Shown: positions 1 through 64,000 of the stretch, one piece after another
How the letters are laid out: every line of letters begins with the position of its first letter
Numbering within the stretch: position 1 is the stretch's first letter
Source of the DNA: Bugula neritina
Lineage: Eukaryota > Animalia > Bryozoa
Assembly: GCA_964035545.1 (NCBI GenBank)
Contig: OZ037767.1
Span: 6,464,707 to 6,528,706 of the forward strand
Direction: 5' to 3'
Length of the DNA stretch: 64,000 bases
The notes under the pieces: generated by a model
The model's database searches: none
What the model saw: only the letters and a program-made list of their open reading frames with translations
What the model was told of the DNA's origin: nothing
Position numbers and translations under genes: made by a program

Positions 1-131
1 GAAAGCTTTCAGGCAATGAGCTTTCACTCAAACTTTATTGGCAGAATGATCCTGATTGGCTGAGATACATCAAAAGTGCATACCAATGATTCTGATTGGC
101 TGAGATATATAAGTGCATACCAAACGCTTAC

Positions 132-3100
132 TTCCACTCATTACAGCAACAATAGTGCATGCCAGAGAAACATGTTGGCTGCAGTTCAAAGAAAATATGG
201 GAAAACAGTTTGACTACACAGTTGAGTACTACAGGTGGGTATAACATAGGGTAAAGCATACGTCTGTAATAGTCAGGTCTAATCTTCACTTCGCTGAAGC
301 TCACACCAGATGATATCACTCTATTTGTCCATTGGAAGATCACATCCTGTTCATGGCTGGCAGCATAGTCGCACAGCAGCATTTCTCTCAAAGGCAGCTT
401 ATTGTAGATCTGTATATATTGCAACCAGTTATTACACAATGAAGTCTCTTAAACTGCAGATAAAAACTTAAAGCTTCCTGTATATCCAGAGTTGAGCGGA
501 ACTTTTCGAAATATTTTCTGTCCAAAAACTAAACTAAATAGTTGCCAAATCATAACAATCTTAAACTAAATGCAAAACAATACTAACATGAATCGTGTTT
601 ATAATTAGAAAAAGTTAGCCAAAAAATCTTCTATCTTCTGGTCAATCAAGTATCAGAACATACAATGTACCTCAATGTTTATAAAAATAAAGGTATCTTG
701 GTATGCCATGTTATTCTTAGCACAACCTAGCAATATAACAGCAACCTAATAGTTGAACAAGAGAACTTCTCTAATTAAGCAGAAGTCTATAACTAGAGCA
801 GGGGTGTCCAACCTTTCCAGAGCAACAGCCACAATGTGAAATTTAGCTTGAGTTTGGGCCACAGCATCAGCATTTTTCATTTACTTTATTCCAAATTCCA
901 TTGAATCATTACACAATTAAGTCCCAATAATCACTGCAGGCTGCATGTTTTTAGCATGAACATGAATAAGACATTTAAAAAATGGGTTTTCCACTCTAAT
1001 TCATGTATGTGTGCAAAGTAGCTTTATTTATTATGCCTTTGAGAGCCACATAAATGTAGGCTGGAAGCCTCATCTTGCGCTAGGGTCGCCTGTAGGACAG
1101 CCCTGAACTAGAGGCACATTCACATACATAACTACGCTCAAGTTTGCACAGATTGAATGTAATATGTATAACAAAACCCTTTACATTGACATCAGTTAGC
1201 AAAATCTCAAACTCTTCAATGGGATGTACAGCTACCAACTCCACCGTAAGGAAGCCGTTAAACCGTATCTTATAATTATCATCAATTTCAAGCACTTGGT
1301 CAGGGTTACTGGGTGTAAGTAGGTACGCTTTTCCTGTAACTCCTGAAAGAAAATTAAAATCAATTGACCACCAGCTTAGATACTGCTTACCAAATTGCAA
1401 GAATTGTGCACCTTGAATTAGTATTCCAGGTCATAATTTTCTAAAGGAAGCTAGGAGAAATGGTGGAAAATATGAAAAATGTGATATAGGGCATATTACT
1501 TTTAAAGTATCATAAAATAATATTCTATTCCTTCTGCAAAATTATATGAATCCCATTATTATAAATTAAAGCTGACCTTTATAACTAGCTATAAAATAAC
1601 GTTATCAATCATCAATAAAGTAAACAAGATGGTCATTTTATGAAGATGTTATTGAATAAGTGACAAGGCCCTGAATTTAGGAATTTATTTTCAATATAGA
1701 ATTTTATGATGGCTACAAGTATTCAATATATGACCATCATGCCGCGCACTTACATACCTGAAAAGCCCAAACAAAGTGTCGTCCAAGCCTCATTTTCAAT
1801 AAATACCCGAGCTCCAGAAGGTGAATTAGCAATTGGATAGACGTCTAGCCTGAAAGATAAAACATATTGGCATGAGCACTTAAATGTAGAAACATAATTT
1901 AGTATAATAAACAGCAGCTTCAGTAGTTTAGCATTTAGGAGCGGTAGTGGAAAAACAGAGATAGCTTAAGTTGTTTAATTATTTTACGAAATTTTGATTT
2001 TAGGTGCAGGTTGACAGCATCATGAGAACATAACTTATTTTGCTACATTTCTAATCTAGAACACAGGCTTTCTCAATTTCTCCATTACTGCACCTACCTT
2101 TATTTCAGAGTGAAAGAATACTACCTAAGCAAAAATTTTAGAAAACTACATATAACTACGTAAATGATTGAAATAATGCAACTTTATGTTATAAAAAACT
2201 GATTGAAATCCAAGTAAAGGCATGCATCTTTCTTTGCAAATATAAAACCAAACAACTAGTTTGGCATTCTTCAGCAGGTGGTTGCCTGAACATAAGACAG
2301 TAGTGTTGACATCAGCACTGCTATAGTTGACGCACCATTTTATTCAGTTAAAATAAGTTATTAAACCAATTCCAGTTATATTTTCTCAAGTATTTACTGC
2401 CTCAATGCAAGCTTCAGCTTAACTTACCAGTAATTAAAACTTTTGGCTGTAGCGATTTGTGAGATGAACAATAAGTTTAGTGTAAGAGAAGCTGGTTATA
2501 CAATCGAATGTTCTTAGTGGTACATACATAAAGTAGCTACTGAAGCGTGTTTGACATAATAATTGGAAAAAAAACGATTTTACCTTTTGAACCAATATCT
2601 ATTCTCAATATTACAATGCAAAAATATTCAAACTTTTATTTTTTAATTAAAAACTTTTCAAATGAATCATTGGTATGTAGCTTAAGACATTGGTAAATAG
2701 TATATAATATTTTGCAATCACAAAAATATGGAAAAAACAAAAAAACAAGCTCATATATCACACTTGATATAAGTTGGAATGCATAAGAAAGTACTCCTAT
2801 TTATAATTTAGGTGTCAAAAAGTAAAACGCTATAAATATTTTACCTATAAATGAACAGTAATTATGTTATTGATTTATGTATACCTTTCAGAAGAAATTT
2901 CCAATTGAAATATGATATCCTCATCTGTTCTGAAAAAAACGGTCACAAGTGCTGAGGTAAAAATTCTATGAGTGAGAGACATGCATATGGTAGACTCCTT
3001 GCCAGTGTAACTTAAGGGGCCGGCAAAACTCACACTGTGTGGTGGGCCAATATTTGCGTCAGTAAATACCAGACCAGCTCCTACAAAAGAATAACACACC

Positions 3101-6100
3101 TATTAAAGCATTACAATATAATGGGTAATTTTACTTAATTTAGTAAGTATTATATATCTTTAATTTTTAGCTATTTTTCACAATTTAGCTGCCAGTGTAT
3201 ATGGGGTTTTTTGCAGTAAACTAATAAAATATTGCTAAATACAAATAAATAATCAAGGGTGTTTTTAATTTTGTGTGGCTTCCTATATTTGTTTCAAATT
3301 ATTTAGTGACTTGGGATTTCCGACCCATATTTCGAATATATCTATTGTGTGGTAAATTTATGTTGTGTGTGTGTGTCCTTTGTTGCCGAGATCGGTACTT
3401 CGGTCCTCCGAAACACCGATATGCCGATTCTCGGCATATCGGAATACCGAAGTACCGAAATGCCGGATTCGGCATTTCGGATTCCCGAAGTACCGATATT
3501 CGGTATTTCGGGCCTCCGATCTCGGCAAACAAAGGAATGTCTTTGTCCTGCATGTATATAAAAGCCAGCGAGTTCCAGTATAGTTCAGTCTACTACTGGA
3601 GCTCGCTGGATAAAGACCATTGATTCACTCGGACTATACTACAATAAAGATTATCTACCTTTTACCTTATTTCTCGCCTTGTTTCTCATACAAGCATGTA
3701 ACAGCACTAGTTTCATTCACAATCCACAAAACTATCACATTGGTGGCAGCGGTGGGATTCTACGAATAGCTAGTTGCTAAGAGAAATAGGATGGCCCCAG
3801 GGGACCCAGCCCCTGAGGCAGCAGCACCACCAGCCCTCACTATTGAGGCGCTGGTCACAGCCCTCCAGGGATTGCGGGGGCAAGGACAGGCAGCACCTGG
3901 TGACAGGTATCGCCTCCAGCCCCCGACTTTCGGAGGAGATGGAGACGTGGAACAGTTCATCAAGGAGTTCGAGGACGTGGCCGCCACCGCTGAATGGCCA
4001 GTATGGGTGCGCGTCCTCCAACTCCGGGCCTGTCTGACAGGCCGGGCCAGGAACTTCGCACTGGGACCCGACGAAGCCCACATCCTGCGGGCTCTTAGGG
4101 CCCGGTTCGGGTTGACCACGGAAGAGGCGTCAGACCAGCTACAAGTGATGAGGAGAGACCGAAGGACATCTCTGGAAGATCACGCTAACGAGGTAGAGCG
4201 CCTGGCTCAGGCTGCTTTCGGTCACGCCACTGGCGACGATCGGAAGCGCCTCGTTTTTAACGCGTTCTTCCGGAGTGTGAACCACCCGGACCTCCAGCGG
4301 TACTGGCTAGCCGCAAAGGTCAAGAGCCTGGACGAAGCACTAGAGATGGGGAAGGCCTACTTCCAGGTGGAAGAGCCACGGAGGGCGAACTACGCAGCTC
4401 GCCAGGTGGCCGGAGATGCAGAAGAGATACCCCCAACCACACAAGTGGCAGCAGCAGCTACCCCGTCACCTGAGCAGACGCAGCTCAACATGCTGATGAG
4501 CATGATGAAAGGCCTGCAGGCTACAGTGACAGAGTTGCAGCGCAACCAGACGGACAGGCGGGCTCCCCGCTCGCGGGACGACCCTGTCCGCCCCCCTATG
4601 CCCACTTGCTGGGAGTGCGGGATGCCAGGACATGTGAGAAGGCACTGCCCTAAGGGACAGAAGCCTTTAAACACCCGAGGCTCACGGTGAATTCCGCCAC
4701 CCGTGGGCCCCACGCCAATCCGGTCCGGGATAGGACTCGGAAGACAACAGAAGAGACCTCTCCAGAGTCGACCTATATCGAGTGGCACGCAAACCGGAGA
4801 TCTCGGAGACCGAAAGGCCTACCCGATCCTCCTGCCCTGCCACTCGATACCCGGATGGAACTAGAAGAAACCGGATGGCAGGCACCTCGGAGATCTCGGA
4901 GGCCGCAAGGTCTACCCGATCCTCCAGCCTGGCCACTCCGTAACCGGTTCGCGGGGTTGCCCGAGGAGGTTGTGGAAGAGGATTCAGCTTACTCGCAAGA
5001 GTATCCCGAGCTACCCTCCCGACCTCAGAAAACCCCCGTTGTCTCTAAGATGAAGAGGAGGCCCGCTGTGCGGACCCAAGTCGTGTCTCCCCCAGAGACT
5101 GACCGCTCCAGGAGCACCCAGCCGTATGGAAGCAGCTACTTCCTGCCCGGAAAGATTTCGGGTAAAGCTGCCACATTCCTACTGGATACTGGGTGCACTA
5201 CCAACCTGCTGAGTAGGCGTCTCTTTGACACCCTTGGTGCACGAGAGCGGGCGAGCCTCGAGCCGTATGAAGGTGCGCATGGTACGTTGGCGGACGGATC
5301 ATGCATTCCTTTCTACGGCGTCATTTCACTACCTGGACGCGTCCGTGATCAAGCAGTTCACGAGACGTTCATAGTCAGCCAGCTGAAGGAGGACGCCATC
5401 TTGGGAATGCCCTTCCTGGAGAAACACCAGTGCCACATGGATTTCCAGAAGTCAGTGGTGGTGATGGCTGGGAAGGAACTTGTCTGTGTTGACAAGTTTG
5501 GCAGGCCCTTGGTGGGCGGAGTCCAGGTAGTGCGGGACTGCACAGTTCCGGGGAGGTCCCAGGCGACTCTCCGATGCAGAGTCAACTGCAAGGAGATCGC
5601 CGGCCTGGGGATGGTTGAAGGAACGCACGGAGCCATCCGACTAGCAAACAGCCTGAATCGGCTAGATTGTCGGCAAGAGCTCCTCGTGCAGTGCATCAAC
5701 CCCTTCACGGAACCTGTCCAATTATCGGCTGGAGCGCTGGTGGGGAAGTACCACTCCATCCAGGAAGCAGATGTGGGTCCGGCACTGGAGACAGTGGCCG
5801 ACAACCAGGGAAACCCCCCTCACACCAGACGAGAAGCAGTCCCGGAGCATCTGGCTGACCTGTATGGCGGAGCATGCGGAAACTGTACGAGTAGTACTGA
5901 ACGCCAAGTACTGGCTCAACTACTCGCGGAGTACAGTGATGTCTTCAGTCGTGGCGATAGAGACATGGGGCTGACTAAGGTTATCTCTCACGAGATACCC
6001 CTGGCAGCCGACACCACTCCCATCAGGCAGCCTACCCGACGTCTGGGCCCGGAGAAGGAGAAGGAGGTGAGCCGACAGGTACAGGATCTTCTGGACCGGG

Positions 6101-9100
6101 ATCTGATTGAGCCTGCCCACGGCGCGTGGAGCTCCCCAGTGGTCCTGGTCAAGAAGAAGGATGGTAGCTGGAGATTCTGCGTGGACTACCGCAGACTCAA
6201 CAACGCTACCATCCAGGACGCCTACCCTCTCCCCCGGATAGATGAGTCTCTAGACGCCCTCGCGGGTAGCAAGTACTTCAGTACTTTGGATCTGCTTAGT
6301 GGGTACTGGCAAGTGCCCCTCAGCCCTGATGCACAGGACAAAGCAGCATTCATTACTCGCGACGGGCTCTGGAAATGGAAAGTACTGCCATTCGGACTGA
6401 CGTCCGCTCCGGCAACATTCCAACGACTCATGGAGCAAGTCCTCAGTGGGTTACACTGGAAGACCCTCCTCATCTATCTGGACGACGTCATTGTCATCTC
6501 CCCAGACTTCTCGACTCATGTCAGCCGTCTGCGGGAGGTCTTTGACCGTCTCCGGGCTGCTGGACTGAAGCTGAAGCCCTCCAAGTGTGCACTCCTGCAG
6601 CCAGAAGTCACGTACCTGGGCCATGTGGTTGGCCGTGATGGGGTCGCTACCGATCCAGAGAAGGTACAAGCTGTGAAGGAGTGGACTGTTCCCCGTGACC
6701 TCCCTGAGTTGCGTGCTTTCCTGGGCCTAGTAGGGTACTACCGGCAGTACATACCTAGGTTCGCAGGAGTGGCTCAACCGTTAAATCGGCTGACCGCGAA
6801 GGGAGTCCGGTGGCAGTGGACACAGGAGGAGCAACAGGCATTCGACCACCTCAAGCAACGGCTAATGGAAGCGCCAATCCTGGCGTATCCTGATCCAGCC
6901 AAGGAGTACATCCTGGACACCGACGCCAGCGACCACAGCGTGGGAGCCGTCTTGTCTCAAGTCCAGGGTGGAAGTGAAGTGGTCGTGGCTTACTATAGCA
7001 AGACTCTCGCGGCCGCCGAGAAGAACTACTGCACCACTAGGAAGGAACTCCTAGCAGTAGTCAAGGCGGTCAAGCACTTTCGGCCATATCTGTATGGGAA
7101 ATCGTTCCGTCTGCGAACAAACCATGCATCACTGATATGGCTGTGTAAACGTGCAGAGCCCTCGAGCCAGGTGGCTCGTTGGCTAGAGATTCTTGCTGAG
7201 TTCTCCTACCGGATAGAGCACCGTGCAGGCCGGAAGCATGGGAACGCCGACGGCATGAGCCGCCGGCCGGTAGAGGACTGTAAGCAATGCCTACACATTG
7301 AACGGCGGGACGGGGGACCCGCTCGCCTTGACGTGGAAGCAGGACTAGTGGAGGGCACCACCTACCAGTGGGAGCACGGCCATCTTCGGACCGAAACCCA
7401 CCAGGCACTCCACGCCAACCCTACTCTGCACCAGAACGTCAAGGAGCTGTGCCGACTCCAGGAGACGCTACCCGGCGCGGTAGCAGACATCTTCCGGGCC
7501 AAGAAGGAGGGCCGACGGCCTAGCGAGGAACAGCAGCGACAGGGGGACGTTGAGTTCCAACTCCTCTGTCGTCGCTGGGATGCCTTCAAGGTCAGTCCCG
7601 ATGGCCTCCTGATGATAACGTTAGCAGCAGACAACCGCCAGCAGAAGAGGGACCGCGTCGTCTGTCCACGCGCCCTCCGGCGGGAACTGATCTGGGACAC
7701 CCATAAGCAGGCTCATGCTGGAGTCAGTCGGGTCATCAGGTGTCTGCGGCTACGTTGGTATTGGTCCGGAATGACTCGGGACGTACGACTGCGGGTACGG
7801 CAATGCGAGGTCTGCCAAGCTAGCAAGCATGGCCGCCCCACGGAAACCACTGGTCGACGCCGGCTGTACGCTGGTCGACCGTGGCAAGTAGTGGCGGTAG
7901 ACCTCGTCGGGCCTATGCCGTTATCCGCCAGAGGGAACACCTGGATACTGGTGCTCACGGACCACTTTACCCGGTGGGCGGATGCTCTGGCTATTCCAGA
8001 CGCAACCGCCCCCACGGTGGCCCGGACCCTGGACCAACATGTATTCTGTTACCTCGGTTTGCCCGAGCAGATACATACAGACCAGGGTGCCCAGTTCCAG
8101 TCCCAGCTCATGGGAGACCTCTGCCGGATATGTGGGGTGAACCAGAGTCGGACCACCCCATATCACCCGCAAGGGAACGGAGTCGTCGAGAGGAACAACA
8201 GGATGTTGGGTGACGCGCTCCGGAGCCTGCTGCTTGGTCGAGGTCAGGAAGAATGGGACGTGGTGCTGCCGCAGATCATGCGGGCTTACCGCAGCACACC
8301 ACACTCCGCCACGCAGGAGACCCCAAACTTCCTGATGTTAGGCCGAGAGACGCGGGTCCCGGAACACCTGACGTACCATGTTCCTGCCCCCGAGTCACCG
8401 GTACACGAATATGTGGAGGGTCTGATGGACATCATGGGCAAAGCTCATGATGCGCTGCGCACCCAGCAGTGGCAGACCCGCACAGAGGACTCAGAGGAGC
8501 CCCCGTTGTACCAAGTGGGAGACTGGGTCTGGATGGTGAGTTACCGTAGGCGGCGCGGACAGTCGGCTAAGCTTCAGCCCAAGTTCGTCGGCCCCTACTG
8601 CGTAGTAGAGGTGCTGCCCAACCACACATACCGTGTGGAGCGCTCTGGACAGGTCTCTGTCCAGAGCGAGCAGCGCCTCAAACCTTACCATGCCAGCCCA
8701 GACGCGGTGGGTCAGGCTCCACCCCTCTTGGAGCCCCACCGTCAGCCCAACCGACGTGGACGGGCCACCCGGCCCCGTGAGGTGGAGATTATGGTCCCCA
8801 GGGAGGCAGACCAGGAGCAAGCCGCCCTGATAGAGCAGCTGGAGCGACAGCAGAGAGCGGAGCGGGAGCAGGAACAGCAGCAAGCCCTTGGCTCACAACC
8901 CTTCCCGGGGGAGGACACCCCCGTACGGGGTGAAGACGGGGACCCCCCTACCAGGGCAGCCCAGGAGCCACCAACACCACCAGAGTCTGTTCCACTTGAG
9001 AGGAGCCAGCGGCCAAGAAGACCTCCCAGGTACCTGGCAGACTATGCTGTAGGACACCTGGACGGGCCCCCTCCTGAGGAAGACCCCCCCCACACTGACT

Positions 9101-12100
9101 GCCACCCCATCTTGGTTGGAAATTCCCTCCATCACCCCGGAGAATTCCACCAAGAAGAAGAAATGGCCGACCGAATTTCGGAAGACACTCGATCACGCGA
9201 GTTGTCTTCTCGAAATCCGGGGGAAATTCCCACGAGCCACGCGACTCGGGCTTCAGCAGGTAAAACTTCTGAAGCACGAGGTTCGGCCATTTCTCATTCT
9301 GACTTCACACAGCTCGCACGGCAGTTGCAACTCAAACTAAATTCTGATTCTAATACTCATTTTGACTTTACCACTGTTCTCCGTACGCTATCAGCAGCTA
9401 TGGGAATTACTCTACCAGATACACAATCAGGTATTTCTTCTAGATTAGATCCTCCAGTTGCGGAGTCTAGTCAAATTACAGTAGACTGGTCTTTACTAGA
9501 CTTACTTGGTTCTGATCTCTTAGAACCGGAGGCCGAGATGGATCTTGGAGATGACTCTGCCATTGATACATTGTTGAATCACGATGTAGGCTCAGTCAAT
9601 TTCTGCGATACACCTCGGCCCTCGGTTTTTAACTTATCTCCATACACACCTGTGCCGAATTTCGGCGATAGTGAGACCGGCTTCTCACAGCCTCTACTAT
9701 CTATTCTAGAGGAGCGAATGGACGTTGAGGAGGCCAGTCGGTCCGACTCCCCTCTCCCACCGGCCCTTGCTTCGGCTTCTACCAGCCAGCAGGCCGCCAC
9801 CTCCTCCACAGAGGTGTGTTCCGCCATGGTTGGCCCTGACCCCAAACCGGTCGAGCTTCAGCTCACGGCCGGGGAGGAGCAGGGCATCCTACACGGCGAC
9901 CACCTGCCAGCAGAAGAAGATACCTCCCCAATACTGGCCCTGCCTCGGGCCCTGGTCGCCCGCCAGTATTGGGTGACTGGACCCACCAACCTGAAAATTG
10001 GTGATGCTTGCGGTGAGCCGGGCAACCGCATCTGCCATGAGTGTAAGAGGAAATTCTCCTCTGCACGGCGGTTGCGCGTACACGCCCCACAGCACTACAT
10101 CAACGTGTTTTGCCCGTGTGGGGAGTTCTCCTACCAGAGAGACTATGTGTTGAGACATCAACGCATAGCTCACTGCCACACGGGCTACACGTTTGCTGTA
10201 GACCAGGCCTCCTTTCCCGAATTTCGGGACCTGGTGCTGCCACACGTGGCGGATCCCCACAAACGGGCTGCTCTCGCCCTGGGATTCCCCGCGTGTAGGC
10301 CTGTTCGGGAAGAAGAAGGGGAGCCCGCCGCGACACCCCAACCGGCAGCCACCCAGCCACTTCGGGTCATGCTGGCACGGGTCGGACCAGGTGCCAGGGC
10401 CGATTCATCGGACCTGGGCCCCCGACCCTCGGCGGCGGGCGAGAAGCAGACGCACCGCCAGCGACGTCCTGCCCGTGGTACTACCGACCGCCCTAGGCAC
10501 CAGACGTCAGCTCAGTTGGCAGAGGAGGTCCACCAGTTACGCCGGCAGCTCCGCAGATATGAAGAGGAGCTGGGGCAACTCCGGAGACGAGTTAGCCGCC
10601 TGGAGCGGGGTCGATCTGGCGACCGCCGCTGAGACTATTTGTATAGTTTTTTGTTTTTTTTTCTTTTTTTTCTTTTCTACTCTTATTCTTTGTTTGTTTA
10701 TTATATGTGTGTAAGTTCTTCATGTAATGCATGTACCTATTCATGCTCTGTTTTTCTTGTGTGTGCACAAATCTTCCCTGTTGTGTGTTTGTGTTGTGTA
10801 CGCCTCTTTATCGGAAAGCATGCTTTCCGATGGGGGGTGTGTGTGGTAAATTTATGTTGTGTGTGTGTGTCCTTTGTTGCCGAGATCGGTACTTCGGTCC
10901 TCCGAAACACCGATATGCCGATTCTCGGCATATCGGAATACCGAAGTACCGAAATGCCGGATTCGGCATTTCGGATTCCCGAAGTACCGATATTCGGTAT
11001 TTCGGGCCTCCGATCTCGGCAAACAAAGGAATGTCTTTGTCCTGCATGTATATAAAAGCCAGCGAGTTCCAGTATAGTTCAGTCTACTACTGGAGCTCGC
11101 TGGATAAAGACCATTGATTCACTCGGACTATACTACAATAAAGATTATCTACCTTTTACCTTATTTCTCGCCTTGTTTCTCATACAAGCATGTAACAGCA
11201 CTAGTTTCATTCACAATCCACAAAACTATCACAATATCTATTTAGCTCATATGACAATGATGTTGAGTTTTAATGCCGCATGATCCCTTCCCAGTACATA
11301 AACCTGCCTCATACAGTAAATTTTTATAAATTTTAAGTAAACTTTAAGTTTTGGTGCTAACTTGCTGATGCGTACAAAATAAAATAAAATGATCCATTTA
11401 GAAATCATTGCAAAATATACAAGTAGTTTACACCTCTGTAACATTGTGAATAATAAACCACTGCTCTCCATGCCATTTATACTAGACGCAAGAGGGGATA
11501 ACTAGCACAGTATATACAACTCGGAGTCAAGAACATGAAGAAACACTTATGTACCATTACACTTGGAGGTGGAGATAACTTCAGCAGAGCCAAGGACTGC
11601 AACTCTATCACTGTAGGTTAAAGAGGAGACAACTGACGTGCATAGAGTACCGGAGTCTATTGTCTGGATACAGTTGCTATATAATCCCAGATCAAAGAGA
11701 TAATAGCCTGTTGAGTTACTCAATTTCTCTGCTACAATCTAAATCAAAATTGTTTTGATAAAATTGAGCATCCACATATAAAAACATATTACACATTATA
11801 TTTAGAAAATAGCAAAGTTAATTAAATTTATGCTTGACAATTTTTGATAGTATTAACAAACTTAAAACGATATACTTGCTAAATTGGAAACTCTATAGCT
11901 CCATGTTCTTATAAAAAATAATTAGCTGCCTGAACTAACTAGGATATTGACAAAGTCAGCTATAATAACTGTTATAATGTAGAGTATAGCAGTTATTATG
12001 ATGTATATTACAATAACTAAGCTTATAATTTGCATAGCAATTATGATTATTATTGACATTATAATAATAATTATTGACATTAATACAATTATTATACCAC

Positions 12101-15100
12101 GTAATTGCAATGTTTACTATAAAACACTTTGATTTTAAAAATAAAATCAACAGACAATAAGCTAAATTATTTGAATGATAAATCATTAAAAATGATGAAT
12201 TCAAATTCCACCATCGATTGGCCATAAATTCAACAGAAAACCAGAAAACAGTATGGTTAGTATTTTGCAACTTATATAAATTGATTCAACATTAACCAGT
12301 TTTTATCATATACCATTACAGAATTGAACGACTGTAAGGAGCATAAGAGACTTATTAATACAGGAATTATAAAAGTTTTGTAAGGCTAGTGGCTAAAGCG
12401 CTGGCTAGGTAAACACAAGGTCAGAGATTTAAAAAAAAGCAAAGGCTTTTGGCAATGCAAAGAAGAGCATTCAGCCATAATTGTGCCTTTTGTCACAATA
12501 GAAAACAAGTCCTTTGCCCCCTTCCAAACACCCTTTCCACCTTAAGTTCTCGCTCATTATTTTATTGAAGAAAGTTCTAGATATTAGCAAAATATTTTGC
12601 AATAAACCATACAGCATTTTTATCCTATCTATTTAGAAGTTTATAAAAAGCAGTCATTTTTCAATAAAAGCTGTTAAAATAGGGAGTTGGAATTTTAAAG
12701 GTGGTAATTGAGCAGCTACTTAGGCTGCAAATAACAATAAAAGCTGCTTGTTGGATAAAATCCTTTGCAACACAAATACCAGAGCAACTAAAAGCCAAAA
12801 CAAATAAGTGGAGTATATAAAAAGTATACTTGAACAAGAAAGCTCACATCCTGCAAAGTATTAAATGTCTAGAATTTGAATTTATTGCTGAATTATTTTC
12901 AATAGCTGATCAATTGTTCTATAAATTATAAAAAGAAATCTGAGAAGTGAGGAAATTTGCATAGGTAAAATCCATATCTGCTAGCAGTGACAAATAAAAT
13001 GAAAATATTGACTAGAGGATTTGCACTTATTATAATAGGTGAAAAGCCTATTACCAAACACTTATTGCTAAACTTTCTACCTCGGAATACATTTTATTTT
13101 TGCTGGCGTAATAGCAATTCGTGGAACTGAGAATTAAAAAACTCTGGTTTTTGAAAATAATGTATAAATAATAACCTATGACCTCAACCAAAATTTTAAT
13201 TACGCTAGCCTACATATTATATATGAAGCAACTTCTACATGAAATACACGTAGAGCTTATACTGTACTTCAGCTGGCTGTGGGTTGAAGTGTTGGAGGGC
13301 ATTGGTAACCTCGCTAGTTACAGCATATCCAAAGTAGTCAAGAACTGTTGCTTTCCAAGTCTCATTCCCAGAACCGTCTTGGTGCTCCACGCAGAAACTA
13401 TCGGTTGTGTGGTCAATCACTGAAGAGCTTTGACTAATCCATATGTCTGAAAATATGATGATACAGTAAGAGAACCCCTGACCAAAGTTTTACAAGCATT
13501 TATATTACCGACAGCTACTTCAACAAAAACAGCTAAGTTTTATTTAAAAATTTAAGTTACTATTATACTTCAATTAGCTGCATAAAATAAAATAATGCAT
13601 TACAGAAAGTAAGCTCATACATTGATTATTTACAAATAATCACAGGAAGAAGGGGTGTTTGAGTTTTAACTCCCCTGTCCAACACTTATAAAGTTGTAGC
13701 ATTGCTACGCGCAGGTTAGGTGGTTATTTATAACATGACTGTGATTGGCTGAATGAAGAGCAATGATTATCCTCACTATACAAAACCACCTTTAATGTCT
13801 GACGACTTCACTGTAGCCTATTTCCTGCCCTTTATACTTTACAATGAATTTGCAGTCAATACACAGGCTGACTAACCTAGTGCCCCAGTGTCCACGTCTC
13901 GTCTAGTCTGCACCACTTCTACTACGGTGATGCCCTCTACTGTTGTACTGATACTCATCCCCACCTTCTCTATCATATCGTAATCATTCGGTATCTCAGA
14001 TCCCTGCCACAGCAACAACTTAGTATTATACCGAATGTTTGCTAAGATTACCATAGTTTGCTTTGAGCACAAAACGTGACAACAGAGTATAAAAAAAACA
14101 TAAACCACATGTATAGTAGGTATTAAGTAGTCTGGCAAAGCTAAAAGTAGTTATAGCCACTTGGAATCTCACCAAAGAGCTTTGAGTTTTCCTTCAGTCA
14201 TCTTACACTAATACTGTTACTATTTTTTATGCTTCAGAAAAAAATGAAAAGAATAGCAGCACAAAAGAGCTGCACGCAGATGGGGAAAATATTTGGACAT
14301 TAGGTATTTATTTACATGAAAATACAACAACGCTGTGGCGCAGGCCTATAACCACTTTTGTCATTAAATAGCAGGTTATCTGAGTAAAACTGCCAGTTTC
14401 AGAGAAGCATTTTATTTAGAGATTAGAGTGAGTATATTTAAATAACTTCTAAAATCTATGTGTTGCAGAGATAGCCCGATTAAAAGAATTGCAATGTTAG
14501 ACTGAAAATTATGTCATTATATAGAAGATTTTAAATATTAACATTTCAGTTAGTCTAGAGCACAATAGGAACATCACTAATACATAAGAACTGCTTTTAT
14601 TGGATGTAACTAATTAAAGCACATATTAAAGAGATAACTCTGAAGGTATAAAAAATCATTGTTCTAAGACCACTCAAAGAGGGGCAATTACATGGATCTA
14701 TGTTCAAAAACTATATTAAGGTGTTATTAAAAGTCTTACCATAAGCACCAGCATTTCTCCCTCAGAGGAGCTCCCAGAACCTCCTGCTGATGTGTTGGAT
14801 AAGTCAATGCTGCCAAATGAGAGACAAAGCTGCCACCTGGAGGTAGCCCAGTCTGTTATGTTGTGGTCAGCAGTCATGGCTATGCTGTCCCCTATCTCCC
14901 ACAGTATCACGTGATCCCCTGAAACTACAGAGTTTAACTCTCAACAATCATCATCCGGAACTAACTCTACAACCCTGCATAAGCTATAGACTTAACAGTA
15001 GCGTGAAACTTTATTTTGATGGTTGAACTAGCCAGGATACTCTTTAGGTTTGTAAATGCAATTAGAAAGTAAATTATTCTAAAGGTAAAATTAGCAGATA

Positions 15101-15704
15101 AATTGTGAAAAATATCTAAAAACTGAAAATTTCCAGTGTGTACTAAATTAAACAAAATGACACAATTAGAAAGTAAATTATTCTGAAGCCTACAACTAAA
15201 ATGATTGATATTGAAATAAAAAAAGTTGCTGTAGGGTATGTTAGTACACCACATAAATTATATGCAATTTCGTGTGTATGACTTATGTGATGAGCTCATA
15301 ACCTATAGCAACTTGTTGTATACTTCAATATCAATCAGTTTAGTTGTAGGCTTAAATTTAGTAATTTTACCTAGATAATAATTTATTTTCCAATTGCATT
15401 TATAAACTATATATGTATTTAATTATATATAATGTGTCCATCTTATAGTAGGCCTACAAGATTGTTGATGCCCAAACCTTTCTAGCAGAAACTCAACTTT
15501 GAGTTATTACTAAAAAAATAGAGGTATTATATTTTATAATAACATACAATGTCTAGTTCTTTAATATTACATAATTTAAATCATAACTCAAACAGTTAAA
15601 AAAGAAAACTTACAAAGAATTTGCAATAAACACCAACCTTGGACTAAAGTAGTAGTCAGCATCACGAAGACTAAATGTGTAAACGACAGTTTTCCAACTG
15701 CCAT
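132..15704 (-). CDS. Multi-exon secreted or membrane protein with a divergent pentraxin/laminin-G-like domain; 3' end lies beyond the window start
   Basis: Exon 15638-15704 encodes a signal-peptide-like MAVGKLSFTHLVFVMLTTTLVQG. GT-AG exons join in phase at about 14740-14918, 13876-14002, 13310-13446, 11555-11739, 2885-3080, 1758-1849, 1185-1342 and 132-410. Pentraxin-like spacing: STICMSL, WTTLCLGFSGVTGKAYL (cf. WHHxCxTW), FEILLTDVNIYN..LLC, VIFQW. Confidence 0.6.
799..1105. mobile_element. Non-autonomous hAT (Charlie-like) MITE
   Basis: Terminal inverted repeats CAGGGGTGTCCAAC...GTAGGACAGCCCTG with a perfect 8-bp target site duplication AACTAGAG (791-798 and 1106-1113). Confidence 0.85.
1937..2095 (+). 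repeat. About 160-bp dispersed MITE-like repeat, copy 1
   Basis: Near-terminal inverted repeats AGG(A/T)GCAGTAGTGGAGAAATTGAGA...TCTCAATTTCTCCATTACTGCACCT (consensus) and shared core GAGAACATAA..TGCTACATTTCTAATCTAGAACACAGGCTT; four copies in the window. Confidence 0.75.
3348..3739 (+). repeat. 5' LTR of element 1 (392 bp)
   Basis: TGTGG...TCACA termini; TATATAAAA 3555-3563, Inr-like TCAGT 3585-3589, AATAAA 3643-3648; direct repeat of 10842-11233. Confidence 0.95.
3741..3760 (+). promoter_or_regulatory. Primer binding site, tRNA-Leu
   Basis: TGGTGGCAGCGGTGGGATTC is the reverse complement of the metazoan tRNA-Leu(AAG/TAG-type) 3' end GAATCCCACCGCTGCCA-CCA. Confidence 0.88.
3791..4690 (+). CDS. 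gag: Gag, element 1
   Basis: 299-aa ORF after the PBS; capsid-like helical region; CCHC knuckle CWECGMPGHVRRHC. Confidence 0.95.
   Translation: MAPGDPAPEAAAPPALTIEALVTALQGLRGQGQAAPGDRYRLQPPTFGGDGDVEQFIKEFEDVAATAEWPVWVRVLQLRACLTGRARNFALGPDEAHILRALRARFGLTTEEASDQLQVMRRDRRTSLEDHANEVERLAQAAFGHATGDDRKRLVFNAFFRSVNHPDLQRYWLAAKVKSLDEALEMGKAYFQVEEPRRANYAARQVAGDAEEIPPTTQVAAAATPSPEQTQLNMLMSMMKGLQATVTELQRNQTDRRAPRSRDDPVRPPMPTCWECGMPGHVRRHCPKGQKPLNTRGSR
4666..4745 (+). promoter_or_regulatory. -1 programmed ribosomal frameshift signal, element 1
   Basis: T TTA AAC in gag frame (4666-4672); pol is in the -1 frame; downstream stem GGCTCACGG/CCGTGGGCC. Confidence 0.85.
4687..10632 (+). CDS. pol: Pol polyprotein (protease, RT, RNase H, integrase) with a long C-terminal acidic/C2H2/leucine-zipper extension
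   Basis: LLDTG protease, YLDD RT, DTDAS RNase H (TDH changed to TNH), integrase HHCC and D-D-E (VAVDL, HTDQG, VERNN), GPY motif, RSQRPRRPPRYLADY, then about 528 further residues. Probably made as Gag-Pol by frameshift rather than from the GTG. Confidence 0.95.
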   Translation: MNSATRGPHANPVRDRTRKTTEETSPESTYIEWHANRRSRRPKGLPDPPALPLDTRMELEETGWQAPRRSRRPQGLPDPPAWPLRNRFAGLPEEVVEEDSAYSQEYPELPSRPQKTPVVSKMKRRPAVRTQVVSPPETDRSRSTQPYGSSYFLPGKISGKAATFLLDTGCTTNLLSRRLFDTLGARERASLEPYEGAHGTLADGSCIPFYGVISLPGRVRDQAVHETFIVSQLKEDAILGMPFLEKHQCHMDFQKSVVVMAGKELVCVDKFGRPLVGGVQVVRDCTVPGRSQATLRCRVNCKEIAGLGMVEGTHGAIRLANSLNRLDCRQELLVQCINPFTEPVQLSAGALVGKYHSIQEADVGPALETVADNQGNPPHTRREAVPEHLADLYGGACGNCTSSTERQVLAQLLAEYSDVFSRGDRDMGLTKVISHEIPLAADTTPIRQPTRRLGPEKEKEVSRQVQDLLDRDLIEPAHGAWSSPVVLVKKKDGSWRFCVDYRRLNNATIQDAYPLPRIDESLDALAGSKYFSTLDLLSGYWQVPLSPDAQDKAAFITRDGLWKWKVLPFGLTSAPATFQRLMEQVLSGLHWKTLLIYLDDVIVISPDFSTHVSRLREVFDRLRAAGLKLKPSKCALLQPEVTYLGHVVGRDGVATDPEKVQAVKEWTVPRDLPELRAFLGLVGYYRQYIPRFAGVAQPLNRLTAKGVRWQWTQEEQQAFDHLKQRLMEAPILAYPDPAKEYILDTDASDHSVGAVLSQVQGGSEVVVAYYSKTLAAAEKNYCTTRKELLAVVKAVKHFRPYLYGKSFRLRTNHASLIWLCKRAEPSSQVARWLEILAEFSYRIEHRAGRKHGNADGMSRRPVEDCKQCLHIERRDGGPARLDVEAGLVEGTTYQWEHGHLRTETHQALHANPTLHQNVKELCRLQETLPGAVADIFRAKKEGRRPSEEQQRQGDVEFQLLCRRWDAFKVSPDGLLMITLAADNRQQKRDRVVCPRALRRELIWDTHKQAHAGVSRVIRCLRLRWYWSGMTRDVRLRVRQCEVCQASKHGRPTETTGRRRLYAGRPWQVVAVDLVGPMPLSARGNTWILVLTDHFTRWADALAIPDATAPTVARTLDQHVFCYLGLPEQIHTDQGAQFQSQLMGDLCRICGVNQSRTTPYHPQGNGVVERNNRMLGDALRSLLLGRGQEEWDVVLPQIMRAYRSTPHSATQETPNFLMLGRETRVPEHLTYHVPAPESPVHEYVEGLMDIMGKAHDALRTQQWQTRTEDSEEPPLYQVGDWVWMVSYRRRRGQSAKLQPKFVGPYCVVEVLPNHTYRVERSGQVSVQSEQRLKPYHASPDAVGQAPPLLEPHRQPNRRGRATRPREVEIMVPREADQEQAALIEQLERQQRAEREQEQQQALGSQPFPGEDTPVRGEDGDPPTRAAQEPPTPPESVPLERSQRPRRPPRYLADYAVGHLDGPPPEEDPPHTDCHPILVGNSLHHPGEFHQEEEMADRISEDTRSRELSSRNPGEIPTSHATRASAGKTSEARGSAISHSDFTQLARQLQLKLNSDSNTHFDFTTVLRTLSAAMGITLPDTQSGISSRLDPPVAESSQITVDWSLLDLLGSDLLEPEAEMDLGDDSAIDTLLNHDVGSVNFCDTPRPSVFNLSPYTPVPNFGDSETGFSQPLLSILEERMDVEEASRSDSPLPPALASASTSQQAATSSTEVCSAMVGPDPKPVELQLTAGEEQGILHGDHLPAEEDTSPILALPRALVARQYWVTGPTNLKIGDACGEPGNRICHECKRKFSSARRLRVHAPQHYINVFCPCGEFSYQRDYVLRHQRIAHCHTGYTFAVDQASFPEFRDLVLPHVADPHKRAALALGFPACRPVREEEGEPAATPQPAATQPLRVMLARVGPGARADSSDLGPRPSAAGEKQTHRQRRPARGTTDRPRHQTSAQLAEEVHQLRRQLRRYEEELGQLRRRVSRLERGRSGDRR
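10829..10841 (+). promoter_or_regulatory. Polypurine tract, element 1
   Basis: GATGGGGGGTGTG immediately before the 3' LTR; element 2 has GATGGGGGGAGAA at the same position. Confidence 0.8.
10842..11233 (+). repeat. 3' LTR of element 1
   Basis: No differences from the 5' LTR seen by eye. Confidence 0.95.
12385..12500 (+). repeat. Degenerate tRNA-derived SINE-like relic
   Basis: A-box-like GGCTAGTGG and core GAAGAGCATTCAGCCATA shared with 47419-47533. Confidence 0.4.
15045..15410. repeat. Foldback/MITE-like long imperfect inverted repeat
   Basis: AAGCCTACAACTAAAATGATTGATATTGAA (15185-) pairs with TTCAATATCAATCAGTTTAGTTGTAGGCTT (-15353); outer arms 15049-15095 and 15359-15407 are also complementary; centre near 15270. 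Confidence 0.7.
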
Positions 15705-18700
15705 GTTATCAGAGAAGAGATTATATAATGAGTTTGCAACCTTGCTGCCTAAGGTTTGTTGAGCTAATGCTATATCCCCACTTGATGCGCTATTTTTACA
15801 ATTTATTTCAAATTAAAAGGAGGAAATTGGCCAGTTAATAACAATAGGTTGTTTATAGATTTGCAACTGAAATCAATGTTTCATTAGCAAGCCATTTTCA
15901 GCCGTGGTTATTATCCTACGAAGTGTGAAAGTGCAGTGTTTAAGTGGCAGCATAAAGTTTCCAATGCATTGGAAAATATAATAAAACATAACATAGTATA
16001 TATAATAATATACGGTGTGACAAGTGTGCTAGGTGACATGTACAATAGTACAGCATGTACATGGTAGGTATGCAGAGTGGTCACCATATGTTCATCCTGA
16101 AGAATAGTTATGGCAGCTTAGTATTAGTTATAAGTATAAAATACAAAACTAGTTGACAATGAAAAATGATGCTGAAAGGCTTGATTGTGCAAATTAAAAA
16201 GGGCTGCTACATGAACAAAAGAAACCCTAGCATATATGTGAGCTAATGCATTAATATAACTGTTTGCTTTTCATGTTGAGCTTAGAATTTTAGGTTTGAG
16301 GGTCAAGCAGTTATTTTAACTGGTGTTATTTAGAAAAAAATCTACACAAATCTGAAGTAAAAGTTTGATATAACTAATCTGCTTAGACTTTCTAATTTCT
16401 CCAAGTTTCTTAGATTATATAAAACAAGCATAACATTAACTTGCAAACAAACATAATGAATTAGTTGATAAAGCTTACAAACTGCAATCAAAATTACTGG
16501 AAAATCCTTCCGTGATACTTCACTAAAAAAACAAAAACCCTTTCAAAGGTTATAAGCAATTACCAGTATTGTTAATGTCTACAGCAACAGTTTAAGGTCA
16601 ATATTCTAAGAGTATTGACTGTTAAAACTAATAGTCATTTATAAACAGTTTGATATTCTCAATTTTTGTATCAGCACAGAAGTAAGCTTACAAGGAAGGA
16701 TTTCTTTAGAATAATTTAATAACTTGGGACTTGCAAACTATAGGACAGGCTCAACTCTTTAACAGATGCAGCAGGACATATTGCCTAAGCATTAACTTCA
16801 ATGCCAGGTAAAATATAGACTAGATAATAACAGAACCTATTTACGTATACAACTGGAATTATTGGTTGAATCAATTTTTTGTACAAAAATTTCATATAAA
16901 AGGTGCTAGGCAGCAGCAAGGAATTATGAAATTTTCTAATTCACAGTATAGTTAACTCCACTCTGATTTCTAGCAACATGAACTTTTACTTTCTATTTAG
17001 AAAATGAAGTACATCCTGCCATGTCAGTAACAAATGGAAACATTGATGAGGAAACACTACTCCGAGGAAAATCAAACATCAAACAATTTTCTATTCAAAT
17101 ACTCAGCACATCTATGGAGGGGAGGAAGTGCTAAATTGAGAGATAGGTGCATTGAAATATAAGGAGAGTTTCAATTTATAGGTGGAGTCATAAAGAGATC
17201 AAGCTACATAGGTTACCACTCTAAGGTATGAAAGAAGTAACTCTAAGTAGCACAAGATACCAAACTAAAATCCCAACAACACTGAAAGGCCAACTTAGGA
17301 TTTTGAAGAGACATGGTGTGACTCACCGGCTAGTCAAGTTCTAAGTGAGCAGCACTTTGGGATTAACTACAGCCTAGGCTGGTTATAGCTACATTACTTA
17401 ATAGCTATACATACTATCGTTAGGCTCTACAGCTTCTATCAGTGCTTGCTCATACAGTAGACCATAACTATGCCTAAACAACAATGCATCACGATAACAA
17501 AATGTAAACCAAGTTTAGTCGGAGTTCACAGTTTTGAAAGTCTCTTGTCAACCAAGTTTCTTACCAAGAACGATACTCGACATGAGAGGATTTATCTAGC
17601 TTACCTATCAATTTTCCTTTCAAATATCACTATCTAAATTGAATAATATCAGCGGTAATACGGAAGCACTAAAAAAAACAACGGAACGCTCACTGTCACG
17701 CACGTGAGGCGCTCTACTAACATCATATGATGGTCAAGAGCGTTCTACCTCATCAGAGGTAATCACAGGTAACCCAAACTAAAAACTGCAAGCATGGTGC
17801 TACATATATATTTTTTCTTAATATGCCTAGCCCTGATTCACCACAATGAAATACGGTGAAGCATATGCTACAGACTACAAGCGAATTAGTGCCAAGAAAG
17901 ATCTCAAAATTTAAAAAAAAAACAAAAAACAAAAACCATCATAACAAAGGTAATAAGGCTAAAATAGTTAAGCCCTAAATGGTGAAGATGGAGGCTAGCA
18001 CAGTAAGAAAGATAAAGAGGTCAGAAAAGTGACGGTGGAAGGTGTAAGGGCGTCTAAACAAAATAGATGATCAGACACAGTTATAGTTAATTTCCACTCT
18101 CTCAGCTTAGATTAAATGCAAGAAATTAAACAAGGCAGAGAAAGGAAGCAACAAGAGCACTTAGTACAGTATGCAACACAGTTTGTATAAACAGTAGATT
18201 TTATTTAATATTAAAGTTTAAATTTTAGTAAAGCTCAATAGTGCTGAGCTAAAGATAGAATATACTCTGATGCTAAACAGTTATTACACCATATTTCATT
18301 TGATGAAAAAAAAATTATCTTCACTGAAAAATATGAAAGTAGCTGCAAATACTGCCTGAAACTTATACTGTATGTTAATTTAGACTGCTTGACGAGTAAT
18401 TGGGCACAAGGCACCAAATCATCAATCCAAAAGAATCCGACCACTTGTTCTTTGAAAACTTTCATCAAAAATTACTTGCAATACAGGCTGTAAAACTCTA
18501 TTTCTACTCACAAGCTACATTTAGACTTTAGAGGCAGTAATAGACTGACAGTATGTAATACAGTGTGCAGTTACTTAATTTCATTTTCATTAATAGTCCC
18601 TTATATTAGCTATCAGAGTTCAATTCGAATTTACAAATAAGTATTGACATCACAGTAAATTCATAAATGTGAATGCATCTAAGTTTGGCAGGTTCATTGA

Positions 18701-18749
18701 TTTTTGAGTGTCAAGGTAAAGTAAAGTATTGCTGTCTGTGGAGGTGAAA

Positions 18750-21700
18750 TCAGCCTACATAAGCTTCTAGATTCAATTTATTAACAACTTCCCTCACAGC
18801 AACGATGAGATCTTCATTCACATGAGGTGCATCTAGTATGAGTTGATGCAGTTTGGCCATATAAGTGTCAATGTTAGCTACCGTAGGCAGTTCATCTGTA
18901 CCTAGAACATATTACAGGTTGAACTATATACGTATTGTATACAATATATAATATACAATATAAAACATATAATATTTCTCACCTATATGGCTGTAGTCCT
19001 ACACAATAGCCATATAGAACAGACTACACACAATATGGGATATTAGCAGGTACATGTGGTATATATTATATAATACGCAATATACAATATACATATGTAT
19101 TATTTATATATTATATAATACAATATACGTCATACAACATGCGATATATACTGCAATATGCATCATGTAACCCAATATACGACTTTAGACTTGGTAAACC
19201 TGAATTAGTCCTAGATCATACTTATTTCTCAAAATTGTTTTGCCAATGTTTTCGAAAAAAAAAACACCTATTAGTATTATACAGATGGATATAAACAAGT
19301 TCATCATTTGTTAAACTCTCTGAACTGGTTTACAAACTTTCCCCATAATTAGTTGATGTTTACATAGTGCAACACTCTACATGATAAAATAGGAAGACAA
19401 CTCCGCAACTAACAATTAGACAATCAATTTGTTGTTAACTAGTGTTAGCAATCCTAGATTTTCAATTGATAATATAAAACAATGGCATTGACAAGTAAAA
19501 TAAACCATCATTAAAAAAAGATTTCATTATCTTTTAAATGTAATTAAAAAAGTAATATAATTACATACTAAAATACTTAGATGAAAAGAAGCATCACAGG
19601 AAATTGAAATTCACTTTAGATAGGTTGGTTTACAACCCTAGCATAGCAAAGCAGCTTCGTGTCACGCATGCATTTCAACCATGAGTTAGCAGCAACTGTG
19701 TATTTACTGTCACCATATTATTTAAATATAGTCAATAATATGAAATTTTCAGAAAACTAAAAGAAACAAGCATTTGCATACTGATAGTACTGGTTCTGTA
19801 AACAAACCATGAAAGTCACACCCACCAGGTAAGGGTATTTCAGCAAAGTTACTGGCCAGCGTATCTCTTAGAGACTCCAAGTGTTGCACCAAGGCTATGT
19901 TGTTACTGCGCTGTAGATTGGCCTCCTCCTCTAGAGATGACACTATCTTCTTGAGCTCATCCACATGTGTACTGAGTATTGCATTCTGTTCTTCATACTG
20001 ATAATTCAGTTTCCTCAACTCCCGCAGTTCCTTTTCCCTGTCTATACATTACAAGTACGTAATTGTCAATCAAACAATAGAGTATGTGGAGTCAGCTAGA
20101 AATTACCAAAAAGAGGCAAACTTAGACAGGAGAAAAATTCAAAGAAAACATAAACTTTTTAGACTACCACCACATATCCCATAGCCTAGTTTTAAAATAA
20201 CATTTAGCATAAAGTTGTTACATGAAAGCAAAACTTTCCCACACATTTATTTACCATTTCACTGAAAATTTACAGATGAAGACAGTTAGTGGTGAAAATT
20301 TGAACATTTAATTAGATTATAAGGAATTGAGGAGTGAATATTACATGACATTTTCAATCAACCACTGAGCACTACCACCATCACATACCCAACCGTATGG
20401 ATCTATACTCTACTTACTTTTATTATGCTCCAAGAAGTCTTCTGTGAATATAGGAATATCCATGCCGGGCATCTTTACTGGTGCCTCTTTAGACTGTACA
20501 GGAACCTTGGCATCTTTCTCAGAAGGTTTCAAAGACTTTGAGTTGCCAGCTACCGTGGATTCTAAGAGAACAATACAGCAGACATGTTTTCTTACCAAAC
20601 TATAACAAGATAAGCTTAATTAAAAGTTTTCAATGTTGTGTATATAACAATGCCTGAGATAAAAATATCATTATATCAATGTTATAGCACCCACACCACC
20701 CTTAATCAACCATTCGACCTGTTACTAAAATTCGTAAAATTGTCCAAAATAAAATTTAAAAGGCATATATGAAGCAACTCTCAGAAAAGGTGAGCAGAAT
20801 AGGTTTTAAAAGATACAGATTTTTAAAAAACATGGGGGTTACTTTTAAAATGACATGCATAAACTTGACTAGGTGACAACACAGTGTTGGGAATTCATAA
20901 GTAATTTAAAGTGTTCTTGCCTAGTTTTTTGTCTTGAAATAGTTTGTATGCCTCACTCTGTTGATAGATTGCAAGTTCTCCAAGGTACTTTGCTTTGTTC
21001 TCTTCCGCTATGTCCAAGTATACCTAACACCAACAGTTGAATAAGTGTTACAAGTATTTGGCTTCAGTAGCAAGGCAAGGCAGAATAAAAATAGATTTGT
21101 AATTGGATGGCTCACAAACATCACAATGATTATTCATCCCCCAGTAAACGTTGTTAGATATACTGATGTAGCATATATTATTATGCATTGCATTTATAAC
21201 AAATGTATGACTATTCAACTAAATTATACTGATAGAGCAATTATTGGAATCACCAAAATAAAATAATACATTATTTCCTTATATTTTTTTCTATTCAGCT
21301 AAATGTTAGTTTATGTAGCAAAATACAAATGTTTCAAGAATTTTTAAGGTCTACTAAGTATTATCCATTTTAAATATAGCTAAAATTACAAGCAAAACTC
21401 TAGAACAAATAGTGTCATCAGAAGCCAATGCTTACTCTCTTTTGCTTAATATCCATGCTGCTCCATTCGGCAGCTATTGTTTTAGTTAGATCAGAGAAAC
21501 TGATGTTTGGCGTGACAGCTTTGATGGCGTCTCTCCGTTCGTTCATATACATTACGTAGCCAGTCTGTGGCATTCTGGGGGCATTCTCATCACGCAGGGA
21601 CTGCAAGAGACGCCAAGGAATATATGCACCAGCAACTAATACAAGTTGAATGTAAACGTTGATAGTGTATAACACACAAAAGCAAAAAACATTAAATGTT

Positions 21701-24700
21701 TTAGCTTACACCTTGGCAAAAGGTAAGCTGTACAGTCACCAACTAGATGATATGTAATATATAATTGTTTATACTTCTACAGTTTTGGCCAGTTGAAACT
21801 TACTATAAAGGTACATATACCATAGATAGAGAATAGCTGAAGACAGTAATGGTAATTATCAGAAAAAAGACATTACTTTTCCAGCTTTCCGCTTCCTTGA
21901 CCTAGATGGTGGTTTAGGTTTAGATACATTTATTGGCACGACTTGTGTAGCTGATTGTGGCTGATCTGTGACCTCAGTATGTGCCGGTTCTAAAAGAAAA
22001 AGATATGCATTTTAAAGACAAGAGAAATACAATTAAAGGTAATTTGACTTAGTATTCTGAAGGCACAGTTATGGTTTATACCTTCACAGCTTTATTTCAG
22101 AATATTAATTTGATAGAGCAGAAACAATTATTCAAGCTTTCTTATACACTATAAAGGCACATTTTCAAAATTATCGTCCAACTTTTTTGCACATGTATGC
22201 TCAGTATGCCTTTGGCAGTAAAACGATTAACTGTTTAACCATCCATTTTAGTATTGATAAAAACACTTCAGCCAATCAGGTGAAATCTGTAATCTTGTGA
22301 CTTATTATTCTTACTATTGTAATGGATTCTCATCCTCTATTGTTCTGAAATAACTGCGTGCATCAGTATACTATAAATACTGTTGCGTATAGTTCTTAAT
22401 GCTGTAATTATAGTTAAGTAACCTAGCTTGCTAATGCCTAAGTATGGTGATTACTGTTAAGCTTTCAGCATAATGTAATTTTACTGAAATACGCATTCTG
22501 AAGTTATGTAATATCTCTTTTACTAATAGTGCTTTTCTTTTACTAATGTTGCTTTCTTTTGTGTGTGTCCTTTGTTGCTGAGATCGGCATTTCGGTCTTC
22601 CGAAATGCCGAATATCGGCATTTCGGAACCCCGATCTCGGCAACAAAGGAATGTCTTTGTCTCGCTTGTATATAAAAGCCAGCGAGTTCCAGTGTAGTTC
22701 AGACTACTACTGGAGCTCGCTGGTAGTAGGACCACATAAGCTGTATCTGATGCAAATAAAGTTTATCTTTCATTCGTATTCAAATACTTGGCTTATTCTC
22801 TCTAACGCAAAGAGTATGTTCAAGCACTAGTTGCATTCATAACCCACAGTTTACTACATTGGTGGCAGCAGTGGGGTTATACGAATAGCTAGTTGCTGGA
22901 AGAAAGAAGATGGCCCCAGGGGACCCAGCCCCTGAGGCAGCGGAGACACCAACCCTCACTGTTGAGGCGTTAGTCACAGCCCTCCAGGAATTGCGGGGGC
23001 AAGGACAGGCATCACCTGGTGACAGGTATCGCCTCCAGCCCCCGAATTTCGGAGGAGAAGGAGACGTAGAGCAATTCATCAGGGAGTTCCAGGATGTGGC
23101 CACCATCGCTGAATGGCCAGTACGGGTGCGCATCCTCCAACTTCGGGCCTGTCTGACAGGCCGGGCCAAGAGCTTCGCTCTTGGGCCTGATGATGAGCAC
23201 ATCATGCGGGCTCTCAGGGCCCGGTTCGGTCTGACGACTGAAGAGGCGGCAGACCAACTACAAGTGATGAGGAGAGACCAAAGAACACATCTGGAAGATC
23301 ACGCTAACGAGGTAGAACGCCTGGCTCAGGCTGCTTTCGGTCACGCCACTGGCGACGACCGGAAGCGCCTCGTTTATAACGCGTTCTTCCGGAGCGTGAA
23401 CCACCCGGACCTGCAGCGATACTGGCTGGCCGCCAAGGTCAGCAGTATAGAAGAAGCGCTGAAGATGGGGAAGGCTTACTTCCAAGTAGAAGAGCCTCAG
23501 AAGGCAAGCTACACAGCTCGCCAGGTGGCCAAAGACGAAGAAGAGGCACCCCCATCTCCAACCCCACAGGTGGCGGCAGCAGTAACTCCATCACCCGAGC
23601 AGACGCAGCTCACCATGTTGATGAACATGATGAAAGGCCTGCAGGCTACGGTGTCGGAGTTGCAGCGCAACCAGACGGACAGGCGGGCTCCCCGATCGCG
23701 GGACGACCCTGTCCGCCCGTCTCTGCCCACCTGTTGGGAGTGCAGGATGCAAGGTCATGTGAGAAGGCACTGCCCTAAAGGACAGAGGCCTTTAAACACC
23801 CAAGGCCCACGGTAACTTCCGCCACCCGTGGGCCTCACGCTAATCCCGTCCGGGATAGGACTCGGAGGGTAACAGAAGAGACCTCCACAGAGTCTGCCGG
23901 TACCGAGTGGCAGGCACCACGGAGATCTCGGAGACCGAAAGGTCTACCCGATCCTCCTGCCATGCCACTCGAAACCCGGATGGAGCTAGAAGAAACCGGA
24001 TGGCAGGCACCTCGGAGATCTCGGAGACCGCAAGGTCTACCCGATCCTCCAGCCTGGCCACTCCGTAACCGGTTCGCGGGGTTGCCCGAGGAGGTTGTGG
24101 ATGAGGATTCAGCTTACTCGCAAGAGTACCCCAAGCTACCCTCCCGACCTCAGAAAACCCCCGTTGTCTCTAAGACGAAGAGGAGGCCCGCTGTGCGGAC
24201 CCAAGTTGTGTCTCCCCCAGAGACTGACCGCTCCAGGAGCACCCAGCCGTACGGAAGCAGCTACTTCCTGCCCGGAAAGATTTCGGGTAAAGCTGCCACA
24301 TTCCTACTGGATACTGGGTGCACTACCAACCTGCTGAGTAGGCGTCTCTTTGACACTCTTGGTGCTCGAGAGCGGGCGAGCCTCGAGCCGTATGAAGGTG
24401 CGCATGGTACGTTGGCGGACGGATCATGCATCCCTTTCTACGGCGTCATCTCACTGCCTGGACGCGTCCGTGATCAAGCAATTCACGAGACGTTCATAGT
24501 CAGCCAGCTGAAGGAGGACGCCATCTTGGGAATGCCCTTTCTGGAGAAACACCAGTGTCACATGGATTTCCAGAAGTCAGTGGTGGTGATGGCTGGGAAG
24601 GAACTTGTCTGTGTTGACAAGTTTGGCAGGCCCTTGGTGGGCGGAGTCCAGGTAGTGCGGGACTGCACGGTTCCGGGGAGATCCCAGGCGACCCTCCGAT

Positions 24701-27700
24701 GCAGAGTCAACTGCAAAGGGATCGCCGGCCTGGGGATGGTTGAGGGAACGCACGGAGCCATCCGACTAGCAAACAGCCTGAATCGGCTAGATTGTCGGCA
24801 AGAGCTCCTCGTGCAGTGCATCAACCCCTTCACGGAACCTGTCCAATTATCGGCTGGAGCGCTGGTGGGGAAGTACCACTCCATCCAGGAAGCGGATGTG
24901 GGTCCGGCACTGGAGACAGTGGCCGACACCCAGGGAAACCCCCCTCACACCAGACGAGGAGCAGTCCCGGAGCACCTGGCTGACCTGTATGGCGGAGCAT
25001 GCGGAAACTGTACGAGTAGTACTGAACGCCAAGTACTGGCTCAACTACTCGCGGAGTACAGTGATGTCTTCAGTCGTGGCGATGGAGACATGGGGCTGAC
25101 TAAGGTTATCTCCCACGAGATACCTCTGGCAGCCGGCACCACTCCCATCAGGCAGCCTACCCGACGTCTGGGCCCGGAGAAGGAGGTGAGCCGACAGGTA
25201 CAGGATCTTCTGGACCGGGATCTGATTGAGCCTGCCCACGGTGCGTGGAGCTCCCCAGTGGTCCTGGTCAAGAAGAAGGATGGTAGCTGGAGATTCTGCG
25301 TGGACTACCGCAGACTCAACAGCGTTACCATCCAGGACGCCTACCCTCTCCCACGGATAGATGAGTCTCTAGATGCCCTCGCGGGTAGCAAGTACTTCAG
25401 TACTTTGGATCTGCTTAGCGGGTACTGGCAAGTGCCCCTCAGTCCTGATGCCCAGGATAAAGCAGCATTCATTACTCGCGACGGGCTCTGGAAGTGGAAA
25501 GTACTGCCATTCGGACTAACGTCCGCTCCGGCAACATTCCAACGGCTCATGGAGCAAGTCCTCAGTGGGTTACACTGGAAGACCCTCCTCATCTATCTGG
25601 ACGATGTCATTGTCATCTCCCCAGACTTTTCGACTCATGTCAGTCGTCTGCGGGAGGTCTTTGACCGTCTCCGGGCAGCCGGGCTGAAGCTGAAGCCCTC
25701 CAAGTGCGCAATCCTGCAGCCAGAAGTCACATACCTGGGCCATGTGGTTGGCCGTGATGGGGTCGCTACCGATCCAGAGAAGGTACAAGCTGTGAAGGAG
25801 TGGACTGTCCCCCGCGACCTCCCTGAGTTGCGTGCATTCCTGGGCCTAGTAGGGTACTACCGGCAGTACATACCTGGTTTCGCAGGAGTGGCTCAGCCGT
25901 TAAATCGGCTGACCGCAAAGGGAGTCCGGTGGCAGTGGACACAGGAGGAGCAGCAGGCATTCGACCACCTCAAGCAACGGCTAATGGAAGCGCCAATCTT
26001 GGCGTATCCTGATCCAGCCAAGGAGTACATCCTGGACACCGACGCCAGCGACCACAGCGTGGGAGCCGTCCTGTCTCAAGTCCAGGGTGGAAGTGAGGTG
26101 GTCGTGGCTTACTATAGCAAGACTCTCGCGGCCGCCGAGAAGAACTACTGCACCACTAGGAAGGAACTCCTAGCAGTAGTCAAGGCGGTCAAGCACTTTC
26201 GGCCATATCTGTATGGGAAATCGTTCCGTTTGCGAACAGACCATGCATCACTGATATGGCTGTGTAAACGTGCAGAGCCCTCGAGCCAGGTGGCTCGTTG
26301 GCTAGAGATTCTTGCCGAGTTCTCTTACCGTATAGAGCACCGTGCAGGCCGGAAGCATGATAACGCCGACGGCATGAGCCGCCGGCCGGTAGAGAACTGT
26401 AAGCAATGCCTGCACATTGAACAGCGGGACGGGGGACCCGCTCGCCTTGACGTGGAAACAGAGCTAGTGGAGGGCACCGCCTACCGGTGGGAGCACGGCC
26501 ATCTTCGGACCGAAACCCACCAGGACGGTGTCCAGGCGCTCCACGCCAACCCTACTCTGCACCAGAACGTCAAGGAGCTGTGCCGACTCCAGGAGACGCT
26601 ACCCGGCGCGGTAGCGGACATCTTCCGGGCCAAGAAGGAGGGCCGACGACCTAGCGAGGAACAGCAGCGGCAGGGAGACGTTGAGTTCCAACTCCTCTGT
26701 CGTCGCTGGGATGCCCTCAAGGTCAGTCCTGATGGCCTCCTGATGATAACGTTAGCAGCAGACAACCGCCAGCAGAAGAGGGACCGCGTCGTCTGTCCAC
26801 GCGCCCTCCGGCGGGAACTGATCTGGGACACCCATAAGCAGGCTCATGCTGGAGTCAGTCGGGTCATCAGGTGTCTGCGGCTGCGTTGGTATTGGCCCGG
26901 AATGACTCGGGACGTACGACTGCGGGTACGGCAATGCGAGGTCTGCCAAGCTAGCAAGCATGGCCGCCCTACGGAAACCACTGGTCGACGCCGGCTGTAC
27001 GCTGGTCGACCGTGGCAAGTAGTGGCGGTAGACCTCGTCGGGCCTATGCCGTTATCCGCCAGAGGGAACACCTGGATACTGGTGCTCACGGACCACTTTA
27101 CCCGGTGGGCGGATGCTCTGGCTATTCCAGACGCAACCGCCCCCACGGTGGCCCGGACCCTGGACCAACATGTGTTCTGTTACCTCGGTTTACCCGAGCA
27201 GATACATACGGACCAGGGCGCCCAGTTCCAGTCCCAGCTCATGGGAGACCTCTGCCGGATATGGGGGGTGAACCAGAGTCGGACCACCCCATATCACCCA
27301 CAAGGGAACGGAGTCGTCGAGCGGAACAACAGGATCTCCTGCGTGGCGGAGTGTGGTGTGCTGCGGTAAGCCCGCATGATCTGCGGCAGCACCACGTCCC
27401 ATTCTTCCTGACCTCGACCAAGGAGACCGGGAGACTGGGTCTGGATGGTGAGCTACCGTAGGCGACGCGGACAGTCGGCTAAGCTTCAGCCCAAGTTCGT
27501 CGGTCCCTACTGCGTAGTGGAGGTGCTGCCCAACCACACGTACCGTGTGGAGCGCTCTGGACAGATCTCTGTCCAGAGCGAGCAGCGCCTCAAACCTTAC
27601 CATGCCAGCCCAGACGCGGTGGGTCAGGCTCCACCCCTCCTGGAGCCCCACCGTCAGCCCAACCGTCGAGGACGGGCCACCCAGCCCCGAGAGGTGGAAA

Positions 27701-30590
27701 TTGTGGTTCCCAGAGAGTCGGACCAGGAGCAGGCCGCCTTGATAGAGCAGCTGGAGCGACAGCAGAGAGAGGAACGGGAACAGGAACAGCGACAAGCCCT
27801 AGGACCACCACCCTCCCTGGGGGAGGACACCCCCACCCCCGTGTTGGGTGAAGGCGGGGACCCCCCTACTAGGGTAGCCCAGGAGCCACCAACACCACCG
27901 GTGCCTGTTCCAATTGAGAGGAGCCAGCGGTCAAGAAGACCCCCCAGGTATCTGGCAGACTATGCTGTTGGGCACCTGGAGTGGCCCCCCCATGAGGACA
28001 ATCCATCCAGTGCAGACGACCACCCCATCTTGGCTGGAAATTCCCTCCATCACCCCGGAGAATTCCACCAAGAAGAAGATTTCACACAGCTAGCACGTGA
28101 GTTACAGCTTAAGTTGAACTCTAATCCTGATACCCCTAAGTATAATTTAAACACTGTTATTCAGACACTAGCATCAGCCATGGGAATTACCTCGCCAGAT
28201 ACCCAAACAGAGGAGTGTAAGGATACCAAGGAGGCCAGTCGATCCGACTCCCCTCCTCCACCAGCTCCTGTTCCGGCTCCCCGCAGCCAGCAGGACGACA
28301 CCCCCTCTTCCGAGGTGTGTTCCGCCAGCGTTAGTGGCCCTGACCTCGAACCGGTTGAGCTCCAGCTCACAGCTGGGGAGGAGCAGGGCACTCTATACGG
28401 CGACCACCTCGCAGGCAGAGACGAGGAGGACTCTCCAATACTGGCAATGCCTCGGGCCCTGGTCGCCCGCCAGTATTGGATATCTGGAGCACCAGGCAGC
28501 CAGATAGAAGAACAGACTCAGCCAACCCACCCACAATTGCCCCGTCACGGGCAGAGTATGGCACTTCCTTACCGGGAGTGCGTCCTGGATAGCGCAATCG
28601 AGGCCTGGTCCGGTACCCTTGACCGTTGTACAGAAGGGATAGAAAGCCTGGTGCACCACCTCAAATAACTGAACCGGACAATTGGGAGCCGCCAGCATTG
28701 GCCACCCGGACTGTATACATATTACGGGTACTACTATCGTTTATATTATTGTGATACGTGTGACTAATCATAATACTTTCTGTTAATCGCATATTTTTCT
28801 ACTTTTGTGTTTTATTTTTTTTTTTTTTTTTTTTGTTTGTTTTGTTTTGTGTGAAATCATTGTTCTGTTATCGAAAAGGGGATGCTTTTCGATGGGGGGA
28901 GAATGTAATGGATTCTCATCCTCTATTGTTCTGAAATAACTGCGTGCATCAGTATACTATAAATACTGTTGCGTATAGTTCTTAATGCTGTAATTATAGT
29001 TAAGTAACCTAGCTTGCTAATGCCTAAGTATGGTGATTACTGTTAAGCTTTCAGCATAATGTAATTTTACTGAAATACGCATTCTGAAGTTATGTAATAT
29101 CTCTTTTACTAATAGTGCTTTTCTTTTACTAATGTTGCTTTCTTTTGTGTGTGTCCTTTGTTGCTGAGATCGGCATTTCGGTCTTCCGAAATGCCGAATA
29201 TCGGCATTTCGGAACCCCGATCTCGGCAACAAAGGAATGTCTTTGTCTCGCTTGTATATAAAAGCCAGCGAGTTCCAGTGTAGTTCAGACTACTACTGGA
29301 GCTCGCTGGTAGTAGGACCACATAAGCTGTATCTGATGCAAATAAAGTTTATCTTTCATTCGTATTCAAATACTTGGCTTATTCTCTCTAACGCAAAGAG
29401 TATGTTCAAGCACTAGTTGCATTCATAACCCACAGTTTACTACACTATCATACCAATGCAATTGACTTTGTCTATACATTCTTTCAATGATAGAGACAAA
29501 AGACAGGCTTTGAAATAGGGCTCACTCAAGTTCAATTAACTGAGACAAGGCGATAGCATGCATATACATGAGCCTTTGTTTTGTATCATCGGTAGCAGGA
29601 TTGACTAGAGGTGCTTATAGCTCTGTGCTATAATTTACACTCTAAAGTACTAAATGAAACGGAATTGTGAATTATATTATCATTCACCTTCAGTTCATAC
29701 AGAAATATTTGCAACTGTTAAAAGAGGAACTACTGAAATTACCTGAAGGTGTATTATTGCTAGAAATAGCTAAAATGACTGCTGGGTTCACATTCTGCAG
29801 CACTGCTTCCGGTTCTGTAGTGGAGTTACTCAACTCTGTGGATGCAGGCTCAAACCTGTAAATGAAAAACTTACTTCAATAACAATAGTCACGTTTTTTG
29901 ATAGCCTCTAGAGAAAGTGTAAAATTGCTGTTGGGTGTCATTTTAATAATATAATGAAATTTCCTTCCATATATTTGTACATAAATCTCAAGCTAGTGGT
30001 GAAAGGGAAGAATATCTAAAAACCAACAATACTAACTTTTAAAGCACTTTAACCTGAAAAAACAGAGAATTCCTCTTTAACATCTTAAAAAAATCAATGG
30101 CATTTAGAACGCAATGTTTTGCATGTTTAGAAAACTTCTGAATTATATTCAGACTGGTTTTAAAACCAGCATACTGCTATTGGTTTATCAAATTAAAAAT
30201 TACTAAAAAGGCACATGGCATCATTTGACTCATGGTAAACAAACTTTAAAGTTGCTGCTCAAAAAGTTTTCCGATTGCTATGAAATTTTGCCAACAAGAA
30301 AAAAATATATATCACAAACATCACCGTTTCAATAATTAGGTTTGGTTTGATGGTTGGTTTCAAAAGCCGATTTCTACACAAAGCATACCAATAGGAATAG
30401 GCTATGACCACCATGCAAAAATTAACTTTTTACAGAACTGTAACTTTCTAGATGCAGGTTTTATAATTACAACGGTCTGAAACAACAAGTGACACAAGGG
30501 GCTCACAGCTACTCACAGTTGATCTTTAGCAATTTCTTCATTAATAGATGAGAAGCCGTACTGAAGAAGGTTGCTGTTGTTTTCTTCCAT
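18750..30590 (-). CDS. HMG20: HMG20A/B (iBRAF/BRAF35)-like HMG-box protein
   Basis: Exons about 30517-30590, 29743-29856, 21877-21989, 21436-21600, 20920-21023, 20417-20561, 19827-20041 and 18750-18901. HMG box RDENAPRMPQTGYVMYMNERR..., DIPIFTEDFLEHNK, coiled coil ELRKLNYQYEEQNAILSTHVD, C-terminal IDTYMAKLHQLIL. Confidence 0.9.
22318..22858 (+). repeat. 5' LTR of element 2 (541 bp)
   Basis: TGTAA...CTACA termini; TATA, post-TATA hairpin and AATAAA as in element 1. Confidence 0.95.
22860..22878 (+). promoter_or_regulatory. Primer binding site, tRNA-Leu variant
   Basis: TGGTGGCAGCAGTGGGGTT, two substitutions relative to the element 1 PBS. Confidence 0.8.
22910..23815 (+). CDS. gag: Gag, element 2
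   Basis: 301 aa, clearly homologous to element 1 Gag; CWECRMQGHVRRHC knuckle; TTTAAAC slip site at 23791-23797. Confidence 0.95.
   Translation: MAPGDPAPEAAETPTLTVEALVTALQELRGQGQASPGDRYRLQPPNFGGEGDVEQFIREFQDVATIAEWPVRVRILQLRACLTGRAKSFALGPDDEHIMRALRARFGLTTEEAADQLQVMRRDQRTHLEDHANEVERLAQAAFGHATGDDRKRLVYNAFFRSVNHPDLQRYWLAAKVSSIEEALKMGKAYFQVEEPQKASYTARQVAKDEEEAPPSPTPQVAAAVTPSPEQTQLTMLMNMMKGLQATVSELQRNQTDRRAPRSRDDPVRPSLPTCWECRMQGHVRRHCPKGQRPLNTQGPR
23791..27369 (+). pseudogene. pol: Pol, element 2: intact PR-RT-RH, integrase truncated by an inversion/deletion
   Basis: The -1 frame is open from the slip site; after VERNNR the sequence is an inverted integrase fragment containing TAA. Confidence 0.9.
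27429..28668 (+). pseudogene. Disconnected 3' part of element 2 pol (GPY region plus shortened, variant extension)
   Basis: Homologous to element 1 from 8517 to about 9981 with two in-frame gaps, then unrelated sequence. Confidence 0.85.
28904..29444 (+). repeat. 3' LTR of element 2
   Basis: Direct repeat of 22318-22858. Confidence 0.95.
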
Positions 30591-30767
30591 TTCTTTTTTA
30601 TCAACTGACTAAAACATCTTTGATTAACTAAAATGCTATTTTCAAACTTTGCACTGTTAAAATAATTGGTATAAAACGACAAAAAATATATAATAAAAAT
30701 AACTTTATTATTAATACAGCAATGATTTAAAACTATAAATTAGTTAACTAGGTAAGTATATCATTCA

Positions 30768-30925
30768 CGCAGAGTAGTGGAGAAATTGAGATGGCGTAAG
30801 TTCTATAATTTTCTTATTAAATTTAGTTTGGGGCGCGGGTAGAAATTCTCTTGAGAACATAACTTTCTTTGCTACTTTTCTAAACTGGATCACAGGCTTT
30901 TCACAATTTCTCCATTGCTACACCT
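30768..30925 (+). repeat. About 160-bp MITE-like repeat, copy 2
   Basis: Aligns by eye to 1937-2095. Confidence 0.7.
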
Positions 30926-32790
30926 ACCTCCACTATTACCATTAGTATTATTACAACTACACCATTACCAATACTATTAATAGCCTTGATGTTCAGTTTG
31001 TTTTATAACTCAGATTGATAGGGCTTGTATTACACTTACTGCTTGATAATATTAATCGTATTCATACTGCTCACAATATACACATCCAACAGTAACTGTA
31101 AATGCAATGGTAAGACTAACTTTAATTGAAAGTGATGGACCTATAAGTTGCGATTGCAAGCAAGCTGGAGCTCGATCTTCACCTTGAACATGCACTACAT
31201 CATTTTATTCTACTTTTGTATGCATACCAACTACCATTACGCCTACTAGCAATACCAGTACCAGTACTGCAATTTTATCTTGGCCAGTTGTAGCACTGTT
31301 AACACCAATAGTTGTTACTGGTAGCTAAACTTATACTAATAGTGATAGTCATATTAAACATAATTACAATACTCATACTCAGTAATACTAATAGTATGAT
31401 GCCGATTTACTAAAACCAACAGTAACAGCTAGAGTGCTTAATTTACTCTTACTCTAACTCTTAGTCTAACTCTGAATCTTAGTTCACCATAATGACACTC
31501 ATACGCATTGTCATAATGATAATCATAATCAGATAATCACAATGAAAAAGAGAGAACAAAGACAAATCCAAGTTGTATATAAAAAATATATATATTAAAT
31601 TGAAGAGTTCCTGCGCAATATCAATATGCCTCTGTTCAGAATAAAAGGCGCTTAGCCGAAATAATTAATCTAATCTGAACGATTAAATGATAATTTGATG
31701 ATAATGTTACTCAATTTCATTATCACTATGATATAGAATATGAATATCATATTCATATAGAATTTGATAGTAGAACTTTATCAATATAATTATAAGATTA
31801 TCATTATCATCATAAGAATATCAACAACTTATTGAATTTGATATTATAAATAATAATATAATTTAAATTATCAACAATTATTACTAACTATTATTAATAA
31901 TTTTAGTATTATTAACAACAAATTGAAATTGGTCTTTATTATATACTATTACTTATAATTATTGAACAATTATTAGATTTATTCATTTACTGTTTAGATA
32001 AATTTAAAGATCATTTAATTCAATCGATTCAATTATATTGAACTTTAACTTATATTTATACTTATACTTATAGTTATAAGTTATAGTTACACTTACTGTT
32101 AGTGTTACTCATGAGTCATGTCTCATATTCATATTGTTAATAGTCGTTCCTACACTTGACGATTGGAAAATTTTAGTGCTTTCTTTTATTGTTCAGACAA
32201 AAAGCTATTACACATCCCTTCTTAAAAACTTCAAGAAATAAAATCACTGACGTTATGGCCAAGTTTTACCTCAACATGAACAACTCAACATCAACATGCC
32301 CTGAACAGTTCAGCAGCGTCTGCCTCTCTTTATTCTAGCAAATCTGAAATTGAAGTATTCCTAATTCTGAAACAAATATATATCGGGGAGGGGGTTGCTC
32401 GCATCAATAAACGTGATCGAAACGTTTACAGGATAAAAAAACAAATGCTATGCAGGCAAATAATATAACACTCTTTGCTGTGAACACAGTTTTGACAAAT
32501 ATTTGTCTCAGACTAGAACCCTTAGTAGACTCGCTGACCTAGCTGAGACTTATTTTATAATTATTATTCAGCATAATCATTATCAATGTCAAACTCAATG
32601 TGGATGTGTGAAACCGATTGAATGTTATAAAATTAAATGTAATTGAATAACAACGCTAATACTAATAGATACATCTATTCTTTTCTAGCACACTAATTGA
32701 TTTTACATGTACAAATAAATTTTTCAAAGTACTATTACTTGTAGTTGTATATTAAAACGTTAACACAAAAAGTCGACTCTCAAGATCAAG

Positions 32791-35700
32791 ATGTCACAAA
32801 ATGAAAATGAAACTCAAAGTCAATCATCTTCAGAAAATCAAAATGGAAGTATAGTGCAGGTAAATTAAACCTATAAGTTAAATGTAACTACAAGCTGTAT
32901 TCACTTCGAGAATTTAAGTTTCACTTCCGAACTAAAATAGTATTTAATTTTATATTTATTAATATTATTAATACTAATCTTAATCAAGTTCAACTGTGAC
33001 TGTCACACTCACTGTGAGTGTGAAGTATGTAAAATTAAATGTTCTGGCCCACTCATTCTCAATTTGTAAATTAAATTTTTTCGGAATTTAAGTTTTACAA
33101 ATAAATTTGAATTAGATTTGGGGCAAGGTTTGTTTTAGTCTAACTTATTTGGAATAATGTTATAGTTATACTAATCATAATGATAATGCATGATTTAATT
33201 TTAAATTATATACCAATATCATCATTATCATTATGATAGTATTAATTTTTTAGAAATGACTTGCTGAGTTGTTGCTGTTCGGTGTTCAACCTGTGGGAAA
33301 TACTACGCTAATGCCTATAGCTCATGCTAATTTTAATCACTGAATGTCTTGGTTATTAGTATAACTGTATGATAATTGATAGGATTGTTTATTTAAATTT
33401 CAATCTTCGTTTTCAGTTTTATTCATTTTTTTTAATTTTAAAATTATGTTTGCTCTAGTAGTAGTGCCAATTGATATGCTTATAGTTATAATAATTTTAA
33501 AATTTGATTTGGTTTTATTTTAGCCATTACACCTGGAGCTATTGCTAATGCTTTCAATTGTTTTTTAAACAAGTATTAGTGATTGCCTCCAAGCCTAATT
33601 CTTATTAATTGTGAATTGTATGCTCTTTATTGTTTTTCTTAGTTAATTTCCTGTTTTTACAGTGTTAGTTTTATTAGGCTAAAGATCGAAATTAGGATAA
33701 TAGTAGTAATCAATATATTTCAACTCAACTAAGTCTAAGAAATATCTAATTAGTATGAAAACTATTTAGTGGCTTGTTCTACTTTGATTTGAAGCTCAGT
33801 TTTAAGTCAACAGTAAATTGCTGAAACCAGATACTAGGCCTATTTCCCAATGACCTAAGTCCAAGTTTAAAAGGCTACCAACTCATAGGCTTGTGTGGCT
33901 GATGAGATCTCCATCTTCATATGCGCAAGAAGGGTTGACAATTGCATTAAGTCACCCTACTTTTGTAAATACAATTCTGATTTAGAGATTTATTACTGTT
34001 ATATTTTTTTGCTTGTCTAATCTTAAAGTATCCATATGTGGCCTACTATCAGCTTCATACAGTTAGTTTTATGTAATCATTTTGTGTGCAGATGTTTTCA
34101 ATCAATTCATTGCCTTCAGCTTAGTTATTTCTAAACTGGTTTCTGCTCACTTACTTGTAATTACTGCTCAGTTTAAAAGCATGAAACACAGGCTATGTAT
34201 CCTGGTAACAATTAATAATTGTAGGATTTTTATTCAGAGACATTACAACTATATTCTTCTAGTACGCTGTAAGCCAGTAAAACAGTATAAAATATCTGTA
34301 GGTCACCTGAACAACAAAAACTAAAGAAAGAACTCTGTATTTGCTAGAAGTTGCTGTATTTGTAAAAAATATTTGGATAGGACTTCGCTGGTTGACTGAA
34401 ACCTCACACTCAGATTGCGTGACACAAATGTTCAAAAAATATGCTGTAAATCAATTATATCAGTCGCTGTGGGCATATTTTTCGAATTTTAAAGTATATA
34501 AATGTGACTAGGCAGCCTGCTTTAATGTGTCATAAACATCCAAATTATGTAATCTATAAGTAACAATTGTTTTTTTTTCTACAGATGATTTGGTTGCTTT
34601 TGATTTATTGACAAAATTTAATTAATGTATAATAAATGTAAGCAATAGTAAATAATATGTTTTCTGTCGGCCTGCTTCACTTATAACTGCAATACTTAAC
34701 TATCCACCAGTCAAAAAATTTCATTACTGGTTCTTTTCTAACTGAAAAGCTTAATATTTGGGATTTCATTGGAGCTTAATGTCTTGCAGTTATTGCAATG
34801 TTTCTGTTATATGATTCAAACCAAAACTTGGCAGTTTGATACTTTCAAAGTATTTCTATTGGCTATAGACTCTTTATATAGCTCTTTGAACCAACTATTT
34901 AATTTGTTGGTAAACAAGTCACGTGTATTTATTAGAATTTATTCTTTTTCGTAATTTGATGTGTAAAATTTGTCTATAAATAACTTTTCTTCACAAAATT
35001 CAAATTCCATGAGCTATTTTTATGCCTCATAATATTTGTTATATCTTACTTGTGGTGGATTTTAAGCAACTAGTTTGGCTCAGTATTCCTAAAACATTCT
35101 TTCACTCTAGAATGATGAAGCATCAAGCACAGAGAATTCTTCTGGCACAGCTACCAGCAGGGCACCGCAGCAGACAACATGGCAGATGATGAAGGGATTC
35201 CTGTTCAGGATGGTCATGATTTACATGGTCACCAGCTTCTTCAGACGTCCTGCTACTACTCCCACAACCCCCACTGTTGAAGATGGGGTCCCTGTCCCAG
35301 TCAGCCGTGGTCCTTCCCACAATCTCTATTCTGAGAACAGTAAATTTGTATGTTCATCATGCACCTATTAGCTCTACCTACCTGTACTGTCAGTAGCTAT
35401 TTCATATGGATGCCAAGTCCTTTCTAAACCATTTTAATAAAGCGGAAATTTCATAAATAGTTTGATCTGGCATAAAGTTATATAATACAGTTATTTCAGA
35501 TATTAGCTACTCAAATACTTTAATACTTAAATCATCATTGAAGACTGATTGTGTTGATAAATGATTTGAACTTATAGTGATAGAAAAGCAAGAAGGTTTT
35601 TTAATCATATTAATTATGTTTAAGAATAGTTTTATTAAAATTTCTATACTTCATTACGGAGAAAAGTTACTTATGACAACTACTTTTCTTATACTGTAGG

Positions 35701-38700
35701 ACATGTTATTTTATCTTGGTGATGATGAAATTTCTCCGGACTTTTCTAATCCCAACTCTTTGATGTGGAAGCACGAGAATGTGGAGTACGGTGACTGGTA
35801 TGCAGGGCCTACCTTTGATAGCTCCTTCACATTCAGCACTACAATCCAAGCATCTGAGGTTGTTTATATTCGCCATAGCAGCTTAAACGCTCCTGGTATA
35901 TCATTATATGCACTTGATGACTTATTTATAGTATCATATGTAAACTATTTGTTTCTGTTTTGACACTTGAAATCTTATCTTCTATTACATAAAAAGTATT
36001 TGCTTCATCACATGGCATTATGCTGTGGAGTTTTGTATGTTTTGCTTTTAATGATACATTAAGCAAAAACATAGCTTACTACAAGTTTTTGCATTTGAGA
36101 TGTAATGTAATGCAACTGTGATAGTTTAAACTGTTTGTGATAGAAAATTGGAACCTTACCTAAATTATTGGCAAATTTAATTCATTTTCCTTGTGTCTCA
36201 GCTTTAATGTAACTTTATTTGGTGTTGACTTATATATAAAACTAAACACTTGTTAGTGTGACCAGCATATGCAAAACATTCATCTTTATTTTAAACAACC
36301 ATCAACACTGTGTTTTCTATTTCATCATTTACCTCAGGCTTTGATGTCAAATGGCTCCATTTATCTTCACATATACATGCTTCCCCGTGGTTGGTTGCCT
36401 AACAGAGACGCTGGTAAACCAGAGGCATATAGGATAAATCATAAAGTCAAGCGTGAGTATTGCACGGTTTATTTTGTTTGATTTTTTTGTTACATGACTA
36501 TTACATAGATTTCTTTGGTCATTTCATAAGAAATTATAAATTTCTCACTCTTGACATGTTTATTGTTAAACTGGAATTTTCATGAGGTGTAGATGACAAT
36601 GATTAGTTATAGTTCATCTATCTTATGGTCCTTTATTCATTCATTCTGTGTATTCCAATATCTTCATGTTTTAGAGTTGAATAAGTTTAAAAAGAGGACA
36701 TTTGTAAATACTGTCAACTTACTCACCGGGAAGACTGACACCCACCCCGACTTAGTGAAAGTAAGAAATGTGCATTTTCTTATGTTTTAGGTTAACTGAA
36801 AGTTTTAAATTTAATAGTATTTTTTCTGACTCAGAGTTTACAATATATATTGCATTAGATTTAATTTAGTATTCAAATTTTATTTTTCTATTTGCCTTGC
36901 ATGTGCACTTGTCATTGCTAAAGCAATTGTGCTTATAACTAATGTAGCATGGGAAAAATGTAAATTTATGTTCAATTAACCAAATGTTGCAAGCATGGCA
37001 ATGTATTTTGACAATAAAGACATAATGTTTCATAGTTATGTTTTATTGACATTTGCATGTGTAAAAATGTATGTAGCAGGACTACTTATAGTAAATACTC
37101 ATAGTTAAATAAGTGTTTTAGACAGGCCTTCAAGTTTTTATGCCTTTGTCTGAACCCAGTTTAAGGATTTTCTTGAGAACTGAAAACAAATCAGCTTCAA
37201 GATATTTTTTGAGATCTATTTACGCTTGTATCTGCATCACATTCTAATACTCTGTTTGACTATATTGACAATTTAGAAGGAGAACAGCAGTTTAGTGGAA
37301 ATACTCTCTCACTGGCATCCTAACCTCACAATAAACTATGTCATTGATCAAACACCCTGGACTCAGGGCATGGTGCCAGCTCCGTTAGATCAGCGTAAGT
37401 AGTGCTTTTTAATCTCTCTGTTTATTTCTGCCTGCATTCACCTGATTTCTTCCTAGAAATGTTAAAGCTACCTCATAAAATTAGGAATTTTTGTCGCCTG
37501 AGCCTTCCTAAAATAGTTACTCTAAAGTTTTGGTTTACTAATGTTTCGTCCTAACCCGAATTATAAATTACAGATATACAGTTTGTGGAGGAAAAGCCTC
37601 ATTATTACCCTCCCATCTTTATCAATGACTACTGGAACCTTCAGCAAGACTACATGCCTATCAACGAAACAACTCCGTAAGTAGCCTGAAATGTTACACT
37701 TGTTTCTAGAAACATCCATTGAAATTCACTGAATACTAAAATTTTATTGACGTGAAAATGTTACAAAATAGAGTAATCATTCAACACTGACTTTATTTAC
37801 CAAAAGGTTCACAGTTGAAGCATAAGGAATCTTTCCCAATTTAGATTTGTCTGCTCATTTATTAGTATAAATTTTTGCATTTTCTAGTGAACTGAATTTC
37901 ACTCTCACTGTCCATCCACTCTCTCTGATCAAGTGGCAGTTCTACGCTGCTCAAGGAATGCGCAACCAGTGGTATGTTACTTATCGACAGCCTATTTACC
38001 TTCTCATATTTGTTTTAGATTTTCTAGAACTTTCTAGTGCACACTCTTGATATTGTTTTTTTTTGTAATATGCATCTCATGGTGTATTCAAGTATCCACT
38101 AGTTAAAGGGGGTCCCCCTACCCAGTTTTGATGCAGTAGTTTGAACACAAATCGGTTCAATAACCAACAAGAGATTGTATGTAGTGCAGCTTGTATATCA
38201 CCTCTAGTAATAAGTAATATCAACTATATTCCTATGTTATAGCGGTGAGAAACTTAATGTTTTACCATTCTGTGGATATTTTTGTATGCATCAATGCAAG
38301 TTCAAATAATGTGTACTGAATTATTTTAATAAAAAAGCTACCATGCTGTATGACTATGAGAATCTAGTTTATTATACTTTCGCTAGTATACCCAGTAGTT
38401 ATAGTACAGGGTGATGATGTTTCTATTTTAAAAATGTAGCCAGGAAATTTTTGATCTCTGAGCAATTAGCTGCATGTGCTAACAGTAACCACATAGACAA
38501 AGGTTCTAGCTAATCTATTCTAATCCTATGATGACTCGACAGTCATTCTGCATAGAAGCTCTCGTCTGTGTGTAGGTATAGCCAGTTGCTAGGAGACGGA
38601 GGTGGTGAACAGTCTGATGCTGAACAAGACACCCTCAAACAGACCATGCTAGAGACCAACCCATATCTGTTAGCTCTTACTGTTGGCGTATCTATTGTAC

Positions 38701-41700
38701 ACAGTGTGTTTGAGTTCCTGGCTTTTAAAAATGGTATGATGACTTACCTTTTTACCTTTTCTCAGCTTCATATCCACACTTTACATCTTGGTTGATTTAT
38801 TCTTTATTCAGCTTATAAGTGTGGTTTTGGTGAATAATCTTTATTGAGCATAGAATATGTTACTAGGTTGAGTAATACAGAGACAGTGAGAAACAGTATG
38901 TACATAAAGTATTAGCTTTTTATCTGTAAGCTTTACATGGCTTTTTCTATTCAAGCCTGTATAGCAACAATGCTATACTACAACACACCTGACGATACTT
39001 GTGCCTTTCTAAATGCCATTTGCTCTATTTTACCACAGTTTAAGCATAGCATTTCACCCACTTTTTCTGAAATTTTTTACCAAAATATAATCATTGTTTA
39101 ACATTCGAGTTCTACCATGAATATTTCCTGGCCGTATTACATTTGGGCTGCTAATAGGTAAGCAACCAATGGTCAAAATTTAGGTTTCGCACTCACTAGT
39201 TAATATTGGTCACATGCAGTGTCTCGCTTGGATTTCTTTTGTAGACATTCAATTCTGGAAGAATCGGAAGTCTCTGGAAGGCCTCTCCGTTCGATCTATC
39301 TTTTTTGGCGTATTTCAGTCTCTCATTGTTTTGCTGTATATCTTAGACAATGAGACCAACTTTGTAGTAATAATTAGTGTTGGGATAGGACTCCTCATAG
39401 ATGCTTGGAAAATCACCAGGGTTATCAACTTAGAGGTAAAGACCTTGTTTTGTGAAATCATTTCAACTTAACTTATCTGTTTGCGCAAACTGTCTATTTC
39501 ACCCTATCTGTTACTCTAAAACAACTATACTGGTATTGAAAAAAATGAGACAAGAGACAAATTGTAATACTTTTGTTTCTAAAAAATTGTTAGAAACTGC
39601 TTTATTCTGAAGATAAGGTACGTTAAAATGTATTTTATCCCAATGAAGCATACATTAGGTAATAAAAATAGGAATTTTTAGTCTGTAGTTATGTTATGTA
39701 AACATTTTTCAATACTTATTATACAAAGTTTTGTAAAAAATCTGTGCTATCCTTTTGCAAACGTTTAATTTTGTTCAAGACATATAAGTGCCTGAAACGA
39801 TTTTCAGCATTATTAAATTATAATTTATTACTTTGCCTATCATTTTGGCCATCACTTTATCTTCTCGTCTCTAAAAGACAAAATCTCTTAAAAAGCATTA
39901 CAGGAACTATTTATTTGAAAGTTGTCTTTTCTTGGTATTTTAAGATATGGCAGACATACTTTACGTAGTAGTTGCTACAGTCAGTGTAGTTATTTCATTG
40001 TATAAGTTGTTGTATACTTTTTAAAGGTATATACACAGATCATGATCTTTAATAGTTTTAAAAAACTGGTTTTCAATCCAAAATCACAGTGTTATTTCTA
40101 CCAGGCTATGTTTAAAAATTATTTCATGCTCTGTACAGCCTGTACAGCATTATCGTGTTTCAGATTGACTATGAGAACAAGTGGTTTGATGCTATACCCA
40201 GAATCACTTATACTGACAAGTCTACATATGTTGAATCTCAAACTAAGACCTATGATCAGGTATTGAACTATAGTGTGTCATGTCGCTGCCTGTAATGGAT
40301 CCCTGCATTTTATTAAGTTTTTGATGTTTGGGATGTTGCTAAATGTTGAAATATTTTCAAGCTTTAACGTTTAGTATATGTTGAGATGTATGTATTTGGA
40401 GAGAGTAATTTTAGTACATTCGCTAGCTGCATGTAGTCATTCATTAATTGACTGGCTTTTTCCATCAGGTTATCTGGCAGTACTAGTGAATGAAATTTGT
40501 GGAATTGTTTTTGAATTTTAAAAGCTTCTTTTTGCTGTTACTGAAGATGCATCAACTGACTAACTCATATTTTACTATATCAGACTAACTCTGCCTGAAT
40601 ATGTAGGTTACAGTAGAAAAGTAGTAGTTCAGTTGAAGATCCTACCTATAAGTAACTAGGGAATGGCCACTTACATTGTTATTTTAAATTTGAATTTTGT
40701 TTTTAGATGGCGTTTAAGTATTTAAGTTGGGCTCTATTCCCGCTGCTGGCTGGTTATGGCGTGTATTCCCTGATGTATCATGAACATAAGGGGTGGTACT
40801 CATGGGTGCTCAGTATGCTGTATGGTTTCCTTCTTATGTTTGGTAAGGCCCACTCTCTAATACTTTGCATTGCTGTTTTATTTATTTATGTATACTGTGT
40901 AGTCACTCATGTTCATGTAAAGTATTAATAACTTATATATAGATACTAAGCAATCTGATGTCTACAAAATTATATCGGTGAAGTCTTGCCCTCCCCCCTT
41001 CTTGTATTATCATAGATTGTTATATTACATTCAATTATAATACTCTATTATGTAGCTAGTAGCCTAATTACTTTATTTATAATTGCTTTATTTGTAAATA
41101 CTTTATACCACAATATGTCGTGATCAATATTTCAGAGTAGGTATACAGCTAAATTACCTTTTATTTCTTTCAAAACTGTTGTTGAATTTTAAAAAATGTT
41201 GTATTATAAATATTAAGCCACTGCTTAAGACCAATCAGTTATTAAACATGCTATTAGATGGAGACTTGTGTTGGGTGTTGACAGGTTTTATTATGATGAC
41301 CCCTCAGCTATTTATCAACTATAAGCTGAAATCAGTGGCCCACCTTCCCTGGAGAATGATGACTTATAAAGCACTGAACACCTTCATAGATGATCTCTTT
41401 GCATTTGTTATTAAAATGCCAACAATGTATAGACTGGGCTGCTTCAGAGATGGTGAGTAACTTGAGCTGATCCTTCTAAATGTGTTAACCAAGTCCTTAG
41501 GCAGGTAACTGTAGTGTATTCTTGACCTCTCTTCTGTGGAATAACCCTCCCCCCCCCCCCCCCCCCATGTATTTAAAGAATTTCAACTGACGGTTTTTTA
41601 ATGCAATTTTTCAGAAAGTTTTAATACCGTTCAAACCTATGTGTGGCTGGTACCTTACAATTGAGACCATCTTGGTAGGATGCATGAAGGAAAAACATCC

Positions 41701-42149
41701 TAAAAATGAAATGTCATTTCCTTTTTAACCCATTGCAATTTTGTGTCTATTTTGATCTACTTTAACAGCAAAATGTGAACTAACTGTTGAATGTTGTCAT
41801 ATCTCAACATATCCAACTTTCTATTGCTATACTGTTTTACTTTAAGTTGATAGACTAAAACTTTCTATCTAAATTATGTTGACAACAGCTTTTCTTGCTA
41901 ACCAACAAAAAGGTGAAAAAGCTCCACTTCATTAAACTATTCGCACTGTATGACTATGTACTTGTTATTGTTCCAGATATAGTGTTTCTAATCTTCTTGT
42001 ATCAAAGATGGATTTATAAAGTAGACCCTACTAGAGTAAATGAGTTTGGAACGACTGGGGAGCCAGATGACGCCCCTGCTGTCCAGGATGGTGATGGTGC
42101 TGAGGCTATGCAAGCAGTCAAATCTTCTGGTGCCAAAAAGGATGACTAG
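32791..42149 (+). CDS. CLPTM1: CLPTM1 (cleft lip and palate transmembrane protein 1 family, putative lipid scramblase)
   Basis: About 14 GT-AG exons. Hallmarks WQMMKGFLFR, SHWHPNLTIN, NDYWNL, ETNPYLLALT..HSVFEFLAFKNDIQFW, GFIMMTPQLFINYKLKSVAHLPWR, DDLFAFVIKMP, YQRWIYKVDPTRVNEFG, terminal KKDD. Confidence 0.95.
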
Positions 42150-42983
42150 TTTTCACGCATCCTGTTCTAATTTCTAATTATCAGATAATCTAGTAACTAT
42201 AATAATTTAACCGATTGCATATTTTAATTGTTAAATTCGATGTTTGTTGTATGGTATTGTAACTATTATATAATTCAATCATGAATTGTTGCTTAAACAA
42301 TACAGAATGCCAAGAGATTATGTCTGCATAAATTATAAATAAAACACTCTATTTGTGTTCTTAATGCATCATCAAATACCGAAATTATATTCAGCAAGTT
42401 TGATAACTGCTGTATGCTCCTGAAATTCTGCAACATTTATAGCCAGTAGTAAATAGACATTTTTCAATAAAGGCTTTATTGTGATAATTTATTGACTGCA
42501 CAAAACAAGGTGTTGGAAGTATATACAGAGTGGTTGTACCAAGATAACATAATATATACATAATATGTACAAACATTACAGTACAGGGTACACAATATTG
42601 GTGCATGATAGACTGTTGATACATACATTTAATGCTAGTAATAATGCCTCTCTTTAGTGCACAAAATATGTTGATTAAACTATACATAGATCTAGAATGA
42701 AATTCTAAGTTGCACCAATAAATGTATACTACTGGAAGATATAATCTTAGGTTACATACTTGTAACATGTGTATAACTGCCATATATAATATTACAGTTA
42801 GTTGAATGCATTTCAAAATGGAATCTTAATGACTTGCAAAACACATCTACAAGAATTTGTGAACTTCTAACAAAATATAAGCGTGAGCTTTGAGTGCCAG
42901 TATCAAAAATATTGGATAGATCACATCTGTTAGCACAAGGTTTGCTTGAGCATTTGGAGTTACTGTACTCAGACACCTACGTC

Positions 42984-45900
42984 CTACATTATGTTACAAC
43001 GACGCAGCTTCCAGCGTCGCCGCCGCCTGATGGGACGCGACTCATCCGACACATCAGTCTCAGTTGTGACCGGGTCTTCTTCAATTATTGGTTGACCTCC
43101 GAGTGCACATGCTCGAACATACGATTCATACGCCTTCACCTGCTTCTGGGCCGTCTTAATCTGCTGCATCCGGGCTGGAAGCTGAGGTAAACAGAAAAGA
43201 GTATGGTTTTGGCATACAATTTGAAATGCTTACTCTGAATCTATAATGTCGACTCGACATTTTCTGTCATATGGCCTAAATGTCCACCAGTGTGTAAAAT
43301 TCCATATAATTATGTTTACAACGCAGGGCATGTAGAAAAGTCTATAGTATTGATAAATTATCACCAATGGGATTGGGAAACGATAAATAGATAGGTGGGA
43401 TAGTGTAAGTGTCAGACCTGTGATGGGTAAGAATGTAAGATTATAAGCAGTTTTATAAAGACCAGCCAACCCAAGACTTATCTATACATCAGATCAAGAA
43501 GATTCAAGGTTATCAACACTTAAATTCAACTCTCACATTTGCCCACTACAGCTCGTTGCACTCTAATGATTAAAGGAAGAAAATAATGATGCAGACAGAG
43601 GAAAATTATCCATTATTGTTGAAATAGTCAATAAACAGTACTGATGGCTAATGCAAGAGAAACAGCTATGGATCTTACTAACCATATACTGTATTAAATC
43701 TTAATTGACTAGAACAAATTTTAAAATAAATTTTGCTAGATAACTTTTGCCCACCAATTTCAAAGTACTACAACTTAGTTGTAAGTCAGTAAGTTACAAG
43801 TGTAATGGTGGACATTTTTAAACTACCTCAATGGCTAGAGCACACTCCTTACTGCAAGTCCAGTGAAGAAAAGGCACACAGGTATTGTTGATATAGGGAT
43901 TCTTGAAGGTGAACACTATGTAACCTGCAACGAAAAATGGGAAGATTTTGAGAGATCGTAATAGCAGAATTAACAGACTCTCACAGATAAACTTGGTGTC
44001 AGAAAATAGCAAACATGTATTAGATTGCTTCATAGATTAAATACGTTTTGTGTAATGCTAGTTGGTAAGGACAATATCCACTCAATTGAAACATAAAAAA
44101 TACACATCAGCATCCTTTGGTAAAACAATAAACATGAGTGAACATCACATGAATACACTACTATAGCTCAAATTCCAAACAGATATATTTCTATAAAGTA
44201 CCAGCATAAACTAACTTGCAGCTCTCAAACAGCAGGAACTAATAGCATGACTCACAAAACTAAAAAACAGAAAACATACACATCAAGTATCAATAAGTTT
44301 AATGATGCAAATACAATAAATGTTGTTAGAGCAAACATTTAAGTGCAGCAGTGGGAGAATTGAGGAAAGTCTGAGTTCTTAAAATTTCTTTATAGATTTG
44401 AGTTGGGGCAAGGGTTGAAATTTTTGCGAGAACATAAATTTTCATGCTACATTTCTAATTTAGAACAAAGTCTTTTCTCAATTTTTTATTTACTGCACCC
44501 ACCTCAAAGCAAACACATAAACTGGGGTTTAGACGAGTCTCAACCCAGGAGTACCCGACAAGACCAACCTGTTGAGTAAAGGAGCTCTGCCGTGTTGCAG
44601 GCTGCGCAGACATTGAAAAGCGAGTAAACCTCCGATATGTAGTCTTTGACGGACTCGGGTATGCTGGAGAGAAGGAAGTAGTTGCATTTCCTGCTGATGA
44701 TAGACTTGGCAGCCCAGAACTTCAGTGATTGCACATTAGTAGCACATTCAAGTGCAGCAGACGCTGTGTCAACATCTGTTGATAGTATGAGTCATATTTG
44801 ACAAGGAATATACACCACACAAGCACCTGCTCTGCAGTGTCAACACAGACACAGGCAGTGAGTGCCAACAGTTGTAATAATGAGACAATAAGGTTGGTGC
44901 TAAAGCATGGATGTTACCAGCACAATGCAACCCACTGCTTCAACTTACGAAGAAACATTGTGGCTATCAACAAAATGTGTTTACAAGAGTTGAGCTTGAA
45001 AATGACAAACTACAAATAATATGAGTTTTGAAGTGGCCGAAATGCAAGATATATCATTCACTACTGAGCTAACTCTTTCGAGTCATAGCAACAGTGAGTT
45101 CTGTTTTTGAACTGACCTGAAAAAGAGGCGGTTCTTATTCGCTCCCTGCCTTCGCACACATACCACATAAAGGTGGTTCGAAAATAGTTCTGATTGCCAT
45201 GACGATGCAAAGTTTCTAGTTTTTTCAACTCAAGCACAAATCCTGGGACAGCATCTAAAATACACATTATTTTTAGAGAACTATCTGTTTTATATATAGA
45301 GCATTACATTAGTATTCCGATGGAATGTTAAGCGAATTGACATTTGGAGCTGTATAATGCTGCATAATGTTATCAGTATAATCATGTGATAAATGACAGA
45401 ATTTTAGACAATGATGGAAGTCATTGGGTATTCATACTCTATATTGTAGTTTAGAAATATTCTGTTTGGTAAAATACAATTTGAATCAACCCAAAGCTTT
45501 CCAATTTCTAGTCACCATTAATAAAGCAGGCATGCAGAGTAGAAGAAATGACCAGACATAACTGGACAAGACATGACTAGACATGACAAGACATGACTAG
45601 ACATGACATAGACATCACATGACATAGACATGACTGAACATGACTAGATATGACTAGACCGTGACATGTCATATTCAGCTATGACTATAACTAGTCACTA
45701 TACTATATATGAAATATGTTTCCACTTGAAAAACAAATACCACAGAAACTAAAATGCTGCTAAAAATATGTATGGTAGACGAGAATGAATAAACAAGTTT
45801 TCCAGGTGTCCCCAGGTGTATGGGAGAATACTGTAGCATCTTCAAGTGGTTACAGACCACATATCCTGACTACACAACTTACCGAGTGCGTTGTTATCTA

Positions 45901-47783
45901 AGAGGAGAGTTGTGATTTCCTGGCAGTGAGCCAGCGTGTACGGGATGGAATCATTTCTCAGTTTGTTATTTGATAGTCTGAGAACTTTGAGATGTTGCAG
46001 CTTCGCTATCTCGGGTGGTAACACACTCAACTGATTGTTACGTAGGGACAGCGTCTTCGCATTTCTTACGTTAAATATCTGGTAAAACAAAAATGCAACT
46101 TTATTTATATGTAAATAAAATTATCTAAAATTAAAGAAATACATATAAGCACTCATAGGTTTTATACACTTGAATTGTTCAACAGTAAAGGAACTCTACT
46201 CTAAAATTGTCAACCAACGTTAGCTACTGATGCATAATTTTTAAAATCCCTTGTAATTTTGGTGAAAATCTTGAGCATGGTATGAGATTTTGATGCGATA
46301 AAAACCAAGATGTCACCATGTGTACATATATTTGAAATTAAAAAAATATTGGCAAACGTACCTTTCCATTCATTGTTTATTTCAGAATTGGCAAAAGGTT
46401 CTCTCATTCAAAATTGTTAATTATGTTAAAACTGACTTTTTGGAAACAAGTTGGGTGAAATGTTATTTGAATTTAAAATAAAGGTTAACAGTTAACTCAC
46501 AACTTTTAAAGTTAGCTTATAGCAAAACTGGGTGTTGAAGACTATATGGGTGTTTAGACGGTGTATAAATAAAACAACCTAGCATTATATAGTAAACACA
46601 GAAAAAATTCTTACAATGACGCACTTACACATTTGGGTAGTTTGAAACTATGGCCATTAAAGGAAGAGTCCAAATCGAGAGTTGTGATAGCTTCAGACTT
46701 GAGATATGAGGTGAATATATTGGAATCTAAAACACGCAGTTTAAACACCGTACTGTATACTGTACTGTCTGCTACTTAAAGTGCTTTGTGGTGATACAAA
46801 CTTAGTTATAGCATCTAAATAAGCACAAGCAAAGAGTGACAAAACAATATATAGTTTTGAATCAGAACACTGCAGTAAGATTTGATATTCAAATCCATTT
46901 AAGATTCTCAACAGCTTTCCAACAGTACTTTCTATAGTCAATCTCAACATTGAATATTAGATATCCAAAGTAAGATGTTCACTCACAGAAAAGGCCATTC
47001 TCTGATGTAGACTGTTTGTATTTATGGCCTTCCAACTTTAGCACATGATAGAACCTCTCCTTGTCGTAGATATAGAAGTTGTAGACTGGACAGAACGCTG
47101 CGTCATCTGCCCTCTGTCGCTTGGCTTCTTCAACAATGTGAGTCAGTCTCTCGTACAGGGCTTGTGTAGAGTTATACACCACCTGGGCATGCACTCCCAA
47201 ATTCTCATTGGGCTAAAACCAAACAAGAGCACATTGTGCAAGAAACTAAGACAAGTAACGAAACTTATTTACGAGAATGTCACAGGACTAAAAGTCTGTG
47301 TTATTTTAATAAAACATACTTCTGAAAGCAGTATAGGGCTTTGTTAATTTCCCCGCATGTGGTGTTTCTTTACTATGTACAAGCTGTGCTAAATTACTGC
47401 TATGTAAATACCACAAAGCAGCGACCTTGGCCTAGGGTATGGACTTTAGCTTAGTAAACCTGAGGTCATGGGTTCCATCCCAGTAAAGGCCATGTTTAGG
47501 AAGAGCATCCAGTCATAGTTGCTCTTGTGCAACATCTGAAAAAATGCTTAGCCCGCTTTAAAAAACACCCATTTCTTTAGTAAAAGGGCTTTTTGCGAGA
47601 TAGTGATTACAAACTTGCTCAAGTTTCAAATACAACAGGATATACCTGAGTGTCGAGAGAGTCAGCAGACACATAGGTGTCTATCAACGTCTCCCAGCTA
47701 AGTCTGACCTCCTTTGATGTTGCTATAGCAACATAGCAGCCCAGCTCATACGCTGTCGGTGATATGTTTCGAACTGTAGTCAT
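42984..47783 (-). CDS. Leucine-rich repeat protein, LRRC58/LRRC28-like architecture, C-terminal CaaX
   Basis: Exons about 47646-47783, 46987-47212, 46630-46726, 45882-46078, 45117-45254, 44567-44775, 43826-43923 and 42984-43181. LRRs LSLRNNQLSVLPPEIAKLQHLKVLRLSNNKL; BC-box-like VQSLKFWAAKSI; CAAC...VPFLHWTCSKEC; ends RRRRRWKLRRCNIM. Confidence 0.75.
44341..44500 (+). repeat. About 160-bp MITE-like repeat, copy 3
   Basis: Aligns by eye to 1937-2095. Confidence 0.7.
45568..45668. repeat. About 10-bp tandem repeat (AGACATGACT)n, intronic
   Basis: About nine degenerate units visible. Confidence 0.85.
47419..47533 (+). repeat. tRNA-derived SINE-like element
   Basis: A-box-like TGGCCTAGGG, B-box-like GGTTCCATCCC, then AGGAAGAGCATCCAGTCATA core shared with 12385-12500. 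Confidence 0.5.
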
Positions 47784-47980
47784 GTTTCACTACCTGTTCA
47801 CAGCCCAAAGACAAGTATTATGACTCAAACATAAATAAATATTAGATAAATCACTGGAATATACATGGCATGTGCAGAATATAAATAAATATAGTGGTAT
47901 ACAAGGGCAATGGGTCTTATGATAGCATTGCGTAAGGCTAATTGATACCTCAGCAAAACCTTTTTAAACAGTTCCCATTT

Positions 47981-48137
47981 AGGAGCAGTAGTGGAGAAAT
48001 TGAGATAGCCTAAGTTCTTTAAGTTTTTCATTAAATTTGGTTTGGGGTGCAGTTGAATTTTTCAAGAGAACATAAATTCTTATGCTACATTTCTAATCTA
48101 GAACACAGGCTTTTTCAATTTCCTCATTGCTGCACCC
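47981..48137 (+). repeat. About 160-bp MITE-like repeat, copy 4
   Basis: Aligns by eye to 1937-2095; best-preserved left arm. Confidence 0.75.
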
Positions 48138-51100
48138 ACCGCACAGTTTTGTGTTCTGAGCTGTACATATACTCATTTAGTTGCAGCAGAAATGAAATTT
48201 ACATTTTTCTCAAGATCTTCAATTGTCTACATAAAACTTGACTTGGGGTCTGGGTAGAAAATAACTTAAACTGTGATATTTATCAGCTAAAACAACTTTC
48301 ATTTACTGTTCCAGACTCAGATACTATGCTAGCTGGAAGCAGTAAGTTTCAAAACTGTTAGGAGGTGAAAAGCCTGACTTGTTTAGTTCATTGTAAAGTT
48401 GTCTACCATCCTGAGCTAACCAACGTATACTAACAGGTGTGCAAAATTCATTAAATGATTTATTAACTTAAATTTTAGCCTAAAATACTGCTAGTATTTC
48501 GACTAATCAATTCGGAATGAGGTGGTATCAGAAAATAAGTGAGCCAGAATAAACAGGACACTGGTGTATAATAATATAAGTGAGTTTTTATCCAAATAAA
48601 ATTGAATATTCTGATTTGATGGAATATTTTACATGGGGGACAACTACAATACCTGCAAACATATCTTTTTGCAGCTACGTAATAAAACAATAAATATTAA
48701 ATCACCAACAATAATTTTTAAAAAATGCTTAATTTTAGTATATCTAAAAAAAATTTAAGAGAGCTTGCCATTAGGTGCATTTTCTTTTTTTTTATTACCA
48801 ACAATGCTGCAGTAACATTTCCATAACATCAGGATGGCAACTTAACCCTACAAATCAGTTTACTGATGCAGACATTGATTGTTTTGATGCCAGCTGTTAT
48901 AACAGAAGAGAATGACAAAACCTCAGTCAACAATAGCATGACAACATAAAAGGTGACTATTAGCAACTCAACGCCGATGACTGGAAAAGTTAGGATTGCA
49001 CAAATTGCTTAGAAAAGAAAAATTCATAAGCTCCCCTTTACTGATGCTGTCACAATTATGATGACATTAGGAGTTTAATCGATGAGTTAGAATAGCCTGA
49101 ATATGTTGATAATTCTCCTATTAGTTTTATTACACACTTGGTACAAAGCTATTAAGGAAACTTCTGCAAAAAGTGAAATCAAATGTTTATGTTCATGATA
49201 TTAGAATTATAGAGCACCAACTTAGCTCTAGCTTAACATGTCACAAAACTCCAAGATCTACAGACAATAAAACCAACTGGAATAGCTAGAAATGGAATCG
49301 CATTGATGAGGGAAAGCATGGAGTTTTAGAAGGCTAAGCTGGAGTATTATCATTGGAGAAGTAAACATTAAGTGGGGAATTTCTAAGTAGATTCCCTAAA
49401 AACATGCCCTAATTCTATTGTCAATTCTGATAAAGAAAATGGCCTAACATTGAAAGTTTCAAGAAGGAAACAAATAAAACACCTGCTAAATATGGATAAC
49501 CTGGAGGTTAGCATCACGTTTAAACCAAAATTGGAAGCGTTAGAAAACATTTCCAACATCTTTACAAGATGTAAAACTGAAATTAGGATTAAGAAATTGG
49601 GCCACACTGGCCACCAGAAAAAGCAACAAAATAGCAGACTGATAAATGGGGATAAAATGTATTGGTAAAAATTTTACAAATGCCTTCAAATTCTAAAGAC
49701 TACTAAGAAACATTTAAAAGCCATTACACCTATGTATATTTCAATTGCTAGTTTAATGCACCTATGAGACTCAATGGGACTAGCAGGTAATTCATAACTT
49801 GCAACAGAAATCCTAAGTGAGATCATCAACACTGTACAGTGTAATAATAATAAAGTATAACTTTGAAAATAATATAACTAAATATAATAACATCACTATT
49901 ATTATTATCGTTGATACTTAAATGTATAATTATACTTATAGTAGCCTATAACTTATAGTTAATGTTGTAGTTATTATAGTATAATTATAATTATTAAATT
50001 TACTATTACTATTACTATTAGTATTATTATTATTAGTATAAGTTAGACCTAAAGATGAAGTGTTACTATAAATTTAATACTAATACTGATACTATTGTTA
50101 GTAATACTAATAGTGATACTAATACTATTACTTATTACTTATTAGTAAATGTAATACTAATACTAATAGTAATACTAATAGTAATAGTAATACTAATACA
50201 TTAATAGTAATTGGTGATACAAACAGTTATACTTATACTAATACTTATACTTATATAATTATAATTATATTGATATTCATACTTAATCTTTAAGATTATC
50301 TTATACATATACTTATAGTTATATCAATAATAATAGCATTAAACTTAAAGTTATTACTCAATTTTATATTTATATTAAATTTAATATTAATTTTTATAAT
50401 AATTATAATAACTAATAATTAATATTATAAACAATATTAATATGAATAATTATAATGATAATGATAAATGAAATTGAATGCAGTCTAAAAAAACTATAAG
50501 TATAACTATAAGTATAACTATAAGCATAAGTATAACTAATACTATAAGTATAAGTGTAAAACTAAATATAAGTAAAACTAAATGTTTTTAAAAAGAGTCT
50601 AATAACGAAAACATTCATCATTAATTGAATAACTTACATGATAGGCACATCCAAAGGAAGTTCTCAATAGTGGATGGGATTTCTTTCCATAATCATAATG
50701 ACAAGTAGTAGTACAGTCACGATGACGCAAATGGAAAATATAAACATAATATAAATCATTAAATGGGAATATTTACGCTTGCGGAAACGAATTCTGGAAC
50801 GAAACAGAATAGCTAAATTTACGTCAAATAATCTTCAAAACCTCTCGTATTCAAGCTAGTTAAAACTGTAAATTTTTATTTACAAGTTTTTTTTTTTAAA
50901 ACAACAAATTTTTATAAAATAATTGTTTTTATTACAAATAAAAACACAAATTATTTCACAAACAAAACTGATGAGAACAAAAATATTTTGTGTTTCTTTA
51001 AGGCTACTCACTATGCAAACTATCCATCATCTTTGCCTGTTCCAATCACAACCACAAATGACAATGGTTGTACATGTTGATCATCATCATGTCAACGTGT

Positions 51101-52341
51101 TAAACTCGGAAACTCTGAGGGTTTAATCCTATTGCTAATCACTTTCGGCTAATGCATTGTTCGTTCTTAGCCTAATCTTAGAGAAGCAAATAAAAGTTTT
51201 ACGATAATTGAATTCATATTGCTATTCGGGAGTGATATTTAATAATTTATATTCATATTTAATTTCAATTTGATGTTCAGTATCAGAGTCAGGCTGAGAC
51301 CCAGAGTTACTGTTAGTTGGTGGGAGTATCAGTATGAGTATTCAGTATGGCATTGTGATTGACTATAAATATCAGTATGAGTATTGCTATTTTAATTATA
51401 AATAATGTTATTATTAAATTTAATATCATCATGATATTGATCATATTTGTATAGAATTTTATATTCAATGTCATAATAATACTAATATTATTTTTTATTT
51501 ATAATTGACATTATTATTATTATGATTATTAATGATTATGACCATAAATTTAGATTAATACTAATAGTCAAACTGATAATGTCAGTGATAGTCAAACTTA
51601 ATCATAATGTGAATGTCATAGTAAGTGTAACTGTAGTGTTTGTCATTTAGTGATTTAGTTCAACTCATATGGATATTCAATTTCTACTGATAGTGATACA
51701 GTTACATTATTATATTTATATTTAGTTTCACTTACAGTTACACTTACTATATTAGTAATGTTTGTATAGCATAGAATTTTAAACAAGTAGCAATTTATTT
51801 GCCAACTATAGTTTTTGAAATATAGAACTATGTTACATTATGATGCTTAATCTAAATTATATTCACTATCAATATACCTAAATTTAATATTATAAATATA
51901 TCTAAATACTATAAATTTTAATTTTTATACTATCAATCCAATATTTTGTCAATTTGTCAATATATATGTTCTTCATGATATTATAGTAATTATACAGGTC
52001 TAGCAAATCCAGTAAAATTTTGTCCTCTCAATAACTGCTGTATGACCCTTTTTCTTTACTTTAAATAATTCCCTGCTGATATTCTTATAATAGTAGCATG
52101 CAGCATAGCTTCAATTTTTCATGCTTTTATATAGAACAATAAAAATACTTCGCAATTAAGATGTCGTCTTGTTCTTACCAATGATTTATAATGCAATAAG
52201 TTTCTAGAAGTTAAGTTATAGTAACTCGGAGATAATCTAAAATGTTATACTTTTTAAGTGTTGGATAGACTTTTGTATATTCATATGATCAAGGTGTAAT
52301 GTATTGCTACTGTCAAACATGACTGAAATATTTTAGAAAAT

Positions 52342-55300
52342 ATGGGATTCTCTTTTTCTGTGAATCTACTTAGCTTTGCTTTATTGTGTGGGGTAAGTTT
52401 CTCGCACTCTCTCAAAGATGGTGGCAAGCACTGGGCTCTACTTGTCGCAGGATCTAATGGATTTGAAAACTATAGACATCAGGTAAGTTGAAATTTTTTT
52501 TTTGAAAATTTAATCTTTCACAAGATAAATCAAATTATTGAGAGTTATTTATGCTGGGCTTAGATTTTAGTGCTTTACATTATAATCTTGGTTGATGTGT
52601 TGTTATCTTGGCTTCCTAAGCTTTTCATGTGTTAAGTGAACTGATGTCAAGCTGAAATACTTATTTAAACTAGTGATGGTGATACTGGAATTATGACTAT
52701 TTAGCACCACAGAAAATAGTATTGATTTGTACAGAACATTTTTATACTTAAAATTTGTAGCCAGTTATGATATGCTACAAATATGTGTATGCTTTAAACT
52801 ACAAATTGTTCAATGCCAATTGTTTGCAAAAGACTTGTTTCTCTCTTTGTTTTCTACATTTTGTAGTATGTTTAGTAATCTTTATAAGTGTTAACATTGT
52901 GCAAACTTTCATTCTGTAAAGTTCAAGCTGCACATGCATGTACGTCTGCATGTATACAGCAATATCTAATAACATTTCTTTCAGGCAGATGTATGCCATG
53001 CTTATCATGTACTCAAGGATCATGGATTTCCCGAGGAGAACATTATTGTGATGATGTATGACGACATTGCTTATAACACAGAGTACGTTTCTCTTATTGT
53101 CCGGCAGCCAATAGCAACTATTCCAATTTTTAGATGGCAGATTTTCTTTCAATGTCCCAACAACACGTCGAATGGTGTTTTTCTGTGCATAACTTTTTAC
53201 AGCAGATTTTGTTGGATGCATCGTAGTTTGGTAAAAACATGGTTTTGTATTTTTTGTAGAAATAAAGACAAAGGTGTGATAATAAACAGGCCAAATGGAG
53301 AGAATGTTTACCCAGGGGTAAAAATTGATTACAAGGGAAAGGTAAGATTACGAGGTCTGTTATGTGTGCTGTAATATGATCAACAGAACCATTGGGCACA
53401 TCATCATCAAAGTTACTGCCGCTACCTAGTAGAATACAACCTTTTCATAAACAGCATATTTGCTAACATAAGTGCTGCCTTGTTTGTAGGATGTAACGCC
53501 AGAAGTGTTTCTGAATGTACTGCAAGGAAAGAAGGAGCAACGAGGAACTAAGAGAGTTATTGACAGGTAAGTTTCTGTTATATAGATATCATTTGCTGGT
53601 CGGTATAGGTGAGGCAAGTGCAATGATGGTGACTTTATAATATAGATTTGCTAGTAGTTACCAATCCAATCTTTCTTCTCCTATAATGTAGCAGACTTGG
53701 CAACAATTGTACACTAGAAAATTTTGTTTTGAGCTTTCTCAAAATTTTAAATTCCATACTTGTTGAATTTTGGAACAGTTCTTGTGTTTATCATGGCAAT
53801 ACTAGATATACAGACTCAAAAATTGCAGTGGCTCTGTATCCAAGTATAAGGCTAATGGTTTACTTATCTCAATGGGGTAGTAATAATGCTACATAATTAT
53901 ATAATGTGGTAGCTCATAATCTGATGTTGCAACTCTTTTTATCAGTAAATCAACAGATAAGTATATAATGTTGATACATTGTACCCAGCCAGTACCTTTA
54001 TACTCTGCTATAGTGGACTGCTAATTGTTTATCAAACTTAGTCTCTATCACATGTCAGTCACATGCTGTGCACCAGCATCAAGGTGTCACTCAAGTACAT
54101 TGAATGACATGAACATTATTGCTGTGGAGATGTCATCCCTGGATAATACACTTGTTTCTGCAAACATGCATTAACTGCATGCTCAAATCACACAAACATA
54201 TTTAAAAGCAGCTTATAGCATATTATCTTGTTTAGTTAAATTAATACATTATTTTGGTATTGAAATATTTTACGAGATTTTGCTGTCTTGGATTGTAGTG
54301 GACCGAATGACCATATCTTTGTGAACTTTGTTGACCATGGTGCTCCGGGTCTGGTTGCCTTCCCAGATGGTAGTCTCCATGCCAGGGAGCTGATGACAGC
54401 CTTGAAGAAGATGCATAAGAAGAAAAGGTTTGCCCAGGTATAAGTTAATAAAAACTGCAGTTTTCTCAAGTACATTGATTTAGTATGCCCAGAATGTGTG
54501 TTATATGTACACATGTTATATCTATGATGTTTGCACGTTACATGTACACTTCATGCATGTTATATGTATACTGTGTATATGTTTAATGTACATTGTATAA
54601 GCATTATATCCGCACTGTATATACGTTCTACGTACACTGTATGTATGTTGTACTTACCTTGTATACACGTTATAGTTTACATGTACGTCGTATACAAGCC
54701 TTGTACGTTGTAATTAATATACAAGTCAGTTTATTTTTGCAGATGGTTTTATATGTAGAGGCATGTGAATCTGGTTCTATGTTCAACAAAATTCTTCCCA
54801 ACAATATAAATAGTTAGTATTTTTAGTTATAATATTATTTCTTTATATTATACAGTATTTGCATGACAGTGGCAAATATGAGTTTGTAAAAGTTGTCTTC
54901 TTTATCACGTTTAATCTTGATTTTTTACCATAAAACACAGCTTTATGAAAAATTGTATTTATTTTTCAAGTTATTCAGTTATTGAAAATTGCACAACAAT
55001 AATAAAGAATGTAGTTGTTTTGCATATTTATGTTGCAAAGTCTCCTCATTTCCGCCAATAGAAATTGATATAATATTGATTCTATTACTACCGGATGGAT
55101 GCTCCTACAGATAAATTCGTGGTTGTCGTTTGCATGAACTTATGGTTGTGATTTCATTCAATTCAACTTTTTCCAACTATCGAATGAAAAATCCATTCAC
55201 ATCATGCAAAGCTTGGAAAAGTAGTGATTAGCTAATATGATGTGATATGATAACTGAGTACAGTCAATAAAACTATTTCGCTACTGAAACTAATACTAAG

Positions 55301-57129
55301 TTCTTGTGTCTATTTCAGTCTACGCTACTACCGCAGCTAATGCCAAGGAGTCTAGCTACGCATGTTATCTAGATAAGCACCTTGACACATACCTGGGGGA
55401 TTTGTACAGTGTTAACTGGATGGAGAATTCAGATGTGGCCAACTTGAAGAAGGAGACGCTGTTGAATCAGTTTGGTAATCGGACTTATTGTAGCTGCCTA
55501 CCTTATTATATGATGAATGTTTAGCAAAGACGTAATAGTTGAATAGTTGAGCTGATTGTCTTTAGTAATAATTTAATCGAAAGAAGAATTTTAAAGAATG
55601 GTTTTTCTCATCAATTTTTCTTACAATTATTGAACTGTTTGTTTTATTTGTTTTAGCATCCGGCATTCGTTGTCGGAATATACTGAGGCTGATTACATTT
55701 TGGTTTTGTACTAAGCAGTCTTGCATGTTTTGAAACCATATGCATCAGTTTACTGTTTTATAGACATTGTGAGAAAGAACACAAACAAGAGTCACGTGAT
55801 GGAATATGGAGAGATGGATATAGCTAGTGAACCAGTTAGTGATTTCCAGGGAGACATGCCTAGTGCCAGAAATGTGTATTATCCAGCTATGCCAGTAAGT
55901 ATATTGTTCACTACTACTACTGCACACTGCACTGCATAGTTTGATATTGCCCTTCCCATTACACTCTGTATGTAGTTTGATGCTGTACCCTCACATGATG
56001 TTGATCTCCATATTCTGAGACACAAAATTCAAAGTTCAACTATTGAGGAGGAAAGGAGCAACTTAAGCCGTCAATTAGATTATAAATTTAAGGTGAGATT
56101 TATTTCAACAGCCTCTTTTACGTGCTAGTCACCATCGTCTTGATAGAATTTCATTTAATCAAGTAGAAAATATCGCCATATAATGATGTAACCTAATATA
56201 TTTATAATTTTGGTAATACATATGTTGCTATTTAAGATTTTTGCACACTGCATGTTATTTATATGCCAGTCTTGTTCATGTTGTTGTTTTAATCTGTACA
56301 GGTTCGAAATGAAATCGCGTCTCAAATGCATAAAATTGCTGCTGCTGCCGTCGGCCATGACAGTGGTCTATTTAGTGAAGCCATCTCCATCAGAACTGAA
56401 GAATTCAACTTTGACTGCTATGAGCCTGCAGTGAAATACTACTCCGCCATGTGCAGGAATATTAACCAGGTGAGCTTTTAGTTTCCTACTGCTACATACG
56501 TTACTACAGTATTCACAGTTACCTACGTTACTACAGTATTCGCAGTTACATACATTACTACAGTATTCGCAGTTACATACATTACTACAGTATTCACAGT
56601 TACATACACTACTACAGTATTCACAGTTACATACATTACTACAGTATTCACAGTTACATACACCACTACATACACTGCTACGTACACTACTGCATTCACA
56701 GATACATATAGCGTAATTTAACTCACATGTACCATTTCGGCAGCTACTTTATGTAAAATGTAATCTCAGTATTCTATTGTGATTGCATTTTAGGCTTGCT
56801 GGTCATGATGGTTTGAACACCTCTTTATTCAAGTCCAAATTAATATCTAATACATTCAATAATTGGTAATGCAGTGGTGGGGACAAATTCAATTTACAAA
56901 TTCTTTTGCTAGAGTTAGTATAGTTCTTCAATATGGAAACTTGTTTATGCGTTTCAAAGTTTGGAGTACGTTTTTACTTATGATGAGTAAATAGACTCGT
57001 ACATAATTTCTCTATTTTTAATCTCAGATTCCATTTGCTTTGAGAGTGCTTTACATACTCCAGAACGTCTGCAACATTCAAGGGATGAGTTCAGAGGTTC
57101 TGATCAGAGCCATGGATGACATCTGTTGA
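52342..57129 (+). CDS. LGMN: Legumain (asparaginyl endopeptidase, peptidase C13)
   Basis: Signal peptide, [32 protein letters not shown], catalytic DHG and [28 protein letters not shown]-terminal prodomain; 11 coding GT-AG exons. Confidence 0.96.
56492..56660. repeat. 27-bp minisatellite (ACATACATTACTACAGTATTCACAGTT)n in a legumain intron
   Basis: About six near-perfect tandem units. Confidence 0.9.
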
Positions 57130-57873
57130 ACTTAGGCCCTCAGCTGCACAATAATATTTACCGAAACCTTTACTTAAATAAATATCTATTTTCCTATTAT
57201 GAAACTTTTTAAAAAAAATTTCTTCTATGCCATATTTTTATTTATCTTTTCTTTCAAACTCTTCAAATTGATGTTCTGTTTTGTCTTGATGAAAATTTGC
57301 AGATTTATATGAGAGATAGAATTATATAGCATCTTCTTCATTTTTGTTATAAGCTTATCACACTATATACATGTTGATAAACAGTTTATCGCATATCTAT
57401 TGTAATATAGTCTCCATTGTATTATATACACTATATATGTAGATACACTACATATATATACATTGTATATTAAATATTGTAAGTGTTAAGTGTTTAATAG
57501 TCCATAAAATACTTGTATATAAAGAATAATTTCAATATTTGACACAACAGTAGAAAAGTATCTAAATATAGGAAATGTTATGATGCTATATTCAAGGTGA
57601 TAGGTTTTTAAATTAAAACAGATGCGGGTATATTTTAAATCTCTTAAAATAACATTTAACCTCAAAATAATATAGTATATATATCAACTTTTCTGGTTGC
57701 ATAATTTTGGTTTCAGAATGTAATGTTTAATACATTTTTGTGAAATGCAAAGCAACCTACTGCTGAACAATAAGTTTAAGGTATATAATATCAACATCCA
57801 GGACTAAACTATGGAACTGTAATAAATAGTGGTGGTGCTCACAGCAATCCTGTGCCAATACTTACTTTATCAG

Positions 57874-60800
57874 TCAACCTTGAGTTGAGTAATTGGTCAG
57901 CATGAGCTCACCGATGTTTAACCTCCCATTATCAGTAAAGTTTGCCAGAACCTTCTGATGTAGTATCTGCCTGAAGCCGGCTGAGTTGAGTTTATTCAGT
58001 AGCAACAACAGCTTTCCGGGCCTCAGTTGTTGAGATTTGTTATCTGTTCCCTCTTCATCCGCTTTCAACTCAGATTCTTGTACAAGCCTGAGATGAGCTT
58101 GATCTCTTAGACTTTCAACCTTTGTGGAGTCTTTTATTGGCACTTCTATATAATGCAAAGGGAAAGTTGTATAATGTTGCTGATTCGATATATTTACAAA
58201 AGTATTTATAGCGTAGATTATTTGTAATACATGTATTTATTTGAAATATAGATTTTATTTTTTATAATTATAGTGATGTGTGTGGTAGATGAGAGTGTAT
58301 GTATATACATTTAATGTATACTTGATAGTATCGTTTATTATACTGCATGCGGCTGATAATATACAGCAAATAAACAGTTCACAAGTTATTTTTCAACAAC
58401 AATCGTTGCAGTTAAATAATATAATTAATTAAAAAAATATCCCCTCCTACATAAACAGGTCTATAAGTAATTAAATTTTATATAAAATTATCTTTGTTAG
58501 TTAAATTAGGGCTATTCATGCTTACCTGCTGATTGAAATACTGAAAGTTCTTTAAGAGCAGAAAACTCCTTTCTATTTAATTCATAATTATTGAGTTCCT
58601 TCAGGCAATCAACCAGACACGAATAATCTTTCTGTATATCTGTATTCCATCTGACCTTTGTAACAGGAGCCAACTGCTTTTCTAAATCAATTGATGATAT
58701 AGTTGAGAATTTTAGAAACATTTGACAATATTATCTATCAGGCAAAGCATTGTTCCAAATGTATATGACAATTATCATATTTCAAAACAATAAGTGGCAC
58801 TAAATATATTGGATGCTAAAATTTCAGAAAAACAGATGAGCTAAATAATTATGCTTATTGATTTATTCATGTTTAACATTCTCTTTCATAATTACCCTGA
58901 ATAATACTAAATTTTTAATATGGCATCATTCAGGCTTTCACCATTTTAGGACTTTCCCTTGGAAATCCCAAAGGGGCTAATATATTTTCAAGCCATGAAT
59001 CTGGTAATTTAGTTGCAAGATATATTAAACATTTATAACTTAGCCAATATCAAATAACAGTATTTTCTGTTATTTTTAGAAAATGACCCTAGGAACAACC
59101 ATTTTCCTAATCCAAAGAGTTTTTTCTCACCTATATAGATGGTTGCAGTACTTCACAGGTAGCCTTGTTACTGAAACTGTATTAATTTAAAACTGTAATA
59201 TTTGCCCTTCTTTATTCATTTCGTAAATTCATAAATAATTTTGTGTTTCAAAAAATAGCATGCACATTTTTTACAGTAAAGATTATATATTATATTGTAA
59301 CCATTCAAACTGCAAGGACAATTGTAGTGTATGAACAGTTGACCATTTGGAATTTCATAAATTTCAATTCAATTACATCATATTTGAGACACTCTAATGA
59401 ATAACATAAAATCTTAGGACGCTTTCGGATTCCCTACACCTAATGAGCTCATTGATGGTTACTGAATGGTCATTTTGTAGGGCCTACAGTTACCCCTACG
59501 CGTAGGGAATCTGAAACTAACTTTACTCATAATCTAACCAACATAGGGAATTATGTAATACACATGGTGCTATGTCATAACTCACCAAGGTTAATAGGTA
59601 CAGACAGCTGGGCAAACGTCAGAATTAACATAGGGCACCAGTTCTTTGAAATCAAGTGGCTGACATCTCTCTGGGACAAAGTGTTCAGTTTGTCATTACT
59701 TTGCAGCCATTCTACTGCTGCTTTCAACGCATGTCTACAAAGCATACACACTGGTTATAAAATTGTTCTACGTATATATTATTTGAGTCTACTCTTTGCC
59801 TACACATGTAAATTTTTTATATAGGTCTTTATCTTACAAAGCTTCTTGTATTAGTTTAGTGTTGTTTAAATATTTTGTGTGTGTTTATTATAGCTTCACA
59901 CTACCCAGTAGGTTATAAAAGTCCATATACTTCACCATGCAAGGTGCTACCCATTTTTTATGTTGTAATGATAAGCTCTAGTTGATATGGCTTTTACAGA
60001 AATGTAAAAATTGAAGCCTATGCCATTGTTAGTAGGCCTACTTGTAATATAAAAATTGTATATATAATGTATATTTGATATAATATAATGCGCATTGAAT
60101 GTTATATTATATACTAAAATAAACTTTTTTTCACAGTGCACGGCCATATATAATGCTCATATGTGTCACAGTACAAAGAAAAATGAAACGCAGCGGATAT
60201 TTAACTTCTATTTAACATACTTTTTTTATATATTTGTTATTATTTGTGGTAATAATTTTTACACTCACACTGCTGGCAATTCTTGGTGCCTTTGAATTTC
60301 ACTTATCTGTAAGCTCTGAAAGTGTTGTAGCTTTATTTCATTGTGCACATGCTGAATGTGTTGAATTTGGACAGCGTGTAGCATGTGATCCAAAGGTGAC
60401 AATAGCCTACCCAGCACAAAGGGTGGCAATGAAGGTCTTGGGTAAGGGTAAGGCTGATAGGCATGAGAAGCATAGGCACATGGGTTGGAAGCCTTGTGTC
60501 TAAAATATAGCAAATCGCAAAGTTTGGTGGTCATGCACATCAAAAATTATGATTATACTTTGTTGTATAATGAAAATATTTTTGAAAGGCTTGTAAAATT
60601 GCATTACTTGCAACAAAATATAAATTTGGTTGACCATAGCCTGGCATGGGTTACATGCATGAGTAAGGGTAAACATGATAAGTTTTAACAACATAATATA
60701 ATGCAACCCGAAAATCAATAAATTTAAGAATGTGTAAAAAATTGAGGCTCGAAAAGAAAATGCTTTAATTTTACAGCACAATTGCTGTAGGTCAGCGTGC

Positions 60801-63114
60801 CATAGTTCAATACTCACATTACTTCAGGGTGTCTAACTAGGGACCTCGATCTTTCTGAGGCTGGTAGAGATAATCTGCCAATCAACTGACTTGATGTTGC
60901 TTTGGGAGTTGATGTTGATTTGCAATTCCTTTCACTCTGTACAGCTTTTTAATAAAAATGTAGCTTTGCATAGTAAAATATTTTGGGTGCAAATAAAATT
61001 AGAGCATATTGAGATGAACTTTGAAAGTTATTACTCGTTTTCAAGAAAATTTGTTAATTAAATTATATTCCTTAATTATTATATACAGGTAATTTACTGG
61101 AAAACAGTTTTTTAACATTATAATTATGTCAGCGTTTTGTAGATGTCTCTTAGAGAGTATTTTGTAACAGCAGAGATTACAGCCTTTTTCTTTGAAGTTC
61201 TATATTATATATACTATGCATCTGAAATGCTCTAAAATTACATTCCTCATTTTATAACAATCAGAACAGCTTGAAGCAGCTGAAGATAAAATGTTTTCAA
61301 ACTTAGAAGATAGCATTTTATCAGCTGGACATTCTCATGATCAGTGTAACTATATTACCAGTGCAGTAGCTGTGGCATTTCACTATTTATCTTGGTAGCA
61401 AATGATAAAGAATAAATTTATAGTTTGCGTGATCATGTGGTCAATTTGATAGAGAACTAATAAATAAACCAGACTATTTTAGAAACCAGATAAAAATGGG
61501 GGCAGCCATTAGCTTAATGCATTTTAGCAAAGTTTAATAGATCTTATTACAAAGCTTAGCACGATGCATTACTGAAATCCAGTGAATTAGATCAATTTTG
61601 ACATGACTGCATTTGTTTATATATTACTTAGAGCTGGTCTATAAGCTTCAATTTGATGAATATTTTATAAGAATTCAGTCAATTTACCATCTACACTGTA
61701 CAAGATCTGTGTTATAGACAAACATAGTCTTGTATCTTATGTCATGAGACTAGAATGTCATTTGATACCTTCTCAAACAAAGACAGTCCATTAGCTTAAA
61801 AACTTGGTTCACAACCTGTTACAGCTCCCACTTTTCAAGGGTGGGGTATTTGAGCATGCAACATTTAAATTGCATTGGCATCACCATCATTATAAAAATA
61901 TTATATTAAAAGATAGCTTTTAAGGGGAAAAAATATTTTTAGGTTATGAGGTGAAATTAAAACTGCAGGCATGACCTGTTTTGCTTCATAACAAAAATTC
62001 AATAGATTTTAAATCCGCCACTGGCTTTGAGTGTCGATGAATTAAATGATTAAATGCCATCAAATGTCATTAATAATTCATTAGAAATGTTTATATATGA
62101 TCAGTCAGTAGCAAAGCCCACTCAATGATTTTTGCTAAGGTTCTTAGACATTAGCCAAGAGTAATAATTGCATATACTATAGGTGCAGTGTTCAGTGTAA
62201 AAAATCAATGAGGTTTTATATTTTAAAATAATGGAACTGTAAGCAAATTACCATTTTTGTTCATGTTGACCGCAAGGCAGGCTTTGAATCGACAAGCTTG
62301 ACATCTGTTTCTTGTCTGTTTGTCCACAATACAATCTCCTGACTCCTAATAAAATATGGTTATGCGGTTATTTATTATTTATTTTGTTATCTTATAACTC
62401 AAAAATATTTTGATATGCACAGCTTTATGTTACTTCAGAAAAATATATTTAGAATTTAAATTGTTTATTAATTTATACTCTTTAAACTATTTTTATCATA
62501 ATATTTTAGTCTTTCATTCAAGTGTTTATAAGCTGCAATACCTGCTTGTGTTTTTATTATATGTACATAATTTAGGGCTTTTTCCGGCTGGGTTAATAAA
62601 TATCTAAGCAAAACATCGTTCATTCAAATTTATTAATCTTTCCAGGTAATAAAACTATTATGACGCAATATCTTGAACAGAGAAAAATAAACATTTTTAA
62701 GCTGCATACTGGGCAACAAATTCAATATATTGCCAAGTGCTTTATTATGCACTTGGCATGATAGAGAATTTAAAAAAAATTAATTATATATTCCAGATTG
62801 TTTTCTTAAATATTCTAATAAATATCCTTTTGCACAAACCAGCCTATCATAGTTTTACAAGGCTATTGCTTGCAAAGTAAAATGCATTCTATCAGCCATC
62901 AACTATAAGAAATAAAATAATAAAATAAAACACATTTATGCAACAGCATCAAGAGTAGATATATACTCACTTTGCACTGATAAATGGTTTTGCTACGAAC
63001 AGCTCTCTTAAAAAATCCCCGACATCCATCACAGCTCTGCACCCCGTAGTGACACCCACTCGCTCGATCTCCACAAACTAAGCACAGCTGGCTGATTATC
63101 TTTAGCTTAGACAT
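57874..63114 (-). CDS. Nuclear receptor, NR2E subfamily (NR2E6/PNR-like)
   Basis: C4 [30 protein letters not shown] / [35 protein letters not shown] (exons 62971-63114, 62252-62345, about 60818-60944). LBD exons near 60303-60498, 59586-59734, 58525-58681 and 57874-58146 ([31 protein letters not shown]). Confidence 0.85.
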
Positions 63115-64000
63115 ACTTGGCTCAATGGGAAACTATCAGTTTGTTGCTGTAAAAGAACAATATTTTATCAAAATTGAAAGAAATGAATTTTATTGCTATT
63201 ATATTATTAATTCCTTTTAATCAAAAGTCACCAATGTTTATTGCATAGCTATTTGTATATTATAGCTAAATTTAATTGTATTTGCATATCTCTATACAAC
63301 TTTCCAATTTAATTGCAAGACAGATTATTTGTTTTTTTAAAGCACTGAGTTACATAAAAATAGTTAAGCGGTTTTTTATTCAACTAGGTTATGAACTGAA
63401 AAACACATAATTGAATGTTATATTTATTGCTTTAACTTTTAAGCTTTCAAAAATGTTGCTAAAAAGTTGTTTCATTGTAAGCTTAATGGATGCTTTTTGC
63501 TTTAACTGTTTGCCATTGAAAGCTGCAAGTTTGAGCTAACAACAATATAACCAGTGCTTCAGGAACAAAAGTATAGCCTTGGCAATAAATAATCAACTTT
63601 TGTTAAAAAGGGGCTCAGGATATGCTACAGTTCAGAGTTTACCATTGGAGTATGCAAGAGCTCTTTGTGTTTTTTTTTGGACTTGGGCTATGAGTTTAGT
63701 ACAATGAATAAGGGTGAACTTGGCATTGCTAAAAGTTGAAACTATAAACTAATGCCTTTAAACCTAAAACTTATTAAAATGCAAATATTTGCAAAACAAG
63801 CACACTAAAAACCTAATAGGTCATCAGTTTGATTTTAGTGTATACTATATGCTGTATTGAAGCTAAAATTATTAGTTGCAATAAGAATATTTTGTAATTA
63901 TGATTTACGTTTCAACAAATGTATGCAGGCTGATTGTTGATTGCCAATGGAGCTAACACCAAATTCATACTGTGTAATTTATTAGAATAGGAAAACCAAA

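Follow-up and report, generated by a model that had tools for sequence, protein, structure and literature searches.

We found that a Ty3/Gypsy retrotransposon of the bryozoan Bugula neritina (E1) extends its pol frame past the integrase into a long tail that carries a selected two-finger zinc domain, an acidic segment and a C-terminal coiled coil. We tentatively read this module, at somewhat below even chances, as a dimeric regulator, encoded by the element, that acts on chromatin or transcription at the element's own LTR, either as an activator or as an anti-silencer. Coordinates refer to the window, that is, the whole 64,000-nucleotide stretch that was analysed, and features lie on its forward (+) strand unless otherwise stated.

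The element and its open frame

LTR comparison places E1 at 3346-11233, both LTRs included. The 5' LTR (394 bp, 3346..3739) has a TATA-like box at 3555 and AATAAA at 3643, and there are 0 differences over 394 bp between it and the 3' LTR (10840..11233). Directly after the 5' LTR lies a TGG-starting 18-mer primer-binding site (3741..3758), which putatively matches the 3' end of tRNA-Leu; a look-up in a published table of primer-binding sites gave no match. A short polypurine tract (10829..10837) is seen as a purine run just before the 3' LTR. The gag gene (3791..4690) encodes a CCHC knuckle at its C-terminus (zf-CCHC, E 0.018), the domain search giving no capsid match, and a slippery heptamer within the gag/pol overlap (4666..4672) predicts a -1 frameshift. 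According to the domain search, pol proper (4654..9045) runs up to the integrase end and includes protease (5146-5415), RT (6148-6627), RNase H (6817-7203) and an integrase with H2C2 (7666-7830), core (7876-8169), SH3-like domain (8518-8640) and integrase-end motif (9001-9045). This is the Ty3/Gypsy (Metaviridae) order, and the hallmarks used for the family were the LTR pair, the primer-binding site and polypurine tract, gag, and the order of pol domains (PMC7879559).

The original prediction had the pol frame open for about 528 codons past the integrase end, and indeed 9046-10629 holds 528 stop-free codons after RYLADY, in an ORF (4654-10632) of 1992 aa. Each of the other five frames has 13-26 stops over the same region; shuffling the bases of the tail 10,000 times gave no open frame and 17.5 stops on average. 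Between the integrase end and a conserved Met (see below) there is an in-frame linker (9046..9399), AT-rich from ~9250, with the best-scoring putative acceptor-like AGs at 9312 and 9394 and a dN/dS of 0.33 in comparison with the sister element E2. This part of the frame is also open in E2 and in the relatives P0002, P0003, P0120 and P0159, and in P0002 and P0003 (44-53% identity) the integrase-end motif is likewise in frame with the fingers. An open and selected linker suggests that the fusion of integrase and tail may matter. A profile search restricted to proteins of 698-2000 aa gave no second full-length domain-bearing Pol (0 of 3673 candidates), a weak indication that such proteins are rare. 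Two familiar readings of the tail were rejected: an env-bearing (Errantivirus-type) one, given that no env family was matched and the highest 19-residue hydropathy in a scan for transmembrane segments was 0.93, and a chromodomain one, the domain search of E1 having returned no chromodomain and no MBD.

A conserved zinc domain

The tail includes a folded zinc domain of 126 aa (9931..10308), composed of Trp-containing N-terminal helices, two fingers, a strand and two helices, for which the AlphaFold model reaches pLDDT 96. The canonical C2H2 finger predicted from 10033 is present (finger 1, 10033-10095, C-x2-C-x12-H-x3-H), its score against zf-C2H2 (E 0.0023, 18.7 bits) being below the 25.2 cut-off. 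As regards the variant second finger (10111-10176), the C-x-C-x12-H part stood, and the proposed H-x4-H ending was replaced by H-x5-C: the fourth ligand is more likely Cys 10174 than His 10171. When the first Cys or His at least 3 residues past the third ligand was recorded, it was Cys in 61 of 76 domains, 38 of these with x5 spacing; in 2 domains it was a His at x4, one of them being E1's, and E1's His varies between copies. The linker between the fingers has five residues and is non-canonical, not TGEKP-type. The helix of finger 1 has three positions at which Arg recurs, in 43, 54 and 45 of 72 domains respectively.

Two conditions that would have refuted the original prediction, an extension unconstrained in other copies and zinc ligands that are not conserved, did not apply. 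In the zinc domain 28 of 40 listed differences are synonymous, pN/pS is 0.14-0.19, no indel is listed, and none of the differences listed between copies changes any of the eight proposed ligands. C38, H51, C61 and C63 are invariant across 54 aligned domains, and the ligands are retained even at 25-30% identity. Judged by these substitutions, the zinc domain is under purifying selection.

The domain has 300 relatives at E<=1e-3, and every named one is bryozoan; some of them come without gag or pol. Those bryozoan proteins that share the domain with no gag/pol match (XP_067940963/4, XP_067944745, KAF6037488 and KAF6040922) belong to two genera, three of four end in a C-terminal coil, and one pair can be aligned over ~300 aa (27%, E 7e-20). 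In a tree of 63 domains (quick method, midpoint root) 27 of 60 branches are open and the direction of capture is not fixed. Locus searches gave one weak, unrelated-looking match among metagenome contigs and another among viral contigs (L001, L002), and none in prokaryote genomes. Contig depth in X1, possibly the source sample, was 1485-1843 for near-identical module pieces and 92 for the flank, which hints at many copies, although depth does not translate into copy number. The share in X2 was small.

The best structural alignments of the finger pair (18 top rows) are with DNA-binding C2H2 tandems, Kaiso coming first (Z 3.7, rmsd 2.7, 57 aligned), all of these being weak matches (Z<5). Foldseek found no match at E<=0.001 in PDB or BFVD with either model, a wide search with a 263-aa model returned generic helices only, and the ESM Atlas features of E1's domain were unnamed clusters plus generic C2H2, below the recognition bar. 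A C2H2 finger followed by a C-x-C finger also occurs in ASCIZ/ATMIN and in the plant IDD, STOP and WIP proteins. Structures of the ASCIZ/IDD type made up 5 of 10 Atlas rows for a Bugula relative, at a sub-bar TM of 0.15-0.21, and IDD10 appeared at Foldseek rank 9 (E 1.8, below the bar). None of 32 members matched the ASCIZ or IDD-STOP-WIP Pfam families.

A predicted nested start and the other parts of the module

Met 9400 (context GCT ATG G) is kept in 15 of 16 hand-picked relatives with upstream sequence, which are not independent of each other. When relatives were picked by a model lacking the Met, it was present in 10 of the 11 proteins that include upstream sequence, and 11 further protein calls begin at it. 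Two other Met columns are frequently substituted (13 of at least 29 and 19 of at least 33), and there is no ATG in the stretch 9164-9399. The Kozak-like context is not unique to Met 9400, because the codon after Met also starts with G in both control columns (12 of 13 and 18 of 19). Altogether, the conservation of this Met suggests a predicted nested accessory protein of 410 aa (9400..10632). We also considered a protease site at this position. Protease cleavage prefers a hydrophobic residue before the cut, and such a site is unlikely because the residue that precedes the Met is often K, E, D or N.

Past the Met, the acidic/hydrophobic stretch predicted from 9481 was found again, with a net charge of -10 over 30 residues from 9496, and the segment (9481..9576) may be activation-domain-like. 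Its region (residues 140-222) has matches in 32 of 175 other proteins at 25-67% identity; at least one finger-bearing relative, P0011, lacks it. Beyond the fingers, a conserved L/P-x-V-x-L motif (10360..10374), in E1 of the form L-x-V-x-L, is putatively HP1-box-like. In its looser form, defined post hoc once the alignment had been viewed, the motif occurs in 24 of 43 tails compared with a mean of 6.9 in shuffles (max 16), and in 20 of these 24 it lies 64-85 residues past finger 2. Strict PxVxL is not enriched (6 of 43 tails; shuffles 2.2, max 6). Variants of PxVxL with L or C bind HP1.

The C-terminal part had been described as a basic patch with a heptad zipper. The heptads are there (10516..10602), with 8 of 8 a/d positions hydrophobic in the best 28-residue window, and a coil is predicted in 26 of 40 tails as compared with 0.9 in shuffles. 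Structure prediction gave the homodimer a score of 0.17, the mark being 0.32, which speaks neither for nor against dimerisation. The coil is rich in Arg. The basic patch is poorly conserved and separated from the coil by a variable Pro-containing linker. A bZIP reading was rejected: no conserved basic region lies directly before the zipper, and a family search matched bZIP families in none of 32 members. By its sequence, E1 has an ordinary coiled coil here rather than a bZIP.

The LTR array and a sister element without fingers

The U3 of the LTR contains nested palindromes of CCGA/TCGG words (3376..3536, no strand assigned; repeated in the 3' LTR), with 9 CCGA and 9 TCGG, many of them 8 bp apart, sited before the TATA box. 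CpG o/e is 1.85 in this array and 0.35-0.39 in host DNA. As RNA, U3 gives a branched fold with G-U pairs (z -14.6) that 0 of 200 shuffles equal in stability; the array accommodates pairs of the G-U type, as expected of a hairpin formed in RNA. Rfam placed the structure in no family at gathering score (3 chance-level rows). The array is a candidate target, in the form of DNA sites or of RNA hairpins.

At 11 kb from E1, and in a similar AT-rich site, we found the sister element E2 (22318..29444), which has identical 541-bp LTRs, a 4-bp TSD and a gag-pol 93% identical to that of E1. Its integrase is broken by a deletion with a 94-bp inversion. The E2 tail keeps the Met and lacks acidic segment, fingers and coil, ending in a different helix; one alternative tail is common to E2 and the likewise finger-less P0120. 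The U3 array is present in E2 too. The module is considered accessory because E2 lacks the fingers and the acidic segment, and from E2 and P0120, which are both without it, we infer that it is dispensable in cis.

Discussion

The suggestion that the tail is a dimeric regulator is partly supported: it gains from the conserved Met, the HP1-box-like motif and the Pol-free bryozoan domain proteins, and loses from the absence of a bZIP and from dispensability in cis. In a possible mechanism, a subgenomic RNA, spliced or started by a promoter within the AT-rich stretch 9250-9400, would present Met 9400, and a Pol-fused form of the tail would also be made after frameshifting. The coil would dimerise the 410-residue protein, so that paired fingers may read repeated sites, the first candidate being the CCGA/TCGG array, rich in CpG, that precedes the TATA box. 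The acidic segment would recruit coactivators and the HP1-box-like motif would engage or displace HP1, and both together may maintain transcription of the copies in a genome that is depleted of CpG and probably methylated. The regulator would act in trans and would thereby allow finger-less sisters such as E2 to spread. There are precedents in VANC (PMC5735166) and foamy-virus Tas (PMC7828637), and for an internal promoter in Tor (PMC4402516). A narrower version is possible and more doubtful: a bryozoan lineage of Gypsy elements would have, in frame within the last part of pol, a genuine transcription factor whose zinc-finger family is new and also occurs in host genes, and this factor would bind the palindromic CpG array of the LTR as a dimer and counter HP1-based silencing.

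It is also conceivable, and in our view rather unlikely, that the tail stays on the integrase or is co-packaged and tethers the integration complex, the fingers reading DNA and L-x-V-x-L binding HP1; insertions would then be steered to heterochromatin, as is thought for chromodomains and CopiaMBD domains. The tail does sit in the integrase ORF, where chromodomains sit, the in-frame join is kept in P0002 and P0003, the linker is under selection, and CopiaMBD offers a precedent (PMC6673714). However, the fingers are 295 residues beyond the integrase-end motif, behind the conserved Met and the activation-like segment, and the same architecture occurs in Pol-free proteins. Also, E1 and the finger-less E2 are in similar AT-rich sites, although both possibly used the same integrase. 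A clearly improbable option is that the module works on RNA in the manner of Cer1 CERV or retroviral Rev/Rex: it would form multimers on the hairpins that U3 contributes to the 3' end of the genomic RNA, and so favour export, translation or packaging of that RNA. The very stable U3 fold and the Arg-rich coil would suit this, as would CERV itself, which is encoded by a Gypsy element, is expressed separately and combines a Cys finger with a predicted leucine zipper (PMC10309623). Yet the fold neighbours, weak as the matches are, are mostly DNA-binding C2H2 proteins, the acidic segment and the HP1-box-like motif point to chromatin, and the Cys/His arrangement is unlike the C4-type loop of CERV.

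Slightly less probable still is a module that acts on host genes or represses its own element. It would then be either a bryozoan transcription-factor copy taken up by the element, imitating its relatives in the host or competing with them, or an HP1 recruiter that limits copy number. Host-like relatives in two bryozoan genera agree with this, and PxVxL motifs of KAP1 recruit HP1 for silencing (PMC4592553); against it, nothing ties the module to any host target and the acidic activation-like segment is kept in many element-type relatives. Finally, a functionless captured fragment or chance read-through is favoured by the alternative tail shared by E2 and P0120, which indicates that finger-less forms have spread. 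Against this reading stand the low pN/pS, the lack of listed indels and ligand changes, and ligands retained in distant relatives; the selection data already largely refute it.

Among known systems, CopiaMBD of arthropods is likewise a lineage-restricted LTR family with a host-shared DNA-binding domain in the integrase ORF; it is a Copia element with an MBD and a proposed targeting role, whereas E1 is a Gypsy with zinc fingers, and a separate start, an acidic segment and a coil are not described for CopiaMBD in the cited part of the source (PMC6673714). Chromoviruses, the chromodomain-bearing Ty3/Gypsy elements, also carry a chromatin-related domain past the integrase in Pol (PMC6673714, PMC13524379); E1 differs by having no chromodomain and a multi-part tail of 528 aa. 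Foamy-virus Tas and the transactivators of complex retroviruses are 3'-encoded regulators as well, placed between the enzymes and the 3' LTR (PMC7828637, PMC4402516), and a possible internal promoter would be common to E1 and Tas-type systems. In contrast, E1 is an invertebrate Gypsy without env, with its module in frame with pol and no fold match in BFVD. VANDAL transposons of Arabidopsis similarly combine an accessory protein, VANC, with repeated short non-coding motifs (PMC5735166, PMC6719617); they are plant DNA transposons, and in E1 the pairing of protein and motif is conjectured. CERV of C. elegans Cer1 is another Ty3/Gypsy accessory regulator that has a Cys finger and, by prediction, a leucine zipper; it differs from E1 in its spliced mRNA, C4-type loop, G-protein-like domain and RNA export (PMC10309623).

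Compared with the original prediction, the conserved Met 9400, the HP1-box-like motif, the U3 array and the finger-less E2 are additions. No earlier description of an E1-type module was found in the papers searched. Regulators that an element itself encodes have been examined in depth in complex retroviruses and plant VANDAL transposons. For animal Gypsy elements, the literature consulted for comparison describes env, chromodomains or CERV, an RNA-export factor. A selected, foldable and apparently undescribed zinc-finger module together with a candidate LTR target makes self-activation or un-silencing directly testable, and variants that have or lack each part occur naturally. The pol-less relatives in two bryozoan genera constitute a case of domain exchange between transposon and host regulator families. 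If the narrower version of the regulator reading is true, E1 would represent a complex-retrovirus-style transactivator or a VANC-style anti-silencer in an animal LTR retrotransposon.

Results

E1, an LTR element of the window (3346-11233, +), is bounded by identical 394-bp LTRs. Its gag (3791-4690) overlaps the pol frame (4654-10632, 1992 aa), with a slippery heptamer at 4666 inside the overlap, and the Pfam domains of pol follow the Gypsy order (protease, RT, RNase H, integrase), which fits the description of Metaviridae (PMC7879559). E1 is a Ty3/Gypsy member without env. An 8-bp exact direct repeat flanks it (3338-3345 / 11234-11241), readable alternatively as a 4-bp duplication carrying a single mismatch; the target duplication at the sister element E2 is 4 bp. 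Eight bp would be a long duplication for a Gypsy element. In the RNase H active-site region (~7120) E1 departs at one position from E2 and from the sequencing-run contigs, which may leave this copy less than fully functional by itself. Both elements hold a duplicated unit with 93-bp spacing (4777-4947) where pol begins, ahead of the protease, and no Pfam family covers the roughly 150 residues that separate protease from RT in E1 (5450-5900).

As the original prediction had it, the pol frame stays open for 528 codons past the integrase-end motif RYLADY (tail, 9046-10632). All 10,000 shuffled versions contain a stop, and the remaining five frames carry 13-26 stops. The acidic stretch (9481-9576), first finger (10033-10095) and heptads (10516-10602) had also been placed correctly. 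The integrase-end motif is fused in frame to fingers in the database proteins P0002 and P0003 as well, so the fusion is not unique to the E1 copy.

AlphaFold models 9931-10308 as a single domain (pLDDT 96, pTM 0.88) in which extra helices and a strand flank the fingers. Structural neighbours were found for the finger pair only, and all are weak: ranks 1 to 18 are taken by proteins with tandem zinc fingers, almost every one bound to DNA, and Kaiso scores best (Z 3.7, rmsd 2.7, 57 residues). ASCIZ and IDD/STOP/WIP proteins were among the sub-threshold rows for a Bugula relative, and the whole domain received no name in any library searched. A search with the last 263 aa gave 3 matches among 6074 candidates and 28 among 3234; a profile built from these 31 relatives, which are 34-77% identical to the query, matched 300 representatives at E<=1e-3, the best 150 of them listed. 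Across 54 sequences that span the domain, hand-chosen out of 169, four of the ligands never vary and another three persist in 90% or more. The second finger (10111-10176) had been read as C-x-C-x12-H-x4-H; that last His occurs in only 2 of 76 domains, and C-x-C-x12-H is followed by Cys instead in 61. In P0170/P0035 and P0062 the zinc domain occurs twice with a terminal coil, one of these being a Watersipora RefSeq protein with isoforms.

Constraint across copies is evident in contigs of three runs from one study (X1, one sequencing run, may be the source sample). They show 117 differences from the zinc domain; among the 40 best supported there is no indel and 28 are synonymous (pN/pS 0.14-0.19, p<1e-6), and the other 12 touch no proposed zinc ligand while striking the originally proposed His once. 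Between E1 and E2, dN/dS is 0.12 for the pol core, 0.31 for gag and 0.39 for the shared tail segments.

At least six of eight a/d positions are hydrophobic in the terminal helix of 26 of 40 tails, against 0.9 in shuffles, and the helix is a predicted coiled coil. The proposed leucine zipper thus survives as a heptad coil and not as a bZIP, an identity rejected for want of the basic region. The acidic segment was matched in 32 of 175 other proteins and is absent from P0011, P0120, P0159 and E2. A distant subgroup (P0026, P0029, P0040, P0182, P0177) shares a starting Met right at this segment; P0177 continues beyond the coil into residues that look as if translated from a T-rich 3' region, a purine tract and the beginning of an LTR, which suggests, from the protein only, that it too may sit directly upstream of a 3' LTR. 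The stretch from fingers to coil contains a conserved island, [PLC]-x-V-x-[LV], a pattern drawn up after the alignment had been seen. Of 43 tails, 24 have it (6.9 on average in shuffles, maximum 16), and in 20 of the 24 its spacing from finger 2 is much alike. The window's motif begins with Leu, and strict PxVxL by itself is not enriched. The island resembles the PxVxL box through which KAP1 engages HP1 (PMC4592553).

Similarity to distant relatives resumes at a Met at 9400. Among 16 rows picked by hand that extend upstream of it, 15 retain this Met, E1 and E2 included. A model leaving out this Met matched 36 of 190 proteins: 14 have no upstream cover, 11 gene calls start at the Met, 10 (counting the window's own) have it internally and one is missing it. 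The next codon is G-first in 14 of 15 cases and the previous one purine-first in all 14 cases that could be read unambiguously. The next-codon pattern recurs in two control Met columns and is thus a weak argument for a Kozak context, but in those columns Met is often swapped for other residues. A 410-aa protein is likely to be initiated separately at Met 9400. The linker between integrase end and this Met has a dN/dS of 0.33, by which the fusion to Pol also appears to be under selection.

E2 (22318-29444, +) lies 11 kb from E1, with gag-pol 93% identical, and has identical LTRs yet an interrupted integrase. Its tail keeps the linkers and the equivalent of Met 9400 and has a different ending, which recurs nearly unchanged in the metagenome protein P0120; the finger-less tail is therefore a propagated variant and, as both lack the module, the latter is accessory in cis. 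Organism-named members occurred in 4 of 30 clusters looked up, all from the bryozoans Watersipora subatra or Bugula neritina. Their proteins carrying the zinc domain gave no gag/pol match, and one pair is alignable across the two genera for ~300 aa, so they are likely host genes. The animal that carries the window is accordingly likely to be a bryozoan. In a quick tree the integrase-linked members form one supported clade (SH-aLRT 98) amid sequences that diverge further, and the Bugula protein KAF6037488 branches near this clade; the tree does not discriminate capture from domestication.

Immediately upstream of the TATA box, the E1 U3 contains nine CCGA and nine TCGG words as nested palindromes (3376-3536, 10870-11030) with three inner hairpins; those of E2 (~22568-22655, ~29154-29241) have one. 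The palindrome RNA fold has a z of -14.6, and no Rfam family matched at gathering score. Only 141 bp of the E1 and E2 LTRs align, the remainder being unrelated. The E1 word array is CpG-rich, whereas the surrounding genome is CpG-depleted (o/e 0.35-0.39), which suggests methylation of the host. Exons that we take to resemble CLPTM1 (35111-42149, +), legumain (52888-56481, +) and a nuclear-receptor DNA-binding domain (62899-63132, -) indicate an intron-bearing animal. A 27-bp tandem repeat occupies 56466-56681.

Discussion

Tentatively, we read the tail as a dimeric DNA-binding regulator. A subgenomic RNA would express the protein, which would dimerise, bind DNA and work in trans on the element's own LTR, either activating it or countering its silencing. 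In this sense its way of working may be likened to that of foamy-virus Tas and VANC, although it is not a member of either family. The retained in-frame fusion favours another role, that of an integrase tether to heterochromatin, which we consider rather unlikely. The tail does stand at the position of the chromodomains in chromodomain-bearing elements, and shares an ORF with integrase as CopiaMBD does, but belongs to neither family. An RNA-export factor acting on the U3 hairpins is improbable, and we are just as doubtful of a host-directed regulator or self-repressor. That the tail is a mere passenger is very improbable.

A full-text literature search, confined largely to open-access papers and lying outside Repbase, Dfam and GyDB, gave no description by title or abstract of a Gypsy C2H2/C2HC module or of bryozoan Gypsy tails. 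The terms 'zinc finger' and 'C2H2' are absent from the main text of a metazoan-wide survey that includes bryozoans (PMC13524379). The zinc-finger tail module is real, has a defined architecture and is under selection, and it is apparently undescribed so far. E1 is a new form among LTR elements bearing accessory domains, and the candidate regulator function of its tail is directly testable.
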